Shown here: positions 1 through 64,000 of the stretch, piece by piece
Layout of the letters: each line of letters starts with the position of its first letter
Position numbering within the stretch: the first letter of the stretch is position 1
From: Escherichia coli
Lineage (GTDB): Bacteria; Pseudomonadota; Gammaproteobacteria; Enterobacterales; Enterobacteriaceae
Length of the DNA stretch: 64,000 nt
Direction: 5' to 3' (one strand)
Assembly (NCBI RefSeq): GCF_030013595.1
Contig: NZ_CP122768.1
Made by a program: the position numbers and the translations under genes
Notes under the pieces: generated by a model
What the model was told of the DNA's origin: nothing
Database searches by the model: none
The model's input: only the letters and a program-made list of their open reading frames with translations

Positions 1-253
1 GTTGGTAATGTCCGAGATAGGCGATCAGCTCACCACCGCGCGGTGTCAGCCAACCCAGTTTTACCGGCCAGGTTGGCCATGCGTCTGGGGTGACATCCTG
101 CATCAGTTGCGTGGCCTTGGTTGGTGCACGCACACCATGACGACTGACAATCACCACACTTTCCAGCTTCAGCTCCGGCTCACTCTGAGCGAATGCAGAT
201 TGCGGGGTTAACGGAATCAGAAGAGATAAAAATGGGATCAAGATCGCTTTCAT
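1..253 (-). CDS. appA: acid phosphatase/phytase AppA, 5' part only (gene runs off window start)
   Basis: Minus-strand ATG at 253..251 opens MKAILIPFLSLLIPLTPQSAFAQSEPELKLESVVIVSRHGVRAP..., the AppA signal peptide and N-terminus; lies after appB-appX as in the app operon. Confidence 0.85.
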   Translation of the reverse strand, partial: MKAILIPFLSLLIPLTPQSAFAQSEPELKLESVVIVSRHGVRAPTKATQLMQDVTPDAWPTWPVKLGWLTPRGGELIAYLGHYQ

Positions 254-332
254 CGATATGTTTCCGCTTTTCATATCCGACATTATTGATTGCCTGATAC
301 GACGCTAATGCGCCGCATCAGACTTACGTTCG

Positions 333-425
333 TTAACTTTTCAATCGCGGGTCCAGCCATACCAACACAAGGGTGGAGAGCGAACACATCAACAAAATGC
401 CGACGAACCAAAGTAAATACCACAT
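333..425 (-). CDS. appX: cytochrome bd-II accessory small membrane protein AppX (30 aa)
   Basis: 30-codon minus-strand ORF MWYLLWFVGILLMCSLSTLVLVWLDPRLKS, 12 bp downstream of appB stop; below the 60-aa cutoff of the ORF track. Confidence 0.75.
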   Translation of the reverse strand: MWYLLWFVGILLMCSLSTLVLVWLDPRLKS

Positions 426-437
426 TGTTCCCGCTCC

Positions 438-1574
438 TTAGTACAGCTCGTTTTCGTTACGGCGGAGAGTTTCTGTTGTCATGCGCCCCCACATTTTGTA
501 GTAGCTCCAGAGAGTGTAGAGCAACACAATGGGCAAAAATATCAGCACGATTACCAACATAATGCTCAGCGTCAGCTGGCTGGAAGTGCTGTCCCACAAC
601 GTCAGGCTGGAGATCGGACTCACGCTTGACGGCATGACAAAGGGGAACAGCGTGATGCCTGCCGTGAAAATCACGCCAAATTGCATCAATGACGCCATCA
701 AAAATCCCCAACCCGGGCGACCACGATAAATCGCCATCACCGTCAGTAATGGGCAGAAGAACCCCAGCAGCGGGAAGATCCACAGAACGGGCGATTCGAC
801 GAAATTATTCATCCAGGCACCAGGTAGCACTGCCACCAGTTTCATTAACGGATTGGAAGGACCGTTAGCATCCTGGGCGAGCAGTACAAAGCCATCAATA
901 CCGACCCACAGCCAGTAACCCGCCAGCAAAAAGCACAGCATCACCAGCAGTGCGGCGCGTTTGGTCGCCAGCTGTGAACGCAGATGAATCGCACCAACAG
1001 TTTTTAGTTGTAACCAGACGCCACCTTGCAAAATCACCATCCCAAGGCTGAGCAATCCGCACAATAAAGGGAATGGCGTCAGCAGTTGCCAAAAACTGCC
1101 GAGATATTCCACGCGTAATTGCGGTGTGAAGGCAAACGGCACGCCGAGCAGCAAGTTGCCGAAGGCGATACCGAAGACTACCGGCGGCACCAGACTGCCG
1201 ATGACCAGTCCGGCATCCCACATTTTACGCCAGCGTGCATCGGCGATTTTTCCGCGATAATCAAAGGCCAGCGGGCGGAAGAACAGCGAGCACAGCACCA
1301 GAATCATCGCCACATAAAAGCCGGAAAACGCCGCTGCATACACTCTGGGCCAGGCGGCAAATAATGCGCCACCTGCGAGGATTAACCAGACCTGATTGCC
1401 TTCCCAGTGCGCGCCAACGCTGTTTATCACTATCCGACGTTCATCATCATTACGCGCCACCAGCGGCAGCAGACAGCCGATCCCCATGTCAAATCCATCG
1501 GAGATCATAAAGACTACCAGGATCACGCCAATCAGCAGCCACCAGATGAAGCGCAATGTTTCATAATCAAACAT
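438..1574 (-). CDS. appB: cytochrome bd-II ubiquinol oxidase subunit II
   Basis: 378-aa polytopic membrane ORF recognisable as AppB (CydB family); 11-bp gap after appC. Confidence 0.95.
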
Positions 1575-1585
1575 GATTTTCTCCT

Positions 1586-3130
1586 TTACCCCTGTTGCTG
1601 CGTCGGTTGTTCACTCTGCATCGCGCTCGGCCCCAGACGGGCATATTTCTGCATCAGGTAGACTTCGGCGATTAAGAACAGGGTGTAAAGCCCTACGATC
1701 ATGATCAGTGAGAAAGCCAGTTGTCCTGTGGTTAAAGCGGAGTGCGCGGAGTATGTCGGTAAGATGTCCTGTATCGCCCACGGCTGACGACCAAACTCGG
1801 TCATAAACCACCCGGCTTCAATCGCAATCCACGGCAGCGGCAAACTCCAGAGCGCCATTTTCAGCACCCAGCGATGCTGGTCGATTTTGCCACGCAGCGT
1901 CTGGACAAGCGCAATAAGCATCACCAGTAGCAGCAGGGAACCACAGCCCACCATGATGCGGAAACTCCAGAATACCGGCGCAACCTGAGGTATCGCGCCA
2001 CGCATCGCCGCCTGGTACTGTGCGGCTGTGACATGATTCATATCCGGCGCATAGCGGGAGAGCAACATGCCGTAGCCCAGGTCGCCTTCCAGCTCCCGGA
2101 ATGCCTGCAACATATGCGGCTCTCGATTGCCTTGCGATATTTCCTGCATTAACAGCCAGGCCATACGTCCGCGTTGCAAGCGTGGGTAGGTTTCAGCCAT
2201 CAAATTCTTCAGACCCGGCACGGGTTTATCTAATGAGTGAGTGGCGAGGATCCCTAGCAGCGCGGGAATTTTGATGGCAAAGGCGTTACGCTCTTGATCC
2301 TGTTCCGGCCAGGCAACCACATGGAACGGTGCAGGTGCAGGTTCCGTTTGCCACTCCCCTTCCATCGCCGCCAGTTTTACCGGTTGTACTTGCGCGACTT
2401 CATACGCCGAACTGTCTCCGAGTTGCAGCGTACCGATAATCGCCAGAGTACCGAAGACGGAACCGATGGCAAACGAGCGTAATGCAACATCGCGCTCCCG
2501 TCCGCGCAGTAAATACCAGGCGCTGATCGCCATAATAAACATGGCCCCGGTCACGTAGCCCGCCATTACGGTGTGTACAAATTTCACCTGGCTGACCGGG
2601 TTAAAGACCAGCTCGCTGAAGCTGGTCATTTCCATGCGCAGGGTGTCGATATCAAAATGCGCACCGGTCGGGTATTGCATCCAACCGTTGGCATTCAATA
2701 TCCACAATGCAGAGAGATTTGAACCGAACGCCACCAGCCACGTCACCAGCAGGTGCTGGTATTTATTCAGCCGCTGCCAGCCGAAGAAGAACAGCCCGAC
2801 AAAGGTGGATTCGAGGAAGAAGGCCATTAATGCTTCCATCGCCAGCGGTGCGCCAAAAATATCGCCCACATAGTTGGAATAGAATGACCAGTTAGTACCA
2901 AACTGAAACTCCATGGTCAGGCCGGTAGCCACGCCAAGAGCAAAGTTGATACCGAAGAGCTTACCCCAGAAGCGCGTCATATCGCGGTAGATTGTTTTGC
3001 CGGTGACCACGTAAATGGTTTCCATGATAGCTAGCAAAAAAATCAGCCCCAGGGTAAGGGGTACAAATAAGAAGTGATACAGCGCGGTCAGAGCAAACTG
3101 CCAGCGCGATAAATCAATGACATCCCACAT
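1586..3130 (-). CDS. appC: cytochrome bd-II ubiquinol oxidase subunit I
   Basis: 514-aa ORF beginning [20 protein letters not shown] (second Met of the 516-aa track ORF); CydA-family sequence. Confidence 0.95.
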
Positions 3131-3263
3131 GCGCACTCCTGTAGGCGAAGAGAGAAAAATAACCCGTTAATGGTAGATCTCCCTCTTTATCCTGAAACTC
3201 TACGACCAGAGGTATTCGCCGATTGCGATATTCATAAGCCTGAAAGCGATACTTACCGTCTTT

Positions 3264-4121
3264 TTACGACGGTGCCCCTTCCGCCAGCCACTGACATACC
3301 TCACTAAGCCGCTGCGCAGAGTCGACCAAATCTTCTGGCGCTGCCAGAACCACTTCCGGTATCGGGCAGATTTCATAACTCTCAAGTAACGGGCCTTTTA
3401 AGGTGTCCGTGCAGCGTAAATGCCAGACATGGCGTAACCCCGTGGCGTTGATATAGCTCTCGCCATAGCCAATGGTGCGAATCTGAATATTTCCCGGCCC
3501 ACAGAGACGTGAGAGAAAAAGCCGATCAGCCTCGCTGATAGGTAATTGCGTCAGATTAATGCTGTGCGGCTGCGCGTCAGGATTACGTACATGTGCCAGT
3601 AATTCATGAGCCAACGGTAGGCCATTCATCAGGCCATCGATGGGCGGCGGTAACAGCGAATCTGTCGGCAAGACGTTTTGCGTTGCCGCCTGCCACAATG
3701 CCAGCGGCGCGCAGCCAGCCTCCAGTTTGTCCTCCAGCAACTTGTCGCCGCGACGTCTGCGCACCCGCCATAATCCGCAGAAGATCGCCTCCTGTATTTC
3801 ACTTTCACTGTCGTCAGCCTGCTGTATGCGCACTGACACTTCCCCTTCCCCGAGAAGCGTATTGATAAAGTGACGATCGTCGGCGTTGAGATTTAACAGA
3901 TCGACTGCCAGCACCTCGCCCAACGGCGGCTGGCGTTCGCTTAGTTGATGTTGTAACTCGTTTAACAGCGCAATCACCTGCGGGCTGTGAGCACATTGCT
4001 CCAGGGCCGCCATACTCGGTTCATCATTCACCTGACAGGTGATCGGCAGTGGATTCATGCTGAAACTGTCATCGTTCGGTTGCGTTCCTGGCCCCAGCAG
4101 ATGGAAAAAAGTTTCGCTCAT
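3264..4121 (-). CDS. hyaF: hydrogenase-1 operon protein HyaF
   Basis: 285-aa ORF from [14 protein letters not shown] (internal Met of track ORF 3264..4181); ATGA overlap with hyaE stop. Confidence 0.9.
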
Positions 4122-4516
4122 GAGGCACGCTCCTGTTGTGGTTCGACAAGCCCACGCATCAGGTTTATCAGTTCCGCCCACGGGTGAATACCATTCAGCA
4201 CGCCGCGATAGTTTCCGCCGGTAAACACTAATGTGGCGGGAAAGCGAAAGACGCCAAAGCGATCGCCGATGGCTTCGCTCTGCTCAAGGTCAGCAATCGC
4301 CACCTGCCATGTGTAGTCGGGAAACTCGCGCAGTAATTCGCCAATCATTACCGGATTATCGCTGACCTCTGGCGTGCGTTTCGGGTCACTGCTTAATAAC
4401 ACCACGCCGTCTGGCGCTTGCGTAAGCCAGTCGTCAAGACGGGATTCACTGACCGGCGTCCAGCCGCGCGCCAGCATTCGTTGCCACAACGCATCAAATG
4501 GCGTGTCGTTGCTCAT
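4118..4516 (-). CDS. hyaE: hydrogenase-1 operon protein HyaE
   Basis: 132-aa [22 protein letters not shown]..., operon position between hyaD and hyaF. Confidence 0.9.
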
Positions 4517-5100
4517 CCCTGCTCCTCCAGTGTCATCCGGTACTGGCGCAAGCGAACGCCTTCGTAATTTTCCATCGACAGACAGTCATAATTGAGACAG
4601 CGCGATTCATTAGCCGGTTGCGGCACAATTCCCCATGCAGCCAGCTGCGCCAGCGCCGCCTGTTCCGCTGCGGACAGTTGCTCCCGTGCCAGTTCGCTCA
4701 GGCTGCCGCCGTAGTCGTCGAGCATTGCGGGTTGCAGACCGACGAGGGCAATATGTGCTGGCAAATGACCACGTATATCCGCCAGCGCTAGCACTTCGGA
4801 GAAACTGTTCTGGTGCAGGCTCATTTTCTTCGCGCTGAGATAAGCCGGAATGCGTTCTCCGGCATACGTTCGTAGCGTTCCGGGTTCCAGCCCGTAATCA
4901 ATGGCATCGAGAATCAACAGATGACTGGCGCTTTCGACATACCCCAGCAAGTTCAGTCCTTGGGTGCCGCCATCGACAATCTCCACATACTCGGGCCAGT
5001 GGTAATGGGCATACAGCCGTTCCGCCACCCGCACGCCGAAGCCTTCATCGGCCCACAGCAGGTTACCCAGCCCCATTACCACCACGCGTTGCTCGCTCAT
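4513..5100 (-). CDS. hyaD: hydrogenase-1 maturation endopeptidase HyaD
   Basis: 195-aa [25 protein letters not shown]..., HybD/HyaD protease family; 4-bp overlaps with neighbours. Confidence 0.9.
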
Positions 5101-5804
5101 GAACGCTCCTTGTTACTTATTTTGCCAAATTTGTGGCTACGGTAGCCGTTGACCATAGTGGAGATCACCGTGTCGTCGGACATGATGTCTTCACGCAGCG
5201 CCATGTAGACATGACCGATCACAAACGCGCCAATCAGCCACATCCCCAGCCGATGCCAGCTGTGAATGTCCATTGAGTTGCCACCCGTCCAGTAGAAAAA
5301 TTCCACCACATAACGGAACGGCGCAAAAATAGCGTACTGGCTGTGTTCGCTGTACAGCGCAAAGCCGGTGATGATCATAAAAACTGACATCAGGAAATAG
5401 CCGAACATCGCCGCCTGGGCGATGGGGTTATGGCCTATATCGGCACTCGGACGTTTTGCCAGAAACAGATACCAGCGGATTTCATACCACACGCCCTGCC
5501 ACCAGCTTTTGCGCCATACTGGCACGATGAAAAGCTCGCGTGAGTAGCGATTGCCGACAAAAGCCCAGTAGATCCGCATCAGCAAGACCACGGTAAAAAC
5601 CATCCCGGCGCTGAAGTGAATCAACCTGATATAGCCCATGTAAAACAGATACGTCGCCTCACCGCTGACCGAAGGCAGCGGTTTGCCGATGAAGTAACCG
5701 GTGACCATCAACACCGCCATGCATAACACTGTCAGCCAGTGCCAGATACGGACCGGCGCTTCAAAGACATAATGGCTGACAACGTTGTCACTTTTCTGTT
5801 GCAT
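5097..5804 (-). CDS. hyaC: hydrogenase-1 b-type cytochrome subunit HyaC
   Basis: 235-aa membrane ORF with conserved His-containing helices; operon position. Confidence 0.92.
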
Positions 5805-5822
5805 GATGATTCTCCTTCGCTG

Positions 5823-7616
5823 TTAACGCACCTGCACGGAGATCAGCTCGCTACCGTCGTCGCCCAGCACGTGTGTTGAACAGGCGAGGCACGGGTCAAA
5901 GCTGTGCAGAGTACGCAGGATCTCCAGCGGTTGCTCGGGGATCGCCATTTTGGTGTTCATCAGCGCCGCTTCATAAGCGCCAATTTGCCCTTTAGGATCG
6001 CGCGGGCTGGCGTTCCAGGTGGTCGGCACCACGCACTGATAGAGATCAATCTTGCCATCGCGAATGGCAGCCCAGTGGCCTAACGCCCCGCGCGGCGCTT
6101 CGGTAAAGCCGACGCCACGGCACTCTGTCGGCCAGGTTGTAGGTTCCCATTTTTCAGTGGAAGCAGTGGCGAGATTGCCGTTTTTCAGATTGGTCATCAG
6201 CTTATCGAAGAAATACTGCAACTTACCTGCGGCCCACTGCGCTTCGTGCGCGCGACACAAAATGCGGCCCAACGTTGACTGGATGCCGGAAAGCGGCAGT
6301 TTCAACGCCGACATCATGCGATCGACCGACTCAACGGTCGCAGCATCGCCTTTGTGATAAGCGATTAACGTGCGTGCCAGCGGCCCCACTTCCATCGCGT
6401 TACCGCGCCAGCGTGGCGCTTTAATCCACGAGTAGCGTTCCTGTTCATTCAGCTGCTGAATGTTGGTATCGCTGCCTTTGACATCGCCGGGGTTGTACCA
6501 CGGGTCGGTGATGCCATCGAACGGATGACGCCCGACCTGATCGTTGGGATATCGATACCAGGCGTGGTCGACAAACTCCTGCACCTGCTGCGGATCAACC
6601 AAATCCACTGGCAGCACATTGTTGAAGTCGCCGTTAATCACCGCGCCGCCAGGCATCAGCAGACTTTTCTCGCCAAAGTCGTTGGCGATATCCGGGAACG
6701 CGCCGTAACTGAGAACGCATTTATCAGAAAGACCCGTGCCGATTTCGCTCCACGGTTTGTTGAACTGACCAATGGCTAAGGCGTCGGGGATCATCACGTT
6801 GTTAATGAAATCCGCCGTGCGGGTAATGATTGACTGCACCAGGTTCAGGCGTTCCATATTGACCGCCCCGACCGCGCCGCTTTCGTCAATGTTAATGGCG
6901 CAAGGCATCCCGCCGACAATCCAGTTTGGATGCGGGTTTTTACCGCCAAAGACCGCGTGGATTTTGACAATTTCACGCTGGAAATCGAGAGCTTCGAGAT
7001 AGTGGGCAAAGCCCATCAGGTTGGCTTCTGGCGGCAGTTTGTACTGCGGGTGCCCCCAGTAGCCATTGCGGAAGATCCCCAACTGCCCACCTTCAACGAA
7101 TTTCTTCAGGCGGTTTTGTACGTCGAAGAAATAGCCAGGGGATGATTTCGGCCAAGAGGAGAGACTTTGCGCCAGTTCGGAGGTTTTCCGCGGGTCGGCT
7201 TTCAGCGCATCTAACACATCGATCCAGTCCATCCCGGCAAGCTGATAGAAGTGCACCAGATGATCGTGGCACCAGAGCGTTGCCAGCATAATGTTGCGGA
7301 TGATATTAGCGTTGTCCGGCACTTTAATACCAATGGCATCTTCGATGGCGTAAACCGAAGCCAGAGCGTGTACGCCGGTACAGACGCCGCAGATACGTTC
7401 AACGAACGCCCACGCATCGCGCGGGTCTCGCCCTTGCAGAATGATCTCCAGCCCGCGAAACATGGTGCCGCAGGAGACGGCATTGGTGATCACATTCTGA
7501 TCGTTAATATTCACTTCGCAGCGCATGTGGCCTTCAATGCGCGTAATCGGGTCGACCACCAGGCGGCGTCCGGCATTATTGATGGTGTATCCCTGAGTTT
7601 CGTACTGAGTGCTCAT
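5823..7616 (-). CDS. hyaB: [NiFe] hydrogenase-1 large subunit HyaB
   Basis: 597-aa ORF with N-terminal RxCGxC and C-terminal DPCxxCxxH Ni-binding motifs (...[13 protein letters not shown]...). Confidence 0.95.
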
Positions 7617-8731
7617 GCCTGTTTATCCTCATTGCCTGGCTGATGTTCGGTTTCTGTAGGTTGCTGGTTATGACGTCTGCGCTGGTCAACGGCGCTGGCG
7701 ACTGCGTGCACACCAACAGCCGCTGCCACCACGCCAAGTGCGGTTAAACCGACGGTATCGGCGGTGGAATGAGTACCCATTTGCGGAATATCGACCACGC
7801 GGCTGTAGAACGAACCGCGATCCCAGAAACCATTTTCCGCACAGCCCAGGCAGCCGTGACCAGACTGGATTGGGAAAGAAACGCCATCATTCCAGCGTGT
7901 GGAGGAACAGGCGTTATAGGTGGTAGGTCCTTTGCAACCCATTTTGTACAGGCAGTAACCTTTGCGGGCAGCGTCATCATCCCAACTCTGGACGAACTCT
8001 CCGGCGTCGAAGTGAGCGCGGCGATAACATTTATCGTGGATACGCTGACCATAAAACATCAGTGGACGGCCCATTCTGTCGACATCTGGCAAGCGATCAA
8101 AGGTCACCATGTAAGTAATGATGGCGCTCATCACATCCGGGATCGGCGGGCAGCCAGGTACTTTGATAATAGGTTTGTCGGTGATGACTTTGTCGATAGG
8201 CGTTGCCTGCGTCGGATTGGGTCGCGCGGCCTGCACGCAGCCCCAGGACGCGCAGGTTCCCCAGGCGATAATCGCACTGGCTCCGGCAGCGGCACGTTTG
8301 AGTTTCTCAATAAACGGTCGTCCGCTGCTGATACAGAACATCCCCTGCTCGCCCAGCGGCGGATTACCTTCTACTGCGAGGATATATTTGCCATTGTATT
8401 GCGTGATGATGTCTTCAAAGACTTCTTCCGCCTGGGTTCCGGCGGCAGCCATCAAAGTATCGTCATAATCGAGGGAAATCAGGGAAAGGATGACGTCCTT
8501 CGCCAGCGGGTGAGCGGAGCGGATAAAAGATTCGGTACAGCAGGTGCATTCCAGACCGTGGATCCATACCACCGGAATGCGCGGTTTGTTCTCCAGCGCC
8601 CAGGCAATCTTTGGTGCCATTCCCGCGCCTAAGCCCAGCGACGTGGCAGCCAGACTACAATATTTGAGAAAGCTGCGCCGGGTAACGCCCTGACGCCGCA
8701 TGGCCTGGTAAAATGTTTCCTCGTTATTCAT
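7613..8731 (-). CDS. hyaA: [NiFe] hydrogenase-1 small subunit HyaA (Tat signal peptide)
   Basis: 372-aa ORF from [25 protein letters not shown] (twin-arginine motif); ATG at 8731..8729 inside the longer track ORF. Confidence 0.93.
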
Positions 8732-9116
8732 ATCGCACGTCTCTTCTCCTTGCGACACCGGCAGGACACCGGGCGCTTATGGTCGGCAAGCGACGTCCCT
8801 GTAGCAAGGCAAACCATCGCTTCACGTGAGATGCTGAAAACGAAAGCTCATCCTTCTGCACTGGCGCACGTCGCCAGAAAGTATTGTTAATAAAGCGTAG
8901 TGAAACTTTTGCACAAAACAATACAAACTGTATGGATTTATCTTTTAGCGATAAAAATGGACCTATTTTTCTTTTTGCCGGGCAGTGGGGATGTTTAGCC
9001 GGTTGCTAAACGAGTAAAAGAGAAGGAATTCATGGTGATGAAATGATCAATCTGCTGTTATTTCACGCTATCAATGCACTTTTGTCTGTTTTTCAGGCAA
9101 ACAAACAAATTAGGGG
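8732..9116. promoter_or_regulatory. hyaA upstream control region, divergent from serT
   Basis: 385-bp AT-rich non-coding interval upstream of hyaA start; exact promoter and operator sites not resolved by eye. Confidence 0.4.
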
Positions 9117-9145
9117 TTTACACGCCGCATCGGGATGTTTATAGT
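9117..9145 (+). promoter_or_regulatory. sigma-70 promoter of serT
   Basis: TTTACA (9117..9122), 17-bp spacer, TATAGT (9140..9145), GC-rich discriminator, about 12 bp before the mature tRNA 5' end. Confidence 0.6.
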
Positions 9146-9157
9146 GCGCGTCATTCC

Positions 9158-9245
9158 GGAAGTGTGGCCGAGCGGTTGAAGGCACCGGTCTTGAAAACCG
9201 GCGACCCGAAAGGGTTCCAGAGTTCGAATCTCTGCGCTTCCGCCA
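9158..9245 (+). tRNA. serT: tRNA-Ser (anticodon UGA)
   Basis: 88-nt sequence GGAAGTGTGGCCGAGCGGTTGAAGGCACCGGTCTTGAAAACCGG...GAATCTCTGCGCTTCCGCCA with long variable arm and anticodon loop CTTGAAA; encoded CCA end. Confidence 0.92.
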
Positions 9246-9252
9246 AATAATC

Positions 9253-9286
9253 AAGGGGTTACCAAATGGTAACCCCTTTGCTTTTT
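9253..9286 (+). terminator. rho-independent terminator after serT
   Basis: Perfect hairpin AAGGGGTTACC-AAAT-GGTAACCCCTT followed by TGCTTTTT. Confidence 0.75.
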
Positions 9287-9292
9287 GGGCTC

Positions 9293-9323
9293 TTGGTATA
9301 AACTTGGTATACCAATTGGTATA
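9293..9323. repeat. three phased TTGGTATA repeats including a perfect 16-bp palindrome TATACCAATTGGTATA
   Basis: TTGGTATA at 9293, 9304 and 9316 (11-12 bp phasing); 9308..9323 is its own reverse complement. Confidence 0.7.
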
Positions 9324-9508
9324 TTTTCTGCCAAAAAATTCCTAAAATCCCCTCCAGCACAAACAATCACTTGCTCATTCATACTTTATCAAGAAAATAT
9401 CCTTGCAAGTTATGTTGTTTCTTTCTGCGTCCCGACAGGGTGTCATGGTTCCCCACTTCTCTCGGGATGGACACTTAACGGACGAGAAATTTTCAGGTGT
9501 CATTCAGA

Positions 9509-9547
9509 CGCGCTTCGGCCCCGGATTGGCGAAGCGCGCTTTTTTTC
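9509..9547 (+). terminator. orphan rho-independent terminator between serT and tfa
   Basis: Stem CGCGCTTCG (9509..9517) / CGAAGCGCG (9530..9538) followed by CTTTTTTTCTC. Confidence 0.5.
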
Positions 9548-9693
9548 TCAGATTATTTCGTTTTGCCTGAGTGTTGAATAACGCCACTACAGTTATATAA
9601 GCTGGAAATCATTCAATACTCGCACTATCGAAAGTTCACCAGCCAACCGCAGCACGTACTGCATACGTCGTGTCTGCGGTTTTTCTTTTTCAC

Positions 9694-10278
9694 TTACATT
9701 GTGTCTGGTTCTTCCGGCCACACAATATCCGGTGCTACTGATGTATCAACACGGTTCAGCAACACCCGATACTTTTTCCAGGCTTCCAGCAACGAGTTTT
9801 CTTCCTCCGTTGCGATCTCCAGATCTACAGCATCCTGAAGTGGCGCAATATGCTCACTGGCTACCTGCATCAGGCTGTTTTTTGTTTCTTCCGCCTCCCG
9901 GATCCGGAACAGTTTTTCTGCTTCTGCATCTTTCACCCAGGCTGTGCCGTTCCACTTCTGAAACTCCCCTTCCGGCGATAACCAGGTAACATTTTCCGGT
10001 AACGGACCGAGTTCAGAAATAAATAACGCGTCCCCTGACGCTACGTCATAAACCGTTTTACCCCGATGGTCTTCAACGAGATGCCACGATGTCTCATCAC
10101 TGTTGAAAACAGCCACGAAGCCTGCCGGAATATCTGGCGTTGCAATATCGGTACTGTTTGCTGGCAGACCTGTATGAGGTGGAATGTATGCATCACCTTC
10201 ACCAATAAATTCATTAGTTCCGGCCAGCAGATTATAAATTTTTATGGTCCGTGCTTGTTCACTCATTCTGAATGCCAT
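9694..10278 (-). CDS. tfa: tail fibre assembly protein Tfa
   Basis: 194-aa ORF, same length as lambda Tfa; overlaps stf stop. Confidence 0.9.
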
Positions 10279-12758
10279 TATGCAAGCCTCACAATATAGT
10301 TAAATGCGATGTTTTTGACGGTGTTTTCCGCGTTACCAGCAGCGTTAACGGTGATGGTGTGTCCATGTGAGCCAATCGCAACAGAGTGCGTATGAGCACC
10401 AATACCGACAGTATGTGCGTGAGCACCTGCAGATGCAGCTGTGCCGCTGACACTATGAGTGTGCGCTCCTGCAGCACTTGTATTCACACTGGCCGCAGAC
10501 ACTACCTTATGTACTGACCCATTTTGTGACCACTGGCTGACTGCTGATGCGCCTGTGACACTATGAGTATGGTTTCCGGCACTTGCGGCTGTACCGCTCA
10601 CACTGTGCGTATGCGCCCCGGTGTTATTCGTGGATTTAGTGCCGTAATCAAACGACGATGTGGTTTTCGTCCCCAAATCCGTACTGGATGCGCTGGCGCT
10701 GTGGGTGTGCGATTTAATGCCGTCCTGTTCCTGAGACAATACGGCCCGACCACTGGCAGGTTTGCCCTTAATCGTCCAGCCACGCATATCAGGGATCACG
10801 CCTGACGGATAAGCGGCTGCAAGTTTCGGGTATGCAGATTTGTCAAAAGTCTGCCCCTGCATCAGGGCATAACCAGACGGAACGGTATCTGATGGCCACG
10901 GGATTGGTGCACCGACTGGGTAGCTTTCTGGTGGAAGATTTTTCGAGGTATAAACTTCTGCCCAGTCTTCCTCAAAACCATAACCGTCTCTTGAAGAACG
11001 GTAGAACAGACCACCATTTCTGTAATGCGCCTTCATCTGCAGGGTCCGGCAACTTCCGACTCCGGTATAGAAGTTAACCAGAATATAGCTGTTGCCTGTC
11101 CGGGTGACATTGTATGCACCAGATTTAGCATTCCACGGAACGCCTCCCTCTGACTCTGCGTGCACACCAGACGATCCAAGAGCAAAAGCAGAGACATCTG
11201 CAGCGGACAGCCTGATGTCTGATTTCAATGCCTTACCATTCACCTTACGACCAGATGGAACCCGGTCATTTGCATTATCATTCACCGCTTTCACCGCCAT
11301 TGGTGTTGCCGCCAGCGATTCACTGTCACTGTCCGTGGCACTGCTGAGCTGTACCACCCCCTTTCTCGTCGTGCTCGCATCCTCTAGCGCCACGGCAGAT
11401 GCAATATCCTCTGCCCGTTTTGCTGCTGTCTCGGCACGCGTTGCTGCAGATTCCGACGTACTTTTGCTCTGAGCTGCCGCTGTCGCACTACCAGCTGCCT
11501 CTGTCGCCTTCGTGGATGCCGTCGTGGCACTGACCTTCGCCTCTGACGCCTGTCTTACCGCCTCATCTTTTGAAGCAGACGCCGATGATGCTGATGACGC
11601 CGCCGAACTGGCGGACGATGCGGCTGCCGTTTCTGAGGCTCCTGCGCGGGTTTCCGACGCTTTCGCATTCGTCTCAGATGTCTTCGCTGCGGAAGCAGAA
11701 CTCGCAGCTGCAGTGGCCTGTTCAGTGGCTTCGCCAGCCTTCGTTGTGGCTGTTGAAGCGGACGATGCAGCGCTTTCTGCCGATTTTCCGGCGGCAGCGG
11801 CACTGGCTACAGCCTCCCCTGCCTTCACTGATGCCTCACGGGCCGATGATGCAGCCGCGGTTTCTGAGCCTGCCGCAGCTGAGGCACTCTGTCCCGCTGC
11901 CGTTTCAGAAGACTTAGCGTTTGTCTCAGACGTCTTTGCCGCCTTCGCGGAATTTCCTGCCGCCGTTGCCGAGGAGGCTGCACTACTGGCACTCGAGGCT
12001 GCGCTCGTTTCTGATGATTTTGCCGCCTCTTTTGAAGCCGACGCATCCCTGGCTGAGGAGGCAGCTTCTGACGCTTTCGTGGTCGCGGTGGATGCAGAGG
12101 TGGCTGCTGATTGTTGTGACGCTGCAGCATTCGTTTCAGACGTTTTCGCGGCACCGGCACTGGTGGCCGCCGCGCTTTTTGAGGACTCTGCAGCGGCAGC
12201 ACTTTTTGAGGCTTCAGTGGCCTTTGTTGATGCCGTTCCTGCGCTGGAAGACGCTGACTGAGCCGACGAAGCGGCCTGTCCGGCTGACGTGCTGGCTGCA
12301 CGTGCTGAATCTGCAGCATCAGTCGCATGGGTTGCCGCCTCACGGGCAGATGTGCTGGCATCACTGGCTGACTTCTTCGCGGCTGCCGTGTTCTGTGCCA
12401 CCACGGACGCGTTACGCGCCACCTCTTCCACCATCAGTTCAAAACGGCGCAGTGCCTCCGGACGGGCATCATCCTCCGTCATGGCACCGAGAAAATCATT
12501 CAGCGTACCGGGTTGAGAATCTTCATACACGGTGATGGTCCCGGCATGCGAAGGCGGAAAACCTTCAACCAGCAGGGTGACACTGTACTGACCGTACTCA
12601 ACGTCCATGCTGTAACGCCCGGCTTCATCCGGATTTTCTGAGGCCAGCGTGTTCACCACCACCGTGGTACTGTTACGTTTTGCTTTCAGCTGGATTGTGC
12701 AGTTCTGTACCGGTTTTCCTGTGCCGTCTTTCAGTACACCTGAAATCTTTACTGCCAT
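10278..12758 (-). CDS. stf: side tail fibre protein Stf
   Basis: Starts [26 protein letters not shown] as lambda Stf; long Ala/Ser-rich shaft; C-terminal ...[31 protein letters not shown]. Confidence 0.88.
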
Positions 12759-12822
12759 ATTCACCCCACAAAAAAGCCCGCCTGAACCGGCGGGCTGTCA
12801 TAACACTGTGTTACCTGGCTAA

Positions 12823-13422
12823 TCAGAATTTATAACCGACACCCACGATGAAACCGTCAGTGCGCCAGTCACCACTGCCGGAGCCTTCATAAGCGACATC
12901 AATGGCCACGGATTCGGTCGGGTTAAACTGCACGCCAGCCCCCCACGCCAGAGACGTGTTGCTGTGGCGACCGTCATCACTTCCGGTCAGCACGTCGTGC
13001 GTTTTCCCCTTGTTATCAGTTACGCGGAGATAATCCCCGGAAAAAGTCGACACACGGCTGTAAGCCACACCCGCCATCGCATACGCGCTTAACCATTCAT
13101 TCACGCGCACAGACGGCCCCGCCATCACGCTGAACCAGCGGTTACGCACGGAATCTTCATGCCAGCGGGTATCGCTGTAACGGGTCAGCTGGCGATTCTT
13201 GTCTCCTGCATAGCTGAATGACGTCACCAGCCCCAGTGTGTCCGTAAACTCATAACGGTATTTCACGTTAATCCCGTTCAGATCATCGCTGCCGGGAACG
13301 TTCGTCGAGGTATAAAGATAGCCCGCGCTCAGCGTGGACTGATGTTCAGACGCCCATGCAGGCGCACAGGATGCGGCCAGACAAATGGCTGCGGACAAAA
13401 TGGCGGCATAAAGTTTACGCAT
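12823..13422 (-). CDS. lom: outer membrane protein Lom (Ail/PagC family)
   Basis: 199-aa ORF MRKLYAAILSAAICLAASCAPAWASEHQSTLSAGY..., signal peptide plus beta-barrel pattern, lambda Lom position. Confidence 0.88.
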   Translation of the reverse strand: MRKLYAAILSAAICLAASCAPAWASEHQSTLSAGYLYTSTNVPGSDDLNGINVKYRYEFTDTLGLVTSFSYAGDKNRQLTRYSDTRWHEDSVRNRWFSVMAGPSVRVNEWLSAYAMAGVAYSRVSTFSGDYLRVTDNKGKTHDVLTGSDDGRHSNTSLAWGAGVQFNPTESVAIDVAYEGSGSGDWRTDGFIVGVGYKF

Positions 13423-13491
13423 AATTACCTCTCGCTTTTCTGCAATAAAAAAGGCACCATTTCTGGTGCCCTTATCTGGGTTATAAATATT

Positions 13492-16400
13492 TCAACGGAT
13501 ACTGATACCGGAAGCCGCTTTTTTGGTCACTATCACCGTACAGTCTGTGATGTTACCTGCACCCTGATTGCCTTTCTGGAAAATCCTGAACTCCAGGGTG
13601 ACGTTCCCACCACCACTCGGCATATCAATAACCGCGCTGTAACTCCCGGGAACTGCCCCTCTGGTTTCTCTGGATGCGATTAAGACACCGTTTTTGCGAA
13701 CTTCAAAACCATAACCCGTGTACCTTGTACCTCCCGGGTTATTACCGCTCCCCGGATTGTCATACGCCACACCGTTAAAAATAATGGGCGGAATAATGAT
13801 TTGACGGTCAAAGTTATGATCATCGCTGATGGTGACGGTAACCGTCCCGTCGGGTGTTTCCGTGTTCCCCCACGTACCAGCCCTTTTCGGGAATGGTCTG
13901 GATACCGCTTTAACGAAGTCCCCCCTGACCTGGTTCGCCTCCAGCATGCCCTTAATCGTACAGTTCTCATTTACCGTGACGTTGTTGAGCGTTCCGGCGT
14001 TCGCGTTCACGTTACCGCTGATATCCGCATTTCTCGCCGTCAGCCGACCGTCAGGTGTCAGGGAAAATGCCGGTGGATATCCACCGCTGGTAATGGTGGG
14101 AGCCGTCAGATATTTCAGGAACACTTCATTCATGAATATCTGATCACCCTGACCAACAAACATCGGCTTTGTGTTGCCATTTGCAGGATTAATCATCGCA
14201 ATCCTGTCTGCCGCCAGCAGCACCTGACTCTGCATGCCGTCGGGGGTGTTCTCAATACCGGCACCGATACCCGCGATATAAAGGCGTCCGTCCTGCATCT
14301 GCTGCAGCTTCACAGCCCACATGCTGTTCAGGTTATTACTTGTATCAACCTGAACCTGCTGTATCTGCTGAATTGCTGCACTCTGGTCTTCCAGTTTCTT
14401 ATTGACGGTCTGTGTGATTTCATTGCTGACATCCGTAATGGACGTCCTGATTTCAGCCAGGTCAGGCGCAAGCTGACCGTTATCAATCTGCGTCCACAGC
14501 TCCTGAGCCAGATGGGTTTTCCCTATCTCGCCTTTGAAAAAATCCAGGTAACCTTCCGCATCATCGCTCGCCCGACCGACGGCCTCCACGAATGCCGATT
14601 TGCCAACGGTGTTCACACTGCGGATATAAAAGTAATAATCATGGCCCGGTTTGATATTGATACTGGCGGCTATCCAGTACAGCCCCGTGCCAAGGTAGCG
14701 GGCTGTGGTTTCAACCTGCCTGATATCGGTAATCCGCGTTTCCGAGAACCAGAACTCAAACTGTACCGTCGGATCATAAACCGCAAGATGCGGCGTGGCA
14801 GTTATCTGAAAATAGCCCGGCGTCAGCTCAATCTGTGACGGCGCTGCCGGTGCGGCAATCCGGAACGATACCGATGCCGGATCGCCCTGCTGTCCCCACG
14901 CATTTACCGCCCGGACTGTCAGCCTGTAGTTCCCCAGCGCCAGTTGCCTGAAGCGGTATGTGGTTTCCGCCGTCCGGGCCGTGCTGACCAGCAGCTCACT
15001 GCCGTCATCCGCTGCCACGGTCAGGCGAAGCAGGAAACTCACGCCCTTCACCACCTTCGGCGTGTCCCAGCGCGCCAGCACCTGATATTCCCCGCTGTCT
15101 GCGGTGACTTCGGCGGTCAGGTGCTGCACCGCTGGCGGCGTGACACCATTCACCGTGCCGCTCTGGTCGCCGTCAAAGTGCGCCCCGTTATCCACGATGG
15201 CCTCTTTTTCCGGTACATGCTGCACGGCGGTGATGGCATACGTGCCGTCGTCGTTCTCACGGATACTCACGCAGCGGAACAGGCGCTGGCGCAGCGTCGG
15301 CAGCTTCAGCCCCCACACGCTGTATTCAGCAACGCCGTCAGGAACACGGCTCACTTTCACCTTCACGCCGTCGGTGACGGACTGAACCTCCACGCTGACC
15401 GGATTGCCACTTCCGTCAACCAGGCTTATCAGCGTGGTACCGGAGGATGGCAGAGTGATTTCACGGTCGAGCGTCAGCGTCCGGGTCTGGCTGTTTACCG
15501 CCAGCACGCGCCCGCCGATGCTGATACCCGCATAGTCATCATCGCAGATTTCAATGACATCCCCCGGTACATGGCGAAGCCCTTCCGCACCCACGCTGAA
15601 GTCCACGGTCTGCGTTTCCAGCAGTTCCGTTTTAATCAGCCACAGCCCGGCGCGGTGCGCCTGCCCCCGGCTGGTACAGCCAAAGGCATCCATCTTCGTG
15701 ACGTTACGACCGTAACGGGCAATGGCCTGCGTATCTTCAACAAGCTCTGTCGCCGTCTCCCAGCCGTTGTTCGGGTCAATCCAGTTCACCTCAACGGCAT
15801 TATGGCGGTCCTTCAGGGCGCTGAAGCTGTAGCGGAACGGCGCGCCATCATCCGGCATCACCACATTACTGCGGTTATAGGTCCACACCTTATCTGATGG
15901 TCGGTCCTGCACGAACGTCAGCGTCTGCCCGTTCCATACCGGCATACAGCGCATCGCCGAGCAGAAATCACTGAGCACATCCCACGCCTTGCGCTGTGTG
16001 GTCAGGTACGCATTACAGGTGATGCGCGGCTCCGTGTCGCCAAAGCCGTCCGGCACCGACTGGTCGCAGTACTGGCCGATGACATACAGCGCCCATTTAT
16101 CTACATCCGCTGCACCAAGACGTTTCCCCATGCCGTAGCGCGGATGGGTCAGCATATCCCACATACACCAGGCCATGTTGTTGCTGTATGCCGGTTTAAA
16201 CGTTCCGTCCCAGATACCGCTGTATTGCCGCGTCTGCGGGTTATAATTCGACGGCACCTGCAGAATACGCCCGCGCAGATGATAATTACGGCTCACCTGC
16301 TGGCTGCCGAACTGCTCCGAGTCCACCTGCACGCCGACCAGTGCCGTGTTCGGGTAGCACTGTTTCACATCGATGATTTCGGTGTATGACGACCAGAGCG

Positions 16401-16989
16401 TTTTGTTCTGCAGCTGGTCTGTGGTGCTGTCCGGCGTCATCCTGCGCATCCGTATATTGAACGGGCGCGGCGGCAGGTTACCCACCACCACCGAGGCCAG
16501 ATACTGCGAGGTGGTTTTGCCCTTAATGGTGATGTCTTTTTCCGTCACCCAGCCACCGTTACGCTGTATCTGAACCAGCAGGCGGACTTCCGACGGATTC
16601 CTGTCCCCCTTTGAGGTGGTTTCCACCAGTGCCTGCACGCCGAAGGTAAAACGCAGTCGGTCAATGTTTGCCGACGTGATGGTCCGGGTGATCGGCGTGT
16701 CGTATTTCACTTCCGTACCCAGCACCGTCTCGGAGCCGGAGGATTCAAATCCCTCCGGCGGTGTCTGCTCCTGCTCACCGGCCCGGAACACCACCGTGAC
16801 GCCGGAGATGTTGGTATTCCCCTCACTGTCCAGCACTGGCGTACTGTTCAGCAGCACGCTTTTTAATCCATCCACCGGACCTTCAACCGGCCCTTCGCTG
16901 ATGGCATCAATCACACTCAGCAGCTGCGTGGATTTCAGGTTGTCCTTCGCTTCGCGCGGGGTATGCCCCTTACTGCTGCCTTTACCCAT
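13492..16989 (-). CDS. J: tail tip host-specificity protein J
   Basis: 1165-aa ORF starting [25 protein letters not shown] as lambda J. Confidence 0.92.
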
Positions 16990-17049
16990 TCGTCATGCTC
17001 CATAAACGATAAAACCGCCCGGAGGCGGTTTCACATAAAACGTTTTTCA

Positions 17050-17691
17050 TCAGCGACCAATCACCACAACCTGACCACCATCACCTTCATCTGCTGTGCT
17101 GATCTCCTGAGATACCACACGTGATCCCACGCGCATTTCACCGTACAGAACGGGCAGAACATTGCCCTGGGCAACCATATTATCCAGTGAAGAAAAATAG
17201 GTGTTCTGTTTGCCGTTATCCGTTGTCTGTGTGCGGGGGGTTTTGGGTTTAGGGGCCAGCATCTGTGCAACACCGCCAAGCGTCATACTGGCACCGAGAG
17301 AAAACAGCAGATTACTCGCCATAATTCCTACCCCCGGCATCCATATAGCAACCGCCATAACAGCCGCCCCCAGCACAGCCTGAAACACACCGCCACTTTT
17401 GGCTCCTGCCAGACGCGGCACGATATGGATCACAGCACCATTTGCCAGCGGTTCATTAAGACGGGCTGATAATTCCGTTTCACCTGTATCACGCCCGGCA
17501 ATGCGTACCTGATACCAGCCGTCGCTCAGCTTCTGACGAAACGCCGGGATCTGCATGGCCAGCGCCCGGATAGCTTCGGCCCCCGTTTTCACACGCAGAT
17601 CGATGCGGCGGACAAATCGTTGTAAATCCCCGTAAAGGCAGATGCGCGCCATGACCGGTGACGCCAGAGGGAGTGTGTGCGTCGCTGCCAT
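17050..17691 (-). CDS. I: tail assembly protein I
   Basis: 213-aa ORF MAATHTLPLASPVMARICLYGDLQRF..., lambda gpI; 5' end overlaps K out of frame. Confidence 0.85.
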   Translation of the reverse strand: MAATHTLPLASPVMARICLYGDLQRFVRRIDLRVKTGAEAIRALAMQIPAFRQKLSDGWYQVRIAGRDTGETELSARLNEPLANGAVIHIVPRLAGAKSGGVFQAVLGAAVMAVAIWMPGVGIMASNLLFSLGASMTLGGVAQMLAPKPKTPRTQTTDNGKQNTYFSSLDNMVAQGNVLPVLYGEMRVGSRVVSQEISTADEGDGGQVVVIGR

Positions 17692-18332
17692 TTGTCGGTA
17701 TACCTCTCTCGTTTGCTCAGTTGTTCAGGAATATGGTGCAGCAGCTCGCCATCACCACAGTAAATGGCGGCATGATTCGGCACCGATGAACCAAAACAGC
17801 ACAGCAGCACATCGCCCGGTTGTGCTGATGACAACGGCACCTGATACAGCCCTGTGGCCTCCAGATTATCCAGATAGAGATTCTGACCGTGACGCCACCA
17901 GTCATCCCCGCGATGAAAATCCGGCATCTCAATCCCCGCCAGATGATAAGCATCCCGGAACAGCGTGTAACAGTCCGTCACCCCGTGCTCAAAGCGCCGC
18001 CCGGTGAGATGCGGCACACAGCGGAACTTGTGAATCGCCCCCCGGCAGACCAGCCACCACGGCAAATCACTCTGCACCTGCAGCCGCCGGTCAGCCTCAC
18101 TCAGCCAGGGCAGACCACCGGGATGACTGTGGACCAGTGCCACAATCTCACCCTGCATCTCTGCCTGCAGCCAGTCCTCCGGAGCCATCCGGAAATAATC
18201 CTCCGGCTCACCGGAAATATTCACGCAGGGAAAATATCTTTCCCCCTCCGGCGCTCTCACCACGAAGCCGCACGACTCCGCTGGCGCACATCGCCGGGCG
18301 TGCGCCAGAATCGCTGATTCTGTCTCTGTCAT
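17589..18332 (-). CDS. K: tail tip assembly protein K (JAB/MPN-NlpC/P60-like)
   Basis: Starts MTETESAILAHARRCAPAESCGF... 4 bp after L stop; 103-bp overlap with I as in lambda; lambda reference uses the internal Met at 18188 (199 aa). Confidence 0.8.
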   Translation of the reverse strand: MTETESAILAHARRCAPAESCGFVVRAPEGERYFPCVNISGEPEDYFRMAPEDWLQAEMQGEIVALVHSHPGGLPWLSEADRRLQVQSDLPWWLVCRGAIHKFRCVPHLTGRRFEHGVTDCYTLFRDAYHLAGIEMPDFHRGDDWWRHGQNLYLDNLEATGLYQVPLSSAQPGDVLLCCFGSSVPNHAAIYCGDGELLHHIPEQLSKRERYTDKWQRRTHSLWRHRSWRASAFTGIYNDLSAASICV

Positions 18333-18336
18333 GGGA

Positions 18337-19035
18337 TTACTGCGAAAGTTTGTTAATGGAAAGGAAGCCGCCAAAGTTGCCGACGTTATTGCGAAACTTA
18401 CAGCCGCTCAGGCATTTGCTGCATTTATCCTTCGTGATATCGGACGTCGGCTGGTCATATTCATCCGCGACTGCCGGACCGTGATAACCGCACTCATCAC
18501 CGCGATAGGTCCAGGTGCAGGTGTTGGCCAGCATGATACGTCCCGGAAAAACAGCGCCATCCGTTTCCGTCGGCGTGGACAGTACAAAGGAGGCACTCAC
18601 CGCGCTCAGTTCGCTGCACTGCTCGATGCGCCAGCGGCTGATCACCTCCTGCTCCGGATCGGCGTCACTGTTTCCGTTGACGAAGTTCACCGCATCCAGA
18701 AAACGGGCGTAAACCTTACGCCGGACCACCGTTCCGCCGACCAGACTCTGCAGATCTTCCGCCATCCCGGTGACCATACCGTACAGGTTAGAAACCGTCA
18801 GCGTGGGGCGCGTACTGGTGCCTTTGCCATTCAGTTCAAAACCACTCCCCTGAATGGGATACGGCTGATACTGTCGCCCCTGCCAGGTGACCGGCACACC
18901 TTTTTCGTTCTGCTCATTACAGAAAAAATAACGTTCTCCACCGACCTCTGTCAGGTCGATTTCCCAGAGCACCACGCTGGCCGACTGCTCCGCACGGGTG
19001 CATTCATTCAGTGTTTCCTGCCGGATATCCTGCAT
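18337..19035 (-). CDS. L: tail tip assembly protein L
   Basis: 232-aa ORF MQDIRQETLNECTRAEQSASVVLWEIDL..., lambda gpL. Confidence 0.9.
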   Translation of the reverse strand: MQDIRQETLNECTRAEQSASVVLWEIDLTEVGGERYFFCNEQNEKGVPVTWQGRQYQPYPIQGSGFELNGKGTSTRPTLTVSNLYGMVTGMAEDLQSLVGGTVVRRKVYARFLDAVNFVNGNSDADPEQEVISRWRIEQCSELSAVSASFVLSTPTETDGAVFPGRIMLANTCTWTYRGDECGYHGPAVADEYDQPTSDITKDKCSKCLSGCKFRNNVGNFGGFLSINKLSQ

Positions 19036-19364
19036 CAGTTCACCACCTGTTCAAACTCTGCGCTGAACTCAACACGCAGCATACTGACCCGCGACGACCA
19101 TTTTGCGCAGGTCACCTTTATCTGCCGCCACTCATAAGGCGGCGTCCACAGAAAGGCTTTCCAGCCCCCGTGCTCTTCCAGAAACGACTCCAGTACCGTG
19201 GCCTCCTCACGGGGGACAGAAAGCGTCACGCTGTACGTTTTCAGGTTGGCATTCAGCCCGGCAGGCGCTCGCTGGGAATAGCCATCACCAAAGCGCACCT
19301 TTCTTACAGAAGGGGCCGAAGCCACATCCATACCGGGTTTCACTTTCCAGCGGAAGGTTTTCAT
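19035..19364 (-). CDS. M: minor tail protein M
   Basis: 109-aa ORF MKTFRWKVKPGMDVASAPSVRKVRFGDGYSQ..., lambda gpM. Confidence 0.9.
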   Translation of the reverse strand: MKTFRWKVKPGMDVASAPSVRKVRFGDGYSQRAPAGLNANLKTYSVTLSVPREEATVLESFLEEHGGWKAFLWTPPYEWRQIKVTCAKWSSRVSMLRVEFSAEFEQVVN

Positions 19365-21922
19365 CGTCCACCTCCGGAGAACAGTCCACCATCACGCATC
19401 TGTGTCTGAATTTCATCACGGGCACCCTTGCGGGCCATGTCATACACCGCCTTCAGAGCAGCCGGACCTATCTGCCCGTTCGTGCCGTCGTTGTTAATCA
19501 CCACATGGTTATTCTGCTCAAACGTCCCGGACGCCTGCGACCGGCTGTCAGCCAGACTGCCCGGTGTACCGACATAACCACCGGTGGCATAGCCGCGCAT
19601 CAGCCGGTAGAGATTCCCCACGCCAATCCGGCTGGTTGCCTCCTTTGTGAAGACAAATTCACCACGGTGAACAATCCCCGCTGGCTCATATTTGCCGCCG
19701 GTTCCCGTAAATCCTCCGGTTGCAAAATGGAATTTCGCCGCAGCGGCCTGAATGGCTGTACCGCCTGACGCGGATGCGCCGCCACCAACAGCCCCGCCAA
19801 TAGCGCTGCCGATACTCCCGACAATCCCCACCATTGCCTGCTTAAGCAGAATTTCTGTCATCATGGACAGCACGGAACGGGTGAAGCTGCGCCAGTTCTG
19901 CTCACTGCCGGTCAGCATCGCCGCCATATTCTGTGCAATACCATCAAAGGTCTGCGTGGCTGCACTTTTTACCTGCGACATACTGTCCGTGGCGCTCTCT
20001 TCCCACTCACTCCAGCCGGACTTCAGGCCTGCCATCCAGCTCCCGCGAAGCTGGTCTTCAGCCGCCCAGGTCTTTTTCTGCTCTGACATGACGTTATTCA
20101 GCGCCAGCGGATTATCGCCATACTGTTCCTTCAGGCGCTGTTCCGTGGCTTCCCGTTCTGCCTGCCGGTCAGTCAGCCCCCGGCTTTTCGCATCAATGGC
20201 GGCCCGTTTTGCCCGTTGCTGCTGTGCGAATTTATCCGCCTGCTGCGCCAGCGCGTTCAGGCGCTCCTGATACGTAACCTTGTCGCCAAGTGCAGCCAGC
20301 TGGAGTTTGTACTCCAGCGTCTCATCTTTATGCGCCAGCAGGGATTTCTCCTGTGCAGACAGCTGGCGACGTTGCGCCGCCTCCTCCAGTACCGCGAACT
20401 GACTCTCCGCCTTCCACAAATCCCGGCGCTGCTGGCTGATTTTCTCATTTGCTCCGGCATGCTTCTCCAGCGTCCGGAGTTCAGCCTGAAGCGTCAGCAG
20501 GGCAGCATGAGCACTGTCTTCCTGACGATCGCCCGCAGACACCTTCACGCCGGACTGTTTCGGCTTTTTCAGCGTCGCTTCATAGTCCTTTTTCGCCGCC
20601 GCCATCAGCGTGTTGTAATCTGCCTGCAGAATTTTCCCGTCCTTCAGTGCCTTGTTCAGTTCTTCCTGACGGGCGGTATATTTCTCCAGCGGCGTCTGCA
20701 GCCGTTCGTAAGCTTTCTGCGCCTCTTCGGTATATTTCAGCCGTGACGCTTCAGTATCGCTCTGCTGCTGCGCATTTTTGTCCTGTTGACTCTGCTGTTC
20801 AGCCTTCTTTCTCGCGGCTTCAAGCGCAAGACGGGCCTTTTCACGATCATCCCAGTAACGCGCCCGCGCTTCATCGTTAACAAAATAATCATCCTTGCGC
20901 AGACTCCAGATGTCGTCCGCTTTCTTAAACGCAGCCTCTGCCTTAATCAGCATCTCCTGAGCGGTATCAGGACGACCAATATCCAGCACCGCATCCCACA
21001 TGGATTTGAATGCCCGCGCTGTCCTGTCTGCCCAGGTCTCCAGCGTACCCATGTTCTCTTTCAGGCGGCGGGTCTGGTCATCAAACCCTTTCGTCGCGGC
21101 CTCGTTCGCCGCCTGCAATGCCCCGGCTTCATCGCCGGAACGCTGCAACTGAGCAACATACGCAATCTGCTCCGCCGTCACGTTATGGAACTGGCGTGCC
21201 ATCGCTGTCAGCCCTGACGTCGGGTCTGTGGTCAGCTTCCCGAAGGCTTCAGCGACCTTGTCCACCTCCACGCCGGATGCAGAGGAGAAACGCGCCACAC
21301 TCTGGCTGATGGATGCAATCTGAGCCTCACCGCTTACTCCCGCCTTAACCAGTGCGCTGAGTGACTCGCTGGTCTGGTTAAACGTCAGCCCTGCCGCCTG
21401 CCCGGCTCTGGACAGGACCAGCATACGATCTGCCGTCAGTCCCGCCTGATTGCCGGAAAGGACCAGCGTTTTGTTGAAATCGGACAAGGTTGAGTTGCCC
21501 TGATACCAGGCATACGCCAGCGCACCGGTCGCCACCGCCAGCGAGGTGGCCCCCACCATCGGCAGGGTGATCGCACCGGCAAGCCCCCTGAACATGGGGA
21601 TCATACCGCCGAAGGAGTCCTTAACCTGACCACCCTGTTGCAGCAGGATCAGCCACGGACTTTGCCCGCCTGCAAGCTGCGTGGCCACGTCGGTGAACTG
21701 TGCAGGCAGCATACGCATGGCGGCTTTATACTGCCCGACGGAAATCCCCGCTTTCTGTGCAGCCAGCGCCTGTCGGCTCAGCGACTGTTCAACGACTGCC
21801 GCTGTTTTTTTCGCATCACTTTCCGTACCGGAAAAATGACGCCTGACTCTGGCCATCTGCTCGTCAAATCTGGCCGCATCCAGACTCAAATCAACGACCA
21901 GATCGCCTACCGGTTCAGCCAT
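19361..21922 (-). CDS. H: tail tape measure protein H
   Basis: 853-aa ORF (same length as lambda H) starting MAEPVGDLVVDLSLDAARFDEQMARVRRHF. Confidence 0.92.
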   Translation of the reverse strand: MAEPVGDLVVDLSLDAARFDEQMARVRRHFSGTESDAKKTAAVVEQSLSRQALAAQKAGISVGQYKAAMRMLPAQFTDVATQLAGGQSPWLILLQQGGQVKDSFGGMIPMFRGLAGAITLPMVGATSLAVATGALAYAWYQGNSTLSDFNKTLVLSGNQAGLTADRMLVLSRAGQAAGLTFNQTSESLSALVKAGVSGEAQIASISQSVARFSSASGVEVDKVAEAFGKLTTDPTSGLTAMARQFHNVTAEQIAYVAQLQRSGDEAGALQAANEAATKGFDDQTRRLKENMGTLETWADRTARAFKSMWDAVLDIGRPDTAQEMLIKAEAAFKKADDIWSLRKDDYFVNDEARARYWDDREKARLALEAARKKAEQQSQQDKNAQQQSDTEASRLKYTEEAQKAYERLQTPLEKYTARQEELNKALKDGKILQADYNTLMAAAKKDYEATLKKPKQSGVKVSAGDRQEDSAHAALLTLQAELRTLEKHAGANEKISQQRRDLWKAESQFAVLEEAAQRRQLSAQEKSLLAHKDETLEYKLQLAALGDKVTYQERLNALAQQADKFAQQQRAKRAAIDAKSRGLTDRQAEREATEQRLKEQYGDNPLALNNVMSEQKKTWAAEDQLRGSWMAGLKSGWSEWEESATDSMSQVKSAATQTFDGIAQNMAAMLTGSEQNWRSFTRSVLSMMTEILLKQAMVGIVGSIGSAIGGAVGGGASASGGTAIQAAAAKFHFATGGFTGTGGKYEPAGIVHRGEFVFTKEATSRIGVGNLYRLMRGYATGGYVGTPGSLADSRSQASGTFEQNNHVVINNDGTNGQIGPAALKAVYDMARKGARDEIQTQMRDGGLFSGGGR

Positions 21923-22753
21923 ACCGGACTCCTCCTGCGATCCCTTCTGATACTGTCATCAGCATTACGTCATCCTCCGTCATGTCCGCCACATCCGGGG
22001 AAGTAGGGATAACTTCATTCCCGTCCGGGCCAAAGCGGACACCTCCGGCAAGCCCTGCCGCTTTCTGCATCAGCACATCATCTTCAGGCTCTTCGTCAGC
22101 CTCGCGCCGGTTCAGCAGACTGAAATCCAGCGGATGCATATCCGGATCGCTGAAAAACAGGCTGAGCACGGTGTACGTCAGCCCGGAAAAGTGCATATCC
22201 AGCAGAACATCATGAAAATAATGGGTACTGTAAAAGCGGTGCCAGTCGGCATACTCCGTGGATGACATCCCGGCAAGCATGGCACGCCAGTCGGGTCGCC
22301 CCATCTCACGCGCCAGTTTCAGGGCAAAACTCAGCTCACCGTCGAACACTTTCCCGCAGAAACAGGCTCTGCAGGCCCGGCGTCATCTGCCTGTTCAGGT
22401 GCATCATTCACAACAAACTCAGACATACCGGACAGACGCATTACCACATTTTCAGCCTGAGCAATTGCCTCTGTGGGCCAGGTGGTAAGCACTTCCTGCT
22501 CAATTTGTTTAACGGCTTCATTCATGGATGGCATCTTTGTCTTCTGCGGATGGTTATGCCACAGGGACATCGCCACCAGAAAAGCACCGGTTCTGACGAG
22601 ATCTTCCACGCTCACCTGTCGATTGACACTGGAGCCCGCCTGTTCTGCCTGTCGTTTCAGCAGGGCGAGATGCTCAATACGCTGCAGGGCTGACAGTTCA
22701 GAAAGCGTGACGCTCACACCGTTATATTCAAATGATTCGGTTTTCAGGAACAT
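21915..22753 (-). CDS. T: tail assembly chaperone G-T fusion made by programmed -1 frameshift
   Basis: T reading frame (21915..22349) overlaps the 3' end of G in the -1 frame; slippery GGGAAAG lies at the overlap as in lambda. Confidence 0.8.
22331..22753 (-). CDS. G: tail assembly chaperone G
   Basis: 140-aa ORF MFLKTESFEYNGVSVTLSELSALQRIEHLALLKRQAEQ..., lambda gpG. Confidence 0.9.
   Translation of the reverse strand: MFLKTESFEYNGVSVTLSELSALQRIEHLALLKRQAEQAGSSVNRQVSVEDLVRTGAFLVAMSLWHNHPQKTKMPSMNEAVKQIEQEVLTTWPTEAIAQAENVVMRLSGMSEFVVNDAPEQADDAGPAEPVSAGKCSTVS
22349..22355 (-). other. slippery heptamer G GGA AAG for the G/G-T frameshift
   Basis: Plus strand CTTTCCC at 22349..22355; zero-frame codons GGA AAG are in the G frame, and the -1 frame continues into T. 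Confidence 0.75.
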
Positions 22754-22768
22754 CGCTGACTCTCCGGA

Positions 22769-23509
22769 TTAACTGGCGGTGACGGTGATTTCTGCAACCG
22801 CAGCAAGTTCACCATTACCGGATACAACCGGAATGTTGACCTTGCCTGCAGCAACGCCGTTCACGGTGATGGTCATACCGCTGACCGACACGGTGGCTTT
22901 TGTTTTATCCGCAGACACCGCACGAAAGCTCTTGTCGGTTACGCCCTCCGGCTGGAAGGCCACGGTCAGCGTGGTGCTCTGCCCTTTCACCACCGAGGTG
23001 CTGGCAGGCGTCACGGTCATGCCGGTTGCCGCTGTTACCGTGCTGCGATCTTCTGCCATCGACGGACGTCCCACATTGGTGACTTTCACCGTGCGGGTGA
23101 TCACTTCCTTCGCCGTCACCGCCTTACCGATACTGCTGACCCAGCCACGGAACACATCGACCGTGCCGTTCGGGAAGCGGATTTTATAGGCACGGGTATC
23201 GCCTTCATTAAACCACGCCAGCAGCGCCTGCTGCCCCTGCTCTCCGGGCATCCACGCCAGCGTGAAGCTGGTATCTCCGGCAGATTTCTGCCCCTGCCCG
23301 GTCGCAGTCCAGTCTGCATCTTCATCATCGAGATAGCTGTCGTCATAGGACTCAGCGGTCAGTTCGCCGGGCGTCAGGTCTTTAACTTTTGCCAGACGCG
23401 ACCAGTCAACGTCTGAAAGCGGATTCGCATAAGGGTCACCGCTCCCCTTATAAACCCACAGGGTGGTCCCGGCACCTTTCACCGGCATTACAGGATTTGG
23501 TACAGGCAT
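22769..23509 (-). CDS. V: major tail protein V
   Basis: 246-aa ORF from [22 protein letters not shown] (internal Met of track ORF), lambda gpV with C-terminal Ig-like domain. Confidence 0.9.
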
Positions 23510-23516
23510 AGCGTCC

Positions 23517-23912
23517 TCACATTTCATAGGTAATGACATAAGTCAGATCGGCTGAACTCCACAGGCCCGCATCATCGTCGCGCCGGTAGTCATAGCCGCT
23601 GGCCACCATACTGGTGATCAAATCTGACAGTGCCGGGATATCGCTCATCACCGGATAAATCCGGGACTCCATCCACGCATCCAGCTCTGAATCCGGCACC
23701 TGAGCAGGCAGGAAAACTTCGATATGCAGCTCCGCCTGCCAGGTATCGCTGTCCAGCTCTTCGCCCGTGTATTCAGCGCCGGTGAGATAAACGGCAACTG
23801 CCGGAAAATCCGCCTCATCAAAAACAGCGGGGCGACCATCAAAAAACGTCGCCCCGGTGTCATGCTTCTCCAGTGCATCCAGTACGGCTGCACGGAGTTC
23901 AGTATGTTTCAT
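23517..23912 (-). CDS. U: tail terminator protein U
   Basis: 131-aa [33 protein letters not shown]..., lambda gpU. Confidence 0.9.
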
Positions 23913-24487
23913 CGCTTTATTACCATCCTCAGTTGATGCTGCAGCGCATAGCCCAGCTCTTTCGGAAGACGTTCACGCCGTATCCGCTCAATATTTTGTT
24001 TAAACGCCGTGGTCAGCGGCACCGCCATCGGGATTTTCACCACATCAATGGGGTAACGGTTTTTCCCGGCCACACGCTGCATGACATGCCACCGGCCATT
24101 TTTCAGTTGCTGAATAAACGCGCCGGGAATACGACGGTTACCCACCACAAGCACGCTGCCGCCACCTTTCAGGGATGAACGCTGCCCCTTTTTACGACGC
24201 CTGCGGCGCGAAAGGACAACCCGCGCATTACCCAGCTTGATTACGGGCAAATCCCCCCGGTTAACCTTGATTCTGGCCTGCGGATTTTTGACCGTGGCCC
24301 TTTTCAGCCTGGCCCTTTCCTTTACCAGTTTCCGGCGTACCTTTGTCTCACGGGCAACCTGTGACGCCGACTGCGATATCGCGGATGAAGCAACGCGGTT
24401 AATGGCCATTGCGGCGGCACCGGGCACCGCCGTTCTGCTGATACGGCTGAGGTTTTCAACGGCCTGCTCAAGACCTTTTATGGCCAT
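23909..24487 (-). CDS. Z: tail completion protein Z
   Basis: 192-aa ORF MAIKGLEQAVENLSRISRTAVPGAAAMAINR..., lambda gpZ. Confidence 0.9.
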   Translation of the reverse strand: MAIKGLEQAVENLSRISRTAVPGAAAMAINRVASSAISQSASQVARETKVRRKLVKERARLKRATVKNPQARIKVNRGDLPVIKLGNARVVLSRRRRRKKGQRSSLKGGGSVLVVGNRRIPGAFIQQLKNGRWHVMQRVAGKNRYPIDVVKIPMAVPLTTAFKQNIERIRRERLPKELGYALQHQLRMVIKR

Positions 24488-24498
24488 ACATCCCCCTT

Positions 24499-24852
24499 TC
24501 AGCGGCGACGGTTAACGGCAGGCGGTACGCCCCGCCCAAGCCAGAGATGACAGCTTCCGCCATCATCCGGCGAAATCCGGTCCACCCAGAAGTTTTCCTC
24601 GCCGATGGTCAGTGTGTCTCCACGCCGCAGCTGCCGCACATCATCAGTCCGGACAAACAGGGACGGGCTGGAGCCTTCAACGCGCACCCCCTGTCCGGCA
24701 TAGCTGATATTTTCAGGGTCATCAAAAACACCACGTATCACAGCACCGGACAGCTCACCGGATGTCATGGTGGCTGACGTTCCCATGTACCCGCGTATCG
24801 TTTCATCGGCGCGGGCAATGGCAGCATCGAACAGGTTATCGGAATCAGCCAC
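24499..24852 (-). CDS. FII: head-tail connector protein FII
   Basis: 117-aa ORF MADSDNLFDAAIARADETIRGYMGTSATM..., lambda gpFII. Confidence 0.9.
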   Translation of the reverse strand: MADSDNLFDAAIARADETIRGYMGTSATMTSGELSGAVIRGVFDDPENISYAGQGVRVEGSSPSLFVRTDDVRQLRRGDTLTIGEENFWVDRISPDDGGSCHLWLGRGVPPAVNRRR

Positions 24853-24863
24853 AGCGCCTCCCG

Positions 24864-25262
24864 TTATTGCATTCTGGCCAGGCCATGTTCTGTCATTTCG
24901 GCTGCCACACCGGCAGAGACACGAAACGCCGTTCCCGGCAGCACAAATGCCACAGGCTCATCCCGCGTGGCGTGAAGTGCATCAGTATGCAGCGTCACCA
25001 GTGCCACGACCGTGACCAGAGCAGCCGTATCAATCACGGTATCCGGCTGCGCTGATACCACCTCATTTTCATGCCCGGTCAGCGCATTTTCCGGGCTGAC
25101 AGATGTGTCCTGACCGGCAGCGTCATCCGTGTCATCAAGCTCCTCTTCCAGCTCTGCCACACGGAGTGCCAGTTCTTCTTTCGTCCCCGTCAGGCTGACA
25201 TCACGGTTCAGTTGCTCACCCAGCACCTGAAGACGGGCAATCAGTTCATCTTTCGTCATGGA
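24864..25262 (-). CDS. FI: DNA packaging protein FI
   Basis: 132-aa ORF from MTKDELIARLQVLGEQLNRDVSLTGTKEELALRVAELEEEL (internal Met of track ORF), lambda gpFI. Confidence 0.88.
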   Translation of the reverse strand, partial: SMTKDELIARLQVLGEQLNRDVSLTGTKEELALRVAELEEELDDTDDAAGQDTSVSPENALTGHENEVVSAQPDTVIDTAALVTVVALVTLHTDALHATRDEPVAFVLPGTAFRVSAGVAAEMTEHGLARMQ

Positions 25263-25300
25263 CTCCTCCACAGAGAGAAAATGGCCCCGAAGGGCCATGA

Positions 25301-26326
25301 TTACGCCAGTTGTACGGACACGAACGCATCAGGGTCAGCCAGCAGCATCAGCGGTGCTGACTGAATCATGGTGAACTCACGCGCCGGATCGCCGGTGGTC
25401 ACCCAGTTTTTCGGGTAGCGGGCAGAGGCGTTAATACCTTCGCGCTGTGCGTCCGCATCCTGAATGCAGCCATAGGTGCGCAGACCGCGTGCCTGAGTGT
25501 TCCCCAGCACCATCGTGTTGTCCGGAAGGAAGTTCTTTTTGACGTCGTTTTCCACATACTGTCCGGAATACACGACGATCGCCGTATCGCCATACATCCC
25601 CTTATAGGACACCGCTTCGCCCAGGTCTTTTACCGCTGTCTCCAGCTCGGAATTAGAGCCGCGACGGGTATCCAGCTTCTCCCTGACGGCTTTGAAGGAA
25701 CGGAACAGCGCCCAGCCTTTCGGATCAAACACGATGATATTCACCACACCGCTGGCGTTCAGCGCGTAGGCTTCGATATCGTCGGTCGGGTCATACGTGG
25801 ACTTGTCACGCTTGCTCCACTCCGTACCGCCGGACTGCGTGATGTTGTTCGCCACACTGCGGCCCATATCCACTTCAACCGGATCGAAGGCTTCACCGGT
25901 CATGGTGTATTTGCCCTTAAGCACGGCAGAAACTGCCTGCATCTCTTCGACCTGAGCAATGGCCAGCTCTTCGTCTCGCATGTTCTGCAGGATGATGCGA
26001 CGGCGGCGGTAAGCCGGGTCCGCCAGATTCTGTGGATCTTCATCCGGCAGGCGACGCAGGGTCATCTGCGGATTCACCTCATGCTTGGGTTTGACATATC
26101 CCGGTGTAAATTCAGAGGTGGAGCCGCCACGGGAGCGGATAACCTCACCGGAAACAATCGGCGAAACGTACAGCGCCATGTTTACCAGTCCCGGAATTTG
26201 TGAGAGATAGACTTTCTCCGTGGTGAAGGGATAGCTCTCACGGAAAAAGAGACGCAGAAACAGCGGATCAAACTTAAATTTCTTCTCATTTGCCGCCAGC
26301 AGCTGGGCGGTTGTGTACATCGACAT
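25301..26326 (-). CDS. E: major capsid protein E
   Basis: 341-aa ORF from MSMYTTAQLLAANEKKFKFDPLFLRLFFRESYPF, lambda gpE. Confidence 0.93.
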   Translation of the reverse strand: MSMYTTAQLLAANEKKFKFDPLFLRLFFRESYPFTTEKVYLSQIPGLVNMALYVSPIVSGEVIRSRGGSTSEFTPGYVKPKHEVNPQMTLRRLPDEDPQNLADPAYRRRRIILQNMRDEELAIAQVEEMQAVSAVLKGKYTMTGEAFDPVEVDMGRSVANNITQSGGTEWSKRDKSTYDPTDDIEAYALNASGVVNIIVFDPKGWALFRSFKAVREKLDTRRGSNSELETAVKDLGEAVSYKGMYGDTAIVVYSGQYVENDVKKNFLPDNTMVLGNTQARGLRTYGCIQDADAQREGINASARYPKNWVTTGDPAREFTMIQSAPLMLLADPDAFVSVQLA

Positions 26327-26381
26327 AAAAAAATCCCGTAAAAAAAGCCGCACAGGCGGCCTTTAGTGATGAAGGGTAAGG

Positions 26382-26714
26382 TTAAACGATGCTGATTGCC
26401 GTTCCGGCAAACGCGGTCCGTTTTTTCGTCTCGTCGCTGGCAGCCTCCGGCCAGAGCACATCCTCATAACGGAACGTGCCGGACTTGTAGTACGTCAGCG
26501 TGGTGCTGGTCTGGTCAGCATCAACCGCCAGAATGCCAACGGCAGCACCGTCGGTGGTGCCATCCCACGCAACCAGCTTACGGGTGGAGGTATCCAGCAT
26601 CAGCGGGGTCATTGCAGGCGCTTTCGCACTCAATCCGCCGGGCGCGGTTGCCGTATGTGCCGGGTCACTGTTGCCCAGCGGCTGGTAATGGGTAAAGGTT
26701 TCTTTGCTCGTCAT
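26382..26714 (-). CDS. D: head decoration protein D
   Basis: 110-aa ORF from [33 protein letters not shown], lambda gpD. Confidence 0.92.
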
Positions 26715-26723
26715 AAACATCCC

Positions 26724-27329
26724 TTACACTGGTGTGTTCAGCAAATCGTTAACGGCATCAGATGCCGGGTTACCTGCAGCCAGCGGTGCCGGTGCCCCCT
26801 GCATCAGACGATCCAGCGCAGTGTCACTGCGCGCCTGTGCACTCTGTGGTGCAGCTGCCAGAATGCGGCGGGCCGTTTCCACGGTCATACCGGGGGTTTC
26901 GGCCAGCACGCGTGCCTGTTCTTCACGTCCGTGAGCCTCCTCACAGTTGAGGATCCCCATAATGCGACTGTTTTCTGCCGCAACCGCTGCGGTGATCTGC
27001 GCGTTTACGTCCGGCTGCGCCGCGCTGGCGTTCTCGCCCTCCGTCGCTTGCACCACGCCAGTAACGTCAGCCTGCGAAGCAGTGGCTGAAACAGTTGTTG
27101 ATTGAGTCTCTTTGGTCATTCGCCCTCCTGAGAGACGGGATTTACGTGCATCCAGTGCATCACGCATGACGGTGATCGCATCGGTACTGTTAACAAGTTC
27201 ATCAGCCAGTCCGGCATCAATGGCCTCCTGACCGCTGTACACTGCAGCCTCGGTATCCAGCACAGCCTGCACAGACAGGCCGGTATATGCCGACACCTTC
27301 TGTGCAAACATCCGGCGGGTTGCATCCAT
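26724..27329 (-). CDS. Nu3: capsid scaffolding protein Nu3 (in-frame internal start within C)
   Basis: In-frame ATG at 27329..27327 giving MDATRRMFAQKVSAYTGLSVQ..., 606 nt as lambda Nu3. Confidence 0.7.
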   Translation of the reverse strand: MDATRRMFAQKVSAYTGLSVQAVLDTEAAVYSGQEAIDAGLADELVNSTDAITVMRDALDARKSRLSGGRMTKETQSTTVSATASQADVTGVVQATEGENASAAQPDVNAQITAAVAAENSRIMGILNCEEAHGREEQARVLAETPGMTVETARRILAAAPQSAQARSDTALDRLMQGAPAPLAAGNPASDAVNDLLNTPV

Positions 27330-28023
27330 CCGGGACTGCAGTGTTTCCCGGACATCATCCGGTAGATGGCTGTAGGGGTTGCCATCCACCTTATGGCTGC
27401 CGCTGTAAATCAGCGTGATTTCCACGCCCTGTTTCTCCAGCGCAGCGCCGTAATTACTGTGAGCCATCATGACGCCGATGGAGCCTGTCCGGGCGGTCTG
27501 CGTGACCAGACGCCGGGAGGCGGCACTGGCAAGCAGCTGACCTGCGCTGCAGTTCATGTCATTGGCCAGCGCCCATACCGGCTTTATGTCACGCACACGG
27601 GCGATGATGTCAGCGCAGTCAAATGCCCCCGCCACCATTCCGCCTGGCGTATCCATATCGAGCAGAATGCCGTCCACCATCGGGTCACTGGCAGCCTGTT
27701 GCAGACGGGCGATAATGCCGTTGTAACCGGTCATTCCCGAATACGGCTGCAGCGCCCGCGTCCGACTGACCAGCGTACCGGACACCGGCAGCACGGCGAT
27801 GCCGTTCATGACCTGATAACTGCGGGCCTGTCGTGGTCCGTCATCATCACCGGATAACGCCAGCGCCGCGGGTGCCTCTCCGGCAGTCAGGCTGTCGCCG
27901 GATACTGCATCCGTCAGGCGGCTGATCCCAAGCTGGCCTGCAAGCGCACAAAAGAAAACCCGCGCATAGGCGGGTTCAAGCATCAGCGGCTCATTAAAAG
28001 CCATGCTGGCAATATGCGGGAGA

Positions 28024-28043
<20 letters not shown>
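26724..28043 (-). CDS. C: capsid assembly protease C (GTG start)
   Basis: 1320 nt as in lambda C; starts at GTG giving (M)TAELRNLPHIASMAFNEPLMLEPAYARVF; 20-bp overlap with B as in lambda. Confidence 0.88.
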
Positions 28044-31724
<3,681 letters not shown>

Positions 31725-31750
<26 letters not shown>

Positions 31751-32270
31751 TCAGCAACCCCGGTATCAGTTCATCCAGCGCGGCTGCTTTGTTCATGGCT
31801 TTGATGATATCCCGTTTCAGGAAATCAACATGTCGGTTTTCCAGTTCCGGAAAACGCCGCTGCACCGACAGGGGGATCCCGTCGAGAATACTGGCAATTT
31901 CACCTGCGATCCGCGACAGCACGAAAGTACAGAATGCGGTTTCCACCACTTCAGCTGAGTCTCTGGCATTCTTCAGTTCCTGTGCGTCGGCCTGCGCACG
32001 CGTAAGTCGATGGCGTTCGTACTCAATAGTCCCTGGCTGGAGATCTGCCTCGCTGGCCTGGCGCAGTTCTTCAACCTCCCGGCGCAGCTTTTCGTTCTCA
32101 ATTTCAGCATCCCTTTCGGCATACCATTTTATAACGGCGGCAGAGTCATAAAGCACCTCATTACCCTTGCCACCGCCTCGCAGAACGGGCATTCCCTGTT
32201 CCTGCCAGTTCTGAATGGTACGGATACTCGCACCGAAAATGTCAGCCAGCTGCTTTTTGTTGACTTCCAT
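31725..32270 (-). CDS. Nu1: terminase small subunit Nu1
   Basis: 181-aa ORF MEVNKKQLADIFGASIRTIQNWQEQGMPVLRGGGKGNEV..., lambda Nu1 with N-terminal wHTH; 26-bp overlap with A as in lambda. Confidence 0.92.
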
Positions 32271-32447
32271 TGTTCATTCCACGGCCAAAAACAGAGAAAG
32301 GAAACGACAAAGGCCCAAAAGTTCGTTTTCAGCACCTGTCGTTTCCTTTCTTTTCAGGGGGTATTTTAAATAGAAACATTAAGTTACGACGAAGAAGAAC
32401 GGAAACGCCTTAAACCGGAAAATTTTCATAAATAGCGAAAACCCGCG
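32271..32447 (-). promoter_or_regulatory. cosB region (terminase binding sites) between cosN and Nu1
   Basis: Reverse complement reads GGGCGGCGACCTCGCGGGTTTTCGCTATTTATGAAAATTTTCCGGTTTAAGGCG..., about 95 percent identical to the lambda left-end leader as I recall it. Confidence 0.75.
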
Positions 32448-32459
32448 AGGTCGCCGCCC
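32448..32459 (-). other. cosN 12-nt cohesive-end sequence GGGCGGCGACCT
   Basis: Plus strand AGGTCGCCGCCC at 32448..32459, the reverse complement of the lambda 5' overhang. Confidence 0.85.
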
Positions 32460-32863
32460 CGTGGCAGGCCACCCCACCGGAAGGACCCGCACAAATGAGA
32501 GTGATTATCACCATTGCTGATGAATAAATTGATGAAAATCATTAAAACGCCTTTCAGCAAGATAACGGCGACGGTCGTTGTTGCACTCCGTAACTCTGCG
32601 ACTAAGGTTAAAAGCATGGCCCTCTTTTGCCACCGGCAAATCTTCAATGGATTTCCCCTGCCGGTTTTTTATTTTCGTCGATGCATAACATTGCATTTAC
32701 ATCAATAGCGGCTATTGTCATTAGTATGTTGCATAAATGCATGGGTGGTATTGGCGGTCTTCGCCGGCCGGTTCTGTGTAGCTGGACCGTTTTTTTATTT
32801 CTCACATTACAGCAGCCCCTTAGAGTGAAGGGCTGCTGTAATGCCGCAATCTTTTTTAACATG

Positions 32864-32883
32864 AAAAAGGCCGCAGAGCGGCC
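32864..32883 (-). terminator. candidate rho-independent terminator for the int-cargo transcript
   Basis: Hairpin GGCCGC-AGA-GCGGCC (32869..32883) preceded on the plus strand by AAAAA, i.e. followed by a U-run on the minus strand; about 125 bp after the 146-aa ORF stop. Confidence 0.5.
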
Positions 32884-33008
32884 ATAAACACAAGTAAAAA
32901 TCAATAAGTTATATAATTATCAAAGACTTACAGACACACAAAAACACAGCCAACCACAACAAATAACAGGGATGTGGTCATTTTGTGGATCATATCGCCG
33001 CCATAAAT

Positions 33009-33446
33009 TTACTTAATAACAGTAACCACAGCCACAAGCACGGCCATCGCAGACAGGACAATACCTGTGAGTAACCAAGTCTGATTTGCAAATGATTTCT
33101 GAAGTTCAGTACGATGCTCAGCCATCTCAACTTTCAGAGACTGGCGTAAATCAGCCATCTCAGACTTCAGGGATTGGCGCGATTCTGCCATCTCAAGCCT
33201 CAACCCTTCGCGAATCTCCAGTACATCAGATTTGGTAGCAAAGGATTCGCTTCTTGTGGTGAGAGTAATCAGGTTGTTTTTGATTTCAGTCACATCACTT
33301 TCCAGGCAACTGACCCGCCGTTCAAGGTCGTCATTCATGCCATCACCTCCATCATTACCACTTCCTGTTACTTGGTTGTTGGATACATTATAGGCATTCT
33401 CTTTCTTTTTTCTGAACCGCGAAATATGTGCAACATTCTCTGCCAT
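33009..33446 (-). CDS. hypothetical coiled-coil protein with C-terminal transmembrane anchor
   Basis: ORF ...LEIREGLRLEMAESRQSLKSEMADLRQSLKVEMAEHRTELQKSFANQTWLLTGIVLSAMAVLVAVVTVIK; ATG shares one base with the upstream stop (TGATG); family not recognised. Confidence 0.55.
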   Translation of the reverse strand: MAENVAHISRFRKKKENAYNVSNNQVTGSGNDGGDGMNDDLERRVSCLESDVTEIKNNLITLTTRSESFATKSDVLEIREGLRLEMAESRQSLKSEMADLRQSLKVEMAEHRTELQKSFANQTWLLTGIVLSAMAVLVAVVTVIK

Positions 33447-33808
33447 CACTTCTCATCACCCTGCTTGCCTACCCAGTTCATAAAGGCCCGGGCCGAGTAA
33501 CGATGAACAAACCCACATCTGTTACAGGTAAGTCGGAATTCATAGTTATGGATATTTTCCCGATCATGTCCCTCATATCCCGGATACCCAGTAAATGGAC
33601 CGATGTAATCAAGCATAACAAAAGTGCCTAAATCACACTCCTCAGCAGTTTTCGGCTCAGGCCCCACCTCAACAATATTCGTCAAATACATGTACATATC
33701 CGTATCGCCACACGACAAACATTTTTCATTCGTAGACGACTCATTGAGAAAACGCGCAAAATTATCGAGCGTTGCCATTCTTTTAAGTTCATCTAAATGA
33801 AACTTCAC
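33446..33808 (-). CDS. hypothetical Cys-rich protein (two CxxC pairs), translationally coupled to int
   Basis: 120-aa ORF with CLSCGD and CNRCGF; GTG start 2 nt after the int stop, preceded by AGGAGG inside the int 3' end. Confidence 0.55.
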   Translation of the reverse strand: MKFHLDELKRMATLDNFARFLNESSTNEKCLSCGDTDMYMYLTNIVEVGPEPKTAEECDLGTFVMLDYIGPFTGYPGYEGHDRENIHNYEFRLTCNRCGFVHRYSARAFMNWVGKQGDEK

Positions 33809-33810
33809 TC

Positions 33811-34788
33811 TTAAGCACCTCCTAGTGGATTAAACCTCACCGCATCCTGCAGGTAATCCGGCGCAAGATGGGCATAAATCATCGTTGTCTGAATCTTTGC
33901 GTGCCCCAGAATTTTCTGGAGCGTCAGAATATTGCCGCCGTTCATCATGAAATGACTGGCGAAGGTATGGCGCAGCGCATGAACAGCCTGGCCGTCAGGA
34001 ACATCAGGTGCGACCGTTTTGATGACATCGCGAACCAATGGATAATCCAGCGTCGGAAACACCAGTTTCCCGCCCCGTATTTTGATCTTTTCAAACAGGC
34101 TTTCAGAAATAGGAACGGTACGGTTTTTGCTGTTCTTCGTTTTTGAAAAAGTGATTCGACAATGAAGAACACGGCGCTGCTCTAGTGCCGCTACCTCGCC
34201 CCATCGCGCCCCGGTCGACAGAAGGATTTCGACAGCCAGCCGTTCATCGGGATTTTCAGCCAGTGCATCCAGCAACTGAACACATTCAGACTTACTCAGA
34301 TATCCCATTTCGCGCTCGTTAACCTTCATTCCTTTAAGGCCTTGAACGGGGTTATCGTTAAGAAAATGGCCGGATGAGATGAGTGCGGTAAACATCGCGC
34401 TTAACGCCCCAATCTCTCGATTTATGGTGCTGGGCTGTATCCCCTGCTCTATCCTGGACACACGTAGCTCGGTGAGCATCGTTGTATTAAGTTTATGCAC
34501 GCACGGGTCATCCATTGCCTCACTCAAGCGCAGCAATTTAAGGCGCGTGTTATGCCCTGACTTCATTAGCTGGCCGTGGTATTTCCACCACAAGTCAATA
34601 AGCACTGACAGCGGGCGGCGATCAATGGAGTTTCCTTTCCACTCATTGTTATGCTGTTGCGCCAGCACCCACCGCTCATATAAAACTGCATCCGATTTCG
34701 TTTTAAATTTTTTGCGAATGCGTTTGCCTTTACGCCCCTCAGGACGCATGTCAAGAAGATACCCTCCCGGAATTGATTTTATGCTCAT
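33811..34788 (-). CDS. int: tyrosine integrase, P2 Int family
   Basis: Starts MSIKSIPGGYLLDMRPEGRKGKRIRKKFKTKSDAV (compare P2 Int MAIKKLDDGRYEVDIRPTGRNGKRIRRKF); catalytic ...HALRHTFASH... and ...TTMIYAHL... motifs. Confidence 0.9.
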   Translation of the reverse strand: MSIKSIPGGYLLDMRPEGRKGKRIRKKFKTKSDAVLYERWVLAQQHNNEWKGNSIDRRPLSVLIDLWWKYHGQLMKSGHNTRLKLLRLSEAMDDPCVHKLNTTMLTELRVSRIEQGIQPSTINREIGALSAMFTALISSGHFLNDNPVQGLKGMKVNEREMGYLSKSECVQLLDALAENPDERLAVEILLSTGARWGEVAALEQRRVLHCRITFSKTKNSKNRTVPISESLFEKIKIRGGKLVFPTLDYPLVRDVIKTVAPDVPDGQAVHALRHTFASHFMMNGGNILTLQKILGHAKIQTTMIYAHLAPDYLQDAVRFNPLGGA

Positions 34789-34837
34789 TCGTGAAGCCCC
34801 AGCGTTACAAGACCACCATGCCCCCAGCGTTCCATGA

Positions 34838-35149
34838 TTAGCCGGGCTGTGTGCCAGTCTTGCGGGATTTTTGAGAAGACGATGTGTTTTCTGGCCCATC
34901 AGGGGAGAGAGAAGGACTGATCTGCCCAGCAGCCTCATTTGTTTCGTTACTCATCAACCACGTAGTGTATTTTTTAAATTCCGGGTGCATTGTGATTTTC
35001 AGTAAAACCTCCGTTCCCACACCTCGAATACCAGTCTCGTATTGCTTAACCGTACCAACCGCAATACCTATTGAATCCGCGAACTTTGCCTGACTAAGCC
35101 CCTCAGATTCTCGAATTGCTTTTAGCTTCTTTGATATCTCTATTGACAT
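34838..35149 (-). CDS. C: immunity repressor C (P2 C family HTH)
   Basis: 103-aa ORF MSIEISKKLKAIRESEGLSQAKFADSIGIAVGTVKQYETG...HPEFKKYTTWLMSNE...GQISPSL, resembles P2 C; directly upstream of int on the same strand. Confidence 0.75.
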   Translation of the reverse strand: MSIEISKKLKAIRESEGLSQAKFADSIGIAVGTVKQYETGIRGVGTEVLLKITMHPEFKKYTTWLMSNETNEAAGQISPSLSPDGPENTSSSQKSRKTGTQPG

Positions 35150-35244
35150 GGTGTGCACCTGAATACTATATTGGTTATCAGTTGAGTACCACTTGACACT
35201 ACAAAGAGCCACAAATAGCACCAGATTGAATAGGTTATCACACC
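35150..35244. promoter_or_regulatory. divergent C / cox switch region with direct repeats
   Basis: 95-bp interval between divergent C and cox starts; AT(T/A)GGTTATCA at 35170..35181 and 35230..35241 flank a TTGACA at 35193..35198. Confidence 0.5.
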
Positions 35245-35523
35245 ATGGCAAAAGTCCTTAACACATACGAACAAGCGGATTTTGAGCGTTTGGCGGCGTT
35301 CTACCCATACCGTAATGAACATGGGCTACCGGTACTTGAAGAAAGCCTGGAGGATTATGCGAAACGCACAAATCAAAGCATTCTCGCTGTAAGAAGGCAG
35401 GCTGATAGATCGGTAATTCCCGTTACTCAAGAAGGAAGAAACACAAAACGCAAAGTAAATCTCTTCGCAATTTTCCTGAAAACCATCAGAAACGCAGAGA
35501 AATACGTGCAAATGACAAAATAA
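35245..35523 (+). CDS. cox: Cox/Apl-like excisionase-regulator (putative)
   Basis: 92-aa ORF first in the rightward early operon; central ...YAKRTNQSILAVRRQADRSVIPV... resembles the P2 Cox HTH segment. Confidence 0.55.
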   Translation: MAKVLNTYEQADFERLAAFYPYRNEHGLPVLEESLEDYAKRTNQSILAVRRQADRSVIPVTQEGRNTKRKVNLFAIFLKTIRNAEKYVQMTK

Positions 35524-35537
35524 CGAGGTGTCATTTT

Positions 35538-35876
35538 ATGCTGAAGCAACGCCGTAATTTTTGTACCGGAACAGAACGCCACGCTAACCGTTTCACTACC
35601 AGTGCATCACGCAGCAACATCCGCTACAGCCTGAGTGATACACACGCAACGCCGGATGGCTACCCAGTAAAACAAATCGGCGAGCACGCCTGGCTGATTG
35701 AGAAAGCTGGAATCGTGATCCACAAATGCCCACGCAATCCGTTTACCGGAAACCGCATTTTTGCACTGAGCTGTGGCGACAATCAGTTCGGGCAGGATTT
35801 CACATTATACGAAGCACTTCGCACGGTTGATCGTCTGCTTCGCGGGCAAAGTTTTATTAAACAGGCTGATTTATAA
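35538..35876 (+). CDS. hypothetical early-region protein
   Basis: 112-aa ORF in the early operon after cox; no family recognised. Confidence 0.45.
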   Translation: MLKQRRNFCTGTERHANRFTTSASRSNIRYSLSDTHATPDGYPVKQIGEHAWLIEKAGIVIHKCPRNPFTGNRIFALSCGDNQFGQDFTLYEALRTVDRLLRGQSFIKQADL

Positions 35877-35886
35877 CAGGTGCTTT

Positions 35887-36174
35887 ATGACCAAAGACCA
35901 TGCACAAGGTGTATTTATTCGTTTTATTGATTTTCGCGGTGAACTGTTATTACGTGCATCCGCTATTGACGGAGTGACTCCGGCGGGTAAAAACGGAGCC
36001 GACGAAGCCACTTACGTTTATCTGAACGGCACGCGACTGCTTGTGGAACTTCCGTACCAGACCGTACGAGAAATCATCAGCGAAGCTGAAAAGGCACGCC
36101 AGGTTAATGGCGATGAACCCTATATCGAAATTATTTGTATGGATTCAGAAGCTGAAATACAGAAAGCAGATTAA
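35887..36174 (+). CDS. hypothetical early-region protein
   Basis: 95-aa ORF from ATG 35887 (MTKDHAQGVFIRFIDFRGELLL...), abutting the previous ORF. Confidence 0.45.
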   Translation: MTKDHAQGVFIRFIDFRGELLLRASAIDGVTPAGKNGADEATYVYLNGTRLLVELPYQTVREIISEAEKARQVNGDEPYIEIICMDSEAEIQKAD

Positions 36175-36182
36175 AGGGCGTT

Positions 36183-36428
36183 GTGATGGGCAAAGAATAT
36201 AAAACTCTCATTAACAAAGCACTTGAGCGTTTTTATTTTCGCTTAAGTGCATCAGGCGCTCATGCTGAACGTGCGGCCCGTGACTCATTGACCAGAGCAA
36301 TCCGAAGTCTGTATGACGTGGCTTTTTACGCTGATGATCTGGATGCACTTAACGAACTTTCCGAGCTGATCTGTGCCGCAGAATGCGGGGAACATATTGA
36401 ACCGTATAAGCTGGGAAATATCGCATGA
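36183..36428 (+). CDS. hypothetical early-region protein
   Basis: 81-aa ORF MMGKEYKTLINKALERFYFRL...; stop overlaps the next start (ATGA). Confidence 0.45.
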   Translation: MMGKEYKTLINKALERFYFRLSASGAHAERAARDSLTRAIRSLYDVAFYADDLDALNELSELICAAECGEHIEPYKLGNIA

Positions 36429-36538
36429 GTATATTTATTTCATGGCTTGTTCTGATTATTTCGGTGGCCTGCGCCATTGGGATTATGCGAATTATTAATT
36501 CAGTAAAAAAGATTGAACGCTTTTTCACTGAAGAATAA
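36425..36538 (+). CDS. small hydrophobic peptide (37 aa), putative
   Basis: MSIFISWLVLIISVACAIGIMRIINSVKKIERFFTEE; single predicted TM helix; ATGA coupling to the upstream ORF; below the ORF-track cutoff. Confidence 0.3.
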   Translation: MSIFISWLVLIISVACAIGIMRIINSVKKIERFFTEE

Positions 36539-36624
36539 CCGCGCAAATAAGACCCCAGGTTAAATAAGAAAATGTGAAAACAATCCGCATTCGCGGAGGT
36601 ATTCGCACACGCCAAGGAGGCGTA

Positions 36625-36828
36625 ATGGCAATTAAGCATTTTCCTGTCGTTCGTTTCACCTCCAGAGGACGTGAATACGAAGTTGACGAACGCCTGATTA
36701 CCACAATCGACAAACACCGTTCAGAAAAGGATGCACATCACATCTATCTCACTGACGGCACTTACTTCTGCGCCACCAATGTGGTGCAGGTGAATCTTAT
36801 CAGACAGGTACAGGAGTCACGCAGATGA
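36625..36828 (+). CDS. hypothetical early-region protein
   Basis: 67-aa ORF from ATG 36625 (MAIKHFPVVRFTSRGREYEV...), preceded by AAGGAGG 5 nt upstream. Confidence 0.45.
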   Translation: MAIKHFPVVRFTSRGREYEVDERLITTIDKHRSEKDAHHIYLTDGTYFCATNVVQVNLIRQVQESRR

Positions 36829-37070
36829 CCATTCTGGACTACATCGCTGCCAATCCGGGTTGTAGCAGTGGAGAAATCGCCGCAGCACTGAATACACCAA
36901 CCACAACCATTAATGCGGAGCTACGCCGTCTCTGGCGCAGCGGTTTAGTCACAAGAAAAGAGCGCAAAACAGGCGGTCGCTTTTCTTATCAGGTAAACCC
37001 GATGCCGTTTGGGTGTAGCAACCCACTAACCCAGATGTTCAACCAGCTACTGAGGGAAATCAGAGCATGA
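36825..37070 (+). CDS. small winged-helix-like DNA-binding protein (putative)
   Basis: 81-aa ORF MTILDYIAANPGCSSGEIAAALNTPTTTINAELRRLWRSGLVTRKERK..., MarR/ArsR-like recognition-helix pattern; ATGA overlap with the previous ORF. Confidence 0.5.
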   Translation: MTILDYIAANPGCSSGEIAAALNTPTTTINAELRRLWRSGLVTRKERKTGGRFSYQVNPMPFGCSNPLTQMFNQLLREIRA

Positions 37071-37211
37071 GCACCTCCAACTGCCGGAAACCACGTCGGG
37101 CTTCAGCAGCTCATCCGGCAGCAAAACAAACTCCATTAATTCCTGTTCCGGGCCTTTCCTGCACCTTGCGGCGGGAGGCCTTCGCACATCTGTAACAAGA
37201 GGATTGCCGCA

Positions 37212-37577
37212 ATGATTCTCGCCAACGACTTTCTTGAATACCTGCTCAACACAGAGCGTGATCTTGCCGTTCGCGTGCGTGAACGTTATGACATGTACCT
37301 GAAATCCCTGCCTGTACCGCAGCTCGCTGACGGAAAGATTGTTATTGATGGTCGCTACATGATTGACAGCCACGAGGGAAATTACAGGCTTTACCGCATT
37401 GAAGGTGGCACCCCGTCCGTTATTGGCATTTACCAGCGCCCATCCTCTGCAATCGTCGATGTGATTGCCGACAGCATCCGCATCACACATCGCCATGCCG
37501 ACACAGAAGACACCGTGCTGGAAATTCAGCGGCTGGCTACAGTCTGCCGCGACACCCTGAATGGCATGACGAAGTAA
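37212..37577 (+). CDS. hypothetical early-region protein
   Basis: 121-aa ORF immediately upstream of replication gene A. Confidence 0.45.
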   Translation: MILANDFLEYLLNTERDLAVRVRERYDMYLKSLPVPQLADGKIVIDGRYMIDSHEGNYRLYRIEGGTPSVIGIYQRPSSAIVDVIADSIRITHRHADTEDTVLEIQRLATVCRDTLNGMTK

Positions 37578-37583
37578 ATCACT

Positions 37584-40406
37584 ATGACGGCAAAGTACAT
37601 CAGGGACTGGCAACAACCGCGCCACGCAGTGGGGCGTGAAGGAACGGGGATCCCCGCTCCTGAATCCGCGCTTTCCTCCTGGCTGGATGCCTACCGGGCA
37701 GAGAACGAGCGCCGCCAGGAAATGGCTGATGCGGCGTTCTCCGCCACGCCGCTGGGCAACCTGATTAATAAAAGCCTGGACGCACAGGAAAAACAGGACA
37801 AAACCATCACACTGGCAGGAGACGCCAGAAAACAGGCACGCGGCGCGGTGGATGAAGCCATGGCCTCGCTGCGCCTGCTGCCGTCCTATCTGCGCGATCC
37901 GCTTATTCGCCACCTCTCCTTCCTGCGCAAAAAACAGGAAGCCGATCGTCAGAAAGGAAAAAACGCCAGGCAGGCAGAACGCTATGCGCGTGGGACCCTG
38001 CGCAAAATATTCGAACGTCTGGAGCGCACCGATCACCGCTGGCTGACACCGGGTTATCGCTCCCTTGCCGGACGCGAACGCCTGGACGATTTGCTTTACC
38101 TGCCGCAGCTCAACAAACACCAGATACAGACGCTGGCCACCATGACGGCGGCGATGTTCAGCAGCACCTTCGAAAAACTCTGCGATGGCTTTGGCGCGAC
38201 CGATGGCGAACTGACCATGGATGTAACGCTGAAGGCGTATCAGATGCTGGCCCGCATGGCGTTACACCTGCACATCATGCCTCCACATTATGACGCACTG
38301 ACAACAGACAAAGACCGGAGGAACGAACCGGACACGGAGCTGCTGCCGGGCGCAATCCTTCGCCTGACCTGTGCGGAATGGTGGAAACGCAAACTGTGGC
38401 TGTTACGTTGCGAGTGGCGGGAAGAACAACTCCGCGCCGCCTGTCTGGTTTCCAGAAAAACATCACCCTATCTGAGCCAGGACGCGTTAAGCGAGTTTCG
38501 CGCACACCGCGAGAAAACACGCGATTTCCTGAAAAGTTTCATGCTGGAAAATGAAGACGGGTTCACGATTGATCTCGAGACGGTGTATTACGCGGGAGTA
38601 AGTAACCCGGTTCACCGTAAGGCAGAAATGATGGCCACCATGAAGGGGCTGGAACTTCTGGCCGAAGCCCGTGGCGACAGAGCGGTGTTTCTGACTGTCA
38701 CCTGCCCGTCAAAATACCACGCAACAACGGAGAACGGTCATCCGAATCCCAAATGGAACGGGGCCACCATGCGCGACTCCAGCGATTACCTGGTTAACAC
38801 GTTTTTTGCGACGGTCCGCAAAAAACTGAACCGCGACGGTCTTCGCTGGTATGGCATCCGCACGGTGGAGCCTCACCATGACGGCACTGTGCACTGGCAT
38901 ATGATGGTCTTTGCACATCCGGACGAGATTGAAACCATCGTGTCCCACGTCTGCGATATTGCCATTCAGGAAGACCGCCACGAGCTGGGCGATGATATTA
39001 CTCCGCGTTTTAAAGCGGAGTACGTCGACGGCTCAAAAGGCACGCCAACCAGCTACATCGCCACCTACATCGGAAAGAACCTGGACAGCCGCGCCGTGGA
39101 TGGCATCGCCCCGAAAACGGGCAAGCCACGCGTTGACCACGAAACCGGAAAATCAATGGCCGAGAGCGTGGAGCGCGCCATCGGCTGGGCGCGCCTTCAC
39201 CGGGTCCGCCAGTTCCAGTTCTTTGGCATCCCCTCCCGTCAGGTGTGGCGTGAACTGCGCCGCCTTGCCAGCCAGATGGCACGCAACCCGGAAGGCCCGC
39301 AACGGCTGAAGGATGACGCAATGGATGCAGTGCTCGCTGCCGCTGATGCCGGGTGTTTTGCCTCCTACATTGAAAAACAGGGCGGCGTACTTGTTCCACG
39401 CCAGGACTACCTGATTCGCACCGCCTACGACCTCGCAGATGAGCTGAACGATTACGGCGAACAGAGCGTACAGATTTACGGGATCTGGTCACCACTCATC
39501 GGGGAGTCTTCCCGTGTGTGCACACATCCGGATAACTGGAAGCTGGTAAGACGTAAACCGGAAGCGGAAGACAGCGCCCGCGAAAATGGTTTTGACCTTC
39601 AGGGCGGCCCTGCCGCCCCTTGGACTCGTGGCAATAACTGTCCCCGTGTACAGGAAACGGACAACAACGGGACAGAACAGCCGGAAGAACGGCCAGCACC
39701 GTGGCCGCAGCTCCCTGACGGCGTTGAAGTGAACGAATGGATGCGCTCACTGAAACGGCACGAACGCCGGGCGCTGATGCGTTCGCTTCGTGACAAACAG
39801 GCAAAAAACAGCAGTGATGAAATGCAGAGCTGGACACAGAGCCGCAAACAGCAGCGGCCTTTGCCTGATAACCACGAATTACTCGCTAAAGAATGGCGGG
39901 AGTCTGCTGAATCTCTCGGCCTGCATATCGGTGAACAACAGATGCAGCACCTGTTACGGGGCGGCAGTCTGTACGTTGACGGCAGCATCATTGCACCGCA
40001 GGGATTTGAAATTGTACGCAAACCGGATACCCGCCCGGACAGCCGAATCACGCAGCTCTGGCAGCGCCTGAGCCGTAATCATGGCGTAAGCAGCACGGAG
40101 ATCCGCCATAACCCGGTCGCCAGCTATCTGGCACAGCTGGGGGCATCAGACCCTGAAGCCGCCGCACGCCTGGCATCCACACTTCAGCAGGACCAGAACA
40201 CCATGAAAACACCCGTTACCGTGCTTTCTGACATGCTGCGCGCCATCCGCGACGCAGAGCACGCACAGAGAATCAGTGAAACCACTGAACGCGCCAGCCG
40301 CAAAGCAGACCTGCTGCGGGGTGGCCTGACCAGTGGAAACAAAAAACAGACAGAAACGGGACTCACGAATCCCGCAAATGAGCAAAAAACGCGCAGCGAT
40401 ATATGA
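37584..40406 (+). CDS. A: replication initiation endonuclease, P2 gpA family (rolling-circle, HUH motif)
   Basis: 940-aa ORF with ...WYGIRTVEPHHDGTVHWHMMVF... HxH motif and ...YIATYIGKN... active-site Tyr region typical of P2/186 A proteins. Confidence 0.9.
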   Translation: MTAKYIRDWQQPRHAVGREGTGIPAPESALSSWLDAYRAENERRQEMADAAFSATPLGNLINKSLDAQEKQDKTITLAGDARKQARGAVDEAMASLRLLPSYLRDPLIRHLSFLRKKQEADRQKGKNARQAERYARGTLRKIFERLERTDHRWLTPGYRSLAGRERLDDLLYLPQLNKHQIQTLATMTAAMFSSTFEKLCDGFGATDGELTMDVTLKAYQMLARMALHLHIMPPHYDALTTDKDRRNEPDTELLPGAILRLTCAEWWKRKLWLLRCEWREEQLRAACLVSRKTSPYLSQDALSEFRAHREKTRDFLKSFMLENEDGFTIDLETVYYAGVSNPVHRKAEMMATMKGLELLAEARGDRAVFLTVTCPSKYHATTENGHPNPKWNGATMRDSSDYLVNTFFATVRKKLNRDGLRWYGIRTVEPHHDGTVHWHMMVFAHPDEIETIVSHVCDIAIQEDRHELGDDITPRFKAEYVDGSKGTPTSYIATYIGKNLDSRAVDGIAPKTGKPRVDHETGKSMAESVERAIGWARLHRVRQFQFFGIPSRQVWRELRRLASQMARNPEGPQRLKDDAMDAVLAAADAGCFASYIEKQGGVLVPRQDYLIRTAYDLADELNDYGEQSVQIYGIWSPLIGESSRVCTHPDNWKLVRRKPEAEDSARENGFDLQGGPAAPWTRGNNCPRVQETDNNGTEQPEERPAPWPQLPDGVEVNEWMRSLKRHERRALMRSLRDKQAKNSSDEMQSWTQSRKQQRPLPDNHELLAKEWRESAESLGLHIGEQQMQHLLRGGSLYVDGSIIAPQGFEIVRKPDTRPDSRITQLWQRLSRNHGVSSTEIRHNPVASYLAQLGASDPEAAARLASTLQQDQNTMKTPVTVLSDMLRAIRDAEHAQRISETTERASRKADLLRGGLTSGNKKQTETGLTNPANEQKTRSDI

Positions 40407-40451
40407 AGCGCGCACAAAACAGGCAAAAACGGGATTTCAGAATCCCGTAAA
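40354..40451. repeat. two 25-bp dyad-containing direct repeats straddling the A stop codon, upstream of the parM-like gene
   Basis: AAACGGGACTCACGAATCCCGCAAA (40354..40378) and AAACGGGATTTCAGAATCCCGTAAA (40427..40451); each contains CGGGA-N8-TCCCG; 73-bp centre-to-centre. Confidence 0.6.
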
Positions 40452-40482
40452 CGATTAATTAATCAACATAAGGAAAAGCGAC

Positions 40483-41442
40483 ATGAAAATTTGTATCGAC
40501 GACGGCTCCACCAACATCAAGCTGGCATGGACTGAGAACGGCGAACGCCGCAACGCCATCAGCCCGAACAGCTTCAAGTCGGAATGGTCTGCGCCGTTCG
40601 GCGGCACGCAGCCCGCGAACTACATGCTTGATGGCGTGCGCTATGGTTTTGATCCGGTCAGCGATCGCTTTGTCCAGACGACCGACACGCAATACCAGTA
40701 CAGCGATGTAAATGTCATTGCCATTCATCACGCGCTGGTCAAATCAGGCATCACGCCACAGGAGGTGGATGTGGTTGTCACCCTGCCACTGAGCGAGTAT
40801 TTCGACACAAACGCACAGCCGGACATGGCCAACATCAACCGCAAAAAAGCGAACGTTATGCGCCCGGTGGAGTACCAGAACGGCGAAGCATTCACTATCC
40901 GTAACGTGCGGGTTATGCCTGAATCCATTCCGGCTGGCTTTAAAGCACTGGCTGACATGAGTCCGTTTGAATCCCTGCTGATTGTGGATTTAGGTGGAAC
41001 CACGCTGGATGTGGCAAAGGTTCAGGGACAACTGGCAGGTATCAGCCAGGTGTTTTGCGATCCACACGTAGGCGTTTCCCTGATGGCCGATGCAGTACTG
41101 TCGGTGATGGCCACTAACGGTATGCGTACCAGTCACCACATCGCCAATACCATTATCGAACATCGCCATGATGAAGCCTGGCTGCGCCAGCACATCCACA
41201 ATGACGCGCATTACGCCAGCCTGATGGCGGTTATTCGTGAAAAGGAAGAAACACTGAAACAACGCGTGATCCGCGCGCTGGCGGGTTTTTCGGGTTACGG
41301 GCGGGTGATGGTTGTCGGTGGCGGGGCGGAGATTGTGGCACCCGCTATCCGCGAAGCCTGCGGAGTTAATGCGACTTTCATCGCGGACGGGGTGCCACAG
41401 TTTGCTCTGGTTAATGGGCTGTACGCAATGGACAAGGAGTAA
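40483..41442 (+). CDS. parM: ParM/StbA-family actin-like ATPase
   Basis: 319-aa ORF MKICIDDGSTNIKLAW...NSFKSEW...YSDVNVIAIHHAL...VMPESIPAG...IVDLGGTTLD...VVGGGAE...LVNG, alignable throughout with R1/R100 ParM/StbA. Confidence 0.85.
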   Translation: MKICIDDGSTNIKLAWTENGERRNAISPNSFKSEWSAPFGGTQPANYMLDGVRYGFDPVSDRFVQTTDTQYQYSDVNVIAIHHALVKSGITPQEVDVVVTLPLSEYFDTNAQPDMANINRKKANVMRPVEYQNGEAFTIRNVRVMPESIPAGFKALADMSPFESLLIVDLGGTTLDVAKVQGQLAGISQVFCDPHVGVSLMADAVLSVMATNGMRTSHHIANTIIEHRHDEAWLRQHIHNDAHYASLMAVIREKEETLKQRVIRALAGFSGYGRVMVVGGGAEIVAPAIREACGVNATFIADGVPQFALVNGLYAMDKE

Positions 41443-41446
41443 ACCA

Positions 41447-41758
41447 ATGACGACACCAACCAGACGGATAAGTTTCTATCTGAAGCCCGCCGCCGTCAAG
41501 AACGAAGGCGAAGCATGCGCCTGGCTGGACAGCCTTACACCAGAAGCCCGCAAAAGCGGCCAACGTGTGGCTTTTCTGGCCGGGCTGGCACTTCTGAAAA
41601 TGAATCCGGCAGAGGCTTACCGACTGGCTGCATGGGCTGACGATGAGGCGTTATCAGTGACACAAACCAGGACAGAACGCCCCGCGTCACAGCCAGTACC
41701 AACCACACAGATAACCAGTCGGATGGCCGGAAATATCAGGGCGTTATTTCCCGAATAA
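41447..41758 (+). CDS. parR: ParR/StbB-like adaptor protein (putative ribbon-helix-helix)
   Basis: 103-aa ORF MTTPTRRISFYLKPAAVKNEGEACAWLDSLTPEARKSGQRVAFLAGLALL...; AAGGAG 7 nt upstream, 4 bp after parM stop; N-terminal pattern resembles R1 ParR. Confidence 0.65.
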   Translation: MTTPTRRISFYLKPAAVKNEGEACAWLDSLTPEARKSGQRVAFLAGLALLKMNPAEAYRLAAWADDEALSVTQTRTERPASQPVPTTQITSRMAGNIRALFPE

Positions 41759-41786
41759 CACAACATCAGGGCGCATCCGCCCTGAT
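41735..41786. repeat. ATCAGGGCG direct repeat plus a 9-bp-stem hairpin at the parR 3' end
   Basis: ATCAGGGCG at 41735..41743 and 41765..41773; inverted copy CGCCCTGAT at 41778..41786 forms a hairpin with a CATC loop. Confidence 0.55.
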
Positions 41787-41821
41787 GACTTTAATCCGGG
41801 AACATAAACAAGGGGGACACA

Positions 41822-42154
41822 ATGCAACACATTGACAGAGAAAAAGCGCAGCGACTGATTGAGCGGATGGAAGCGCTGGCGAAAGAAGAAAATGTCAACA
41901 TCCAAAAAATAGCTGAATGTGGCCAGATAGTTCTTCGTCGTGAAAAAGACCTCAAACAACTGATGTCTGGCGAAACCAGCAAAACATGGACTTCAGGCGA
42001 GGAGACGATTTATTGCAGCTTCTGCAATAAATCTCAGTACGAAGTCACAAAGGTGATTGCCGGACCGTCTGTTTACATCTGCAATGAGTGCGTGGATTTG
42101 TGCAATGAAATTATCAGGAGAGAAGTGACAGACAAAAAGGGAAAAAACGCATGA
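41822..42154 (+). CDS. ClpX N-terminal zinc-binding-domain homolog with N-terminal coiled-coil extension
   Basis: 110-aa ORF; C-terminal ...[40 protein letters not shown] is near-identical in pattern to the E. coli ClpX Cys4 zinc-binding domain ([40 protein letters not shown]); AGGGGG RBS. Confidence 0.8.
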
Positions 42155-42489
42155 ACAGAAAACAAAAACAAGAGTTGAAATACTTTTTACGTAAAGAAAT
42201 TGCCAGGCTTGAAGATGCAGAATCACAATCATCAGAAATTCCGTTCGGAATGGATATCAACGACGCCCGTATGCTCCAGGCATACCGCATAGCTCAGGCT
42301 GCACTACAGGCAAAACCGTCAGATGGACTGGTTAGAGCAGTACGATTCTATGAACTGGTAAAGCGTGAGAATCCGCCAGCCGAAACCGGAGCATGGAAAG
42401 ACGCTGTTGACTGGGTACTCAAAGAGGCTTGTCAGGTTGTAAACACTGGCATCAAAGGAGACCTAGCCCAGCCTGCATCAAAGCTATAG
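42151..42489 (+). CDS. hypothetical protein translationally coupled to the ClpX-domain gene
   Basis: 112-aa [29 protein letters not shown]...; ATG overlaps the upstream stop (ATGA); followed by a strong terminator. Confidence 0.55.
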
Positions 42490-42498
42490 AAATGAGCC

Positions 42499-42526
42499 AA
42501 AACGCCCTCTTCCAGGGCGTTTATTT
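42499..42526 (+). terminator. rho-independent terminator closing the accessory island
   Basis: AAAACGCCCT-CTTCC-AGGGCGTTT followed by ATTTC. Confidence 0.75.
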
Positions 42527-42529
42527 CAA

Positions 42530-42669
42530 TGCACAATAGTGCACAAATTTGCACAATTTTTTTGAACGAATTTTTGCCCTTCCGGCCCGCGTGACAGTTG
42601 GATCCGTCAAGGATCCGTGCGTGCACAAAAAAACGCGCTTTTTCTGCGCGCAGGTGACGGGGGAACAGC
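42530..42669. other. candidate cos/packaging region of the P2-like phage
   Basis: Non-coding interval before portal Q where P2 has cos; three TGCACAA repeats at exact 10-bp phasing (42530, 42540, 42550) plus a fourth at 42622; GGATCCGT at 42600 and 42611; palindrome CTGCGCGCAG 42644..42653; GGTGACGGGGGAACAGC (42653..42669) loosely resembles the P2 cohesive end. Confidence 0.4.
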
Positions 42670-42980
42670 CCGCGTTTCAGGGGGTAAATAGCATTCCCTG
42701 AACGATGTCGCAGAGATACAACAGAATGGCTGTATTTCTCACGCTGAGCGTGAAAAAGATGTGAGGGCTTTTGATTTGATGGGGTGAAAGGTAAGGCCGT
42801 CAAAATCGCACTGAGGCGGCGAGAACATACAGTCAACGCGGTAGGATTGCGTAAGAGTCTGACCGTCGATGGTGGCGATAAACTGGAAGGCGTCGTGAAA
42901 TTATCTGATTGATACAGGAGCTGGAGAGTCGGGGCATAAATTTTTTATGCCCCGGCGAAGCAGCAGACAAGCGAAGCGCG

Positions 42981-44027
42981 TCAGGATGTGGGCTGGGTAT
43001 CTAACAGTGCGTAAGGGTTAAAGCGGATCACCTCTTCGCCAAGCCAGTCATTGATGTGCTTCATGGCCTCCATGACGGGCATCAGCTCGTTAATTGCGTA
43101 AACCCGCGCGGCCTTCTCCACATCACCAAACGCACTTTTTTCACCCGGCATCGCTCCCATCAGTTGCGGCGGAACGCGGTGCGCAGCCAGCACATCATCA
43201 CGGGATGCCGCCTTAACATTCATGAACTCATCCTTTGCGGTGATCTGCTGGAACGGCAAAATTTGCACACCTTCTTTGCCCCCGTTGGGCGCATGAATGA
43301 GCACGTTTTTAAATGCACCACCACCACGCGCACCCTGTAACGTTTCTTTCAGGGAGTCCATGCTTTCGCGGTTTACCTGCGCTGCACCGATGTAGATGAT
43401 GCACCCGGCGTGGGATCCGTTGTCGTAATACAGTTTTCTGAACATGTCCGCCGAATGAGACAGGCTGGCCGAGAGTAATGCGCCAAGATATTCCGGCATG
43501 CCGTAAATTTCCTGGTTAATGTCAGGATTCATCAGGTGACACACTTTGCCTGGGCGAAACTGAAACGCATCCTTGCCATCCTGCACATACCACCATGATT
43601 CAAGATCGCTTCCGCGTCGCATGTATTTCGCCAGGGCGTGCCGTAATTTAAGCGGTTCGCCGAGCATATTGCTTCGAAGCTCAAGGAATGCGTTACCGAA
43701 CACAAACCAGTCCAGCGCCAGCGCCGAGAAATCCTGCCGGGAAAGCAGCGGGTGCGGAATATAGCAGCCGAGCAATACATTGCGCTTAAAGTAAAGCGCA
43801 GACTGATGCCAGGACGTTTGCCGGGCAGCTCTTGCCAGACCGTACCAGTCTACCGGGGTTTCATACCACCGCCCGTTATCAGCACAGTACATATTGTCCA
43901 GCAGGTCATGCCCGGTCAGGCGATAAGGACCATCAAATGTGAATGCACTGAGCGATGATTCTTTCCTGAGCGCATCAGCGAGATCAATGCGTGAACTCAT
44001 GCGCACTTTTTTATTTTTTCTGCTCAT
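42981..44027 (-). CDS. Q: portal protein, P2 gpQ family
   Basis: 348-aa ORF, size and sequence pattern of P2 Q; leftward, upstream of terminase P. Confidence 0.9.
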   Translation of the reverse strand: MSRKNKKVRMSSRIDLADALRKESSLSAFTFDGPYRLTGHDLLDNMYCADNGRWYETPVDWYGLARAARQTSWHQSALYFKRNVLLGCYIPHPLLSRQDFSALALDWFVFGNAFLELRSNMLGEPLKLRHALAKYMRRGSDLESWWYVQDGKDAFQFRPGKVCHLMNPDINQEIYGMPEYLGALLSASLSHSADMFRKLYYDNGSHAGCIIYIGAAQVNRESMDSLKETLQGARGGGAFKNVLIHAPNGGKEGVQILPFQQITAKDEFMNVKAASRDDVLAAHRVPPQLMGAMPGEKSAFGDVEKAARVYAINELMPVMEAMKHINDWLGEEVIRFNPYALLDTQPTS

Positions 44028-45778
44028 CAGAACTCCATAACCGTGAAACGCTCGTTTTCTCCTTCGCCGCCAATTGGTTCGTTAATGACAGCAAGCATGG
44101 TTGCCCACGCAAGGTCGCCGTGGCTGATCCCCCTCGCGCGGTCCGTTTCGTAAGTGATAAAGCCGCCCGGTGTTTTCACCTTACGCACGGCGTTAAAGGC
44201 CGCGACCAGCTCGCGTTCGGCGCGATCGTATTCCCACCGTCCGGCACGCATTATTTGCAGCATTTTCAGTACCAGCGACCGTTTGGATGACAGCGTGAAG
44301 GTGTACGGAATAGCAGCAGGGAAAAACCGCTTCACTATCTGATAAACAGCCTCCCCGTTCCCGCCCGTCACATCAATGCCGATGTGTTCCACGTTGTAGC
44401 GACACGTGAACTCTTCAATGACTCTGGCCTGTTCTTCAAACTCCAGCCCCTGAACGCGTCGCGTCTCCACCGTTCGAAAACGGCCACCAGGAACAGCCGG
44501 AGGAACCACCACGGACACAGCGCCGCTGTCGCCGTTGCCACTGCTGCCGTTTGCGTCATACCCAATCCATACCGGACGATTCCCCATCGGGCGGGGAGCA
44601 AAAGGTTTCCAGTCTTTCCAGTCGTCGTATCCGTCAACACCGCAGCCAATCAGGATATTCAGGTTAAATGCCGATTCCCCTTCGCGAACAAACTCACACA
44701 TATAGAGATTGAGGAACTCGTCTTCGGTGTTTTCATCACGGATTTCGTCAATATCGGTGTGTTTCCAGCCGTGATTAACCACATCTTCCAGCGTGACAAT
44801 TTGCCGCCACGTCCGGTCAGGGCAGATAAGCCCGTTATGCAGCGTTTTCCAGTCCACAGAAAAACGCTGGCGTTTATGCGCGGCCTTTTTCTCGTTCCAG
44901 CGGTCGCCGTTCCAGTAGACGTATGCCTCGTGCGTTTCGGTTGATGGCGTGGAGAAGTAGGTGCGCCGCAGTCCGCTGAGGGTTGCCATAGCGCCAGCCA
45001 CCTTGCGCAGTTCAGCAAAGCGACTGACCCAGAAAAATTCATCAAAATAAAAATTGCCTGTGTAGGACTGTGCCGTCGCAGCAGAAGTACCGAGAAAATG
45101 CAGTTCTGCGCCGTTGGAGAGGATGATTTTATCGCCCCCTTTCAGCTCCACATCAACTTCAGCCGCGGCCTTCTGAATAATGCTTTTAAACTGGAACGCC
45201 TGACGACGCGACGCAGACAAAAAAATCTGGTTACGCTGGTAAGGTTGTGCCACATCGTCACGCAGCGCCATCAGCAGTGCTTCCTGTGCAAAATACCAGG
45301 TCGCCCCAATCTGTCGGGATTTCAGGATCATCCTGTTACGTATCCCGGCTTCACTGCAAAGGGTCAGGGAGTCAAACCAGCCCCGCTGATGCCACTCCAG
45401 CCTGCTGATGATTTTTTCCCGCAGTGCGGCAATCTGCTCCGGCGTGAAATGATTTTTAAGTTTTTTCGCCCGGCCTTTCTTTCCTGTGGCCGTCGCATCC
45501 GGCTGGCCATCATGCAGTTTTTTAAGCTGCCGGGTCAGCAGGTCTATTTCCTTAAAGTCACCACCTGTTTTATTCTGTTTTTCAGTAAGCTGGATGAGGC
45601 GCGCATCGATGGACTGCGTGACACGCTGCACGGGTGGCGTTTCATCCCACTGGTCGCGTTTTTTCCACGCATAAATCGTGTTCGGGTTTATTCCCATCAG
45701 ACGTGATATTTCTGCGGGCGGATAACCCTGCCAGTAAAGTTGCCGCGCACGCTGGCGCACAAAAGCGTCCTGAATCAT
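44027..45778 (-). CDS. P: terminase large (ATPase) subunit, P2 gpP family
   Basis: 583-aa ORF with ...LKSRQIGATWYFAQEAL... Walker A-like and nuclease-domain acidic residues. Confidence 0.92.
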   Translation of the reverse strand: MIQDAFVRQRARQLYWQGYPPAEISRLMGINPNTIYAWKKRDQWDETPPVQRVTQSIDARLIQLTEKQNKTGGDFKEIDLLTRQLKKLHDGQPDATATGKKGRAKKLKNHFTPEQIAALREKIISRLEWHQRGWFDSLTLCSEAGIRNRMILKSRQIGATWYFAQEALLMALRDDVAQPYQRNQIFLSASRRQAFQFKSIIQKAAAEVDVELKGGDKIILSNGAELHFLGTSAATAQSYTGNFYFDEFFWVSRFAELRKVAGAMATLSGLRRTYFSTPSTETHEAYVYWNGDRWNEKKAAHKRQRFSVDWKTLHNGLICPDRTWRQIVTLEDVVNHGWKHTDIDEIRDENTEDEFLNLYMCEFVREGESAFNLNILIGCGVDGYDDWKDWKPFAPRPMGNRPVWIGYDANGSSGNGDSGAVSVVVPPAVPGGRFRTVETRRVQGLEFEEQARVIEEFTCRYNVEHIGIDVTGGNGEAVYQIVKRFFPAAIPYTFTLSSKRSLVLKMLQIMRAGRWEYDRAERELVAAFNAVRKVKTPGGFITYETDRARGISHGDLAWATMLAVINEPIGGEGENERFTVMEF

Positions 45779-45932
45779 TGCTCCCCCTGAGTAATTACAG
45801 GAAGATTACCCGCGCGCGAAACCGTTCTCCTTAACCCCCTGTTCTGGCCGTTTTCTTACAACAAAAGCCCTTTGTATCAGCCTGTTACGCTTTGCCATCA
45901 TGACTGAAGAACCAGTCAGAGGGGCAAAAACT
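45779..45932. promoter_or_regulatory. divergent late promoter region between P and O
   Basis: 154-bp interval between divergent P and O starts, the position of the P2 late promoters; activator boxes not resolved by eye. Confidence 0.45.
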
Positions 45933-46769
45933 ATGGCTAATGAAAAAAAGACATCCCGCAAAAAGTTTCGCGTGGCTGTCTCCGGATCAACTGTTGATGG
46001 CCGTGAAATCAGTCCGGTGCATCTGCGTGAAGCCGCCGAGAACTTCAACCCGGATGTTTACGCTGCCCGCGTGAACGTTGAGCACTATCTCTCGCCATGC
46101 CCGTCAAGCGAATTTTCCGCAATGGGCGATGTCACCGCACTGAGTACGGAAGACATTACGGAAGGTCCGCTGGCCGGACGTACTGCGCTGTATGCAGAAA
46201 TCGAACCGACCGAGCGCATGAAGCAGCTTGTCGCGGACGGCAAGAAAATCTATTCCAGTATCGAACTGCACCCGCAGTTCTCCGTTAACGGGCGCGCCTA
46301 TCTGGTCGGGCTGGCGATGACCGACACCCCGGCAAGCCTGGGCACTGAGCGCCTGAAATTCACGGCACAGCAACGTCAGGCGGTGATGACGTTCAACAGT
46401 GTCCAGGGTGAAGCACCGCTCATTTCCGAAGCCATCGAGTCTGAAATCATCGAAATGGCAGAACAACGCCAGGAAGAAGGCACCCAGTGGTTTAACCGCG
46501 TAATGGGGATTATTGGTCGTGGCCGCAAAGCGGATGACGCCAGTTTCTCCCGTATTCAGGAAGCGGTGGAAGGCGTCGCAACGTCACAGGCCGACATTAT
46601 CGACCGTTTTAATGTGCTGGAAACCCGCCATCAGCAGGACCGCCAGAAAATCACGTCACTGACCACAGAGCTGACAGCACTGAAGGAAAAACTGCGCACG
46701 CAGGACGGCGATCCGCAGAACCGCTTCACCGCAACGGGCGCAGCCTCCGACCAGCTGGCTGACTTCTGA
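45933..46769 (+). CDS. O: capsid scaffolding protein, P2 gpO family
   Basis: Start MANEKKTSRKKFRVAVSGSTVDGREISPVHLREAAENF aligns with the P2 O N-terminus; GAGGGG 9 nt upstream. Confidence 0.85.
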   Translation: MANEKKTSRKKFRVAVSGSTVDGREISPVHLREAAENFNPDVYAARVNVEHYLSPCPSSEFSAMGDVTALSTEDITEGPLAGRTALYAEIEPTERMKQLVADGKKIYSSIELHPQFSVNGRAYLVGLAMTDTPASLGTERLKFTAQQRQAVMTFNSVQGEAPLISEAIESEIIEMAEQRQEEGTQWFNRVMGIIGRGRKADDASFSRIQEAVEGVATSQADIIDRFNVLETRHQQDRQKITSLTTELTALKEKLRTQDGDPQNRFTATGAASDQLADF

Positions 46770-46791
46770 TAAGACAAAGGAGCAAATTTTT

Positions 46792-47844
46792 ATGAATCTG
46801 GTGATGTCAGATATTACCCGCAACAAGCTGGGTTGCTATATGGCGCAGCAGGCGTCGCTTAACAATATCCCGGTATCTGCACTGGTATCGCGATTTACCG
46901 TAGAACCCTCGGTGCAGCAGCGTTTTGAAAACGCAGTAAAGGAGAGCACTGAATTTACAAAAAAAATTAACGTGTTCGGTGTGACTGACCAGAAAGGCGA
47001 AAAAATCCTCCTTGACACCACCGGGCCGATTGCGCGCACGAATACCAGTTATGACGGCACAAAACGCCGTAACCCGAATAACGTGGTTGATCTGAAAAAC
47101 CGCAAATACCAGTGCGAACAGGTGAACTACGACACGTTTATTTCGTATCCGCAGCTTGATGCCTGGGCGGCACACCCTGATTTTCAGTCCCGCGTCAGCA
47201 CACAGATTGCCCGGCAGGTGGCGCTTGACCGCATCATGATCGGTTTCAACGGCACGTCTCACGCAGATGAGTCCAACTTCAGCACTAACAAGCTGCTTCA
47301 GGACGTTAACGTGGGATGGCTGGAGCACATCAGAACCGACGCCAGCGAGCGCGTTATGAATGATGTAACGCTGACCTCCCGCAACATGGACAACACCGTG
47401 GCGCACGCGGGTAAATATGCGAACGCTGATGCACTGGTACAGGACGCGCGCTCATCCCTGCTGGATGAATGGCACAAGGAAGCTGACGACCTCGTGGTGA
47501 TTATGGGGCGCAACCTGTTTAACTCGCTGCGTCTGCCCGTGCTGAACAGCATCAGCGGCCAGAATCCCAATGCGGAATTACTTGCCGGACAGCTCATCCT
47601 GTCATCGCGCGCCATTGGCGGGCTGGATGTATTCCTTGCGCCGTTCTTCCCGGATGCAACGATGCTGATCACCTCGTTCAACAACCTGTCAATTTACTGG
47701 CAGAAAGGAACAATGCGTCGCCTGATGAAAGACGAGCCGGAATACAACCGCATCGCCACCTACCAGTCCATCAATGACGCTTATGTCGTTGAAGACTATG
47801 GCAAGTGCGCGATGGTCACTGGCCTGAAGTTCGCCGACAGCTAA
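46792..47844 (+). CDS. N: major capsid protein, P2 gpN family
   Basis: 350-aa ORF; ...FTVEPSV...MIGFNGT...NKLLQDVNVGWL...YVVEDYG... match the P2 N pattern. Confidence 0.92.
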   Translation: MNLVMSDITRNKLGCYMAQQASLNNIPVSALVSRFTVEPSVQQRFENAVKESTEFTKKINVFGVTDQKGEKILLDTTGPIARTNTSYDGTKRRNPNNVVDLKNRKYQCEQVNYDTFISYPQLDAWAAHPDFQSRVSTQIARQVALDRIMIGFNGTSHADESNFSTNKLLQDVNVGWLEHIRTDASERVMNDVTLTSRNMDNTVAHAGKYANADALVQDARSSLLDEWHKEADDLVVIMGRNLFNSLRLPVLNSISGQNPNAELLAGQLILSSRAIGGLDVFLAPFFPDATMLITSFNNLSIYWQKGTMRRLMKDEPEYNRIATYQSINDAYVVEDYGKCAMVTGLKFADS

Positions 47845-47889
47845 TCACCTCACGGCGGGCATCATGCCCGCCTGTAACGGAGAGAAAAA

Positions 47890-48690
47890 ATGATTACTCC
47901 TGCACAGCAACACTGGCAGAACGTGATGGCACAGCGCGCAGGCCGGGCGAATGAAGGCGTGGACCACGCCGCGCGTACCGCGCATGAAGAGGTGCTGTAT
48001 CGTCTGCGTCTGGCACAGGCCCGGCTTAAGGGCGTACAGGCCAGAAGCGCGAAAGCCGCCATCAAAAAAGAGTTATTGCCGGACTTTTCCGGCTGGATTG
48101 AGGGAACGCTGGAGGCTGACGGCGGGCAGCAGGATGAAGTGATTGCCACGCTGATGGTCTGGGCGATTGACTGCGGCGATCTTCCGCTGGCGCTGCGTAT
48201 TGGTGCATATGTGGTCCGTCACAACCTCATCATGCCGGATAACTTTGGACGTACTGCTGCCACGGTACTGACCGAAGAAATCTGTAATCCGGTACTGACG
48301 CAGGCCGGGACGGATGCCGACGCGGATTTGTCCGCCTTTATCGAACCACTGGACACCCTCCGGGAGATTGTCACCGACCAGGACATGCCGGACGAAGTGC
48401 GCGCCAAATTATGCAAAGCGTGCGCCTTTGCCCGCCGTGGCCTGAGTGATACGGACAGCATGGCCCTGTCACTGAAGCTGCTGCGCGAAGCAATGCACCT
48501 GAACCCGAACGCAGGTGTGAAACGCGAGATTGCAACCCTTTCCCGCGCCCTGAAAAAAGCCGATTCCGCAGCCGCACCAGAAGACGCCAGCGCACAGCAG
48601 ACGCAGGACGAAAGCAGCAAAAGTAAAAAGACAACGCGGAAGCCTGCAACACGAAAAACCACCGCGACGCAGAAGGCGAAGCGCGGTTAA
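47890..48690 (+). CDS. M: terminase small (endonuclease) subunit, P2 gpM family
   Basis: 266-aa ORF MITPAQQHWQNVMAQRAGRANEG... with basic C-terminal tail; position after N. Confidence 0.88.
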   Translation: MITPAQQHWQNVMAQRAGRANEGVDHAARTAHEEVLYRLRLAQARLKGVQARSAKAAIKKELLPDFSGWIEGTLEADGGQQDEVIATLMVWAIDCGDLPLALRIGAYVVRHNLIMPDNFGRTAATVLTEEICNPVLTQAGTDADADLSAFIEPLDTLREIVTDQDMPDEVRAKLCKACAFARRGLSDTDSMALSLKLLREAMHLNPNAGVKREIATLSRALKKADSAAAPEDASAQQTQDESSKSKKTTRKPATRKTTATQKAKRG

Positions 48691-48783
48691 CGACTGACCC
48701 CGTCAGCGGGCGGCGTGCGCGGTGTTCCGGTTTGACTCCGTGACCGTTTACACCGCGCACCCACCGCCCGATTTTTTTCAGGA

Positions 48784-49287
48784 GTGAACCCCATGAGTAT
48801 GGTTGCCAGAACTGAACCCAGACCCGCAGAGGACGACATCACCGATACCGATGATGGCGATACCCGCATTTCAGCGGGTGCATTCTGGCCGGATATTGTG
48901 CTGCGCGAGCTGCGTCTGGCGGTACGACTGCCGGGCCGCGTGACCACCTCCCGCCTGCTACATACTGCCACCGGGGCTGTGGCACACGTTACCCGCGAGC
49001 TGGAAGCATGGCAGCAGGAACAGCAGGCAGCTGGCCATCAGACGCTGGCCGATGTTCCGGCACCCGTAATTAACGGAGAAAGCGTCAATCTCTGGCACTG
49101 GCGCAATGCTGTTTATACCGCCACGCGCGCCCTGATTCTGGAGCGTTACCGCGATGCGGACACAACGGATAAGGGCGACCGCCGGGCGGACGCACTGGAT
49201 ATACAGACATCGGATTTGTGGCGCGATGTGAGCTGGGCCATCTCTGACATTCTGCGCCGCCCGCGAATTTTTGCGGAGCTGTGCTGA
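48784..49287 (+). CDS. L: head completion protein, P2 gpL family
   Basis: 167-aa ORF at the P2 L position. Confidence 0.85.
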   Translation: MNPMSMVARTEPRPAEDDITDTDDGDTRISAGAFWPDIVLRELRLAVRLPGRVTTSRLLHTATGAVAHVTRELEAWQQEQQAAGHQTLADVPAPVINGESVNLWHWRNAVYTATRALILERYRDADTTDKGDRRADALDIQTSDLWRDVSWAISDILRRPRIFAELC

Positions 49288-49487
49288 TGAAAGTGAAGGC
49301 ACTGGAAGGCGACACCGTGGATTCGCTCTGTTTCCGGTACTACGGCACGACGCAGGGCGTCACCGAAAAGGTGCTGGATGCCAACCCCGGACTCTGTCAG
49401 CAGGTATTTCTGGACGCCGGGCAGGACGTGGAGATGCCGGAGCCGGAGAAGAAGAAACGAGAAATGATTCAGTTGTGGGGGGAGTAG
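49287..49487 (+). CDS. X: tail protein X, P2 gpX family (LysM-like)
   Basis: 66-aa ORF from ATG 49287 (MKVKALEGDTVDSLCFRYYGTTQGV...) overlapping the L stop (ATGA). Confidence 0.8.
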   Translation: MKVKALEGDTVDSLCFRYYGTTQGVTEKVLDANPGLCQQVFLDAGQDVEMPEPEKKKREMIQLWGE

Positions 49488-49489
49488 CA

Positions 49490-49813
49490 GTGAGCACCAT
49501 TCAAACAGGGATCACAGAGCAGGTTATTGCGTGGCTCTTTGACCACCTGCCAACGGTGTATGCAGTAGGCGCGGCGGTCAGCATTTCCGCGCTGATGAGT
49601 CTTTATGACGGACGAACACTGGTTCAGACCGTAACGGGATCGCTGGCGTGCGGCGTTCTTGCCATGGCCGTGGCCGGGTCGTTGCGCTTCTTCGGGTTTC
49701 CTGAAGATGCCGTGACGTTTATCGGCGCATCAATCGGTTTTATGGGCGCAGAGAAAGCACGCGACAAGGTTATTGCGGCCTTTAATCGCAGGGTGAAGGG
49801 GAAGGACGAATGA
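49490..49813 (+). CDS. holin (putative, GTG start)
   Basis: 107-aa ORF with three hydrophobic segments and charged C-terminus, 2 nt after X stop, GGGGGAG RBS; at the P2 Y position. Confidence 0.65.
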   Translation: MSTIQTGITEQVIAWLFDHLPTVYAVGAAVSISALMSLYDGRTLVQTVTGSLACGVLAMAVAGSLRFFGFPEDAVTFIGASIGFMGAEKARDKVIAAFNRRVKGKDE

Positions 49814-50202
49814 GCAACACATTTAAATTCAGCAGTCGGAGCGAAAAGAATTTGCAGGGCGTAAATCCTGATCTGGTGAAAGTGACCCGACGGGCACTGG
49901 AAATTTCGGAAGTGGATTTTGGTATCACCGAAGGGTTGCGCAGCCGTTACCGCCAGAAGCAACTTGTGGCCACAGGTAAGAGCCAGACCATGAACAGCCG
50001 CCACCTTACGGGACATGCCGTGGATGTTGTGGCTTATATCGGCAGCCAGGTGTCATGGGAATGGCCGCTGTACGAAAAAATCGCAGCAGCATTCAGACAG
50101 GCCAGCCGGGAGCTGAATATTCCGGTGGAATGGGGCGGCGACTGGAAGACCCTGAAAGACGGACCGCATTTTCAGTTACCACACGGAGCCTATCCGGCAT
50201 GA
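49810..50202 (+). CDS. endolysin, peptidase M15-like
   Basis: 130-aa ORF with ...SRHLTGHAVDVV... metal-binding motif typical of M15 phage endopeptidases. Confidence 0.8.
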   Translation: MSNTFKFSSRSEKNLQGVNPDLVKVTRRALEISEVDFGITEGLRSRYRQKQLVATGKSQTMNSRHLTGHAVDVVAYIGSQVSWEWPLYEKIAAAFRQASRELNIPVEWGGDWKTLKDGPHFQLPHGAYPA

Positions 50203-50606
50203 AGCTCTGGCCCACGCTGGGTGTCGCTTTCCTTCTGATTGCCGCATGGGGAACATCCATGCGTCTGTCATGGTCGCTGGGCCGGGAGAACGCCAGAAAC
50301 GAAGCGCAGGCCAGCACCCTGAAACGTACCGCCGACACCCTGAATATCATCAGCGCCGGGGTACAGGATATGCAGCAGGTGCTGGCGCAACTCCGCGTGG
50401 AAAATCAGCAACGCAATCAGGACGGAGAGGTAAGACGTGAACAGCTACGCAACGATATTGCAAAAGATGAATGCGCCCACGCTTTGCCTGACGCTCGTTT
50501 TACTGACAGGCTGCGCAGGCACGCAGAACGCGCCACTGCCAGCGCCGTCAGTCCGGCTTATACCGCAGACGCTGACCATACCGGTAACGCCGCCCCCCTT
50601 CCCTGA
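50199..50606 (+). CDS. i-spanin (Rz/LysB-like inner-membrane spanin)
   Basis: 135-aa ORF from ATG 50199 with N-terminal TM helix (LWPTLGVAFLLIAAWG) then coiled-coil region. Confidence 0.7.
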   Translation: MKLWPTLGVAFLLIAAWGTSMRLSWSLGRENARNEAQASTLKRTADTLNIISAGVQDMQQVLAQLRVENQQRNQDGEVRREQLRNDIAKDECAHALPDARFTDRLRRHAERATASAVSPAYTADADHTGNAAPLP

Positions 50607-50757
50607 TACTCCCACATGGGGAAATCTCGGTATATGGGGCGACCGCCTTCTGGATGCACTGGAAACCTGTAACGCGGATAAACGGGCCATTGAATTACTG
50701 GAACAGCGCAGGCTGCAACGACTGAACAACGAGGACAACAACCATGCTGAAAACTGA
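50437..50757 (+). CDS. o-spanin (Rz1/LysC-like outer-membrane lipoprotein), start uncertain
   Basis: Overlaps the i-spanin in the +1 frame; lipobox LLTGC after a signal peptide; proline-rich mature region. Confidence 0.65.
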   Translation: MNSYATILQKMNAPTLCLTLVLLTGCAGTQNAPLPAPSVRLIPQTLTIPVTPPPFPDTPTWGNLGIWGDRLLDALETCNADKRAIELLEQRRLQRLNNEDNNHAEN

Positions 50758-51211
50758 TTCCCTGCGTGAAGCCATGACCCGTTCATGCCGATGGTGTCAG
50801 GCCAACCCGGAAAAATTCACCATTTTCGTGGAGAGCGGCAACATTGAAACGACCGGAGAAACGCCCTCGTTTGTTTACCGCTATCAGATGGTGATGTTTG
50901 TCATGGATTACGCCGGGGAGCTGGACGACCTCACGCTGCCGCTGCTGGCGTGGTTATCCGAAAATCAGCCACAGTTGTTGCTCAACCCTGAGCGTAATCA
51001 GGACATCAAATTCTCCGCCGTTATCAATGACGATGACAGCGCCGATCTCCTGTTTACGCTCCCCCTGCGGGAACGCGTTCGCATCACGCGCAGCAGTCAG
51101 GGGACACCGCAGGCAGAACACCTGCCGGAGCCAAAACCCCGCCTGCCATCACCCGAAGGCGACTGGTCGCATGTATTCCAGGATGTGACGTGGGGTGAAA
51201 GCGATGGATAA
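50744..51211 (+). CDS. R: tail completion protein, P2 gpR family
   Basis: 155-aa ORF, same length as P2 R, at the expected position. Confidence 0.85.
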   Translation: MLKTDSLREAMTRSCRWCQANPEKFTIFVESGNIETTGETPSFVYRYQMVMFVMDYAGELDDLTLPLLAWLSENQPQLLLNPERNQDIKFSAVINDDDSADLLFTLPLRERVRITRSSQGTPQAEHLPEPKPRLPSPEGDWSHVFQDVTWGESDG

Positions 51212-51839
51212 GGCATTCACCCGCGTGGATGAAACCTTTGAGGCCATCCGCGACAGCCTGAATCAGCAGGCCATCAATAACATCGCCAGAAAGCTGGCAC
51301 AGGATTTACGCCGCGCCCAGCAGGCGCGTATCCGGTCACAGAAAGCGCCGGACGGGACCGCGTGGACACCACGCAGACGCCGCGTAACCCGGATACAGGA
51401 GCGCATTCGCTTTATCTGGAATAACGAAGCACGCACGCTGAAAAACTGGCATCACGACACGGGGAAATACGGGCGAACCATTACCGGGTGGGATGAGGAT
51501 AAAAACAATATCCGCACGTTTTACCGGGATGACATCGACCGTTTTCTGGAAATACGCACCCGGCGCATCAACCAGGACAGCACAAAGCGCGTCCCCATGT
51601 TCGTAAAACTGCGCACCGCCCGCTACCTGAAAGCCCGTGCAGATGCTTCCGGTGTGACGGTGGGTTACAGCGGCGTGGCCGCACGTATTGCCCGCGTTCA
51701 TCAGTTCGGTGAGCGCGATCAGGTTGCGCCGGGCATTTTCACCGATTACCCGGTACGTGAGCTGCTGGGTATCAGCCAGGCAGATGAGCGCCTGATTTAT
51801 AACACGGTGCTGGGCCGGATTGCGGAGGCTGTACGGTGA
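51195..51839 (+). CDS. S: tail completion/virion morphogenesis protein, P2 gpS-like
   Basis: 214-aa ORF between R and V; longer than P2 S, assignment by position. Confidence 0.7.
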   Translation: MKAMDKAFTRVDETFEAIRDSLNQQAINNIARKLAQDLRRAQQARIRSQKAPDGTAWTPRRRRVTRIQERIRFIWNNEARTLKNWHHDTGKYGRTITGWDEDKNNIRTFYRDDIDRFLEIRTRRINQDSTKRVPMFVKLRTARYLKARADASGVTVGYSGVAARIARVHQFGERDQVAPGIFTDYPVRELLGISQADERLIYNTVLGRIAEAVR

Positions 51840-52417
51840 GCGCAGAACTCATGCGACTGCTGAGCAATATCATCCGCACCGGGATCATCTCTGAAGTTGA
51901 TGAGAAGTCCTGGCGCGTGCGCGTTCGCAGCGGCGAACTGGAAACAGGCTGGTTGCGCTGGAACACCACGCGCGCGGGAGCCTTCAATGTATGGCTGCCG
52001 CCATCACCAGGCGAACAGGTGGTAATTGCCTGCATTGGCGGCAACCCGGAAACCGCCATGATAATTGGCAGCCTGTGGAGTGATGCCAGTCCGGCCCCCG
52101 GCAAAAGCCTGAAAGAAATCGTGGTCAGCGCGCCGGATGGCGCGGCGTTCCGCTACGACGCAGACGCTGGCGCACTGAGCGCCAGCGGCATGAAAACAGC
52201 CACCCTGCAGGCATCCGTCAGCGTGACACTGGATACGCCCGTCGTGGAATGCACAAACCTTCTGAGAACAGCGACGCTTGACGTCACAAAAGGGGGAAAG
52301 ATGAGCGGCAATATCACGCACAGCGGCGGCGATTTCACCTCAAACGGCATCACAGTGCATACGCATAAGCACGGTGGCGTTAAAGGTGGCAGCGATTCGA
52401 CAGGAGGCCCGCAGTGA
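51836..52417 (+). CDS. V: baseplate spike protein, P2 gpV family
   Basis: 193-aa ORF with OB-fold-like N-terminus and Gly-rich C-terminal tip region. Confidence 0.88.
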   Translation: MSAELMRLLSNIIRTGIISEVDEKSWRVRVRSGELETGWLRWNTTRAGAFNVWLPPSPGEQVVIACIGGNPETAMIIGSLWSDASPAPGKSLKEIVVSAPDGAAFRYDADAGALSASGMKTATLQASVSVTLDTPVVECTNLLRTATLDVTKGGKMSGNITHSGGDFTSNGITVHTHKHGGVKGGSDSTGGPQ

Positions 52418-52764
52418 CAACCCGCTACACAGGAATGAACCCGGACGGAACGGGAAACCTGAACGATATGGAGCACCTGAAACAGTCAGTCAGGGACATC
52501 CTGACCACCCCGCTGGCCAGCCGGGTTATGCGACGGGAATATGGCAGCCTTGTGCCTGATTTGATTGACGAACCCATGAATAACACCACGCGTCTGCAAT
52601 GCATGAGTGCTGCCGTGATTGCGCTGACACGATGGGAACCCCGCATTGCCCTGGACGCTATCGACGTTGTCTGGAAGGCAGGAGGCCGCGCCGGGGTGAC
52701 GCTGTCGGGCACTGTCATGCAGACCATGCAGAATGTTGAATTAACCATCACGCTGAGGGAGTAA
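52414..52764 (+). CDS. W: baseplate wedge protein, P2 gpW family
   Basis: 116-aa ORF, GPW/gp25 lysozyme-like fold pattern; ATGA overlap with V. Confidence 0.88.
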   Translation: MTTRYTGMNPDGTGNLNDMEHLKQSVRDILTTPLASRVMRREYGSLVPDLIDEPMNNTTRLQCMSAAVIALTRWEPRIALDAIDVVWKAGGRAGVTLSGTVMQTMQNVELTITLRE

Positions 52765-52767
52765 ATC

Positions 52768-53664
52768 ATGCCTGCCGTTGACCTTTCACAGTTACCGGAC
52801 CCCGCCATCATCGCGGAGCCTGACTTTGAGGCAATTCTGGCTGACACAAAGGCCATGATGATTGCGTCCTATCCCGCCGAACAGCGTGAAGCCGTTTCCG
52901 CCGCGCTGGAGCTGGAATCGGAACCCCTTAACGTTATCGCTCAAACCATGTCGTTTCGTGAAATGCTGTTACGCCAGCGGGTCAATGAGGGTGCACGCGC
53001 CTGCATGCTAAGCCACAGCGCCGGGACAGACCTGGACAACCTCGCGGGCAATATGAACACAAAGCGCCTGGTTATCACTCCGGCAACGGATACCACCGAC
53101 GCAGTGATGGAAAGTGACACCTCGCTGAGACTACGGGCGCAACGGGCATATGACGGTCTGAGTGTTGCTGGCCCGTCAGGTGCATACGAGTATTTTGCAC
53201 GCAGCGCCAGCGGTCTGGTACGCGATGCGCGGGCCATCAGCCCGTCTCCGGCCAACGTGACGGTTTCCATCCTGTCCACTGAGGGCGACGGCACAGCAAC
53301 GGAGGCATTGCTTAATACCGTTCGCGCCGTTCTGAATGCAGAGGATACCCGCCCGGTGGCCGACCGCCTGACCGTACAGAGTGCCAGAATCGTGACATGG
53401 CGGCTGAATGCAAAACTGTACTTTTACCCCGGCCCGGAATCCGAACCTATTCTGGCCGCGGCGGAATCGTCGTTCAGGAAGTGGCTGTCTGAGCAGGGGC
53501 TTATCGGTCAGGATGTGGCGTTGTCAGCCATTGCTGCCGCACTGCATGTGCACGGTGTGCAACGCGTGGAGATAATCGAACCCACACAAAATATGGCCAT
53601 CAGCGACATACAGGCGGCGCGCTGTGAGTCATTCACCATCAGCGAAGGTGGGCGTAATGAGTAA
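52768..53664 (+). CDS. J: baseplate protein, P2 gpJ family
   Basis: 298-aa ORF at the P2 J position. Confidence 0.9.
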   Translation: MPAVDLSQLPDPAIIAEPDFEAILADTKAMMIASYPAEQREAVSAALELESEPLNVIAQTMSFREMLLRQRVNEGARACMLSHSAGTDLDNLAGNMNTKRLVITPATDTTDAVMESDTSLRLRAQRAYDGLSVAGPSGAYEYFARSASGLVRDARAISPSPANVTVSILSTEGDGTATEALLNTVRAVLNAEDTRPVADRLTVQSARIVTWRLNAKLYFYPGPESEPILAAAESSFRKWLSEQGLIGQDVALSAIAAALHVHGVQRVEIIEPTQNMAISDIQAARCESFTISEGGRNE

Positions 53665-54187
53665 TTCACTGTTACCGCCATCAGCCAGCAATTTCATGCG
53701 TTGTGCCGAAGCTGTCGGAACGCGCATTACAGACATTCCGGTAGACCTCAACACGCTGTGGTCGCCGGACACCTGCCCGGTGCATCTGCTGCCTTATCTC
53801 GCCTGGGCATTTTCCGTTGACCGCTGGGATCGCAACTGGCCGGAAGAGACAAAGCGACAGGTGATTCGTGATGCATGGCTGATACACCGACACAAAGGGA
53901 CCATCAGCGCACTGCGCCGGGCCATTGAGCCGCTGGGATACCTCATTCGTGTGTCTGAGTGGTGGGAGTTCGGCGGAGAACCGGGAACATTTACCGTTGA
54001 AGTCGGCACGCTGGACAGTGGCGTGACGGAGGAAATGTATCTGGAAATGGAGCGGTTGATTGCTGATGCCCGCCCGGTCAGCCGCCACATGACAGGGCTG
54101 AATATCATTCAGGAGATCCCGGGGGATATTTTCGCGGCGGCAGCAACTTACGACGGTGAAGTCATTACCATTTATCCGGACGATTAA
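53657..54187 (+). CDS. I: baseplate/tail protein, P2 gpI family
   Basis: Start MSNSLLPPSASNF... aligns with the P2 I N-terminus; ...CPVHLLPYLAWAFSVDRWD...ADARPVSRHM...NIIQEIPGDIFAA... conserved. Confidence 0.85.
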   Translation: MSNSLLPPSASNFMRCAEAVGTRITDIPVDLNTLWSPDTCPVHLLPYLAWAFSVDRWDRNWPEETKRQVIRDAWLIHRHKGTISALRRAIEPLGYLIRVSEWWEFGGEPGTFTVEVGTLDSGVTEEMYLEMERLIADARPVSRHMTGLNIIQEIPGDIFAAAATYDGEVITIYPDD

Positions 54188-54189
54188 GC

Positions 54190-56781
54190 ATGAGTACCAC
54201 AACACGAAAATTTAAAACCATTATCACTGATACTGGTGCCAAAAAATTAGCTCAGGCAGCCGCGCCAGATGGTAATCCTGTCCGCCTGACTCACATGGCC
54301 GTGGGCGACGGTGGCGGCACGTTGCCCACACCAGACAGTAAGCAGACCCGTCTGGTGCATGAGGTGTGGCGACATACTGTTAATCGCGTCATCCTGGACG
54401 CAACACATCAGAACCGCATTATTGCGGAGCTGGTTATTCCTCCTGAAACGGGCGGATTCTGGATCCGGGAAATTGGTGTATTTGATGAGCACGGCGATTT
54501 GATCGCGGTGGGCAATACTGCGGAAAGTTACAAGCCAGCCGTTGCCGAAGGATCCGGACGTGTACAAACATTTCGCACCATTCTGACCGTATCCAGCACT
54601 GCCACCGTGGCGCTTACCGTGGATAACACCATGGTTATGGCCACAGTGGATTACGTGAATGACAAACTGAAAGAACATGAACAGTCACGACGTCACCCGG
54701 ACGCCTCGCTGACCGCAAAAGGCTTTGTTCAACTCAGTAGCGCCACCAACAGCACGTCTGAAACACTGGCCGCAACGCCGAAAGCGGTAAAGGCCGCGTA
54801 TGACCTTGCTAACGGGAAATATACCGCACAGGACGCCACCATAGCGCGAAAAGGCCTTGTCCAGCTCAGTAGTGCCACCAACAGCACGTCTGAAACGCTC
54901 GCCGCAACGCCGAAAGCGGTAAAGGCAGCATATGACCTTGCTAACGGGAAATACACTGCACAGGACGCCACCACAACGCGAAAAGGCCTTGTTCAGCTCA
55001 GTAGCGCCACCAACAGTGATTCTGAAACGCTTGCGGCAACGCCAAAGGCGGTAAAGGCAGCATATGACCTTGCTAACGGGAAATACACTGCACAGGACGC
55101 CACCACAGCGCGAAAAGGTCTTGTCCAGCTCAGTAGCGCCACCAACAGCACGTCTGAAGCATTGGCCGCAACACCGAAAGCGGTAAAGGCCGCGTATGAC
55201 CTTGCTAACGGGAAATACACTGCACAGGACGCCACCACAGCGCGAAAAGGTCTTGTCCAGCTCAGTAGCGTCACCAACAGCGATTCTGAAACGCTTGCGG
55301 CAACGCCAAAGGCGGTAAAGGCCGCGTATAACCTTGCTAACGGGAAATACACTGCACAGGATGCCACTACAGCGCGAAAAGGTCTTGTCCAGCTCAGTAG
55401 CGTCACCAACAGTGATTCTGAAACGCTGGCCGCAACATCAAAAGCGGTGAAGTCTGCCTATGACAATGCTGAAAAACGCCTTCAGAAAGATCAGAACGGT
55501 GCGGATATTCCGGGAAAGGATACCTTCACGAAAAATATCGGTGCCTGTCGTGCTTATAGCGGCGCTTTGAGCACTGAAGCCGGAAACTGGACAACCGCTC
55601 AGTTTATTGAATGGCTGGATTCCCGTGGTGCATTTAATCATCCGTACTGGATGTGCAAAGGCTCATGGTCATATGCAAATAACAAAATCATTACGGATAC
55701 CGGATGTGGTGATATCCACCTGGCTGGTTGTGTCGTCGAGGTCATGGGAACTAAATCTGCAATCACTATCCGAGTAACCACGCCGACAACATCAAGTGGT
55801 GGCGGTACAACCAGCGCACAATTCACTTACATTAATCATGGGGGCGGCTACTTCCCCGGCTGGCGTCGTGACTGGAATCGTCAGGGCGACTCAATGACCG
55901 GAACGATTAATCAGGATGGCGGAAGCCAGAATGCCTATATGTCTACGGCCTTATGTTCAGGCACCAGAGGCGGCAAAAAATATCTCAGAAAGTTTCGTGG
56001 TGGAGAAGGAGATACTATCTGGCATGAAACAGTACAGGGCGGGGTAATTCGCTGGGCGACAGGAAACTATGACGCTCAGGAAGAATTATCACTCAGCTCC
56101 GCTTATGGTCTCCGTTCAAGAGGTGAGATTACATCACTCAGTGCTAATGGTCTGCGCATTGCTTATGGCAATTATGGATTCTTTATCAGGAATGATGGCG
56201 GCAGCACATATTTAATGCTGACGGCCTCTGGCGATAAATTTGGGACATGGAACGGCTTAAGACCGCTGACTATCAATAACGCCAATGGCGGAGTGTCAAT
56301 GGGGCATGGCCTGAGTGTTACAGGTGATATTGTCTCAAGTACCAAAGTACGTGCCGGTAGCGGGAAAAAGTTCACGGTCAGCAGCAGCAATACATCCACG
56401 AAGGAAGCCGCATTCAATTTGTGGGGAAACGCAAGTCGTCCGGTGGTGGCTGAATTAGGTGATGATGCAGGCTGGCATTTTTACAGTCAGAGAAATACAG
56501 ATAACAGCATCACTTTTGCTGTTAACGGGCAGGTATCACCATCTAACTATGGCAACTTTGATTCACGCTATGTCCGGGATATTAGACTTGGTGGCGCGTC
56601 ATCCTATAAACCAGCAAATAACGGGACAACATGGACGCATCAGGCTCCATCTGGTTGCGCATATACCGGGATTATCGTTCAGGATACAGGCTCAAACTCT
56701 GCCGATAATATTGGTGGTGTTTATTACAGACCAATTCAAAAAAATATTAATGGTACATGGTATAACGTATCGAGTGTTTGA
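54190..56781 (+). CDS. H: tail fibre protein, P2 gpH-like, with internal tandem repeats
   Basis: 863-aa ORF; N-terminal 170 aa like P2 H; five and a half tandem copies of a 44-aa unit; Gly-rich distal domain. Confidence 0.9.
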   Translation: MSTTTRKFKTIITDTGAKKLAQAAAPDGNPVRLTHMAVGDGGGTLPTPDSKQTRLVHEVWRHTVNRVILDATHQNRIIAELVIPPETGGFWIREIGVFDEHGDLIAVGNTAESYKPAVAEGSGRVQTFRTILTVSSTATVALTVDNTMVMATVDYVNDKLKEHEQSRRHPDASLTAKGFVQLSSATNSTSETLAATPKAVKAAYDLANGKYTAQDATIARKGLVQLSSATNSTSETLAATPKAVKAAYDLANGKYTAQDATTTRKGLVQLSSATNSDSETLAATPKAVKAAYDLANGKYTAQDATTARKGLVQLSSATNSTSEALAATPKAVKAAYDLANGKYTAQDATTARKGLVQLSSVTNSDSETLAATPKAVKAAYNLANGKYTAQDATTARKGLVQLSSVTNSDSETLAATSKAVKSAYDNAEKRLQKDQNGADIPGKDTFTKNIGACRAYSGALSTEAGNWTTAQFIEWLDSRGAFNHPYWMCKGSWSYANNKIITDTGCGDIHLAGCVVEVMGTKSAITIRVTTPTTSSGGGTTSAQFTYINHGGGYFPGWRRDWNRQGDSMTGTINQDGGSQNAYMSTALCSGTRGGKKYLRKFRGGEGDTIWHETVQGGVIRWATGNYDAQEELSLSSAYGLRSRGEITSLSANGLRIAYGNYGFFIRNDGGSTYLMLTASGDKFGTWNGLRPLTINNANGGVSMGHGLSVTGDIVSSTKVRAGSGKKFTVSSSNTSTKEAAFNLWGNASRPVVAELGDDAGWHFYSQRNTDNSITFAVNGQVSPSNYGNFDSRYVRDIRLGGASSYKPANNGTTWTHQAPSGCAYTGIIVQDTGSNSADNIGGVYYRPIQKNINGTWYNVSSV
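54718..55455 (+). repeat. tandem array of a 132-bp (44-codon) unit inside tail fibre gene H
   Basis: Protein repeats KGLVQLSSATNSTSETLAATPKAVKAAYDLANGKYTAQDATTAR x5 plus a diverged partial sixth; nucleotide copies over 90 percent identical. Confidence 0.85.
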
Positions 56782-57317
56782 TTATGATGCATTTAAAAAA
56801 TATAAAACCGGGCAATCCAAAAACAAAAGAACAGTACCTGTTAACTAAAAACTCCGGCGTTGTCTGGTTATTCGCTGAAGATGGTAAAAACTGGTATGAG
56901 GAACAAAAGAACTTTCAGCCAGACACCATAAAGATTGCATATGATGAAAATAATGTCATATGCGACGTGCAAACGGATGTAACTGCAATTTGCCCGGAAG
57001 GAAAAAGTGTTGTCGAGTTGCCTAATATTACAGCAAACCGACGCGCTGATATTTCAGGTAACTGGATGTTTAAAGATGGCTCAGTCATTAAACGTGTGTA
57101 TACCGAAGAAGAGCAACGCTTGCAGGCTGAAAACCAGAAACAAAGGTTATTACAGCAGGCCAGAGAAAAAACGCAGTTCTGGCAGACCCAGCTTGCATTA
57201 GGGATTATCAGTGATTCAGATAAGCAACAACTGATGCGCTGGATGCGGTACGTGCAACAAGTTGAGACCACTGATACCACTGAATTACCCGTTACGTTCC
57301 CTGATCAACCAGAATAA
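56778..57317 (+). CDS. G: tail fibre assembly protein, P2 gpG-like
   Basis: 179-aa ORF overlapping the H stop; C-terminal ...QQLMRWMRYVQQVETTDTTELPVTFPDQP tail fibre chaperone pattern. Confidence 0.85.
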   Translation: MIMMHLKNIKPGNPKTKEQYLLTKNSGVVWLFAEDGKNWYEEQKNFQPDTIKIAYDENNVICDVQTDVTAICPEGKSVVELPNITANRRADISGNWMFKDGSVIKRVYTEEEQRLQAENQKQRLLQQAREKTQFWQTQLALGIISDSDKQQLMRWMRYVQQVETTDTTELPVTFPDQPE

Positions 57318-57320
57318 ACG

Positions 57321-57345
57321 AAAGGCCCGAATATCGGGCCTTATC
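57321..57345. terminator. bidirectional terminator hairpin between convergent G and U
   Basis: AAAGGCCCGA-ATAT-CGGGCCTT with an A-rich 5' flank and T-rich 3' flank. Confidence 0.6.
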
Positions 57346-57385
57346 GTTATTTCTGTTTATCTAACTATTTGTGATTTGCGTTAAA

Positions 57386-57880
57386 TCAGAACAGTCCCTT
57401 AACAGAACTGACCGCACTGTTAAGGGATGACGCCACCTTATCTTTGAAGCCGGACAGCATATCGCTGAACGATGAGGATTGCAGGCGCTCCCGCAAATCC
57501 TCATCACAGCGTTCAAGGGTCAGTGAAAATTCTATCTTTTTCGCCTTACCGTAGCGATCAAACTCGGAACGGGTCGTATTCGTTTCAGTCAGCACATACA
57601 TGCCGTAAATCTGCCCGACACCATCAATCAGAGGCCAGGGGCGTCCTGTATATGCCTGCGTGGTCAGCAACGAAAGCGACACTTCGCCACCTGTAATTTC
57701 AGGATAAAGCACGCCGGAAAGCACAATGCGATCATCACCTGCACCTATATACTGCCAGCTTGCTGAACGGTTAACGCGTTCATTTTTTACATGCCGCCAG
57801 CTTTTGTTTTGCTGTAACTGCTGATGCGGCAGTGTGCGCAGCTCAAAAACAAACATGCCGTAGATCATCATCATGGCCAT
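57386..57880 (-). CDS. U: tail protein, P2 gpU family
   Basis: ...MFVFELRTLPHQQLQQNKSWRHVKNERVNR...WPLIDGVGQIYGMYV... aligns with P2 U (MMVLGLFVFQLRTVPYQQLQQ...). Confidence 0.85.
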   Translation of the reverse strand: MAMMMIYGMFVFELRTLPHQQLQQNKSWRHVKNERVNRSASWQYIGAGDDRIVLSGVLYPEITGGEVSLSLLTTQAYTGRPWPLIDGVGQIYGMYVLTETNTTRSEFDRYGKAKKIEFSLTLERCDEDLRERLQSSSFSDMLSGFKDKVASSLNSAVSSVKGLF

Positions 57881-57886
57881 GACTCC

Positions 57887-60703
57887 TCAATCTTTATCGT
57901 AAAAACTGCCACGTCCGGCACGGGCGCGCCGTTCCATCTCTGCCCTGACCATTTCACCGACCAGTTTCGCCAGTTCGCGGGGATTCTGCGTAACAACGTT
58001 ATGCAGATGAACATGAATTTCACCGCCAAACCCGGAGGCAACAGGCTCCCGGTTACGGAAAGTTGCAGGAACTGATGCCACTGGAGAGCGTATGGCCTCC
58101 GCCACCGGGCGGGAGCTGGCCGCAACAACAGGGACCAGCGCCGGAGGCAGCGGAGCCGGGACCACGGGTGTGATATTAATTGCGGGGGCAGGCTTACTGA
58201 CCTGCGCAATCTTCCGCTCCTGCCACTCCCCACGAACAGCAAGTGCGCGGGGCAGGTTCTTAAAGACAATATCGCCGGGGCCAATGCGTTTTTTCGTCTC
58301 ATCAACCAGCTTACCTGTGTTATCAGCAATTTTGCTGAGTCTGCGTAGCGTACCGGTATTGCTGTCTGTGAGCGGTTTGTTGTCTTTGGGCTTATCACCT
58401 CCGGTGCCATTGCCATTTTCCACAGGCTTCGGCGGATTGATTTTCGCCAGGTCCCCCTGAAGCAAGGCAACCTTGTCCTGAAGAATGGCCGCACGCTGTG
58501 CGTCTTCGATTTTCTTGCGCGCCCTTTCCGCTTCATCCGGAAGCACACCGAGCTTTTCAAGTATCCACGCCAGCGTATCCAGCAACATTTTTGCAGGTGT
58601 CAGAACAAGTTGTAACGCACCGCCAAGAACGTTACCGAATATCTCGCCAGCACTGGTACATTTATCCAGCGTTTCCTTGCTGGACTCCATCGGTGACAGC
58701 AGCGATTTAAACCAGTTAAACACCTGGCTGATCCCGCTTCCGATTGCGTCAAAAACAGGACCAAACCGTTCAAAGGTTTCGCGCAACGGGGTCAGCCTTT
58801 CCATAATCCCGCTGAACACTCCGGCAAAAAATGCCCTGATGGGATCCCAGTATTTCCAGATAAGAACGGCAGCTCCGGCAAGCGCAGCCACAATAAGACC
58901 AACCGGACTGAACAACGCCCCGATAGCGCCTCCCAGTAAAGAAACAGAACCCGTCACCATTCCCCACAGCGCAGGCAACACCCTGACGACATTCATTGAC
59001 CGGGTCAGGATGTCAAAACCAAGACGCAGGGTGGCCAGCTTCCCGTAAAGCACCCCAATAACCAGCGACAACGAGCCAATCGTTGCAGTCATTGCCAGCA
59101 ACGCACCGCCTGCTATCAGTAGCTGGCGCGTCAGTACCGGATGGGCCTGCGCCAGCGAGGTGATTTTTTCAAGCACCCGCGTGAACCACTGCGTGACAAA
59201 ACGCAGCGGACCGTCAACCAGATCACTGATGCGAATACGAAGACCTTCCCATGCGCTGTCGAGATTTTTCAGGTCCCCATCAAGATTATCGGCCATTACT
59301 TTTGCAACGCGATCGGCCTCTCCCCTTGCCCCCTGCAATTCTCTGGTCAGTTTTTGCAGCTCTCCTGAACCAGCCGCCGCAACAAGCGTCTGCAAACCAA
59401 CGAACGCCTCTTCTCCGGCGATGTCCTTGAAGAAGGAGACCTGGTCCACCTGTCCGTATTTTTGTGTCGCCTTATAGAGATCAAGCAGCACATCCTCCAT
59501 CGGGCGCATTTTGCCTCTGGCGTCAGCAACTGACACCCCAAGCTCTTTCAGCGCATCAGCCGCAGCTTTTGGCGGTGATGCAAGGCGGGACAGACTTGCG
59601 CGCATGGCCGTACCAGCATCGCTTCCACGAAGACCATTATTGGCAAGCATCCCGGCCATGGCTGCCGCTTCTTCAAGACTGATACCAAGTTTTGCGGCAA
59701 CCGGACCGGTATACTTCATGGTTTCGCCCAGCGCGCGTAAATCAGTATTGGTCCGGGTGAATGCCGCTGTCAGCGTATCGCCAACCCGGTCCATTTGATC
59801 GGCTGTCAGGTTGAACTGTGTGAGGATATTGGAGCCTATATCAGCCGTCTCGCCGAGTTCGACGCCACCTGCCAGCGCCATATTAAGAACACCGGGCAAT
59901 GCGGCCTGAATGGCCTGCGGAGTAAAACCAGCCATTGCCAGAAAGCTCTGCCCACTGGCGGCATCACTCGCAGTAAACTGTGTTTCAGAGCCAAGTTTTA
60001 ACGCCTGCTCACGCAGCGCCTTAAACTGCGGGCTGTTTTTGTCGATTCGCGTCAGTGCCTGAACGCGGGACATCTCTTTGCCGAACCCGATCGCAGGCTG
60101 CAAAAAACGCCCGGCAGCATAGCCGCCCGCCGCTGCCGCACCAATTGCCAGCGCACCACCTGTTTTCAGTTTTCCCGCTGTTTCCTGCGCGCGCGAATAC
60201 CGCTCACGCGCCCGCGTTACACGCGCAAGCGCCTGCCGTTCGCGTTCAAGCTGGTTGTTGTACTGTTCGGTGCGTCTGATGGCCTGCTGGATGGTGTTAT
60301 CGCTGCCTGTCAGGGAAATGCCGTGGCGTTTCAGCTCTCCGCCAAGCTCCCGCATTTTCTGAATTTCCCGTGTGCGCGATTCATTCAGGCGTTCAAGCCG
60401 GGTGCTTAACTGCTGCATCAGCTTTTGTTGTTTTTCGCTGAGCACTGTACCCGTGCGTTGTAACTGATTAAGGGCGTTAAGCTGGCGTCGTGCTTTCAAT
60501 ATGCCAGCATCCGCTTTACTGACAGCGTCACGGGCGCGCTCAAATGAACGCGCCTGACGCTCGAGATTTTTGATCGCCCCCTGCGTTCGCTGGATGGAGT
60601 CACCAAGCTGCCCCATCAGGCGGCGGGCGTTTTCGGCAGGCCGGGTCAACCTGTCAACGGCGCTGAAAGCGACCCGGATATCAAGAGTCTTCATTATCTG
60701 CAT
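57887..60703 (-). CDS. T: tail tape measure protein, P2 gpT family
   Basis: 938-aa largely alpha-helical ORF with central hydrophobic segments. Confidence 0.9.
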   Translation of the reverse strand: MQIMKTLDIRVAFSAVDRLTRPAENARRLMGQLGDSIQRTQGAIKNLERQARSFERARDAVSKADAGILKARRQLNALNQLQRTGTVLSEKQQKLMQQLSTRLERLNESRTREIQKMRELGGELKRHGISLTGSDNTIQQAIRRTEQYNNQLERERQALARVTRARERYSRAQETAGKLKTGGALAIGAAAAGGYAAGRFLQPAIGFGKEMSRVQALTRIDKNSPQFKALREQALKLGSETQFTASDAASGQSFLAMAGFTPQAIQAALPGVLNMALAGGVELGETADIGSNILTQFNLTADQMDRVGDTLTAAFTRTNTDLRALGETMKYTGPVAAKLGISLEEAAAMAGMLANNGLRGSDAGTAMRASLSRLASPPKAAADALKELGVSVADARGKMRPMEDVLLDLYKATQKYGQVDQVSFFKDIAGEEAFVGLQTLVAAAGSGELQKLTRELQGARGEADRVAKVMADNLDGDLKNLDSAWEGLRIRISDLVDGPLRFVTQWFTRVLEKITSLAQAHPVLTRQLLIAGGALLAMTATIGSLSLVIGVLYGKLATLRLGFDILTRSMNVVRVLPALWGMVTGSVSLLGGAIGALFSPVGLIVAALAGAAVLIWKYWDPIRAFFAGVFSGIMERLTPLRETFERFGPVFDAIGSGISQVFNWFKSLLSPMESSKETLDKCTSAGEIFGNVLGGALQLVLTPAKMLLDTLAWILEKLGVLPDEAERARKKIEDAQRAAILQDKVALLQGDLAKINPPKPVENGNGTGGDKPKDNKPLTDSNTGTLRRLSKIADNTGKLVDETKKRIGPGDIVFKNLPRALAVRGEWQERKIAQVSKPAPAINITPVVPAPLPPALVPVVAASSRPVAEAIRSPVASVPATFRNREPVASGFGGEIHVHLHNVVTQNPRELAKLVGEMVRAEMERRARAGRGSFYDKD

Positions 60704-61219
60704 TCCCGCTGCGAAGTGCCGCCCGCTCGCGCCAGCTAACCACTTCGCCGGGCGTCATCATGAAGATTTCGGCGGGCGACCAGTTAAAAATGGCGGCAAT
60801 ATCCGCCACCAGATCTTCGATGTGCTCAAAGCACACCAGGGTGATTACGCTGCCGTCTCCTGCACGCTCTTCGCGCCAGAGTCTGGCTCGCTCATAAAAT
60901 TTACAGCCACAGCGCACAACTGAATAAAATCGCGTGACGACATTTTTTTAATCATCACTTCATCCAGTCGTGGCGAGGTCACGCGAGGCAACAGCGTGAA
61001 CATGGTATCCGCTTTCAGATTCAGCACATCAGACAGCGACAGACCACGCAGGGATCCAGCCTGCTCAATAGCCCCGGTGATCTCCACATACGTGATTTTT
61101 TCGCCACCACGCTCAATTGGTCGGGTCAGTTTTACGCCACGTTCGACAGCCATATCCTCACCTGCCGTCACATCATCCGCCACGGTGTTATTCCGGGTTT
61201 CAGTATCGATGTCTTTCAT
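60681..61219 (-). CDS. E+E' tail chaperone fusion by programmed -1 frameshift (putative)
   Basis: 78-codon ORF 60681..60917 lies in the -1 frame overlapping the E 3' end and the T start, the conserved P2 E/E' arrangement. Confidence 0.55.
60845..61219 (-). CDS. E: tail assembly chaperone, P2 gpE-like (start uncertain)
   Basis: 124-aa ORF between FII and T. Confidence 0.7.
   Translation of the reverse strand: MKDIDTETRNNTVADDVTAGEDMAVERGVKLTRPIERGGEKITYVEITGAIEQAGSLRGLSLSDVLNLKADTMFTLLPRVTSPRLDEVMIKKMSSRDFIQLCAVAVNFMSEPDSGAKSVQETAA
60943..60949 (-). other. candidate slippery A7 run for the E/E' frameshift
   Basis: Plus-strand TTTTTTT at 60943..60949 (minus-strand AAAAAAA read as ATT AAA AAA ATG); the only homopolymer between the -1-frame stop at 60948..60950 and the E stop. 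Confidence 0.45.
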
Positions 61220-61274
61220 CAGTTGTCTCCTTTTCAGTCAGAGGCGACGCACTGCGCCGCCTGCATATTATTTA

Positions 61275-61787
61275 TCAGCCAAGCCCAAGCGCGGAACGGA
61301 TACGGTCAGGCACAATGTCCTTGCCGTCCTTCCGGTAGATGTGGTTCAACAGGTCGATTTCCCACAGCGGGCGATCGTTAACGCTCAGCTTGTAGTAGGT
61401 GTTTTTGACAGCGTAAGTGTGTGATGTGGCTTCGCCCTGTTTGGCTTCCCCCATATCAATTTCCGTCACACGCCCGCGCATCTCGATTTCATACAGATCA
61501 CTTTCTGCATCGGTGTAGTATTCACCCGCAAAACGCAGCAGCGTGCCGTCAATCGTGCCGCCATATTTAAGGAACAGCGCACGAACAGCTCCCCCCATAA
61601 CAAAACTCGCATCAAGCGCGGAGTCGTCCAGACCGAGATCAATACTTACCGCCCCCATCATGCCACCACCACGATAGCTGTCGGTTTTGCGCGTCAGTTT
61701 GGGCGGCGTGACGGATGTCACTTTACCCACTTCGTTTTCACCATCCACAAACAACGTAAAAAAGCGAAGATGTTTTGGTACAGCCAT
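61275..61787 (-). CDS. FII: tail tube protein, P2 gpFII family
   Basis: 170-aa ORF immediately after the sheath gene. Confidence 0.88.
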   Translation of the reverse strand: MAVPKHLRFFTLFVDGENEVGKVTSVTPPKLTRKTDSYRGGGMMGAVSIDLGLDDSALDASFVMGGAVRALFLKYGGTIDGTLLRFAGEYYTDAESDLYEIEMRGRVTEIDMGEAKQGEATSHTYAVKNTYYKLSVNDRPLWEIDLLNHIYRKDGKDIVPDRIRSALGLG

Positions 61788-62971
61788 CAGACACCTCCCA
61801 GCACCGCAAATGCGGGACCAAAGAATTCATCAGTAAACGTCTGGTAAAGCTCCATGTCTTCCAGTGGCGGAACGGGCGTATATTTGTAGCGAATACGCAC
61901 ACGTCCCTGACGTAAATCCGTGGTGCCGTTATCCACCACGTCATACCAGCACTCCGCACCAATCAGTTTCCCGGCAGTAACCAGCGAATCCAGTTTTGCT
62001 CTGATGGCACTGATAACATCCTTCACGTTCGCAGGCGTCAGTGGACTGTCGATGGTTTCAAACTGCGCTTCCGCAATTGAATCAGCCAGCACCTGTGCGG
62101 TTCGGGTATACACCTCAAAGATGTAGGCGTTCGTTTCCGGTGTGCGGTTGCCCCAGAAGCGGAACCCGTTGCGACGAATAATGGTCGTGATTTCTTTGTT
62201 GTTGAGGCTGTTGGCATCACTGTCTTCAGCCTGCAACGACCAGAACACATGCCTCGACATCCCCAGCACATTTTTAACCGGAACGTTGGACAGCGATTTG
62301 TGCCAGCCCTGCTCATGGTCAATGTACGCACGAAGGCCGCACGCATAGGCAGGCGCGGGGAACGTTTCGTTTTCGCCACTTTTCGGGTTGTAGGCGATGA
62401 AGTCCGGCCACAAGAGCATCACCTCACGTTCGTTGAATTTCTGGCGGTAGGTAATCGCTTCAGCCATCGTGTTACAGCCGTGACATGCGGCATACACAAA
62501 CGCGCGCAGTTTACCCGCAATCACGCACAGGGATTTTGTCACCGCCTCCGTGTCCAGCTCCGGCGCGGCCAGAATACGCGGACGGTATCCGATGCTTTCA
62601 TCCTGCTCTGCAACAAGCAGCGCATACATCCCCGTATAGCTGCCGTCATCCTCAGAACCACCGATAACCAGTTGATCCTGCGTCTTACCGTCTTCTTCTT
62701 TGTGTTCAGCCACGCGAACGACGATCACCTTTGTGCTCACCTGGTCTGCGATGGCCTTAAGCGCACGATAAAGCGTCCCCGTTGTTCCGCATTTTCCCAG
62801 CACGTCATTGACGCGGGTCAGCAGTGTGGGCTTGTTCAGCGGGAACAGCTTCGCGTCCGCATCATCCGCCGTTGCCACGATACCGATAACGCTGGAATCA
62901 ACATCGTTAATCGCTGTTACCAGGTCGGTATTTTCCGTAACACGGGCACCATGAAAACGAGTTTCACTCAT
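61787..62971 (-). CDS. FI: contractile tail sheath protein, P2 gpFI family
   Basis: 394-aa ORF; ...FPLNKPTLLT...KLRAFVYAA...WPDF...GWHKSLSNV...RRNGFRFWGNRT...YTPVPPLE... align with P2 FI. Confidence 0.92.
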   Translation of the reverse strand: MSETRFHGARVTENTDLVTAINDVDSSVIGIVATADDADAKLFPLNKPTLLTRVNDVLGKCGTTGTLYRALKAIADQVSTKVIVVRVAEHKEEDGKTQDQLVIGGSEDDGSYTGMYALLVAEQDESIGYRPRILAAPELDTEAVTKSLCVIAGKLRAFVYAACHGCNTMAEAITYRQKFNEREVMLLWPDFIAYNPKSGENETFPAPAYACGLRAYIDHEQGWHKSLSNVPVKNVLGMSRHVFWSLQAEDSDANSLNNKEITTIIRRNGFRFWGNRTPETNAYIFEVYTRTAQVLADSIAEAQFETIDSPLTPANVKDVISAIRAKLDSLVTAGKLIGAECWYDVVDNGTTDLRQGRVRIRYKYTPVPPLEDMELYQTFTDEFFGPAFAVLGGV

Positions 62972-63128
62972 AGCTTCAGCCCCTTGTATCCGTTAAATGA
63001 TTCGGCAACAATCATCACCCACCACGCGCGTAATCTCACCCCTGCGCCGTTCTCCCGACCCAGCGACAACAAAAAGCAGTAACCCCCTCCGCACGCACAT
63101 GCGACCATGCCGCACAGGGAGGGAACAG
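62972..63128. promoter_or_regulatory. divergent promoter region between sheath gene FI and D
   Basis: 157-bp interval between divergent FI and D starts; must carry promoters for both. Confidence 0.4.
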
Positions 63129-64000
63129 ATGACCGACACCACCATGCAATTGCTCAGTCAGGGCACAGACCCCGTGAAAATGCCGGATTTTGATATTCTT
63201 GCGGAGGGTAAAACGCTGTCAGGCGTGGCAGAGCGCCTGATGAGCCTGTCACTGACCGACAACCGGGGATTTGAGGCGGACCAGCTCACCATCACGCTGG
63301 ATGATGCGGATGGTCAGTTGCAGCTACCGCCACGGGGCGCGCGCCTGACGGTTCTCATTGGCTGGAAAGGAGAACCGCTGACAGAAAAAGGCACTTACAT
63401 TGTTGATGAAATCGCTCACGAAGGACCGCCGGACAGGCTGACAGTTTCAGCCAGAAGCGCAGATTTTCGGGATGAATTTAACGTTAAACGTGAGGTGTCC
63501 TGGCATGATGTGACCGTTGAGCGTGTGGTATCCGCCATCGCTCATCGGTATGGTCTGAAATCGCAAATCAGCGAAATGCTGATGGATATTGAAATCGACC
63601 ACGCCGACCAGACCGAAGAAAGCGACATGTCCTTCCTTACGCGCATGGCGGAAATGCTGGGCGCAATCACTACGGTAAAAAGCGGTAATCTGTTATTCAT
63701 TATGCCAGGCGGTGGCGTGAACGCGCAGGGCCAGCCGTTGCCCTCGTTCGCCATCACACGCAGCAGCGGCGATCGCCATCAGTTCCGCATTGCTGACCGA
63801 GAGGCGTATACGGGGGTACGCGCTTACTGGCTTGATCTTAATTACGGGAAAAAGAAAAAAGTCAGCGTGAAACGCCGTAAACCGCCAAAACCCAAAAAGG
63901 AGAAAAGCAGCAGCCGTGAAGGTGATTATATGGAAGGCGCGGAAGGCAATGTGTTTGTGTTACGCAAGACTTATCAGAACGAGCAGGCAGCAAGACGCGC
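63129..64000 (+). CDS. D: tail protein D (P2 gpD family), 5' 290 codons; runs off window end
   Basis: ATG 63129 after GGGAGGG; open to the end of the window; starts MTDTTMQLLSQGTDPVKMPDFDILAEGKTLSGVAERLMSLSLTDNRGFEADQLTITLDD, the gpD/late-control D pattern. Confidence 0.85.
   Translation, partial: MTDTTMQLLSQGTDPVKMPDFDILAEGKTLSGVAERLMSLSLTDNRGFEADQLTITLDDADGQLQLPPRGARLTVLIGWKGEPLTEKGTYIVDEIAHEGPPDRLTVSARSADFRDEFNVKREVSWHDVTVERVVSAIAHRYGLKSQISEMLMDIEIDHADQTEESDMSFLTRMAEMLGAITTVKSGNLLFIMPGGGVNAQGQPLPSFAITRSSGDRHQFRIADREAYTGVRAYWLDLNYGKKKKVSVKRRKPPKPKKEKSSSREGDYMEGAEGNVFVLRKTYQNEQAARR

Follow-up and report, generated by a model that had tools for sequence, protein, structure and literature searches.

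Small phage proteins such as T4 PinA, T7 Gp4.5 (Lon) and lambda RexB alter ATP-dependent proteolysis in the host and protect phage or antitoxin proteins. These proteins act on other proteases or have folds unrelated to that of the protein described here, and none is known to copy a domain of a protease. ClpXP controls sigma-S, SOS proteins, antitoxins (Phd), initiators (lambda O) and Mu transposition, so a phage-borne modulator of this enzyme could have broad effects. The docking platform of ClpX is the zinc-binding domain at its N-terminus (ZBD; 1OVX, 2DS5-2DS8; PF06689), a Cys4 treble-clef with a hydrophobic patch, F16/I46, to which lambda O, TF, SspB and RssB bind (PMC7804408). When supplied in trans in vitro, the isolated E. 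coli ZBD competes for RssB, blocks delivery of sigma-S and thereby inhibits RssB-mediated sigma-S degradation by ClpXP (PMC7226468, Fig. 1d); these experiments used a large excess of the domain, 5–20 μM compared to 0.6 μM ClpXP (PMC7226468). The anti-adaptors IraP, IraM and IraD are also small proteins; they keep an adaptor from delivering a ClpXP substrate and so stabilize the substrate, and a common site on RssB has been proposed for IraD and the ZBD (PMC7226468). However, each anti-adaptor binds the adaptor with a fold of its own rather than with a copy of a protease domain, and we detected no relationship in sequence or fold between them and the protein studied here. Free ZBDs are also encoded in the early regions of other phages, beside replication genes. 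Pseudomonas phage PP9W2 has a 65-aa ZBD-only ‘Clp protease’ (PHROG 12435) in its nin region, just 3' of the replication genes, and the Klebsiella lambdoid phage ST846-OXA48phi9.2 has an unannotated 73-aa ZBD-only ORF just before an O-like gene. Our literature search returned no study that mentions stand-alone ZBD proteins of phages.

The window analyzed here, a 64-kb stretch of E. coli DNA, carries a P88-like (Peduoviridae) prophage in which a gene for a stand-alone ClpX-type ZBD protein (ORF-A) and a second small gene (ORF-B) form a cassette (Table 1). The cassette lies in the variable hotspot between gpA and gpQ of this P2-like prophage, where the order is A, parM, parR, ORF-A, ORF-B, the cos region and Q, and ORF-A runs in the direction of the replication gene (A) and of parMR. 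With a GC content of 44–45%, compared to ~55% on either side, the cassette stands out as acquired cargo. In P2, the same slot holds orf91, which, like ORF-A and ORF-B here, comes after gene A and shares its strand. The P2 old and tin genes, cargo of this hotspot as well, are by contrast antisense exclusion genes expressed in the lysogen, and ORF-A and ORF-B are arranged otherwise. Neither orf91 nor old/tin is homologous to ORF-A or ORF-B.

Table 1. Positions of the genes, protein segments and flanking signals of the ORF-A/ORF-B cassette in the window.
Feature	Position	Strand	Basis or remark
Stable hairpin	41764..41787	+	10-bp perfect inverted repeat; RNA fold -18.4 kcal/mol, z -4.7
Shine-Dalgarno-like AAGGGGG	41810..41816	+	Read from sequence; 5 nt 5' of the ORF-A ATG
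ORF-A, 110 aa, stand-alone ClpX ZBD protein	41822..42154	+	PHROG 6797; P88 gp19
Predicted N-domain helical hairpin, residues 1-48, family-specific	41822..41965	+	AlphaFold
Predicted disordered Ser/Thr/Gly-rich linker, residues 49-61	41966..42004	+	AlphaFold, alignment
ClpX-type Cys4 ZBD, residues 62-102	42005..42127	+	PF06689, 1OVX/2DS5, model superposition
ORF-B, 112 aa, mosaic ‘ea-type’ prophage protein	42151..42489	+	PHROGs 26213/660; start overlaps ORF-A stop (ATGA)
Near-invariant 48-aa C-terminal module of ORF-B	42319..42462	+	32 columns invariant across 24 diverse homologues
Terminator-like hairpin	42499..42527	+	RNA fold -14.8 kcal/mol, z -3.5; directly 3' of ORF-B

Both reading frames exist as the preliminary description had claimed, with the stop codon of ORF-A and the start codon of ORF-B sharing an ATGA at 42151-42154. 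ORF-A is a real gene, and its product is 100% identical to phage P88 gp19. The protein matches phrog_6797 over its full length (residues 1-106, N-terminal hairpin included; E 1.5e-58) and carries the RefSeq name ‘ClpX C4-type zinc finger protein’; the family has already been catalogued. The ClpX Cys4 domain that had been assigned to the C-terminus was confirmed by a significant profile match to Pfam zf-C4_ClpX (PF06689; i-E 8.9e-18, residues 64-99) and by matches to the E. coli ClpX ZBD structures 1OVX and 2DS5 (E 2e-19 to 6e-19). The two ZBDs are ~78% identical (30 of 38 core residues, 79%), and the ZBD of the AlphaFold model of ORF-A, a predicted structure, superposes on 2DS5_A with an rmsd of 0.6 Å (TM(target) 0.89, 75% identity). 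All four zinc-ligating cysteines (C65, C68, C87 and C90) are present in ORF-A with CxxC...CxxC spacing and are invariant across the family. The F16/I46 ligand patch of ClpX is identical in ORF-A and is kept among its relatives, with F67 in 16 of 16 members and position 97 being I in 13 members and V in the other 3; the hydrophobic residues of the ZBD core are conserved as well. Unlike its N-terminal counterpart in ClpX, the ORF-A ZBD has no AAA+ ring joined to it and sits at the C-terminus, behind a family-specific hairpin, in the product of a phage accessory gene. The lack of an AAA+ module had also been noted earlier, and we found no AAA Pfam domain in ORF-A. The NCBIfam ClpX models TIGR00382 and NF003745 aligned to it over model positions 3-52 only, and their scores of 50.2 and 48.7 bits were far below the cut-offs of 370.75 and 359, placing ORF-A outside the ClpX unfoldases. 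In fold searches with ORF-A against the PDB and BFVD, the ZBD was the sole match.

The preliminary description had assigned a coiled coil of ~70 residues to the N-terminus of ORF-A. The AlphaFold model instead contains a helical hairpin of 48 residues (helices 6-22 and 27-48, pLDDT ~90), followed by a disordered linker of ~12 residues in which pLDDT falls below 50 at residues 54-59 and in which alignment indels reveal variable length across the family. The hairpin had no fold match in the PDB or BFVD. A profile search with the N-domain against 1.84 billion representatives gave 20 matches at E≤0.001, made up of the family clusters described below and of weak hits, partial in extent, to long proteins of unrelated appearance. 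The C-terminal ZBD accompanies the N-domain in every intact member of the family. One member (L008) is a chimera whose N-domain resembles that of phage D6 (80% nucleotide identity) and whose ZBD resembles that of the window (87% nucleotide identity). Together with the constant architecture of the family, this sequence pattern suggests that ORF-A consists of two separable functional modules.

The ORF-A family is small, comprising about a dozen clusters at 50% identity, and all of its members come from enterobacterial temperate phages. ORF-A itself is present in 111 of 5426 complete E. coli genomes (~2%), among them pathogenic lineages such as O145, ST131 and UTI89. The ZBDs of the family are 54–87% identical to that of E. 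coli ClpX, mostly 67–87%, and 44–87% identical among themselves, and in most members the ZBD is at least as near to E. coli ClpX as to most family relatives. Across subgroups, the N-domains are only 20–44% identical. Comparison of ORF-A with E. coli clpX gave a pS of 0.99, at which synonymous sites are saturated, and a pN of 0.18, showing that the similarity to ClpX has been held by purifying selection rather than reflecting recent copying. We rejected recent capture from the host clpX gene both on this saturation and on a megablast search, in which ORF-A matched the 111 genomes and never clpX.

A scan for promoters detected no sigma-70-like site upstream of ORF-A, including the gap between parR and ORF-A, and the sole site lay within ORF-B. 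By eye, we saw no LexA box upstream of ORF-A, and no RNA family turned up when 40300-43100 was scanned with Rfam at E≤1. The hairpin between the end of the partition gene (41758) and ORF-A was called by a terminator scan on the minus strand only; because the plus strand lacks a T-run, this hairpin is probably an inefficient terminator of rightward transcription. The hairpin after ORF-B has the stem AACGCCCU/AGGGCGUU followed by UAUUU, a weak T tail that falls short of the T-run rule of the scan, and probably marks the end of the rightward transcription unit. ORF-A shares the strand of gene A and parMR and lacks a separate recognizable promoter. We infer from this arrangement that it is probably transcribed as the last part of the early (or parMR) message.

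ORF-B had been described as lacking a recognizable family and as a coupled, stoichiometric partner of ORF-A. The first claim was incorrect, and our data do not support a dedicated partner. PHROGs 26213 and 660 match ORF-B at E ~1e-28, placing it in a large, mosaic family of prophage genes, and it has 591 database relatives; there was no Pfam match even at E≤10 and none in PDB-sequence or NCBIfam searches. It lies outside the Ead_Ea22 family (PF13935); what it has in common with some proteins that carry PF13935 (P0219, P0238) is limited to its C-terminal module of 48 aa. This module is ~88–95% identical in DNA sequence to lambdoid, P22-like and phage-plasmid genes, its DNA matches in unrelated phages adjoin Eae/Ea22 and are also found in ~700 E. 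coli genomes, and it is joined to many other N-termini, Ead_Ea22 among them. If ORF-A and ORF-B acted as two components held at fixed stoichiometry by translational coupling, the ATGA overlap would be expected. In agreement with such a system, an ORF-B-type gene is directly downstream in 71 of the 111 E. coli genomes with this ORF-A allele, and the overlapping arrangement recurs in PhiR44_2 and plasmid pCREC455-3. However, no diverged ORF-A homologue retains ORF-B, and homologues at 44–54% identity have other neighbours or none, so the pair is not an obligate operon. In Salmonella P2-like prophages, the homologues are singletons with a convergent neighbour; at L008, the downstream genes are unrelated; in phages D6 and PhiR41_1, the homologue lies within Ea22/Eae/EaA arrays; and elsewhere a close allele stands beside a Phd/Doc module. 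Conversely, ParM::ORF-B deletion chimeras without ORF-A are frequent (P0133, 143 contigs), and of the 5426 complete E. coli genomes, 706 have ORF-B-type sequence, 111 have ORF-A and 71 have both as an A+B unit, making the ORF-B module ~6-fold as widespread as ORF-A. These distributions largely refute a two-component system, which we regard as highly improbable, and establish that ORF-A is independent of ORF-B. ORF-B is a separate, freely recombining ‘ea-type’ gene packed against ORF-A by chance. The ATGA overlap is the normal packing of such accessory-gene arrays and, within them, is not evidence for a two-component system. A strict tie of ORF-A to plasmid partition (ParMR) was also rejected, as the Salmonella prophages and L008 have ORF-A homologues without ParM.

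Our analysis leads us to propose, tentatively, that ORF-A is an autonomous accessory protein and most likely acts as a soluble competitor for docking at host ClpX. Its ZBD would form dimers like those of the ClpX N-domain and would bind the ligands that dock there, including the SspB XB tail, RssB and substrates like lambda O or MuA that depend on the ZBD, and a smaller fraction of ORF-A might pair with newly made ClpX N-domains. AlphaFold modeling of an ORF-A homodimer fused by a (GGGGS)6 linker, aimed at dimerization and at the packing of the hairpin, gave a low-confidence prediction (mean pLDDT 60, pTM 0.41) that lends dimerization no support. Competition would selectively inhibit adaptor- or ZBD-dependent degradation or remodeling by ClpXP and leave direct (ssrA-type) degradation intact, and the fast-evolving N-domain may add a second, lineage-specific contact. 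Inhibition of sigma-S degradation by the isolated ClpX ZBD provides a direct biochemical precedent for this mechanism. That ZBD was a laboratory construct present at large molar excess, whereas ORF-A is a natural gene product with an extra domain and a proposed activity, and to be effective in vivo the protein would have to be highly expressed or be aided by its N-domain. Two further observations support a competitor. Other phages carry independent ZBD-only genes, those of PP9W2 and the Klebsiella lambdoid phage, whose products lack the N-terminal hairpin and belong to a different family from ORF-A. ORF-A is also co-oriented with gene A, whereas old/tin in P2 and Phd/Doc in a C3-type locus are antisense. 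Counting against a competitor, no protein of the P2 family is, to our knowledge, an established ZBD-dependent substrate of ClpXP. The competitor hypothesis is cheap to check because assays exist for SspB, RssB and lambda O.

The ZBD is a small domain, however, and a generic dimerizing zinc ribbon would be conserved as well. It is conceivable, if unlikely, that the ZBD serves solely as a structural zinc ribbon for dimerization and that what ORF-A does has nothing to do with ClpX; it might, for instance, be a small regulator or inhibit another host or phage protein through its N-domain. Treble clefs and zinc ribbons are frequently redeployed, the N-domain is itself conserved, ORF-A is linked to ClpX by sequence and a predicted structure, and 136-aa Actinobacterial proteins that combine a ZBD with an HTH-like C-terminus demonstrate that ZBDs do exist in other architectures. 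Yet a purely structural role would require neither the retention of ClpX-specific surface residues, including the F16/I46 patch, nor ZBDs that are for the most part as near or nearer to host ClpX than to other family members, and the 79% amino-acid identity persists despite saturated synonymous sites. The same proximity to ClpX would be expected if pairing with ClpX were required, as in a hijacking adaptor whose ZBD pairs with the ClpX N-domain or docks on the ring and whose hairpin recruits a target for degradation by ClpXP. Such an adaptor would redirect the protease rather than block it, and it could act on proteins of the host or of a competitor, on repressors or on components of defence. 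A constant ClpX-like ZBD joined to a fast-diverging, recombining N-domain is the pattern of docking and specificity modules, and the flexible linker resembles adaptor tethers, but ClpX ZBD dimers form inside one hexamer and the N-domain is merely a two-helix hairpin for which we detected no relatives outside the family, and we consider hijacking improbable. We are just as doubtful of repeated capture of the ClpX docking domain by temperate phages and of its fusion, in this family, to a fast-evolving targeting hairpin to give a specificity subunit that pairs with the ClpX N-domain and redirects or selectively blinds ClpXP. ORF-A would then do in nature what engineered tools for targeted degradation do, with defence, addiction (Phd/Doc-type) or replication proteins as its targets.

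Even less probable, in our estimation, is a role in exclusion, in which ORF-A expressed from the lysogen would block superinfecting phages that need the ClpX N-domain, such as those of the Mu type, in which ClpX remodels the MuA transpososome. Growth of Mu depends on ClpX, and recognition of MuA is assisted by the ZBD, both of which would fit such a role, as would the acquired-cargo GC content of the cassette and its location in a hotspot rich in anti-phage systems. The combination ‘StbA + Plasmid_stab_B + zf-C4_ClpX + hypothetical’ has been listed for the gpA-gpQ hotspot (PMC9122126 Table S5A), but this arrangement is absent from the table of systems evaluated for defence in the same study (PMC9122126). 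A PADLOC scan of ORF-A, ORF-B, ParM and ParR found nothing significant; ORF-A had no match, and ORF-B matched PDC-M28C at E 0.013. ORF-A is, moreover, co-oriented with the early operon and has no promoter-like site before it, whereas the lysogen-expressed cargo genes old/tin and Phd/Doc are antisense and have their own promoter. The D6 and PhiR41_1 homologues lie in arrays of an early type, and the company of a Mom-like (anti-restriction-type) gene in PhiR44_2 likewise argues against exclusion.

If ORF-A titrates the ClpX docking domain or pairs with it, it would be the first natural virus copy of a protease adaptor platform that rewires regulated proteolysis. Possible effects extend to the stress physiology of lysogens, plasmid and prophage addiction, the outcome of superinfection and defence based on toxin–antitoxin systems.

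Separately, in 18 E. coli genomes a close allele of ORF-A, without ORF-B, lies beside a convergent Phd/Doc module on the opposite strand, an adjacency that offers a lead to a functional link and nothing firmer.

Residues 64–99 of ORF-A match Pfam zf-C4_ClpX (8.9e-18), and its C-terminal 40 residues match the zinc-binding domain (ZBD) chains of E. coli ClpX, 1OVX/2DS5 (2e-19), bearing out both the ClpX-like C-terminal segment quoted in the preliminary description and the significance of the zinc-finger similarity in a profile search. The absence of an AAA+ module, also claimed there, was confirmed: NCBIfam ClpX models aligned through no more than their initial ~50 positions and scored 50 bits, compared to cut-offs of ~360–370, and thus ORF-A is a ZBD that lacks the AAA+ engine. 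Modelled with AlphaFold from an alignment of 17 family sequences (mean pLDDT 82.9), ORF-A shows an N-terminal helical hairpin (helices 6–22 and 27–48; pLDDT ~90), a disordered linker (pLDDT <50 at residues 54–59), and a ZBD that superimposes on 2DS5 at 0.6 Å. The N-terminus previously described as a coiled coil of ~70 residues is instead predicted to be a 48-residue hairpin plus linker.

Genes and signals around ORF-A (window coordinates)
Feature	Coordinates	Length	Orientation or position
gpA-type replication endonuclease	37584–40406		upstream of ParM
ParM	40483–41442		
ParR-like partition protein	end 41758		directly before ORF-A
ORF-A Shine-Dalgarno (AAGGGGG, good)			5 nt upstream of ORF-A
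ORF-A	41822–42154	110 aa	co-directional with ORF-B
ORF-B	42151–42489	112 aa	co-directional with ORF-A
Portal Q	42981–44027		convergent to ORF-A/B
Terminase P	44027–45778		convergent to ORF-A/B

Across 38 core codons, comparison of ORF-A with E. coli clpX gave pN 0.18 and pS 0.99, and megablast with ORF-A never matched clpX. These results rule out a recent copy of host clpX as the source of the ZBD and show that its likeness to ClpX is maintained by purifying selection. The family ZBDs are 54–87% (mostly 67–87%) identical to that of E. coli ClpX but only 44–87% identical to one another, and for most members the ClpX ZBD is at least as close as the ZBDs of most of their own relatives; N-domain identity (residues 1–48) across subgroups falls to 20–44%. 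F67 is invariant in all family members and position 97 is I or V (I97 in ORF-A); these residues are the counterparts of F16 and I46 of ClpX, whose hydrophobic region binds lambda O, trigger factor, SspB, and RssB (PMC7804408). One homologue (locus L008, 6001–6333) is an intragenic chimera, with an N-domain 80% identical in nucleotides to that of the P1-like phage-plasmid D6, a ZBD 87% identical to that of the window, and the recombination junction in the linker; the N-domain and ZBD therefore appear to behave as separable modules. Within ORF-A, at the Y-C-S-F-C-N-K codons, is an inverted repeat (42007–42033; −15.1 kcal/mol as RNA, z −5.1) with perfect 12-bp arms and a 3-nt loop, which also occurs in close alleles and in phage PhiR41_1; because it is missing from L008, L010, and D6, it is probably a by-product of symmetric codons.

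Close relatives of ORF-A were confined to Escherichia and Salmonella in a word-indexed search, in which thousands of genuine ClpX N-termini came next. An N-domain-only profile searched against 1.84 billion representative proteins (E ≤ 0.001) gave 20 matches, consisting of about a dozen family clusters and a few long, unrelated-looking proteins that matched weakly and in part. A C-terminal CxxC...CxxC ZBD was present in all intact family members, and thus the hairpin–ZBD architecture defines a small, coherent family (PHROG 6797). Members occur in P2-like prophages, in the slot between gpA and gpQ, whether or not ParMR is there too; in D6; and in the ~108-kb phages PhiR41_1 and CMS-2020a, amid Eae/Ea22/EaA-type early accessory gene arrays. 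Of 5426 complete E. coli genomes, 111 carry the allele seen in the window. Phage records (P88 gp19, D6 gp034) and many older genome records misname the family 'carboxylate-amine ligase'; the current RefSeq name in E. coli is 'ClpX C4-type zinc finger protein'. The ZBD is textbook knowledge, the family already has names in RefSeq and PHROGs, and a published supplement lists the locus; a literature search for phage stand-alone ZBDs found no paper.

The stretch bearing ORF-A shares 98.6% identity with Escherichia phage P88 (Peduoviridae, Xuanwuvirus), in which gp19 (L001, 6423–6755) is the counterpart of ORF-A. Different cargo fills the interval between partition gene and portal in related Xuanwuviruses, and this slot is the gpA–gpQ hotspot of Rousset et al., 2022 (PMC9122126). 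Table S5A of that study includes 'StbA + Plasmid_stab_B + zf-C4_ClpX + hypothetical', an arrangement absent from its table of systems evaluated for defence. The GC content of the cassette (44–45%, versus ~55% in the flanks) is consistent with acquired cargo. Two 42-nt direct repeats (40340–40381 and 40413–40454; 79% identical), each containing the palindrome ACGGGA-N8-TCCCG, span the end of gene A and the leader of parM and are a candidate parC-like centromere/operator of the ParMR system. Elsewhere in the window, an ARAGORN call of tRNA-Leu(CAG) (52123–52212, minus strand) among the late genes of the P2-like prophage overlaps a plus-strand ORF (51836–52417) and may be a false positive; tRNA-Ser(TGA) (9158–9245) is followed to ~32300 by an extended minus-strand ORF block (with ORFs of 1165, 853, and 828 aa among others), which resembles another prophage, of a different kind, lying upstream of the P88-like one.

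ORF-A and ORF-B share an ATGA stop/start overlap, as the preliminary description had read, but stop/start overlap is the usual packing in these accessory arrays. ORF-B, said to have no recognisable family, has 591 relatives with a common, near-invariant 48-aa C-terminal module (42319–42462; 32 invariant columns in an alignment of 24 diverse sequences) attached to highly dissimilar N-termini, Ead_Ea22 domains and ParM fragments among them. At DNA level the module hardly varies between unrelated temperate phages, with 88–95% identity in the genomes of lambdoid phages, P22-like phages, and phage-plasmids, in which Eae/Ea22 genes adjoin it. Neighbours of ORF-A homologues vary: in Salmonella the homologue stands alone beside a convergent gene, unrelated genes follow the L008 homologue, a convergent Phd/Doc module follows in 18 genomes (strain C3 and 17 more), and the neighbours in D6 and PhiR41_1 are different again. 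Among E. coli genomes, 706 have ORF-B-type sequence and only 71 the A+B unit. The proposal of a coupled two-gene system is contradicted by this distribution and largely refuted; thus, ORF-B is an independent mosaic gene rather than a partner of ORF-A. A frequent chimera (P0133 among P0131–P0136; 191 aa, 143 contigs) fuses the first ~110 ParM residues to the second half of ORF-B, which implies recurrent deletion of parM-3′, parR, ORF-A, and ORF-B-5′. In a cassette variant (PhiR44_2, L007 2569–3060; pCREC455-3, L019 4647–5138), ORF-A and a 104-aa ORF-B precede a Mom-like/XF1762-family DNA-modification gene; in one of the two, a 129-kb plasmid carries the whole P88-like element.

Supplied in trans, the isolated ZBD of E. 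coli ClpX inhibits the degradation of sigma-S by ClpXP that depends on RssB, and ZBD deletion abolishes adaptor-dependent but not ssrA degradation (PMC7226468). Given this inhibition and the same ligand patch in a naturally free ZBD, ORF-A would, by analogy, most simply compete for ZBD ligands; it might also pair with ClpX's own N-domain. The observation is solid and biochemical precedent exists for the predicted role, that of a phage modulator of host proteolysis that copies the protease's docking domain. The pattern of constant ZBD and variable N-domain also fits a hijacking adaptor whose hairpin brings targets to ClpXP, although heterodimerisation with the ClpX N-domain would then be required, and the zinc ribbon may have a role unrelated to ClpX.

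An exclusion gene made in the lysogen, for example against Mu, would fit the hotspot location, but the orientation of ORF-A and the PADLOC result are contrary. ORF-A/B share the orientation of gene A and parMR. In P2, orf91 is co-oriented in the same way and forms the tail of the early operon, whereas old and tin, which serve in exclusion, lie antisense and have a promoter of their own, and Phd/Doc of the C3-type locus is likewise antisense. A promoter scan found no sigma-70-like site upstream of ORF-A; a hairpin between the partition gene and ORF-A (41764–41787; −18.4 kcal/mol) has no T-run on the ORF-A strand, and a terminator-like hairpin follows ORF-B. From these features and comparisons, we infer that expression is probably early-lytic, or parMR-driven, rather than that of a classical lysogenic-conversion unit.

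Other phages also carry independent stand-alone ZBD genes. In Pseudomonas phage PP9W2 (L023, 3495–3692), a 65-aa ZBD-only protein of an independent family (PHROG 12435), annotated 'Clp protease', is encoded in a nin-like region, where its gene comes immediately behind the replication (O/P-like) genes and one for a DksA/TraR-type zinc finger. The Klebsiella lambdoid phage ST846-OXA48phi9.2 (MK416022; L016, 4001–4222) has an unannotated 73-aa ZBD-only ORF between cII and an O-like replication gene, just before the latter; the record annotates a 51-aa opposite-strand ORF in its place. This position beside replication genes fits the lambda-O paradigm as a hint only and does not amount to evidence of function. 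In P88-like prophages of the C3 type (L018, 3501–4754), the ClpX-ZBD gene precedes the Phd/Doc toxin–antitoxin module; as ClpXP is known to degrade P1 Phd, this adjacency offers a lead to a possible target.

Follow-up and report, generated by a model that had tools for sequence, protein, structure and literature searches.

Phased TGCAC repeats in the probable cos site of a P88-like Escherichia coli prophage and their counterparts in P2, 186 and P4

P2-like prophages and their satellites rank among the most frequent mobile elements in Escherichia coli. Their cohesive end site, cos, is the sole sequence common to helpers and satellites, and it forms the boundary of anti-phage defence hotspots (PMC9122126). 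For P2 and P4, cos has been delimited as a "55-bp core" (Ziermann & Calendar 1990, as cited in PMC9594776, PMC5694545, PMC3931495 and PMC2231350), and the packaging substrate of P4 is a monomeric circle (PMC2231350). We connected the annotated right end of each genome (P2, P4 and 186) to its left end and counted positions relative to the base at which the 19-nt cohesive end starts. In all three genomes, TGCAT was found at -124/-123, -111, -101 and -29, and P2 and P4 had almost nothing else in common upstream of -29. The copy at -29 lies in TGCATTAAAA in P2, 186 and P4. The 55-bp core as cited corresponds to -29 to +26 and thus starts exactly at this fourth repeat. For the three upstream copies we found no description in the accessible literature, which cites only the 55-bp core. 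The cohesive ends of P2, 186 and P4 are G-rich 5' extensions of 19 nt with the pattern GGCG(A/T)GGCGGGGAAAGCA(C/T).

In a 64,000-nucleotide stretch of E. coli DNA (the window), the original prediction placed a P2-like cos region with phased repeats at 42530-42669. Its start is correct, while its end falls 2 bases short of the full 19-mer, which ends at 42671. Our analysis of the sequence indicates that the block at 42530-42678 is very probably the cos site of a P88-like prophage and a diverged homologue of the cos sites of P2, 186 and P4. The block sits in a 490-bp intergenic region. On its upstream side, a gpA-type replication gene (37584-40406) is followed by a plus-strand cargo operon (40483-42489) encoding ParM, a StbB/ParR-like protein, a ClpX-zinc-finger protein and a 112-aa ORF. 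The cargo operon ends in a plus-strand terminator hairpin (42500..42523), in which the perfect 9-bp inverted repeat AAACGCCCT / AGGGCGTTT precedes a T-run, and this terminator is the left limit of the conserved cos block. On the other side, the portal gene, a homologue of P2 gpQ (42981..44027, minus strand), was identified by the Pfam family Phage_portal, by the P88 annotation and by 45% identity to P2 gpQ. It is followed by the large terminase gene, a homologue of P2 gpP (44027..45778, minus strand; Terminase_5, Terminase_6N and Terminase_6C). Past the large terminase gene, a scaffold gene, a P2-family capsid gene and gpM are encoded on the plus strand, the last being the small terminase gene (47890..48690; Phage_term_smal, PF05944, 5.6e-37; 36% identity to P2 gpM). 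The order gpA, cargo, cos and portal matches that of P2 and 186.

The region is 97.8% identical over 1 kb to Escherichia phage P88 (Xuanwuvirus, Peduoviridae), and positions 42530-42693 are 100% identical to it. P88 can be induced and lyses indicator strains (PMC5285337). Of 5426 complete E. coli genomes, 1173 contain the module. When phages with different cargo are aligned to it, the match in most cases begins precisely at 42530, the first base of the first repeat, in keeping with the published view that a cargo hotspot adjoins cos here (PMC9122126). A PADLOC search with the four cargo proteins (40483-42489) returned no defence match, although the locus is a known defence hotspot.

Several further elements were observed in the vicinity. 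Between cos and the portal gene lies a 42-aa ORF (42784-42912, plus strand) that gave no Pfam match. The P88 and P88_4B11 records list it as hypothetical, and P88-like phages conserve the stretch that contains it. A hairpin with the perfect 8-bp stem CGGGGCAT/ATGCCCCG is located just beyond the portal stop codon (42930-42954). A small ORF annotated across cos in P88 had no clean translation at the mapped coordinates of the window. In the late region of the prophage, ARAGORN called a tRNA-Leu(CAG) gene (52123-52212, minus strand), which scored below threshold with the Rfam tRNA model and may be a false positive.

Three plus-strand copies of TGCACAA, R1, R2 and R3, start at 42530, 42540 and 42550 (span 42530..42556) in an exact 10-bp phase. 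A fourth copy with an A-run, R4 (42622..42632, plus strand), lies 72 bp past R3 and 31 bp ahead of the predicted nick. A sequence check and a repeat finder, which returned spacings of 10, 10 and 72 bp, located every TGCACAA, every GGATCCGT and the palindrome CTGCGCGCAG where the original prediction had put them. Counting both strands, the 64-kb window has nine copies of TGCACAA, fewer than the 15.3 expected from shuffles, and four of the nine are packed on the same strand inside 99 bp. In the whole window, no other 7-mer forms a triplet at any fixed spacing of 8-13 bp. The analytic expectation for such a phased triplet is 3e-4 per window, and none appeared in 300 shuffles; a chance origin is excluded. 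Relative to the predicted nick, R1 to R4 start at -123, -113, -103 and -31. The window thus has TGCAC at these positions, where P2, 186 and P4 have TGCAT at nearly the same ones. Alignment with the P2 and 186 cos regions, which the original prediction had proposed as a check, gave the four-repeat layout at matching distances from the mapped ends. Given the matching offsets in P2, 186 and P4, the four copies in the window represent the P88-lineage version of the layout of the classical phages.

By homology to the mapped ends of P2 and 186, the cohesive end of the prophage is predicted to be the 19-nt sequence GGTGACGGGGGAACAGCCC (42653-42671, plus strand), with the predicted nicks placed 5' of 42653 on the top strand and after 42671 on the bottom strand. 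The original prediction described the sequence as diverged from P2 cos. This description is borne out. In GGTGACGGGGGAACAGCCC, 13 of the 19 bases agree with the P2 cohesive end GGCGAGGCGGGGAAAGCAC, and in the segment corresponding to the 55-bp core (-29 to +26) 38 of 61 aligned columns are identical to P2. The core of the window is far more diverged from P2 than P4 is; R4, the A-run, the GC dyad and the 19-mer are all recognisable. Intermediate sequences were found in a locus designated L008, whose 19-mer matches the window at 17/19 and P2 at 15/19 positions, and in a group of loci (group C) with 16/19 and 14/19, respectively. The left flank GCGCGCA is common to the 19-mer of the window and to these linking intermediates.

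No virion end of a P88-type phage was found among the public records. No record or contig ended at the 19-mer, and the IMG/VR contig ends near the module were scattered (+77, +99, +153, +175 and beyond). The linear record of P88_4B11 (NC_049391.1; our loci L002 and L003) is opened at 42575|42576, inside cos and 77 bp upstream of the predicted nick. The end and start of this record join with no gap, duplication, terminal repeat or missing bases. Most simply, it is a circular assembly that was opened at an arbitrary point, and it is uninformative on the termini.

The sequence between R3 and the predicted nick was compared with that of other lineages. Directly 3' of R3 lies a T-rich tract (42557..42575, plus strand) composed of T7, GAACGAA and T5. 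According to the consensus sequences of the groups, CAATTTTTTTGA in this tract is kept in all TGCAC-type groups, and the tract may form an intrinsic bend. It is followed by a variable central spacer (42576..42621, plus strand), which contains GCCCGCGTGACAGTT and the two plus-strand copies of GGATCCGT (42600-42607 and 42611-42618). The central spacer tolerates change in a working phage, since the window and P88 have GTGACAGTTGG where 46 relatives have GTGGCGGCTGG. The pair of GGATCCGT copies, counted as a cos element in the original prediction, turned out to be confined to the P88 lineage. Its place is taken by a CGCCAG-NN-CTGGCG dyad in P2/186 and group B, and by GGCGCGGTCTGAG in P4 and Novemvirus-type phages. 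The comparison suggests that the pair is lineage-specific spacer sequence and no general recognition element. Beyond R4, a GC dyad of the form ACGCGC-N7-GCGCGC (42633..42652) ends in GCGCGCA next to the predicted nick. The palindrome CTGCGCGCAG (42644-42653), which the original prediction had listed as a feature, overlaps this dyad and runs into GGTGACGGGGGAACAGCCC. On the sequence comparison it is incidental: what stays conserved across the groups is GCGCGCA directly 5' of the 19-mer.

The GC dyad has the appearance of a terminator when read on the minus strand, and the elements could be viewed as transcription terminators that insulate cos, their repeat-like look being a by-product. A consensus scan called two terminator-like structures, R2-R3 with T7 on the plus strand and the hairpin 42651-42633 with T7 on the minus strand. 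In P2 and P4 too, the stretch from R4 to the nick holds a GC dyad, of the CCGCCCC...GGGGCGG type and at the position of that in the window, and a T-run on the minus strand comes after it. However, two calls are within the expectation from shuffles (mean 1.0, sd 1.0), a hairpin needs neither R1 nor the exact phasing, group B keeps R4 and its spacing without a GC hairpin, and the true cargo terminator lies upstream at 42500-42523. An explanation by terminators only is thus very unlikely, and a terminator role could coexist with packaging recognition. A search of Rfam across the region returned no RNA family.

To avoid circularity, relatives were gathered independently of the repeats. With a profile of the portal protein, 80 IMG/VR loci were collected whose portal identity ranged over 55-100%. 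They were anchored by the beginning of the 19-mer and by nothing else, and 47 representatives that differ by more than 10% were kept. Of these 47, 46 had a YGCAC or TGCAT word at -29/-31, 40 had one at -101/-103, 35 at -111/-113 and 21 at -121/-123; the background in this set is 0.012 per position. Two larger sets were defined by the type of 19-mer. Among 100 representatives with a P2/186 19-mer, TGCAT occurred at -29 in all 100, at -101 in 78, at -111 in 66 and at -124 in 42. In the 71 representatives with the 19-mer GGCGAGGCGGGGGAGCAAG (group B), TGCAC occurred at -29 in all 71, at -101 in 65 and at -111 in 64, and the position -124 was not counted. R1 is often degenerate (P2/186, 42/100; group B, 18/71), and five P2/186-type loci had no R1-R3 at the exact offsets. 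The distance between R3 and R4 is 72 bp in every group, and only the spacer between R4 and the nick varies, being 29 or 31 bp. An Enterobacter phage with 73% identity keeps only 42523-42674 of the query. The architecture of R1-R3, 72 bp, R4, GCGCGCA and a G-rich 19-mer is common to the whole P2 family. TGCAT is used by P2, 186 and P4, and TGCAC by the P88-type phages and a second large clade. Together, the gene context, the offsets from mapped ends and these unbiased sets of relatives support the proposal of a P2-like cos region that includes the repeats. As a side observation, an extra TGCAY peak was seen 3' of the 19-mer in the portal-selected loci L169-L211, at +79 (18/47) and +92 (16/47), and one group B locus has TGCAT in the same region.

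The layout is also found in satellites. P4-like elements, whose Psu proteins are 50-99% identical, keep TGCAT at -124, -111, -101 and -29, and their intervening sequence differs. In three other loci (L064, L120 and L027), which represent an unrelated satellite-like element, the TGCAC-type module is complete, GGTGACGGGGGAACAGC(A/C)C included, and its surroundings contain no portal or terminase gene. Among the comparative arguments for a packaging signal, the retention of precisely this pattern in helper-dependent satellites is the strongest.

The element in L064 is about 12 kb long (1-12006), with its cos module at 8614-8760. It encodes an integrase, a Toprim primase (phrog_1139), a second tyrosine recombinase, a P2-family major capsid protein, a MazF toxin and a 236-aa ORF belonging to no family, and no portal, terminase or psu gene was found in it. 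It looks like a satellite of P88-type helpers with its own capsid gene.

The distribution of the layout also bears on the possibility that the phased repeats are a parC-type centromere of the ParM/StbB cassette upstream (40483-41758). Sites of the parC type are generally phased short iterons, and the prophage does encode ParM (PF06406 and PF21523) and a StbB/ParR-like protein (PF10784). However, this layout of repeats is also found in P2, 186, P4, phiT5282H and many more, all of which have no parMR. Moreover, 770 bp, with two other genes and a terminator, separate the cassette from the repeats downstream of it, and a 42-nt direct repeat with internal dyads immediately upstream of parM makes a better candidate. 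The centromere reading, which is extremely improbable, was rejected on the conservation of the layout in phages and satellites that have no parMR cassette. The two copies of the 42-nt repeat (40340-40381 and 40413-40454) are 79% identical, and each has the dyad ACGGGAYT..GAATCCCG. They are directly upstream of the genes for ParM (40483-41442) and the StbB/ParR-like protein (41447-41758), and the repeat is a candidate centromere or operator of a partition cassette in the P2 cargo hotspot.

If the repeats are part of a packaging signal, they have to be recognised by a protein of the phage or of its host. Both motif types occur in phages of E. coli, and the last letter of the motif (T or C) tracks the terminase lineage. 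Since the letter follows the terminase lineage within one host species, the repeats are probably read by a phage-encoded protein rather than by a host protein. The alternative would be that no phage protein reads the repeats and the T/A tracts, and that they serve as binding sites of a host architectural protein such as IHF, HU or Fis or are simply intrinsic bends that shape cos. Lambda cosB uses IHF, and the fixed 72-bp spacing between R3 and R4, together with the conserved T7, suggests bending or looping. However, a host protein would show one specificity only, and P2, 186, P4 and P88 all grow in E. coli, yet differ in the letter according to their terminases. In addition, the best match to the IHF consensus WATCAANNNNTTR in 42557-42622 had 3 mismatches. 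We therefore consider a reading by host proteins or bends very improbable.

As for a phage-encoded reader, Pfam finds a helix-turn-helix in only one of the two terminase proteins, the large subunit. The domain covers aa 6-63 (nt 45590-45763; Terminase_5, 1.8e-26; HTH_23, 4e-7), and the record of 186 also notes an N-terminal helix-turn-helix for Orf12. The putative recognition helix is NPNTIYAWKKRD in TGCAC-type phages and KRPTVQSWKQRD in TGCAT-type phages, and it is nearly invariant within each class. An AlphaFold2 model of the N-terminus shows three short helices (aa 2-41). All matches of a fold search with this model were non-significant, though they were mostly helix-turn-helix proteins. 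For the small subunit gpM, a Pfam search gave Phage_term_smal only. In the AlphaFold2 model of gpM (pLDDT 82), a TPR-like solenoid built entirely of alpha helices is followed by a basic C-terminal tail that is disordered. The model contains no winged-helix, helix-turn-helix or other DNA-binding fold, and it resembles no solved small terminase. No relative with a solved structure was found by sequence for either terminase subunit.

In most cos and pac phages that have been studied, recognition of the packaging signal falls to the small subunit. By this precedent, the TGCACAA repeats would be recognition sites of gpM, as the R sites of lambda cosB are for gpNu1. The type of gpM follows the type of the motif as well as the helix-turn-helix of the large terminase does, and the long basic C-terminal tail of gpM could touch DNA. 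On the other hand, Pfam gives no helix-turn-helix in gpM, its model is a TPR-like solenoid, and the dedicated N-terminal domain sits on the large subunit. Recognition by the small subunit, as the original prediction had it, is unproven and, judged from the models, not the most probable arrangement, with the only recognisable helix-turn-helix being on the other subunit. The type of helix-turn-helix, the type of gpM and the type of motif are perfectly concordant in 90 loci, and there are no recombinants. This concordance amounts to a single evolutionary change, and therefore the covariation cannot separate gpM from the helix-turn-helix of the large terminase, nor can it exclude shared ancestry. 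On the predicted structures, the N-terminal helix-turn-helix of the large terminase is our favoured candidate for the repeat reader, ahead of gpM, and its chance of being correct is slightly short of even. A helix-turn-helix on the large subunit combined with a gpM that, by its model, has none would be an unusual distribution of domains for a terminase.

A broader proposal, more tentative than the choice of the large-subunit domain, is that the TGCAY repeats are the determinant of packaging specificity in the P2 family, that they are read by the helix-turn-helix of the large terminase and not by the small subunit, and that they fall into at least two classes which decide the mobilisation of satellites by helpers. 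The classes we propose, with equal reserve, are TGCAT for P2, 186 and P4-like satellites, and TGCAC for P88-type phages, group B and a distinct satellite family, the last being characterised by an integrase, a primase and its own P2-family capsid gene.

Packaging at this site might proceed as follows. Protomers of the phage terminase would occupy R1-R3, one helical turn apart, and R4, and the 72-bp spacer would be bent or looped with the aid of the conserved T7 tract. The nuclease would then make staggered nicks, one 5' of 42653 in the top strand and the other 19 nt further along in the bottom strand, with GGTGACGGGGGAACAGCCC as the 5' overhangs. By these cuts a monomeric circle would be linearised and then packaged, as in P2 and P4. 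Within cos, the repeats are located distal to the head genes, on the side that corresponds to the right end of the mature genome. The repeat-bearing side is presumably the end that is packaged last, and this would differ from lambda cosB.

The site is largely what is expected for the cos of a P2 relative, with modest new detail and nothing surprising in kind. The sub-structure of R1-R3, 72-bp spacer, R4 and 19-mer provides a simple sequence rule for locating cos in prophages. The two motif classes may give a rule for predicting which helpers and satellites are compatible in packaging, which is relevant to cosmid delivery based on P2 and P4. The analysis also suggests that the two terminase subunits may share their work in an unusual way, with the DNA-reading domain residing on the large one.

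Among the systems outside the P2 family, the cos of lambda (cosQ-cosN-cosB, with R sites for gpNu1 and an IHF site) resembles the site in having short repeats beside a staggered nick and a spacer of a length suited to bending. The resemblance is a functional analogy only, as there is no sequence relationship. Unlike lambda cosB, the window has no IHF consensus site between the repeats, and the small subunit has no predicted N-terminal winged helix-turn-helix in its model. The predicted overhang is 19 nt here, whereas that of lambda is 12 nt. Furthermore, the repeats here are on the side of the nick opposite to the head genes, and the substrate would be a monomeric circle, as in P4 (PMC2231350). 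The pac site of SPP1 provides another likeness in phased short boxes at two places near the cut. In SPP1, pacL and pacR boxes flank pacC and are probably joined by an oligomeric terminase. SPP1 differs in its headful packaging, and its proteins and sequences are unrelated to those of the window.

The closest systems are the cos sites of P2, 186 and P4. They differ from the window in the core of the repeat, which is TGCAT instead of TGCAC(AA), and in the R1-R2 spacing, which is 12-13 bp compared with 10 bp in the window. The spacer of the window has two copies of GGATCCGT instead of the inverted repeat or GGCGCGGTCTGAG found elsewhere in the family, and its terminase proteins are 36-47% identical to those of P2. 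Nevertheless, the sites have in common the position between the cargo hotspot and the portal gene, the orientation, a homologous G-rich 19-mer, the four-repeat layout at equal distances apart from a 2-bp offset, and cognate terminase genes of the gpP and gpM types.

Follow-up and report, generated by a model that had tools for sequence, protein, structure and literature searches.

A four-gene cassette very likely to encode holin–endolysin–spanin lysis in a P88-type Escherichia coli prophage

The analysed window, a stretch of 64,000 nucleotides from Escherichia coli (RefSeq assembly GCF_030013595.1, contig NZ_CP122768.1), contains four lysis genes on the plus strand, in the order holin, M15 endolysin, i-spanin and o-spanin, placed between the tail genes X and R (Table 1). 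Inspection of the sequence and a check of its open reading frames found all four where a first-pass annotation had placed them, between positions 49490 and 50757, and the E-values of their profile matches exclude chance reading frames. ATGA overlaps join the holin stop codon to the endolysin start and the endolysin stop codon to the i-spanin start, while the start of R overlaps the end of the o-spanin gene by 14 nt. On either side the genes follow the P2 order, with L and X upstream and R, S, V, W and J downstream. Between positions 48700 and 52500 no promoter-like sites were present and terminator-like sites were fewer than in shuffled sequence, the only one on the plus strand being weak and located inside the holin gene. 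RNA elements, promoters and terminators were sought around the cassette and none was credible.

Table 1. Genes and sites of the cassette and its flanks, with positions in the window.
Feature	Coordinates	Strand	Remarks
Tail protein X (gpX homologue), left flank	49287..49487	+	PF05489, E 1.6e-20; 48% identical to P2 X
Holin gene, 107 aa	49490..49813	+	PF05106, phrog_126; lambda-S family, class I; single start codon
Endolysin gene, 130 aa	49810..50202	+	PF13539, phrog_465; predicted soluble zinc M15/LAS L-alanyl-D-glutamate endopeptidase
i-spanin gene, 135 aa	50199..50606	+	phrog_214; N-terminal anchor, charged helical periplasmic domain
Shine-Dalgarno-like GGAGAGGT	50424..50431	+	Read from the sequence; 5 nt before GTG 50437
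o-spanin gene, 106 aa (GTG 50437) or 96 aa (ATG 50467)	50437..50757	+	PF23793 (LysC), lipobox
Tail completion protein R, right flank	50744..51211	+	PF06891, E 4.6e-40; 38% identical to P2 R

The holin gene starts with a GTG codon 2 nt past the gpX stop codon, preceded by the Shine-Dalgarno sequence GGGGGAG. Residues 7–101 of the protein align to positions 5–99 of the 99-position Pfam profile PF05106 (Phage_holin_3_1; E 1.1e-19, 71.1 bits, cut-off 23.8), and the protein also matches phrog_126 (E 2.6e-35), the PHROG into which lambda S falls. Its score of 53.9 bits against the NCBIfam model TIGR01594 (holin_lambda) is below the cut-off of 55.05 by about 1 bit, a marginal miss suggesting a member of the lambda-S family that is not an equivalog of lambda S. 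The hydropathy pattern resembles that of lambda S, with clear uncharged segments at residues 19–39 and 43–65 and a short third one, of 14 residues, at 74–87; the C-terminal tail (RDK...RRVKGKDE) is highly charged. Three helices, as described earlier, are plausible mainly from the full-length family match; on hydropathy alone two segments are clear and the third is short. A dual-start (holin/antiholin) motif is absent: the N-terminus, VSTIQTG, contains neither a second early start codon nor a basic residue.

The endolysin matches Pfam PF13539 (Peptidase_M15_4; E 8e-12, 46 bits, cut-off 25) and phrog_465 (E 5e-77), and the profile searches proposed by the first-pass annotation for the four reading frames place it in M15, with no similarity to P2 K. 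The HxxxxxxD...H motif on which the annotation had based an M15-type peptidase of 130 amino acids is the zinc-ligand motif H65-x6-D72...H120. Residues R44, H65, D72, D117 and H120 align with R47, H68, D75, D120 and H123 of Serratia marcescens ChiX, so that the zinc ligands are conserved together with the catalytic acid, D117, and the substrate-binding arginine, R44. The closest matches of known structure are ChiX itself (PDB 5opz; E 2.5e-48, 61.9% identity), PDB 23ri (E 2.1e-48, 63.2% identity) and LysECD7 (PDB 8q2g; E 2.7e-46, 62.4% identity), with the T5 endolysin (PDB 2mxz) at E 9e-23. L-Ala-D-Glu endopeptidase activity and an essential aspartate have been demonstrated for ChiX, the D120A variant of which is inactive (PMC5778951). 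The identity of about 62% to enzymes with demonstrated or annotated activity suggests that the murein L-Ala-D-Glu bond is also the target here.

The endolysin contains no hydrophobic segment, signal and SAR sequences being absent, and its alignment with crystallised soluble enzymes begins at residue 5. These properties bear on whether lysis might proceed through a pinholin and a SAR endolysin that Sec exports and membrane depolarisation activates, a route used by many phages of Gram-negative hosts. Although hydropathy alone gives just two strong holin helices, in keeping with this route, the protein matches the full lambda S profile, that of a large-hole class I family, and an export segment is missing from the endolysin; we reject this route as highly improbable.

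The third gene was recognised earlier as encoding an i-spanin, and its match to phrog_214 (Rz-like spanin; E 2.9e-40) and its hydrophobic N-terminal anchor, at about residues 3–21, as expected of a type II inner-membrane protein, support this assignment. The periplasmic domain contains one cysteine. The score against Pfam DUF2570 (21.5 bits) is under the cut-off of 26.6, and no NCBIfam model matches the endolysin or either spanin. BLASTP gave no match between the i-spanin and P2 LysB and a marginal one to lambda Rz (23% identity, E 4e-4). Weak reciprocal cross-matches exist with the LysB family: the i-spanin matches phrog_89 (2.7e-4) and P2 LysB matches phrog_214 (2e-4).

For the o-spanin, two start codons come into consideration. 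The GTG at 50437 is favoured by the GGAGAGGT element upstream and by an extra lysine in the n-region of the signal peptide, which would be lost with a start at the ATG at 50467; as both arguments are read from the sequence, this choice is provisional. The lipobox is L-L-T-G-C, with the cysteine codon at 50512–50514, and is followed by alanine, not aspartate, at the +2 position; the mature protein is proline-rich. It matches Pfam PF23793 (LysC; E 7.8e-13, 48.6 bits, cut-off 27), phrog_3001 (E 3e-25) and phrog_456, the PHROG of P2 LysC (E 2.6e-15), and in the profile alignment the lipobox cysteine occupies the position of Cys21 of P2 LysC. The BLASTP match to P2 LysC is weak (28% identity, E 2.6e-5) and that to lambda Rz1 not significant; BLASTP comparisons with lambda and P2 being too weak, only the profile libraries place the spanins with confidence.

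The o-spanin gene is read in the +1 frame relative to the i-spanin gene (50437 − 50199 = 238 = 3 × 79 + 1). The lipobox-bearing o-spanin in this frame had been predicted correctly, but its description as embedded or nested needs amendment. The gene begins within the i-spanin gene and ends 151 nt beyond the i-spanin stop (50757 versus 50606), which makes the pair an overlapped one, of the P2 lysB/lysC type, and not an embedded one of the lambda Rz/Rz1 type.

Positions 37097–55058 of the window are 98.3% identical at the nucleotide level to positions 5470–23430 of phage P88, over 17,963 bp and with the same synteny, and further blocks of 92–93% identity lie on either side. By this comparison we assign the prophage to Xuanwuvirus, as one of P88 type, a genus other than that of P2. 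The two genomes differ at the integrase/immunity end and in the tail-fibre region; between their cassettes there is essentially no difference, the region 49200–50800 having 98.3% identity with P88 and 99.5% with phage 500465-2. P88 (NC_026014, gp30–gp32), 500465-2, P884B11, Chuche and PhiR44_2 all share this gene content and order in the X-to-R interval. The cassette interval is 100% identical in several chromosomes of porcine enterotoxigenic E. coli (ETEC), and among 5426 complete E. coli genomes 1101 (about one in five) carry the cassette, as do 16 phage records. Induction of P88 by mitomycin C yielded lytic progeny (PMC5285337). That paper contains no gene-by-gene analysis of the lysis genes, and we found no published experiment on these particular genes.

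In databases the four genes are labelled holin, M15 metallopeptidase, DUF2570 and LysC, so the cassette is already known; it is the standard four-gene lysis module of a common, sequenced P2-relative prophage, real but ordinary. Its public records are incomplete, with the o-spanin missing or truncated and, in one record, the holin shortened. In RefSeq (PGAP) the o-spanin is given an ATA start at 50560, downstream of the lipobox. The cassette thereby exposes a recurrent error in o-spanin annotation.

As the first-pass annotation had stated, the cassette lies at the position of the P2 genes Y, K, lysA, lysB and lysC, sharing with them the slot bounded by X and R. Its holin and endolysin belong to other families than P2 Y and K: Y is in PF04550 and phrog_175, whereas the window holin is in PF05106 and phrog_126; K is an enzyme of muramidase type resembling lambda R (phrog_90), whereas the window endolysin is a peptidase (phrog_465). 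P2 lysA has no counterpart, there being no reading frame between the endolysin and i-spanin genes, and BLASTP for homologues of Y, K and lysA in the cassette gave nothing beyond noise at E<=10. The spanins are closer to P2. The overlapped layout is the same, with the o-spanin end overlapping R likewise; the o-spanin shares its Pfam family and phrog_456 with LysC, at only 28% identity, and for the i-spanin the cross-matches of E~2e-4 merely hint at homology with LysB.

These differences had been interpreted as a modular replacement of the lysis cassette, i.e., as the recent exchange, in a P2 genome, of the entire Y-K-lysA-lysB-lysC block for a foreign cassette in a single module. The conserved P2-like order on both sides, the non-homologous holin and endolysin and the absence of lysA would fit such an event. 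The flanks do not: by BLASTP, identity to the P2 proteins is just 36% for L, 48% for X, 38% for R and 26% for S, meaning that the backbone is as diverged as the cassette. A nucleotide alignment with P2 proposed for the X-to-R interval, run on positions 48700–51900 from L to S, gave a 34-bp match inside R alone; at such a distance DNA alignment is uninformative, and the comparison was therefore made with proteins and profiles. Furthermore, the membership of the o-spanin in P2's own LysC family and the P2-like overlapped layout imply that the cassette as a whole is not of a foreign kind, and the cassette is the norm in Xuanwuvirus, the majority state across a genus. Flank divergence, the LysC-family o-spanin and the genus-wide occurrence largely refute a block replacement, which we consider very improbable. 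The difference from P2 reflects genus-level divergence combined with gene-by-gene mosaicism.

Modularity is nevertheless real at the level of single genes, and the exchanges documented here are of single genes, not of a block. A GH108 endolysin gene takes the place of the M15 gene, with clean breakpoints, in 32 genomes of E. coli and in one Citrobacter phage, the two alleles lying in an otherwise about 97% identical context. The true modular swap within the P88-type lineage is this exchange of the M15 gene alone for a GH108 gene. A Serratia lambdoid prophage encodes an endolysin that is 75% identical to that of the window, next to a holin that is just 27% identical. The cassette offers a clear-cut case of lysis-cassette mosaicism at the level of single genes.

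The occurrence of a GH108 endolysin in the same slot of sister prophages also helps to decide whether the M15 protein could be a structural, virion-associated murein hydrolase used for DNA injection, the true endolysin being encoded elsewhere. Its gene does lie among tail genes, with X upstream and R downstream, and, as phrog_1768 illustrates, an M15 domain can also form part of a very large phage protein. However, the gene occupies the exact slot of P2 K, between holin and spanins and translationally coupled; its product is a single-domain protein of 130 amino acids, like the T5 and ECD7 endolysins; and in the P88 annotation no other muralytic gene is seen. A virion role is rejected on these grounds, as having very little probability.

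Taken together, we consider it very likely that positions 49490–50757 constitute, in an E. coli prophage of P88 type (Xuanwuvirus, Peduoviridae), a lysis cassette acting by the canonical holin–endolysin–spanin pathway. The present analysis establishes the protein families, the catalytic residues, the lipobox, the order and overlaps of the genes and the identity with an inducible, lytic phage; the order of events, the hole size, the cleavage specificity and the timing of lysis can be proposed from characterised homologues. Transcribed within the late L-X-...-R-S operon, the cassette would first provide the 107-aa lambda-S-family holin, which would build up in the inner membrane and open large holes at a set time. 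The 130-aa zinc L-Ala-D-Glu endopeptidase, cytoplasmic as it is predicted to lack an export signal, would then cross these holes and cut the peptide stems from the murein glycan. Finally, the i-spanin of the inner membrane and the o-spanin, a lipoprotein of the outer membrane, would form a complex spanning the periplasm, which would disrupt the outer membrane after the loss of murein. Of the recognised timing elements, the cassette contains neither a dual-start motif nor lysA. As a normal lysis module built from well-studied families with solved structures, it has little discovery value and a modest practical one.

The lambda S-R-Rz-Rz1 genes have the same order of holin, soluble endolysin and two-component spanin. 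Lambda S belongs to the same family (phrog_126, PF05106) and has the same length of 107 amino acids, with 23% identity to the window holin (E 4.6e-6); it has the Met-Lys-Met dual start that the window holin lacks. The lambda endolysin is a transglycosylase, whereas that of the window is a peptidase, and the lambda spanins are embedded and belong to other PHROGs, whereas those of the window are overlapped.

The Serratia chiWXYZ operon consists, like the window cassette, of four cistrons. ChiW is a lambda-S-family protein (holin-3) with three predicted transmembrane domains and a single start codon, and the operon also encodes ChiY and ChiZ, two proteins resembling spanins (PMC4259817); the likeness of ChiW, ChiY and ChiZ to the window proteins is drawn from the published description. 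ChiX, one of the solved structures closest to the endolysin, serves in non-lytic secretion; another use of such an enzyme is therefore possible, and the cassette might be thought to serve a ChiWXYZ-like 'type 10' non-lytic protein secretion instead of phage lysis. The setting is different, though: chiWXYZ is an operon on the chromosome, in a locus devoted to the use of chitin (PMC4259817), and mediates secretion without overt lysis, and the ChiX gene is a bona fide bacterial gene outside any prophage (PMC5778951). The genes of the window lie between the tail genes X and R, to which they are tightly coupled, within the late operon for morphogenesis of a prophage that shares 98.3% identity with an inducible lytic phage, and no cargo genes adjoin them, so that a chromosomal, cargo-linked locus was not what we found. 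A secretion function is rejected as most unlikely.

What the cassette does point to is a phage enzyme naturally related to ChiX, the secretion endopeptidase. A more far-reaching proposal is that the P88-type cassette is the phage counterpart, perhaps even the source, of the chiWXYZ operon and that its o-spanin is systematically mis-annotated in public databases; this combination we regard as speculative and rather unlikely. If it were true, a cassette without a recognisable timing regulator would trigger in a manner unlike the lambda and P2 paradigms, and annotation-based spanin censuses would undercount the o-spanin of a very common E. coli prophage. The 75%-identical Serratia endolysin, a candidate for the route to the chiWXYZ locus, proved to be that of the lambdoid prophage mentioned above.

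Other single-domain M15 (LAS) phage endolysins share the fold family, size and motifs of the window endolysin, among them T5 Lys (2mxz), LysECD7 (8q2g), 23ri and the endolysin of Salmonella phage 9NA, the last being 77% identical to it. Homologues were found in 1326 phage records. Unlike the window prophage, these relatives come from unrelated types of phage (T4-like, T5-like and siphoviruses), an illustration that this gene travels independently of its neighbours in the cassette.

Between the homologues of the tail genes X and R, the prophage carries four closely spaced + strand genes, for a holin, an M15 endolysin, an i-spanin and an o-spanin, each matching the corresponding family profile.

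Lysis cassette and flanking genes in window coordinates
Feature	Position	Strand	Remarks
gpX homologue, left flank	49287-49487	+	Pfam Phage_tail_X, E 1.6e-20
holin, 107 aa	GTG 49490 to 49813	+	start 2 nt past X stop; GGGGGAG Shine-Dalgarno upstream
endolysin, 130 aa	ATG 49810 to 50202	+	ATGA overlap with holin stop
i-spanin, 135 aa	ATG 50199 to 50606	+	ATGA overlap with endolysin stop
o-spanin, +1 frame	GTG 50437 (or ATG 50467) to 50757	+	14-nt overlap with R start
gpR homologue, right flank	50744-51211	+	P2_Phage_GpR, E 4.6e-40

A scan of 48700-52500 revealed no sigma-70-like promoter and, on the + strand, a single terminator-like site, a weak match within the holin gene; such sites are rarer than in shuffled sequence. 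The scan is consistent with one late transcript. Between S and V, this prophage lacks the P2 terminator, orf30 and separate V-operon promoter region. With 214 amino acids, the gpS homologue (51195-52417 region) is longer than that of P2 (150), and its stop and the gpV start overlap. Inside the baseplate gpV open reading frame (51836-52417), ARAGORN calls a 90-nt tRNA-Leu(cag) at 52123-52212 (-), probably a false positive, since an Rfam search at E<=1 shows no tRNA at this site. A tRNA-Ser(tga) gene at 9158-9245 (+) is far outside the prophage.

The 1.6-kb interval matches 16 phage records by megablast at 95-99.5% identity, including 500465-2, Chuche, Xuanwuvirus P884B11, PhiR44_2 and P88. Over window 37097-55058 the identity to P88 5470-23430 is 98.3%, and blocks of 92-93% lie at both sides, placing a P88-type prophage from about 35.5 kb to the window end. 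P88 itself, obtained from E. coli K88 by mitomycin C induction, has been described as P2-like with a lysis module (PMC5285337). P88 1-2088, the integrase/immunity end, has no megablast match in the window (35574-37097 side), P88 3579-5469 is missing, and other sequence stands in place of the tail-fibre/invertase region P88 23431-27588 (window 54714-57375 side). Window 54714-55322 matches P88 23086-23430 three times, which suggests repeated tail-fibre C-terminal segments.

The holin covers the entire Pfam profile Phage_holin_3_1 ('Lysis protein S'; E 1.1e-19) and matches phrog_126 (E 2.6e-35), to which lambda S is likewise assigned (E 1.1e-40). Direct BLASTP aligns it with lambda S at 23% identity (E 4.6e-6), and the NCBIfam lambda-holin equivalog cut-off is missed by about 1 bit. 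Residues 19-39, 43-65 and 74-87 form uncharged stretches followed by a highly charged C-terminal tail, a hydropathy pattern closely resembling that of lambda S; a dual-start motif is absent.

The endolysin falls in Peptidase_M15_4 (E 8e-12) and in phrog_465 (E 5e-77). Among known structures it matches 23ri (E 2.1e-48), Serratia ChiX (5opz, E 2.5e-48) and 8q2g, a 'peptidoglycan L-alanyl-D-glutamate endopeptidase' (E 2.7e-46), all with gap-free identities of 62-63%, and the T5 endolysin (2mxz, E 8.8e-23). Its Arg44, His65, Asp72, Asp117 and His120 correspond to ChiX Arg47, His68, Asp75, Asp120 and His123; experiments on ChiX have shown that it binds zinc, cleaves L-Ala-D-Glu and requires Asp120 (PMC5778951). 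From the lack of a hydrophobic segment, the endolysin is predicted to be a cytoplasmic enzyme dependent on holin holes. A pinholin/SAR system is unlikely, as the enzyme has no hydrophobic N-terminus whatsoever, and so is a virion-associated lysin, the M15 gene occupying the K slot.

The i-spanin, which has an N-terminal anchor, matches the Rz-like phrog_214 (E 2.9e-40) but scores under threshold with Pfam DUF2570. The o-spanin matches Pfam LysC (E 7.8e-13). Its signal peptide ends in L-L-T-G-C with Ala at +2, which, under the established Lol sorting rule, implies targeting to the outer membrane.

The canonical three-step lysis pathway best explains these parts and their homologies. By analogy with work on lambda and P2, the holin would open holes, the soluble L-Ala-D-Glu endopeptidase would be released and the spanins would disrupt the outer membrane. 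For timing control, the cassette contains neither a dual-start antiholin nor a LysA-like protein. A secretion role like that of the Serratia marcescens ChiWXYZ operon of holin-like, endopeptidase and spanin-like genes (PMC4259817) is unlikely for a cassette sitting in a prophage late operon.

The interval is present in 1101 of 5426 complete E. coli genomes (coverage at least 80% in 1007), with 100% identity in several porcine ETEC strains. The cassette is ordinary and already known from databases, as E. coli genomes annotate it as holin, M15 family metallopeptidase, DUF2570 protein and LysC. None of four phage annotations inspected lists both spanin genes: P88, Shae_phiSM and Chuche have only the i-spanin, and PhiR44_2 has only the o-spanin frame, from GTG 50437 and labelled hypothetical. 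In the Chuche record the holin, too, is cut short, at 72 aa. For E. coli prophages of identical sequence, the RefSeq/PGAP 'lysC' (comparison locus L004:4361-4558) is a 65-aa coding sequence with an ATA start (window 50560, 'IPQTLTIPV...'); this lies downstream of the lipobox, so the signal peptide and LLTGC are lost. This error and the endolysin allele swap described next are the only by-products, both mildly useful.

Citrobacter phage Shae_phiSM matches the window at 97% identity on both flanks, as far as 49790 and from 50195 onward, with a 615-bp GH108 + PG_binding_3 gene (L003:2092-2706) in place of the 404-bp M15 segment (49791-50194). The breakpoints are clean: one falls where the holin gene ends, the other 4 nt ahead of the i-spanin start. 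Among complete E. coli genomes, 32 have the GH108 allele and 1007 the M15 allele. Serratia sp. P2ACOL2 has a lambdoid prophage (CP033162; L009:5655-6930) that also contains the family series holin_3_1, M15_4, DUF2570 and LysC, between a Q-like antiterminator upstream and Nu1/gpA terminase, gpW and portal genes downstream; identity to the window's proteins is 75% for the endolysin but just 27% for the holin and 26% for the o-spanin. The called LysC frame there also seems N-terminally short. The endolysin family is very large: at least 7984 clusters at 90% identity match it at E<=1e-10, and members are present in 1326 phage records of T4-like, T5-like and siphoviral genomes. The allele swap, the P2ACOL2 identities and this family breadth indicate that lysis-gene exchange proceeds gene by gene.

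The first-pass annotation had proposed modular replacement of the P2 Y-K-lysA-lysB-lysC cassette, an interpretation only partly upheld. Neither the holin nor the M15 protein has any similarity to P2 Y (PF04550, phrog_175) or K (phrog_90), and lysA (phrog_162) has no counterpart. The LysC family is nonetheless common to both: P2 LysC is 28% identical to the window o-spanin (E 2.6e-5), sharing PF23793 and phrog_456, while LysB is tied to the cassette by reciprocal weak PHROG cross-hits only (E ~2e-4). The flanks are as remote: identity is 36% for L, 48% for X, 38% for R and 26% for S, and at the nucleotide level only 34 bp in R resemble P2. A block swap into a P2 backbone is thus unlikely; these remote flanks place the prophage in a genus other than that of P2, one having lysis genes of its own. 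The genes themselves had been described essentially correctly, except for the claimed nesting: the o-spanin gene begins 238 nt inside the i-spanin gene but runs 151 nt past its stop. In the usual terminology, reportedly that of Summer et al. (2007, cited in PMC4259817), such a pair is 'overlapped', a class with P2 lysB/lysC as its type example; lambda Rz1, in contrast, is of the embedded type.

Follow-up and report, generated by a model that had tools for sequence, protein, structure and literature searches.

A Pf2 repeat array of variable copy number in the tail fibre gene of a P88-like prophage of Escherichia coli

Introduction

The Phage_fiber_2 family (PF03406, 'Pf2') was described from the side tail fibre Stf of lambda and from P2 gpH as a repeat of ~40-44 residues that occurs in tail-fibre proteins of enterobacterial phages. 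Ghosh et al. (2012, PMC3368898) listed Pf2 among the conserved fibre domains, with its structure unknown, and also called the contribution of the unit unknown; in the literature we found no later paper settling that contribution, no paper describing a structure of the Pf2 unit and no report specifically on P2-like fibres that vary in the number of Pf2 copies. The closest described case of length variation is that of the EHEC side tail fibres, in which collagen-like or coiled-coil segments differ between alleles by whole multiples of a structural period (3 or 7 residues) and in which the length-variable proteins also carry Pf2 (PMC3368898).

In P2 and P88, gpH is encoded between gpI and a gpG-type assembly gene and starts with a PF12571 domain, immediately behind which, at aa ~174-177, come the Pf2 units. 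The reference phages checked have few units (1+1 in P2, 2+1 in P88 and 3+1 in vB_YpM_46). P88 also encodes a DNA invertase, together with an alternative end for the fibre, between G and U, and its host range maps to the C-terminal aa 716-746 of 764 (PMC5285337). The fibre protein S/S' of phage Mu (gp49; PDB 5yvq, 8ju3 and 9ki1) has one Pf2 motif at aa ~110-150 followed by 'RLAKDRNGADIP', and its distal part is switched by inversion of the G segment; the Mu cryo-EM paper mentions just the N-terminus as the part of the fibre that was built. Finally, relaxed recombination between phages and prophages provides a route by which the short, diverged homologies in stf/tfa regions can be exchanged (PMC3945230).

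Here we describe a Pf2 array in a gpH-type gene within a 64,000-nucleotide stretch of E. coli DNA (contig NZ_CP122768.1), hereafter called the window. The array does not differ in kind from PF03406: it is a known fibre repeat and no new kind of element, and is most likely a commonplace module that sets shaft length and is prone to recombination. Its copy number differs between closely related prophages, and for one allele the junction could be mapped.

Results

The repeat lies in a gpH-type gene of a P88-like prophage

The gene order around the repeat is that of P2 (V-W-J-I-H-G), as seen from Pfam matches for J, I and G (Table 1) and from the annotation of a 99.8% identical RefSeq locus; RefSeq records at this identity label the gene 'tail fiber protein'. 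The late region of the prophage is collinear as a whole with that of phage P88 (Xuanwuvirus, Peduoviridae), with the sheath-to-gpU block lying on the opposite strand in both. The J-I-H-G order, the combination of PF12571 with PF03406 and the P88 collinearity therefore agree with the first-pass annotation, which had named the gene as tail fibre gene H. Two apparent irregularities of the region were dropped: the minus-strand sheath-to-gpU block, considered as an inversion anomaly, has the identical order in P88, and gene D, considered as possibly truncated, shows no disruption against P88 D over the ~870 nt that precede the end of the window, the two differing by a single 9-nt in-frame change of length.

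The fibre gene is not part of an invertible segment of the Mu G, P1 C or P88 type, for the window has neither the invertase nor the crossover sites: gpU, on the minus strand, comes immediately after gpG, no invertase ORF lies beside the fibre gene, and no gix/cix-type site occurs within 9 mismatches of the 26-nt consensus between positions 54000 and 57500. The alternative fibre end that P88 has between G and U is likewise absent. No Chi sites were found near the array.

Table 1. Coordinates of the fibre gene, its repeat units and related features in the window
Feature	Coordinates	Strand	Evidence
Baseplate protein gpJ	52768..53664	+	PF04865
Baseplate protein gpI	53624..54187	+	PF09684 Tail_P2_I, E 1e-50
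Tail-fibre gene (gpH type), 863 aa	54190..56781	+	PF12571 aa 6-153, PF03406 x6, PF21446 aa 631-695
N-terminal virion-proximal part: Phage_tail_fib domain and lead-in to unit 1	54190..54717	+	PF12571, E 7e-54
Repeat unit 1 (KGFVQLSS...ATIAR)	54718..54849	+	
Repeat unit 2	54850..54981	+	
Repeat unit 3; unit positions 27-50 equal unit 6 sequence (crossover interval of the CH468 allele)	54982..55113	+	
Repeat unit 4	55114..55245	+	
Repeat unit 5	55246..55377	+	
Terminal truncated unit 6, first ~31 codons, merging into the distal fibre	55378..55470	+	Unit HMM match positions 1-31
Distal fibre part, Mu S'/S-like, with T4 gp34-type trimerisation domain; presumed receptor-binding	55462..56781	+	PDB sequence search
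Tail-fibre assembly protein (gpG type)	56778..57317	+	PF02413 Caudo_TAP, E 2.5e-33
Antisense ORF, 81 aa, by-product of the repeat	54729..54974	-	
Antisense ORF, 138 aa, by-product of the repeat	54993..55409	-	
Single diverged motif copy in Stf, the lambda-like side tail fibre (ORF 10278..12764, -)	11268..11363	-	Unit HMM, i-E 1e-14

The array consists of five full Pf2 units and a truncated sixth

Tandem Repeats Finder returned a single array at 54717-55464 with a period of 132, 5.7 copies, 89% matches, no indels and a score of 1125, and a repeat search placed the copies in register at an exact spacing of 132 nt. The tandem 132-bp repeat reported for this gene at first pass is thus real, and translation confirmed the 44-residue peptide that had been given for its unit. 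Read in the frame of the fibre gene from aa 177, the array holds five complete 44-codon units (54718-55377) followed by only the first ~29-31 codons of a sixth. The nucleotide identity of more than 90% that had been claimed for the units holds when full units are compared with their own consensus (90.9-96.2%) and is slightly generous for pairs of them (85.6-93.2%, n = 5). Units of the array diverge from one another by 7-14%, no two neighbours are identical, and the exact DNA runs that units have in common measure 19-60 nt.

Pfam assigned the array to PF03406 with six matches (E 3e-114, 372.6 bits against a gathering cut-off of 22), and both this score and the location in a tail-fibre protein place it in that family. 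A TPR_20 match in the array (24.4 bits, under the cut-off of 25) was rejected as noise from Ala-rich helices. A PDB sequence search with two units matched only Mu tail fibre S chains (5yvq, 8ju3 and 9ki1), and an AlphaFold2 single-chain model of a 3.66-unit construct was an unusable all-helix guess (mean pLDDT 45, pTM 0.30). With five full units and one partial unit, the window fibre exceeds P2, P88 and vB_YpM_46 in copy number and falls below some other fibre proteins in the database, in which arrays of 11-12 copies exist.

Codon differences between units comprise 86 synonymous versus 30 non-synonymous changes in the plus frame, and the variable columns are distributed 6/3/18 over the three codon positions, so that 18 of 27 lie at third positions. 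The units are therefore kept alike at the protein level by purifying selection, most of their differences being silent. The long antisense ORFs across the array, for which Pfam gave no family above the cut-off, are repeat artefacts, as had been supposed, since the unit differences are mostly synonymous in the opposite frame and concentrated at its third positions.

The distal part of the fibre is Mu-like and is joined to the array through the truncated unit

The truncated unit 6 continues 'NAEKRLQKDQNGADIP', matching Mu tail fibre S; the continuation of the terminal unit is 'SAYDNAEKRLQKDQNGADIP' in the window fibre versus 'VMDETNKK' in P2/P88. In the PDB sequence search, fibre aa 425-578 aligned to 8ju3 residues 177-332 (S'), aa 641-862 to 5yvq residues 266-503 (S) and aa 641-715 to T4 gp34. 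The window fibre thus differs from P2/P88 gpH in having more units and a Mu-S/S'-like distal part; from Mu, which carries the motif once and switches its distal part, it differs by a multiplied motif and a distal part that is fixed. Based on the structural homology to Mu S and T4 gp34 and on P88 genetics, the window gpH would be a trimeric, baseplate-attached receptor-binding fibre.

At least four different continuations follow the unit core (P2/P88, Mu-like, other fibres and Stf), and BLAST alignments of partial homologues have their endpoints at the array or within it (1-747, 1-1133, 229-1275 and 1288-2592). The mosaic evolution of tail fibres has long been known, and the ~27 conserved residues at the start of the unit, which serve as a joint to varied distal modules in different phages, fit this pattern.

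The motif copy in Stf shares little homology with the array

The single motif copy that the first-pass annotation had seen in the lambda-like Stf is present; it rests on our own unit HMM and on translation, as the Pfam PF03406 model did not list the copy in the window's Stf at E <= 0.01. The suggestion that this motif offers usable homology for fibre exchange between H and Stf was not supported. The Stf copy is 67-76% identical to the H units at the nucleotide level, with a longest in-register exact run of 8 nt and a longest common word anywhere of 12 nt; furthermore, the two genes lie on opposite strands, so that an intrachromosomal exchange would invert about 43 kb. Judged from these alignments, the H-Stf homology in the window is insufficient for homologous exchange to be efficient. 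The exchange of De Paepe et al. was measured at <=12% divergence (PMC3945230), and the H-Stf pair, at 24-33% divergence with common words of <=12 nt, lies outside that range.

Related prophages carry the array at different copy numbers

Complete E. coli genomes were searched with a flank-only query, and matches with array flanks >=96.5% identical were counted. Among the matches listed, at least 29 prophages carried arrays of 219, 351, 483, 615 or 747 bp, corresponding to 1.66-5.66 units (5.66 units, n = 13; 4.66, n = 7; 3.66, n = 7; 2.66 and 1.66, n = 1 each), and all lengths fit 132n+87 bp. The five lengths were read base by base and all were in frame on ~99% identical prophage flanks; across alleles of differing copy number the N-terminal part (54190-54717) was 98.7-99.2% identical. 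A second lineage, with 87.5% identical flanks, varied as well, from 2.66 to 4.66 units among the matches listed. Repeat number therefore varies across related prophages in steps of 132 bp, the outcome of the comparison that the first-pass annotation had proposed as its check. At the protein level, clusters with 3+1, 4+1 and 5+1 units were present among the best 120 matches, and an 819-aa variant was found on 461 contigs.

In the closest pair, C3 (1.66 units) and HCP5S3_I2 (3.66 units), the flanks showed only 2/3000, 5/528, 2/1317 and 13/2500 mismatches. The 747-bp array was found in at least 13 genomes with pigs, cattle, deer and humans as hosts, and a base-by-base comparison showed that the array of ETEC1749 is identical to that of the window. 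The CH468 allele equals the window array minus exactly three units: its units 1 and 2 (0 mismatches) are followed by a hybrid of units 3 and 6 with one clean switch point, which falls inside the one 24-nt stretch at which those two units match exactly. Compared with ETEC1749, CH468 and Z142-6 had 0/528 mismatches 5' of the array and 8/1317 and 42/1317 mismatches, respectively, 3' of it.

Discussion

Probably, the Pf2 modules form the proximal shaft of the fibre of this P88-like prophage, and whole units are gained or lost by misaligned exchange or slippage. The fibre would have three parts, namely a conserved N-terminal domain that docks on the baseplate, then the five full units and the truncated one, and finally the Mu-S-like distal region, carrying receptor specificity, into which the truncated unit merges. 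Because exact runs of 19-60 nt are still common to the units, misaligned homologous exchange or slippage between them is possible and would add or remove whole 132-bp units with the reading frame kept, which would account for the natural allelic series of 1.66-5.66 units seen on otherwise near-identical fibres. The enzymes would presumably be those of RecA-dependent exchange or of replication slippage, and each unit would lengthen the trimeric shaft or alter its flexibility, and hence change its reach, not the identity of the receptor. On plasmids, De Paepe et al. (2014) found a 10^4-fold drop in recombination at 4% divergence (PMC3945230), and a unit divergence of 7-14% should strongly depress RecA-mediated exchange. 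Thus, events that change unit number may be infrequent, and transfer between prophages, not repeated origin, may explain the spread of some alleles.

Differences in copy number could in principle be produced by collapse or expansion during assembly, the true number being constant, because short-read assembly of a ~750-bp tandem repeat can go wrong and many of the protein clusters derive from draft assemblies. We regard this as extremely improbable: the five lengths come from assemblies described as complete genomes, each is exactly 132n+87 bp and in frame, variants recur in independent genomes (at least seven with 4.66 units, at least seven with 3.66 units, and 461 contigs for the 819-aa protein), and the 7-14% divergence permits unique placement of units, the CH468 hybrid having a clean single switch. 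It is also very unlikely that the array is a programmed, high-frequency contingency switch tuning fibre length within one lysogen population. The in-frame allelic series on near-identical backgrounds and the arrays of up to 11-12 copies in other fibres could be read in this way; however, units of 132 bp that are 7-14% diverged and have no identical neighbours predict low rates, unlike simple-sequence contingency loci, whose short units switch frame or promoter, whereas here the frame is always kept. At least 13 genomes retain the 747-bp array length, the ETEC1749 array being base-identical to the window's, and the window lacks an invertase or other dedicated enzyme beside the gene, as well as a gix-like site. 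Somewhat less doubtful, yet still unlikely in our estimation, is a selected length-tuning cassette in which the thickness of the host O-antigen or capsule would set the optimal reach of the fibre; the array DNA would then be kept just similar enough to go on generating new lengths, and populations of prophages and phages would maintain the series of otherwise identical fibres, with 1.66-5.66 units in this group and as many as a dozen in others.

A different function is possible, if tentative: the array may be a recombination adapter, a shared in-frame joint at which unrelated phages swap distal receptor-binding modules, with copy number a neutral by-product of misaligned exchanges that would itself leave the fibre unaffected. 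Several observations are consistent with such a role, among them the different continuations after the same ~27-aa core (P2/P88, Mu S, window H, Stf and others), the matches to fibre genes of other phages and prophages that start or stop at the array, and the CH468 and Z142-6 alleles, which equal ETEC1749 5' of the array and differ from it 3', as expected from exchange between two alleles. In addition, a Qin-like Stf in ETEC1720 has 2+1 units with 77-84% DNA identity to the window array and a common 29-nt exact word. Copy number, however, varies also between alleles with near-perfect flanks (C3 and HCP5S3_I2), and the strong protein-level conservation of every unit argues for a functional part and not a spare linker. 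This role is compatible with that of a shaft module, the explanation that we prefer.

The locus reveals no new mechanism, and its practical value is modest. Like the EHEC segments it yields alleles that differ by whole structural units, the unit here being a domain-sized 44 residues (132 bp) versus a period of 3 or 7 residues. For annotation and typing, some caution is warranted, as prophages that are otherwise identical differ in the length of this gene by steps of 132 bp, and long spurious antisense ORFs arise from the repeat. For the biology of Pf2 fibres, these prophages supply a natural series in which the baseplate-proximal end is constant, the receptor-binding end nearly so, and the number of full Pf2 units ranges from one to five; this allelic series would allow a direct test of what a Pf2 unit contributes, for example in terms of length per unit, flexibility or adsorption through the O-antigen.

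Repeat number in gene H of related prophages

The number of 132-bp (44-codon) units in H, the tail-fibre gene of the P2-type prophage, varied from 1.66 to 5.66 on near-identical flanks when the comparison across relatives proposed by the first-pass annotation, which had suspected copy-number change, was run; its main prediction was thereby confirmed. When 5,426 complete E. coli genomes were searched by BLAST with a full-length query, the spans of the matches differed by multiples of 132 bp, and five alleles were fetched and read: those of strains ETEC1749 (5.66 units, the array identical to that of the window), Z142-6 (4.66), HCP5S3_I2 (3.66), CH468 (2.66) and C3 (1.66), all in frame. Identity of these alleles to the window was 98.1-99.3% in the upstream flanks, 98.7-99.2% in the 5' part of H and 96.8-100% in its 3' part. 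C3 and HCP5S3_I2 differed by two units, yet their flank mismatches numbered just 2/3000, 5/528, 2/1317 and 13/2500. A small census used as its query just the two 400-nt stretches that flank the array; in addition, among the best 120 protein clusters, 58 had 3+1 units, 56 had 4+1 and 6 had 5+1, the query itself being extra.

Array length in the census, by flank identity, for genomes among the matches listed
Flank identity	Array span	Units	Genomes
>=96.5% (29 genomes)	747 bp	5.66	13
>=96.5% (29 genomes)	615 bp	4.66	7
>=96.5% (29 genomes)	483 bp	3.66	7
>=96.5% (29 genomes)	351 bp	2.66	1
>=96.5% (29 genomes)	219 bp	1.66	1
87.5-87.8% (31 genomes)	483 bp	3.66	27
87.5-87.8% (31 genomes)	351 bp	2.66	3
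87.5-87.8% (31 genomes)	615 bp	4.66	1

Structure and coding constraint of the array

Tandem Repeats Finder returned one array, and a repeat search placed its copies exactly 132 nt apart. Beginning at position 54718 (aa 177 in the H frame), the array comprises five complete units and a sixth cut to its first ~29-31 codons. The earlier description of this array was correct in period and copy number, and its figure of over 90% identity corresponds to the 90.9-96.2% nucleotide identity of units to their own consensus; pairwise, the full units were 85.6-93.2% identical, with in-register exact runs of 19-60 nt. Codon differences among the five full units were 86 synonymous versus 30 non-synonymous in the plus frame, in which third codon positions held 18 of the 27 variable columns, and other frames scored worse; by this codon pattern, the units are constrained protein-coding modules. 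The antisense ORFs within the array, already regarded as by-products of the repeat, bear out that reading, as they gave periodic peptides and no family match above cut-off.

Coordinates of the array and other features in the window
Feature	Position	Strand	Remarks
Gene H ORF	54190..56781	+	863 aa, contains the array
Tandem array in H	54717..55464		period 132, 5.7 copies, 89% matches, 0 indels, score 1125
Antisense ORFs in array	54729..54974 and 54993..55409	-	periodic peptide when translated
Distal half of H	55462-56781	+	
Gene G and gpU	56778-57880		directly adjoining, gpU on opposite strand to G
Stf	10278..12764	-	PF08400 and Collar domains; Tfa next
Single motif copy in Stf	11363..11268	-	diverged copy of the H unit motif
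Antisense ORFs over Stf	11092-12535	+	several, 126-249 aa
Large terminase subunit, lambda-type	29825-31750	-	split: 30422..31750 (442 aa) and 29825..30382 (185 aa)
Nu1	31725..32270	-	lambda-like late region begins here
Left end of P2-like prophage	~32864		about 600 bp beyond Nu1
Integrase, P2-like prophage	33811..34938	-	
ParM-type gene	40483-41442	+	PF06406, PF21523

Identity of gene H

Pfam searches matched PF03406 (Phage_fiber_2, hereafter Pf2) to H six times (E 3e-114), together with the tail-collar fibre N-terminal domain PF12571 at aa 6-153 and the T4 gp34 trimerisation domain PF21446 at aa 631-695. The gene is preceded by gpJ and gpI ORFs and followed by a Caudo_TAP fibre assembly ORF, and in ETEC1749 the annotation of the 99.8% identical locus is that of a P2-family late region. 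Phage P88 (Xuanwuvirus, Peduoviridae) is collinear with the whole late region; the sheath-tube-E-T-U block lies on the opposite strand in P88 also, and the arrangement is therefore normal for the genus. Between G and U, however, P88 has a DNA invertase, an alternative fibre end and a further assembly gene; the window prophage has none of these, gpU directly adjoining G, and no gix-like sites were found in 54000-57500. The host-range switch of P88 is absent from this prophage.

In a PDB sequence search, H aa 425-578 aligned closely with Mu S' (8ju3), aa 641-862 with Mu S (5yvq) and aa 641-715 with T4 gp34. The distal half is a mosaic of the Mu G-segment fibre proteins S' and S with a T4 gp34-type trimerisation domain, such that a fixed gene H joins pieces that Mu expresses alternately. 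Mu S has a single motif copy followed by the continuation 'RL.KD.NGADIP', as found after the truncated sixth unit of H.

Origin of the differences in unit number

The CH468 array consists of window units 1 and 2 (0 mismatches) followed by a hybrid that follows unit 3 to approximately position 26 and unit 6 from approximately position 51, the switch falling within positions 27-50, a 24-nt identical stretch that is the longest exact match of units 3 and 6. Read from sequence, this junction is what a misaligned exchange guided by homology and removing exactly 396 bp would leave, and it would be compatible with either RecA-dependent unequal exchange or replication slippage. Hybrid units occur in other alleles too, for example as the first unit of C3. 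Relative to ETEC1749, CH468 and Z142-6 both had 0/528 mismatches 5' of the array, but 8/1317 and 42/1317, respectively, 3' of it; some events may thus reflect recombination between two distinct fibre alleles rather than deletion within a single one. Because units diverge by 7-14%, such events should be infrequent (De Paepe 2014, PMC3945230).

Sharing of the motif between fibres

The first-pass annotation had also proposed that the motif copy in Stf, the side tail fibre of the lambda-like prophage, offers homology for fibre exchange with H. This copy was only 67-76% identical to H units over ~90-110 nt of DNA, with a longest in-register exact run of 8 nt and a longest common word anywhere of 12 nt, and the two genes lie on opposite strands; the comparison thus gives no support to the proposed exchange between the two prophages, the pair falling far outside the range measured for homologous or 'relaxed' recombination (PMC3945230). 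A lambdoid Stf adjoining the pinQ invertase in a Qin-like prophage of E. coli ETEC1720 (L010, 1974-4937) carries 2+1 units of the 44-aa type, 77-84% identical in DNA to the H array and with a 29-nt exact word in common; thus, lambdoid and P2-type fibres do share repeat arrays in other genomes. Furthermore, a conserved unit core of ~27 aa has at least 4 different continuations across fibres, and homology of other phage fibre genes to H begins or ends at the array. Exchange at the shared motif would accordingly be a general idea that survives in altered form, though not for this H-Stf pair. Long antisense ORFs also overlie aa ~120-460 of Stf, a low-complexity stretch rich in Ala and Ser, and, like those in the H array, are probably composition artefacts.

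Prophage boundaries and other genes

The junction of the lambda-like and P2-like prophages was found in 0 of 5,426 complete RefSeq E. coli genomes, with no record covering at least 80% of 31500-36500. The ETEC1749 relative, flanked by pheL and raiA, carries another integrase, and the P2-like element may have inserted beside or within the lambda-like prophage. The nuclease domain in the 442-aa terminase ORF ends at position 124 of 294; the split suggests a frameshift or stop, and the lambda-like prophage may therefore be defective. Just 3' of replication gene A, the P2-like prophage carries a ParM-type actin-like plasmid segregation gene, which in the ETEC1749 relative is followed by a partitioning/stability gene, a pairing that hints at a plasmid-like maintenance option.

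Distribution and possible role of the units

The H array is not unusual: P2 gpH (AF063097) has 1+1 units, the P88 fibre 2+1 and that of Yersinia phage vB_YpM_46 3+1, and the unit profile matched 4,471 representative proteins at E<=1e-3 among 1.84 billion, some with 11-12 motif copies in which 44- and 62-aa units alternate, and giant proteins with up to 23 matched stretches. In two proteins, P0121 and P0122, the N-terminal domains are unlike gpH and the 44-aa and 62-aa units form a 106-aa super-repeat, the 62-aa unit including 'APSSHTHPWNQITGVPTASLTA'. Pf2 was already listed as a conserved prophage-fibre domain by Ghosh et al. (2012, PMC3368898), who reported that little is known of its structure or function, that the Pf2 region of a related protein is globular in rotary-shadowing EM, and that adjacent collagen and coiled-coil segments change length by whole structural periods. 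A predicted structure model of Pf2 units reached a pLDDT of 45, too low for use. Since the array has the baseplate-proximal domain on one side and the receptor-binding distal part on the other, P88 host range maps to the far C-terminus (aa 716-746; PMC5285337) and the Pf2 region of a related protein looks globular in EM, we infer that each unit would make the trimeric shaft longer or more flexible. The array was correctly observed, and both its repeat family and the type of gene that carries it are known; the one useful outcome is the natural series of alleles with 1 to 5 units, with which the role of the Pf2 unit could be tested directly.

Follow-up and report, generated by a model that had tools for sequence, protein, structure and literature searches.

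The prophage tail block in which FI, FII, E, T and U run against their neighbours is, in our reading, the standard layout of the phage P88 lineage. It would derive from one old inversion of the FI-to-U block, the junctions of which have since been made functional, and we put the probability of this at roughly 0.8. The layout itself is already known: it is on record in the annotated genomes of characterised phages, deposited for KSP20 in 2009 and for P88 in 2014, then for SEN4, 3LV2017 and ΦSM. The P88, ΦSM and SEN4 papers do not discuss the orientation, and we found no explicit description of the inversion in the literature searched. The initial annotation had singled out the block as an inversion relative to phage P2. 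That the FI-to-U block is flipped stands, but it is not a noteworthy local event, since the layout is normal in functional relatives: P88, ΦSM and SEN4 all have the same orientation as their ordinary arrangement, an outcome that the initial annotation had itself named as refuting.

The window (the whole stretch of 64,000 nucleotides of Escherichia coli DNA that was analysed) contains a prophage with 93-97% nucleotide identity to phage P88. Positions 33000-57400 match P88 at 97.5% identity over 81% of their length (24.4 kb), and positions 56500-64000 at 93.1% over 88%. Thirteen phage records, P88 and ΦSM among them, are colinear with it at 91-96% nucleotide identity. The ICTV genus criterion is about 70% nucleotide identity over the genome length, and the part of the prophage inside the window, whose right end lies beyond it, has the identity expected of a Xuanwuvirus. 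The annotations of NC_026014 and OR565851 give the same late-gene layout, with H and G pointing right, U, T, E, FII and FI pointing left towards them, and D pointing right again. Judged by this nucleotide identity and gene layout, the prophage is a P88-like Xuanwuvirus of the family Peduoviridae.

The open reading frame map places the late genes R, S, V, W, J, I, H and G on the plus strand, and U, T, E'/E, FII and FI on the minus strand at 57386..62971. D starts at 63129 on the plus strand, divergent from FI and separated from it by 157 bp, so the geometry of the initial annotation is confirmed. The gpG-like tail fibre assembly gene G (56778..57317, plus strand, an open reading frame with 58.5% amino acid identity to P2 G) is the final gene of a long plus-strand late operon (O ... 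R S V W J I H G). The block and its flanking late genes are all P2 homologues, with 33-46% amino acid identity from FI to U. On the minus strand, in order of coordinate, are U, a gpU homologue and tail protein (57386..57880; 46% identity to P2 U, phrog_76 E = 2.6e-74); T, a gpT homologue and tape measure of 938 aa (57887..60703; 33% to P2 T over 732 aa, TIGR01760 E = 4.9e-85); the E' frame (60681..60917, an open reading frame); E, the gpE tail assembly chaperone (60845..61219; 35% to P2 E, phrog_103 E = 1e-36); FII, a gpFII homologue and tail tube (61275..61787; 42% to P2 FII, TIGR01611 above the curated cut-off); and FI, a gpFI homologue and tail sheath (61787..62971; 45% to P2 FI over 383 aa, phrog_23 E = 2.8e-124), which has 98.5% amino acid identity to P88 FI. 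The 5' part of D, a gpD homologue (baseplate hub, late control D), occupies 63129..64000 on the plus strand (46% to P2 D, phrog_52 E = 4e-123). D has 99.7% amino acid identity to D of Xuanwuvirus P884B11, and the gene continues past the window end.

NCBIfam by itself named only T, FII and I, and the remaining genes were assigned from PHROGs and from direct blastp against the P2 proteins; PHROG and NCBIfam assignments are concordant. The blastp E values against P2 tail proteins range from 1e-15 to 1e-122, and the same comparison gives 59% identity for G, 73% for the N-terminal part of H, 46% for V and 44% for W. We thus find the contractile tail module of the Peduoviridae, with homologues of FI, FII, E, T, U and D and the internal order kept. 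The tail reading frames are all intact, with lengths that agree with P88. Reading sequence and frames, we also find a -1 slippery heptamer A_AAT_TTT in the E gene at 60902->60896, after which the -1 frame continues as far as 60681, running into T, which starts at 60703. The gpE and gpE+E' pair spanning 60681..61219 is a predicted product of this frameshift, and the P2 record annotates an E/E+E' -1 frameshift likewise.

The P2 record gives the order H G fun(Z) FI FII E E' T U D ogr, in agreement with the initial annotation for the late genes. There fun(Z) lies on the opposite strand from H, G and the genes from FI to ogr, and U and D share a single base. Compared with P2, the flip is limited to the FI-to-U block, and H-G and D(-ogr) keep their orientation. 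The canonical P2 F operon, in which FI to D are co-directional with H-G, form one unit from pF and have overlapping U stop and D start, is absent from the prophage. D is uncoupled from the sheath operon, as had been proposed. The Z/fun hotspot was also correctly described as empty, the 68-bp G/U spacer (57318..57385) having no accessory gene.

The layout is widespread and occurs in one orientation only. It is colinear in 1352 of 5426 complete E. coli genomes, about a quarter (counted as colinear matches covering at least 80%), and no second orientation is seen among these 1352 genomes and the 13 phage genomes. The best E. coli match is at about 95%, and the flanking DNA has a GC content of 52-61%. 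It also occurs in the Peduoviridae genera Novemvirus, Reipivirus, Reginaelenavirus and Senquatrovirus and in Serratia phage KSP20; by annotation the carriers are SEN4, Klebsiella 3LV2017, Enterobacter phiT5282H, Klebsiella ST16-OXA48phi5.4 and Serratia KSP20. In all 47 of the 47 records with at least 55% FI identity, D is on the opposite strand, 150-220 bp off. The P2 order is kept by the nearest outgroups, Firavirus vB_YenM_42.18 and Erwinia ENT90 (50% FI identity), and by the nine phages further off for which FI and D matches are both listed. Over the same phage set FI and D fall in like identity tiers: clade members have 55-75%, and phages outside the clade do not exceed 53%. From this outgroup distribution and these tiers, the best reading is that the P2 order would be ancestral and the inverted order derived. 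A single inversion, taking in the FI-to-U block and its late promoter pF, would have occurred in the ancestor from which one enterobacterial clade of P2 relatives descends (Xuanwuvirus, Novemvirus, Reipivirus, Reginaelenavirus, Senquatrovirus and Serratia KSP20), and functional phages would have inherited it since.

Three other origins have to be set against one old inversion. The layout contrasts with the P2 reference order and the window is a single unverified sequence, so one may ask whether the inversion is recent and specific to this prophage, or a contig mis-assembly, in which case D would be stranded and tail assembly perhaps crippled. We give this a negligible probability, as both junctions are identical in 13 independently sequenced phages and in 1352 complete E. 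coli genomes, which also disposes of the assembly error that the initial annotation had allowed for. The tail reading frames are intact and of P88 length, the E/E' frameshift site is preserved, and P88, ΦSM and SEN4 make infectious particles: P88 is plaque-forming and has a contractile tail, its burst size being about 65 (PMC5285337), ΦSM shows spontaneous release and lysogenisation (PMC6456863), and electron microscopy of SEN4 shows a contractile tail (PMC5261728). The short inverted repeats that the initial annotation had suggested looking for at the two breakpoints did not turn up: in an inverted-repeat search of 56700-63400 none joins the two junctions, and the sole repeat at the G/U junction is a terminator hairpin. 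Replacement of the sheath-to-U module by a homologous module of another myovirus, inserted in the opposite orientation, is improbable. P2-like genomes are mosaic, the H C-terminus and G are themselves swapped here relative to P88, and relatives have a variable hotspot at the G/U junction; but the FI-to-U divergence from P2 (33-46% identity) is similar to that of the flanking D, V and W, which fits co-divergence rather than import. The shared tiers of FI and D over the same phages also speak against import, as does the lack of any closer FI in phage groups outside the clade.

A third possibility is that FI-to-U is, or once was, a site-specific invertible segment flipped by a Gin/Cin-type invertase such as P88 has beside U. 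In P88 and ΦSM a DNA invertase gene does lie between U and the tail-fibre segment, and an invertase is found at the corresponding G/FI position of ENT90, a phage with the P2 order. We nevertheless hold this to be very unlikely: no invertase is encoded in the window, 57318-57385 and 62972-63128 share no inverted repeats, the orientation is single in more than 1300 genomes, and SEN4, 3LV2017 and phiT5282H have the layout with no annotated invertase at the G/U junction. The same repeat search in P88 returns only the repeats of the tail-fibre invertible segment; these invertase repeats (L001 5234-5298 and 8274-8338) flank the fibre segment only, and none pairs with the FI/D spacer. An invertase-mediated origin was dropped, as there are no breakpoint repeats and the block lacks the features of a Gin/Cin/Hin-type segment.

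Under the single old inversion, each junction has its own candidate function. In the convergent G/U spacer, a scan positive on both strands identifies a predicted bidirectional intrinsic terminator at 57322..57342. Its stem AAGGCCCGA/TCGGGCCTT has 9 bp, including 6 GC pairs, and T-rich tails follow on both strands, giving the GC-rich hairpin with T-run that is typical of a putative rho-independent terminator in either direction. RNA folds of the 71-nt stretch 57300-57370 have -27.5 and -28.6 kcal/mol (z = -6.6 and -6.4). Such a terminator would end both transcripts, and in relatives the junction doubles as an accessory-gene hotspot. An Rfam scan of 50000-64000 reports only a sub-threshold sRNA-like match, located on this hairpin.

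The divergent FI/D control region (62972..63128) contains blocks conserved across six lineages. Among them, motif and alignment identify a predicted Ogr/Delta-type late-activator dyad, GTTCT-N12-ACAACAAAA, at 63049..63074, with its core TCT-N12-ACA at 63051..63068 and its centre at 63059.5. The relaxed and extended motif was derived by alignment with other genera after a search for exact TGT-N12-ACA, which has three matches in the window, fewer than expected by chance and none in the late control regions. The window and P88 have TCT as left half-site, one mismatch from the canonical TGT of a TGT-N12-ACA site centred at about -55 with no good -35 box, and the window dyad aligns with a perfect TGT-N12-ACA in 3LV2017, KSP20 and SEN4. 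About 0.1-0.2 copies of T[GC]T-N12-ACA are expected by chance in 157 bp, so that a single copy is not rare; the case for the dyad is made by its conservation, the extended motif and the geometry, not by the occurrence of one short motif. Without mismatch, GTTCT-N12-ACAACAAAA has exactly two copies in the 64-kb window, the other being in the divergent terminase(P)/scaffold(O) region at 45841..45866, which we use as the prophage's own reference for this type of late promoter. With two mismatches allowed there is one more site, at 22393, and shuffles average 0.54 matches. Each genome that we checked has one dyad site per region. The dyad and its flanking -10-like blocks are conserved across the six lineages, in regions that otherwise average 53% identity.

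On the FI side, the predicted late promoter has a -10 box GATGAT (63011..63016, minus strand; inferred start about 63004), and the corresponding block in the six lineages is GATGAT, GAATAT, GATTAT or AATGAT. On the D side, the predicted -10 box of a separate late promoter is GACCAT (63103..63108, plus strand; inferred start about 63115). It is preceded by a conserved CGCGCGCG-like block, CGC.CGC.CATG..AAyCAT being conserved across lineages, and followed by a Shine-Dalgarno GGGAGGG and then the ATG at 63129. On all four sides, FI/D and P/O, the distance from the dyad centre to the end of the predicted -10 box is 48.5 nt, compared with 48-50 nt between site and box end for the mapped P2 promoters pP, pO and pF. 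The P2 record has one activator site common to pP and pO. In P88, SEN4, phiT5282H and ST16-OXA48phi5.4 the gene immediately after D is an ogr homologue, the window ending before that position; in P88 it is an unannotated reading frame (L001 15888-16148, phrog_603 E = 4e-15).

The initial annotation had predicted that D needs its own promoter, and the conserved promoter-like architecture backs this. The most likely reading of these motifs and spacings is that D is transcribed from a late promoter of its own and that this promoter shares its activator site with FI. The FI/D junction would then hold back-to-back activator-dependent late promoters around one shared Ogr/Delta-type dyad about 55 bp from each start, and D, followed by ogr in relatives, would form its own late transcription unit. 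Alternatively, D could be expressed from an ordinary activator-independent promoter, or be timed apart from the sheath genes, with the dyad serving the FI operon only. The D-side GACCAT is weak and itself a prediction, the FI-proximal dyad half-site is degenerate in Xuanwuvirus, and, by our own reasoning, few copies of D are needed per virion, making separate regulation conceivable. We regard this as rather unlikely, since the D-side block CGCGCGCG..AAyCAT keeps a fixed distance to the dyad in six lineages and has counterparts on both the O side and the P side of the P/O region, and the geometry equals that of the mapped bidirectional P2 pP/pO pair. A sigma-70 scan detects no consensus promoter in the FI/D spacer, a result that counts against an ordinary D promoter but is uninformative for activator-dependent promoters, though expected of them. 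For the shared site, we lean slightly towards a history in which the inversion brought pF and its symmetric Ogr-type site beside D, so that a single site now drives FI and D in a second, independently arisen design of the pP/pO type. As far as we have searched, this shared-site reading for the P88 clade has been neither pointed out nor tested in the literature.

As a layout, then, the inverted block is ordinary, inherited and very common in E. coli, and of little discovery value. Its use is elsewhere: with the sheath block inverted in a five-genus clade, the canonical P2 order is an unsafe template for judging whether a P2-like prophage is intact. The clade offers a comparative case of how late-promoter architecture adapts once an operon is split. 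If the shared-site reading is true, it is a natural example of a dyad-symmetric activator site that lets an operon split and invert with late control kept.

The closest known systems are P88 (NC_026014; Xuanwuvirus P88) and its group, ΦSM, P884B11, 500465-2, PhiR44_2 and Chuche, in which the R-to-D order and strands are identical to the window, at 91-97% nucleotide identity (FI 98.5%, D 96-99.7% amino acid identity). Their FI/D spacer is also 157 bp, with the same dyad and 93-96% identity. They differ at the G/U junction, where P88 and ΦSM have an invertible alternative tail-fibre segment and a DNA invertase and the window has only the 68-bp terminator spacer; in the H C-terminus/G cassette, which in the window differs from that of P88 and is similar to cassettes of Yersinia phage, Mu and P1; and at the integrase/immunity end, the P88 match beginning at window position 35575. 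The other clade members, Senquatrovirus SEN4/SEN5, Reginaelenavirus 3LV2017, Reipivirus ST16-OXA48phi5.4, Novemvirus phiT5282H and KSP20, share the convergent fibre/U and divergent FI/D junctions, the Ogr/Delta-type gene after D and the conserved dyad in the FI/D spacer. They differ in having FI at 55-75% amino acid identity, a perfect TGT-N12-ACA in three cases, and differing cargo at the G/U junction, such as a DUF262 gene pair in Reipivirus. With the P2 F operon (pF-FI-FII-E-E'-T-U-D, then ogr) the prophage has in common the gene set, the order inside the block, an E/E' -1 frameshift (predicted here) in which E' runs into T, an activator site (also predicted here) about 83-89 bp upstream of FI and, as seen in relatives because the window ends within D, ogr after D. 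Unlike in P2, FI-to-U is inverted relative to H-G and D, the U stop/D start overlap is lost, D would be a separate unit, and the position of the fun(Z) hotspot is now the convergent G/U junction. With P2 pP/pO, the control region shares divergent late operons about 155-173 bp apart, one dyad in the middle, -10 boxes (predicted here) about 48-49 nt from the dyad centre on each side and predicted starts about 111 bp apart. Unlike in P2, this design would appear a second time, at FI/D besides P/O, and the site sequence GTTCT-N12-ACAAC differs from the P2 sites.

The ORF map places a P2-type late region at 50-64 kb. R starts at 50744 on the plus strand and is followed by S, V, W, J and I, all on that strand, then by the tail-fibre gene H (54190..56781) and by G (56778..57317), also plus. 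U (57386..57880), T (57887..60703), E (60845..61219), the E' frame (which overlaps E and extends to 60681), FII (61275..61787) and FI (61787..62971) are all on the minus strand, and D is on the plus strand from 63129 to the window end. The G/U spacer has 68 bp and the FI/D spacer 157 bp. By direct blastp against the P2 reference proteins, identities are 45% (FI), 42% (FII), 35% (E), 33% (T), 46% (U) and 46% (D), consistent with the PHROG and NCBIfam profiles. The P2 record has the order H G fun(Z) FI FII E E' T U D ogr, with H, G and FI-to-ogr on one strand, fun(Z) on the opposite one, and a one-base overlap of U and D. The initial annotation, which described FI-FII-E-T-U as a block inverted relative to P2, was right about the block geometry and about the P2 order. 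The locus belongs to the P2-type tail module family and to the P88 group. The canonical P2 F-operon organisation is absent from it, as it is from every member of its clade.

All ORF lengths of the module equal those of their P88 counterparts, E' still overlaps T, the E/E' -1 slippery heptamer A_AAT_TTT is kept (60902->60896), and FI and D are each preceded by a Shine-Dalgarno sequence; nothing suggests decay of the tail module. H contains a tandem repeat of 5.7 copies (unit of 132 bp or 44 aa, 89% identity; 54717-55464), through which it reaches 863 aa vs 669 aa in P2, and by blastp it aligns well with P2 H only over the N-terminal ~250 aa. The cassette of the H C-terminus and G resembles Yersinia phages (79-91% nt), Mu, P1, P7 and RCS47; its difference from P88 is typical fibre-cassette swapping. 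Within the coding sequence of gpV, ARAGORN calls an antisense 90-nt tRNA-Leu(CAG) at 52123-52212 (-). Rfam reports no tRNA at 52123-52212 at E <= 1, and the call is probably a false positive. The integrase/immunity end is not P88-like: a 375-aa tyrosine recombinase is found at 33811..34938, the P88 match begins only at 35575, and GC is low (45-49%) at 32-37 kb. At the position matching 40483..41442, P88 is annotated with a ParM-type partition gene, unusual cargo for a P2-like phage that integrates.

Window positions 57375-64000 are colinear with 13 phage records from the genus Xuanwuvirus (P88 group) at 91-96% nucleotide identity, and positions 35575-55323 are 97.5% identical to P88. The annotated P88 and ΦSM genomes have exactly the arrangement of the window: H and G (+), U-T-E'-E-FII-FI (-) and D (+). 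Both are working phages. P88 is induced and plaque-forming, with a burst size of ~65 and a contractile tail of ~137-140 nm (PMC5285337), and ΦSM is released spontaneously and lysogenises E. coli (PMC6456863). A single colinear match over at least 80% of positions 56700-64000 is present in 1352 of the 5426 complete E. coli genomes, the best matches having 100% coverage. The FI-to-U block by itself makes up 76.5% of this query, and a match of that extent must therefore include one or both junctions in intact form. With the junctions recurring in phage records and in complete E. coli genomes, an assembly artefact, which the initial annotation had allowed for, or a private rearrangement is excluded. 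The idea of a noteworthy inversion at this particular locus also falls, since functional relatives have the same orientation as their normal layout. The arrangement is plainly already on record in the annotated P88, ΦSM and SEN4 genomes, and the KSP20 entry of 2009 likewise shows a gpFI-like ORF with one labelled gpD-like opposite it; within the literature searched, the P88, ΦSM and SEN4 papers make no comment on the orientation of the block. Product names in the ΦSM record (OR565851) are shifted, such that the sheath gene is called 'late control gene D protein' and D is called 'ogr', and in SEN4 the 'ogr' label is on a 39-aa antisense ORF, not on the 80-aa ORF. ΦSM virions were described with long non-contractile tails (Siphoviridae) (PMC6456863), which disagrees with the genome content: a P2-type sheath 98.7% identical to that of the window, a tube and baseplate genes.

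To survey the distribution of the arrangement, FI and D were each used as tblastn queries on all phage records. In 47/47 records with an FI identity of at least 55%, D lies on the strand opposite to FI and is separated from the FI start by 150-220 bp. The set consists of Xuanwuvirus, Novemvirus phiT5282H, Senquatrovirus SEN4 and SEN5, Serratia phage KSP20, Reipivirus ST16-OXA48phi5.4 with the Kp48xx-1 series, and Reginaelenavirus 3LV2017 with the Kp48xx-3 series; the convergent fibre/U and divergent FI/D junctions are confirmed in the annotated records of this clade. The nearest outgroups, Yersinia vB_YenM_42.18 (Firavirus) and Erwinia ENT90, with FI identity of 50%, keep the P2 order G-FI-FII-E-E'-T-U-D-ogr. 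The P2 order is also found in Cartapus, SEN8, Kp4849-2, pro483, the prophage record CP019275, Klebsiella ST437-OXA245phi4.1, Burkholderia AP3 and ST79, and Vibrio MAR, where distant relatives were scored only if both FI and D matches were listed. The other modules of P88 (int-C, cox-A, Q-P, O...G, D-ogr) are all in P2 orientation. The most economical reading is a single ancient FI-to-U inversion, fixed in the ancestor of the clade. A foreign module could instead have replaced the block, but by blastp FI-to-U is as diverged from P2 as the neighbouring D, V and W, which argues against replacement. A site-specific invertible segment was rejected as the identity of the locus. The initial annotation had suggested looking for short inverted repeats at the two breakpoints; an inverted-repeat search found none that connects them, either here or in P88, and the mechanism of the old inversion is therefore not recoverable.

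A GC-rich hairpin with a 9-bp stem (57322..57342) lies in the G/U spacer, with a T-rich tail on each strand, and a terminator scan calls it in both orientations; the 71-nt stretch 57300-57370 folds at ~-28 kcal/mol (z ~-6.5). The hairpin is best read as a predicted bidirectional terminator for the O-to-G and FI-to-U transcripts. A sub-threshold Rfam match (57312-57348) to the Salmonella sRNA STnc350, with 25.8 bits vs a gathering score of 60 and E = 0.36, most likely reflects only terminator shape. P88 and ΦSM carry at G/U an invertible alternative tail-fibre segment and a DNA invertase, both missing from the window (56500-57375 compared with P88 6272-8976), and Reipivirus has a DUF262 gene pair there (7809-9712 in ST16-OXA48phi5.4). 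Such cargo marks the junction as the counterpart, by position, of the P2 fun(Z) hotspot; it is empty here, as initially annotated, with no gene in the 68 bp. In E. coli HCP5S3_I2, D is closely followed by genes for an 'ATP-binding protein' and a hypothetical product (12708-15508). These two genes and the DUF262 pair look like defence-type accessory genes.

Because no co-directional gene lies upstream, D would need its own promoter, as proposed initially, and conserved promoter-like blocks support this. Aligned across six lineages, the FI/D spacer (mean identity 53%) has three conserved blocks: a central dyad, a minus-strand -10-like box (GATGAT, GAATAT, GATTAT or AATGAT) towards FI, and CGCGCGCG..AAyCAT towards D. 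In 3LV2017, KSP20 and SEN4 the dyad matches TGT-N12-ACA, the consensus of Ogr/Delta-dependent late promoters, perfectly; Xuanwuvirus, Novemvirus and Reipivirus have T/G-TCT-N12-ACAACAAAA instead. In its extended form, the motif GTTCT-N12-ACAACAAAA appears twice in the window with zero mismatches, at 63049..63074 (FI/D) and 45841..45866 (P/O); allowing up to two mismatches adds one site, at 22393, and shuffles average 0.54 matches. Each genome checked has one dyad site, of the same polarity, in each of the two divergent late regions, and the FI/D and P/O regions are alignable to each other. In the window, the distance from the dyad centre to the end of the -10-like box is 48.5 nt on three sides (FI, D and P) and 46.5-49.5 nt for the candidate box on the O side (GCCAT/CATCAT). 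The mechanical ORF of O, the scaffold/protease gene, starts at 45900, and the ATG at 45934 is favoured because of the P88 annotation, a GAGGGG Shine-Dalgarno and the promoter geometry (the predicted O transcript start would otherwise be inside the ORF). An Ogr homologue directly follows D in SEN4, phiT5282H, ST16-OXA48phi5.4 and P88, whose RefSeq entry (NC_026014) leaves this 86-aa ORF (15888-16148) unannotated; the window ends before the equivalent position.

Given the sequence conservation and geometry, the best account is that one predicted activator site serves both FI and D, with the degenerate TCT half-site as a caveat. The inversion would have brought pF, the P2 promoter of the FI operon, up to D together with its symmetric activator site, and the relocated site would now serve both directions, as at the divergent P2 late promoters pP/pO. 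This predicted second bidirectional late promoter is what stays mildly interesting. In P2, which has mapped starts and one annotated activator site common to pP and pO, the spacing from -10 box to activator site is 48-50 nt by the same measure, and the pP and pO starts are separated by 111 bp; the predicted starts in the window, at ~63004 and ~63115, are likewise 111 bp apart.
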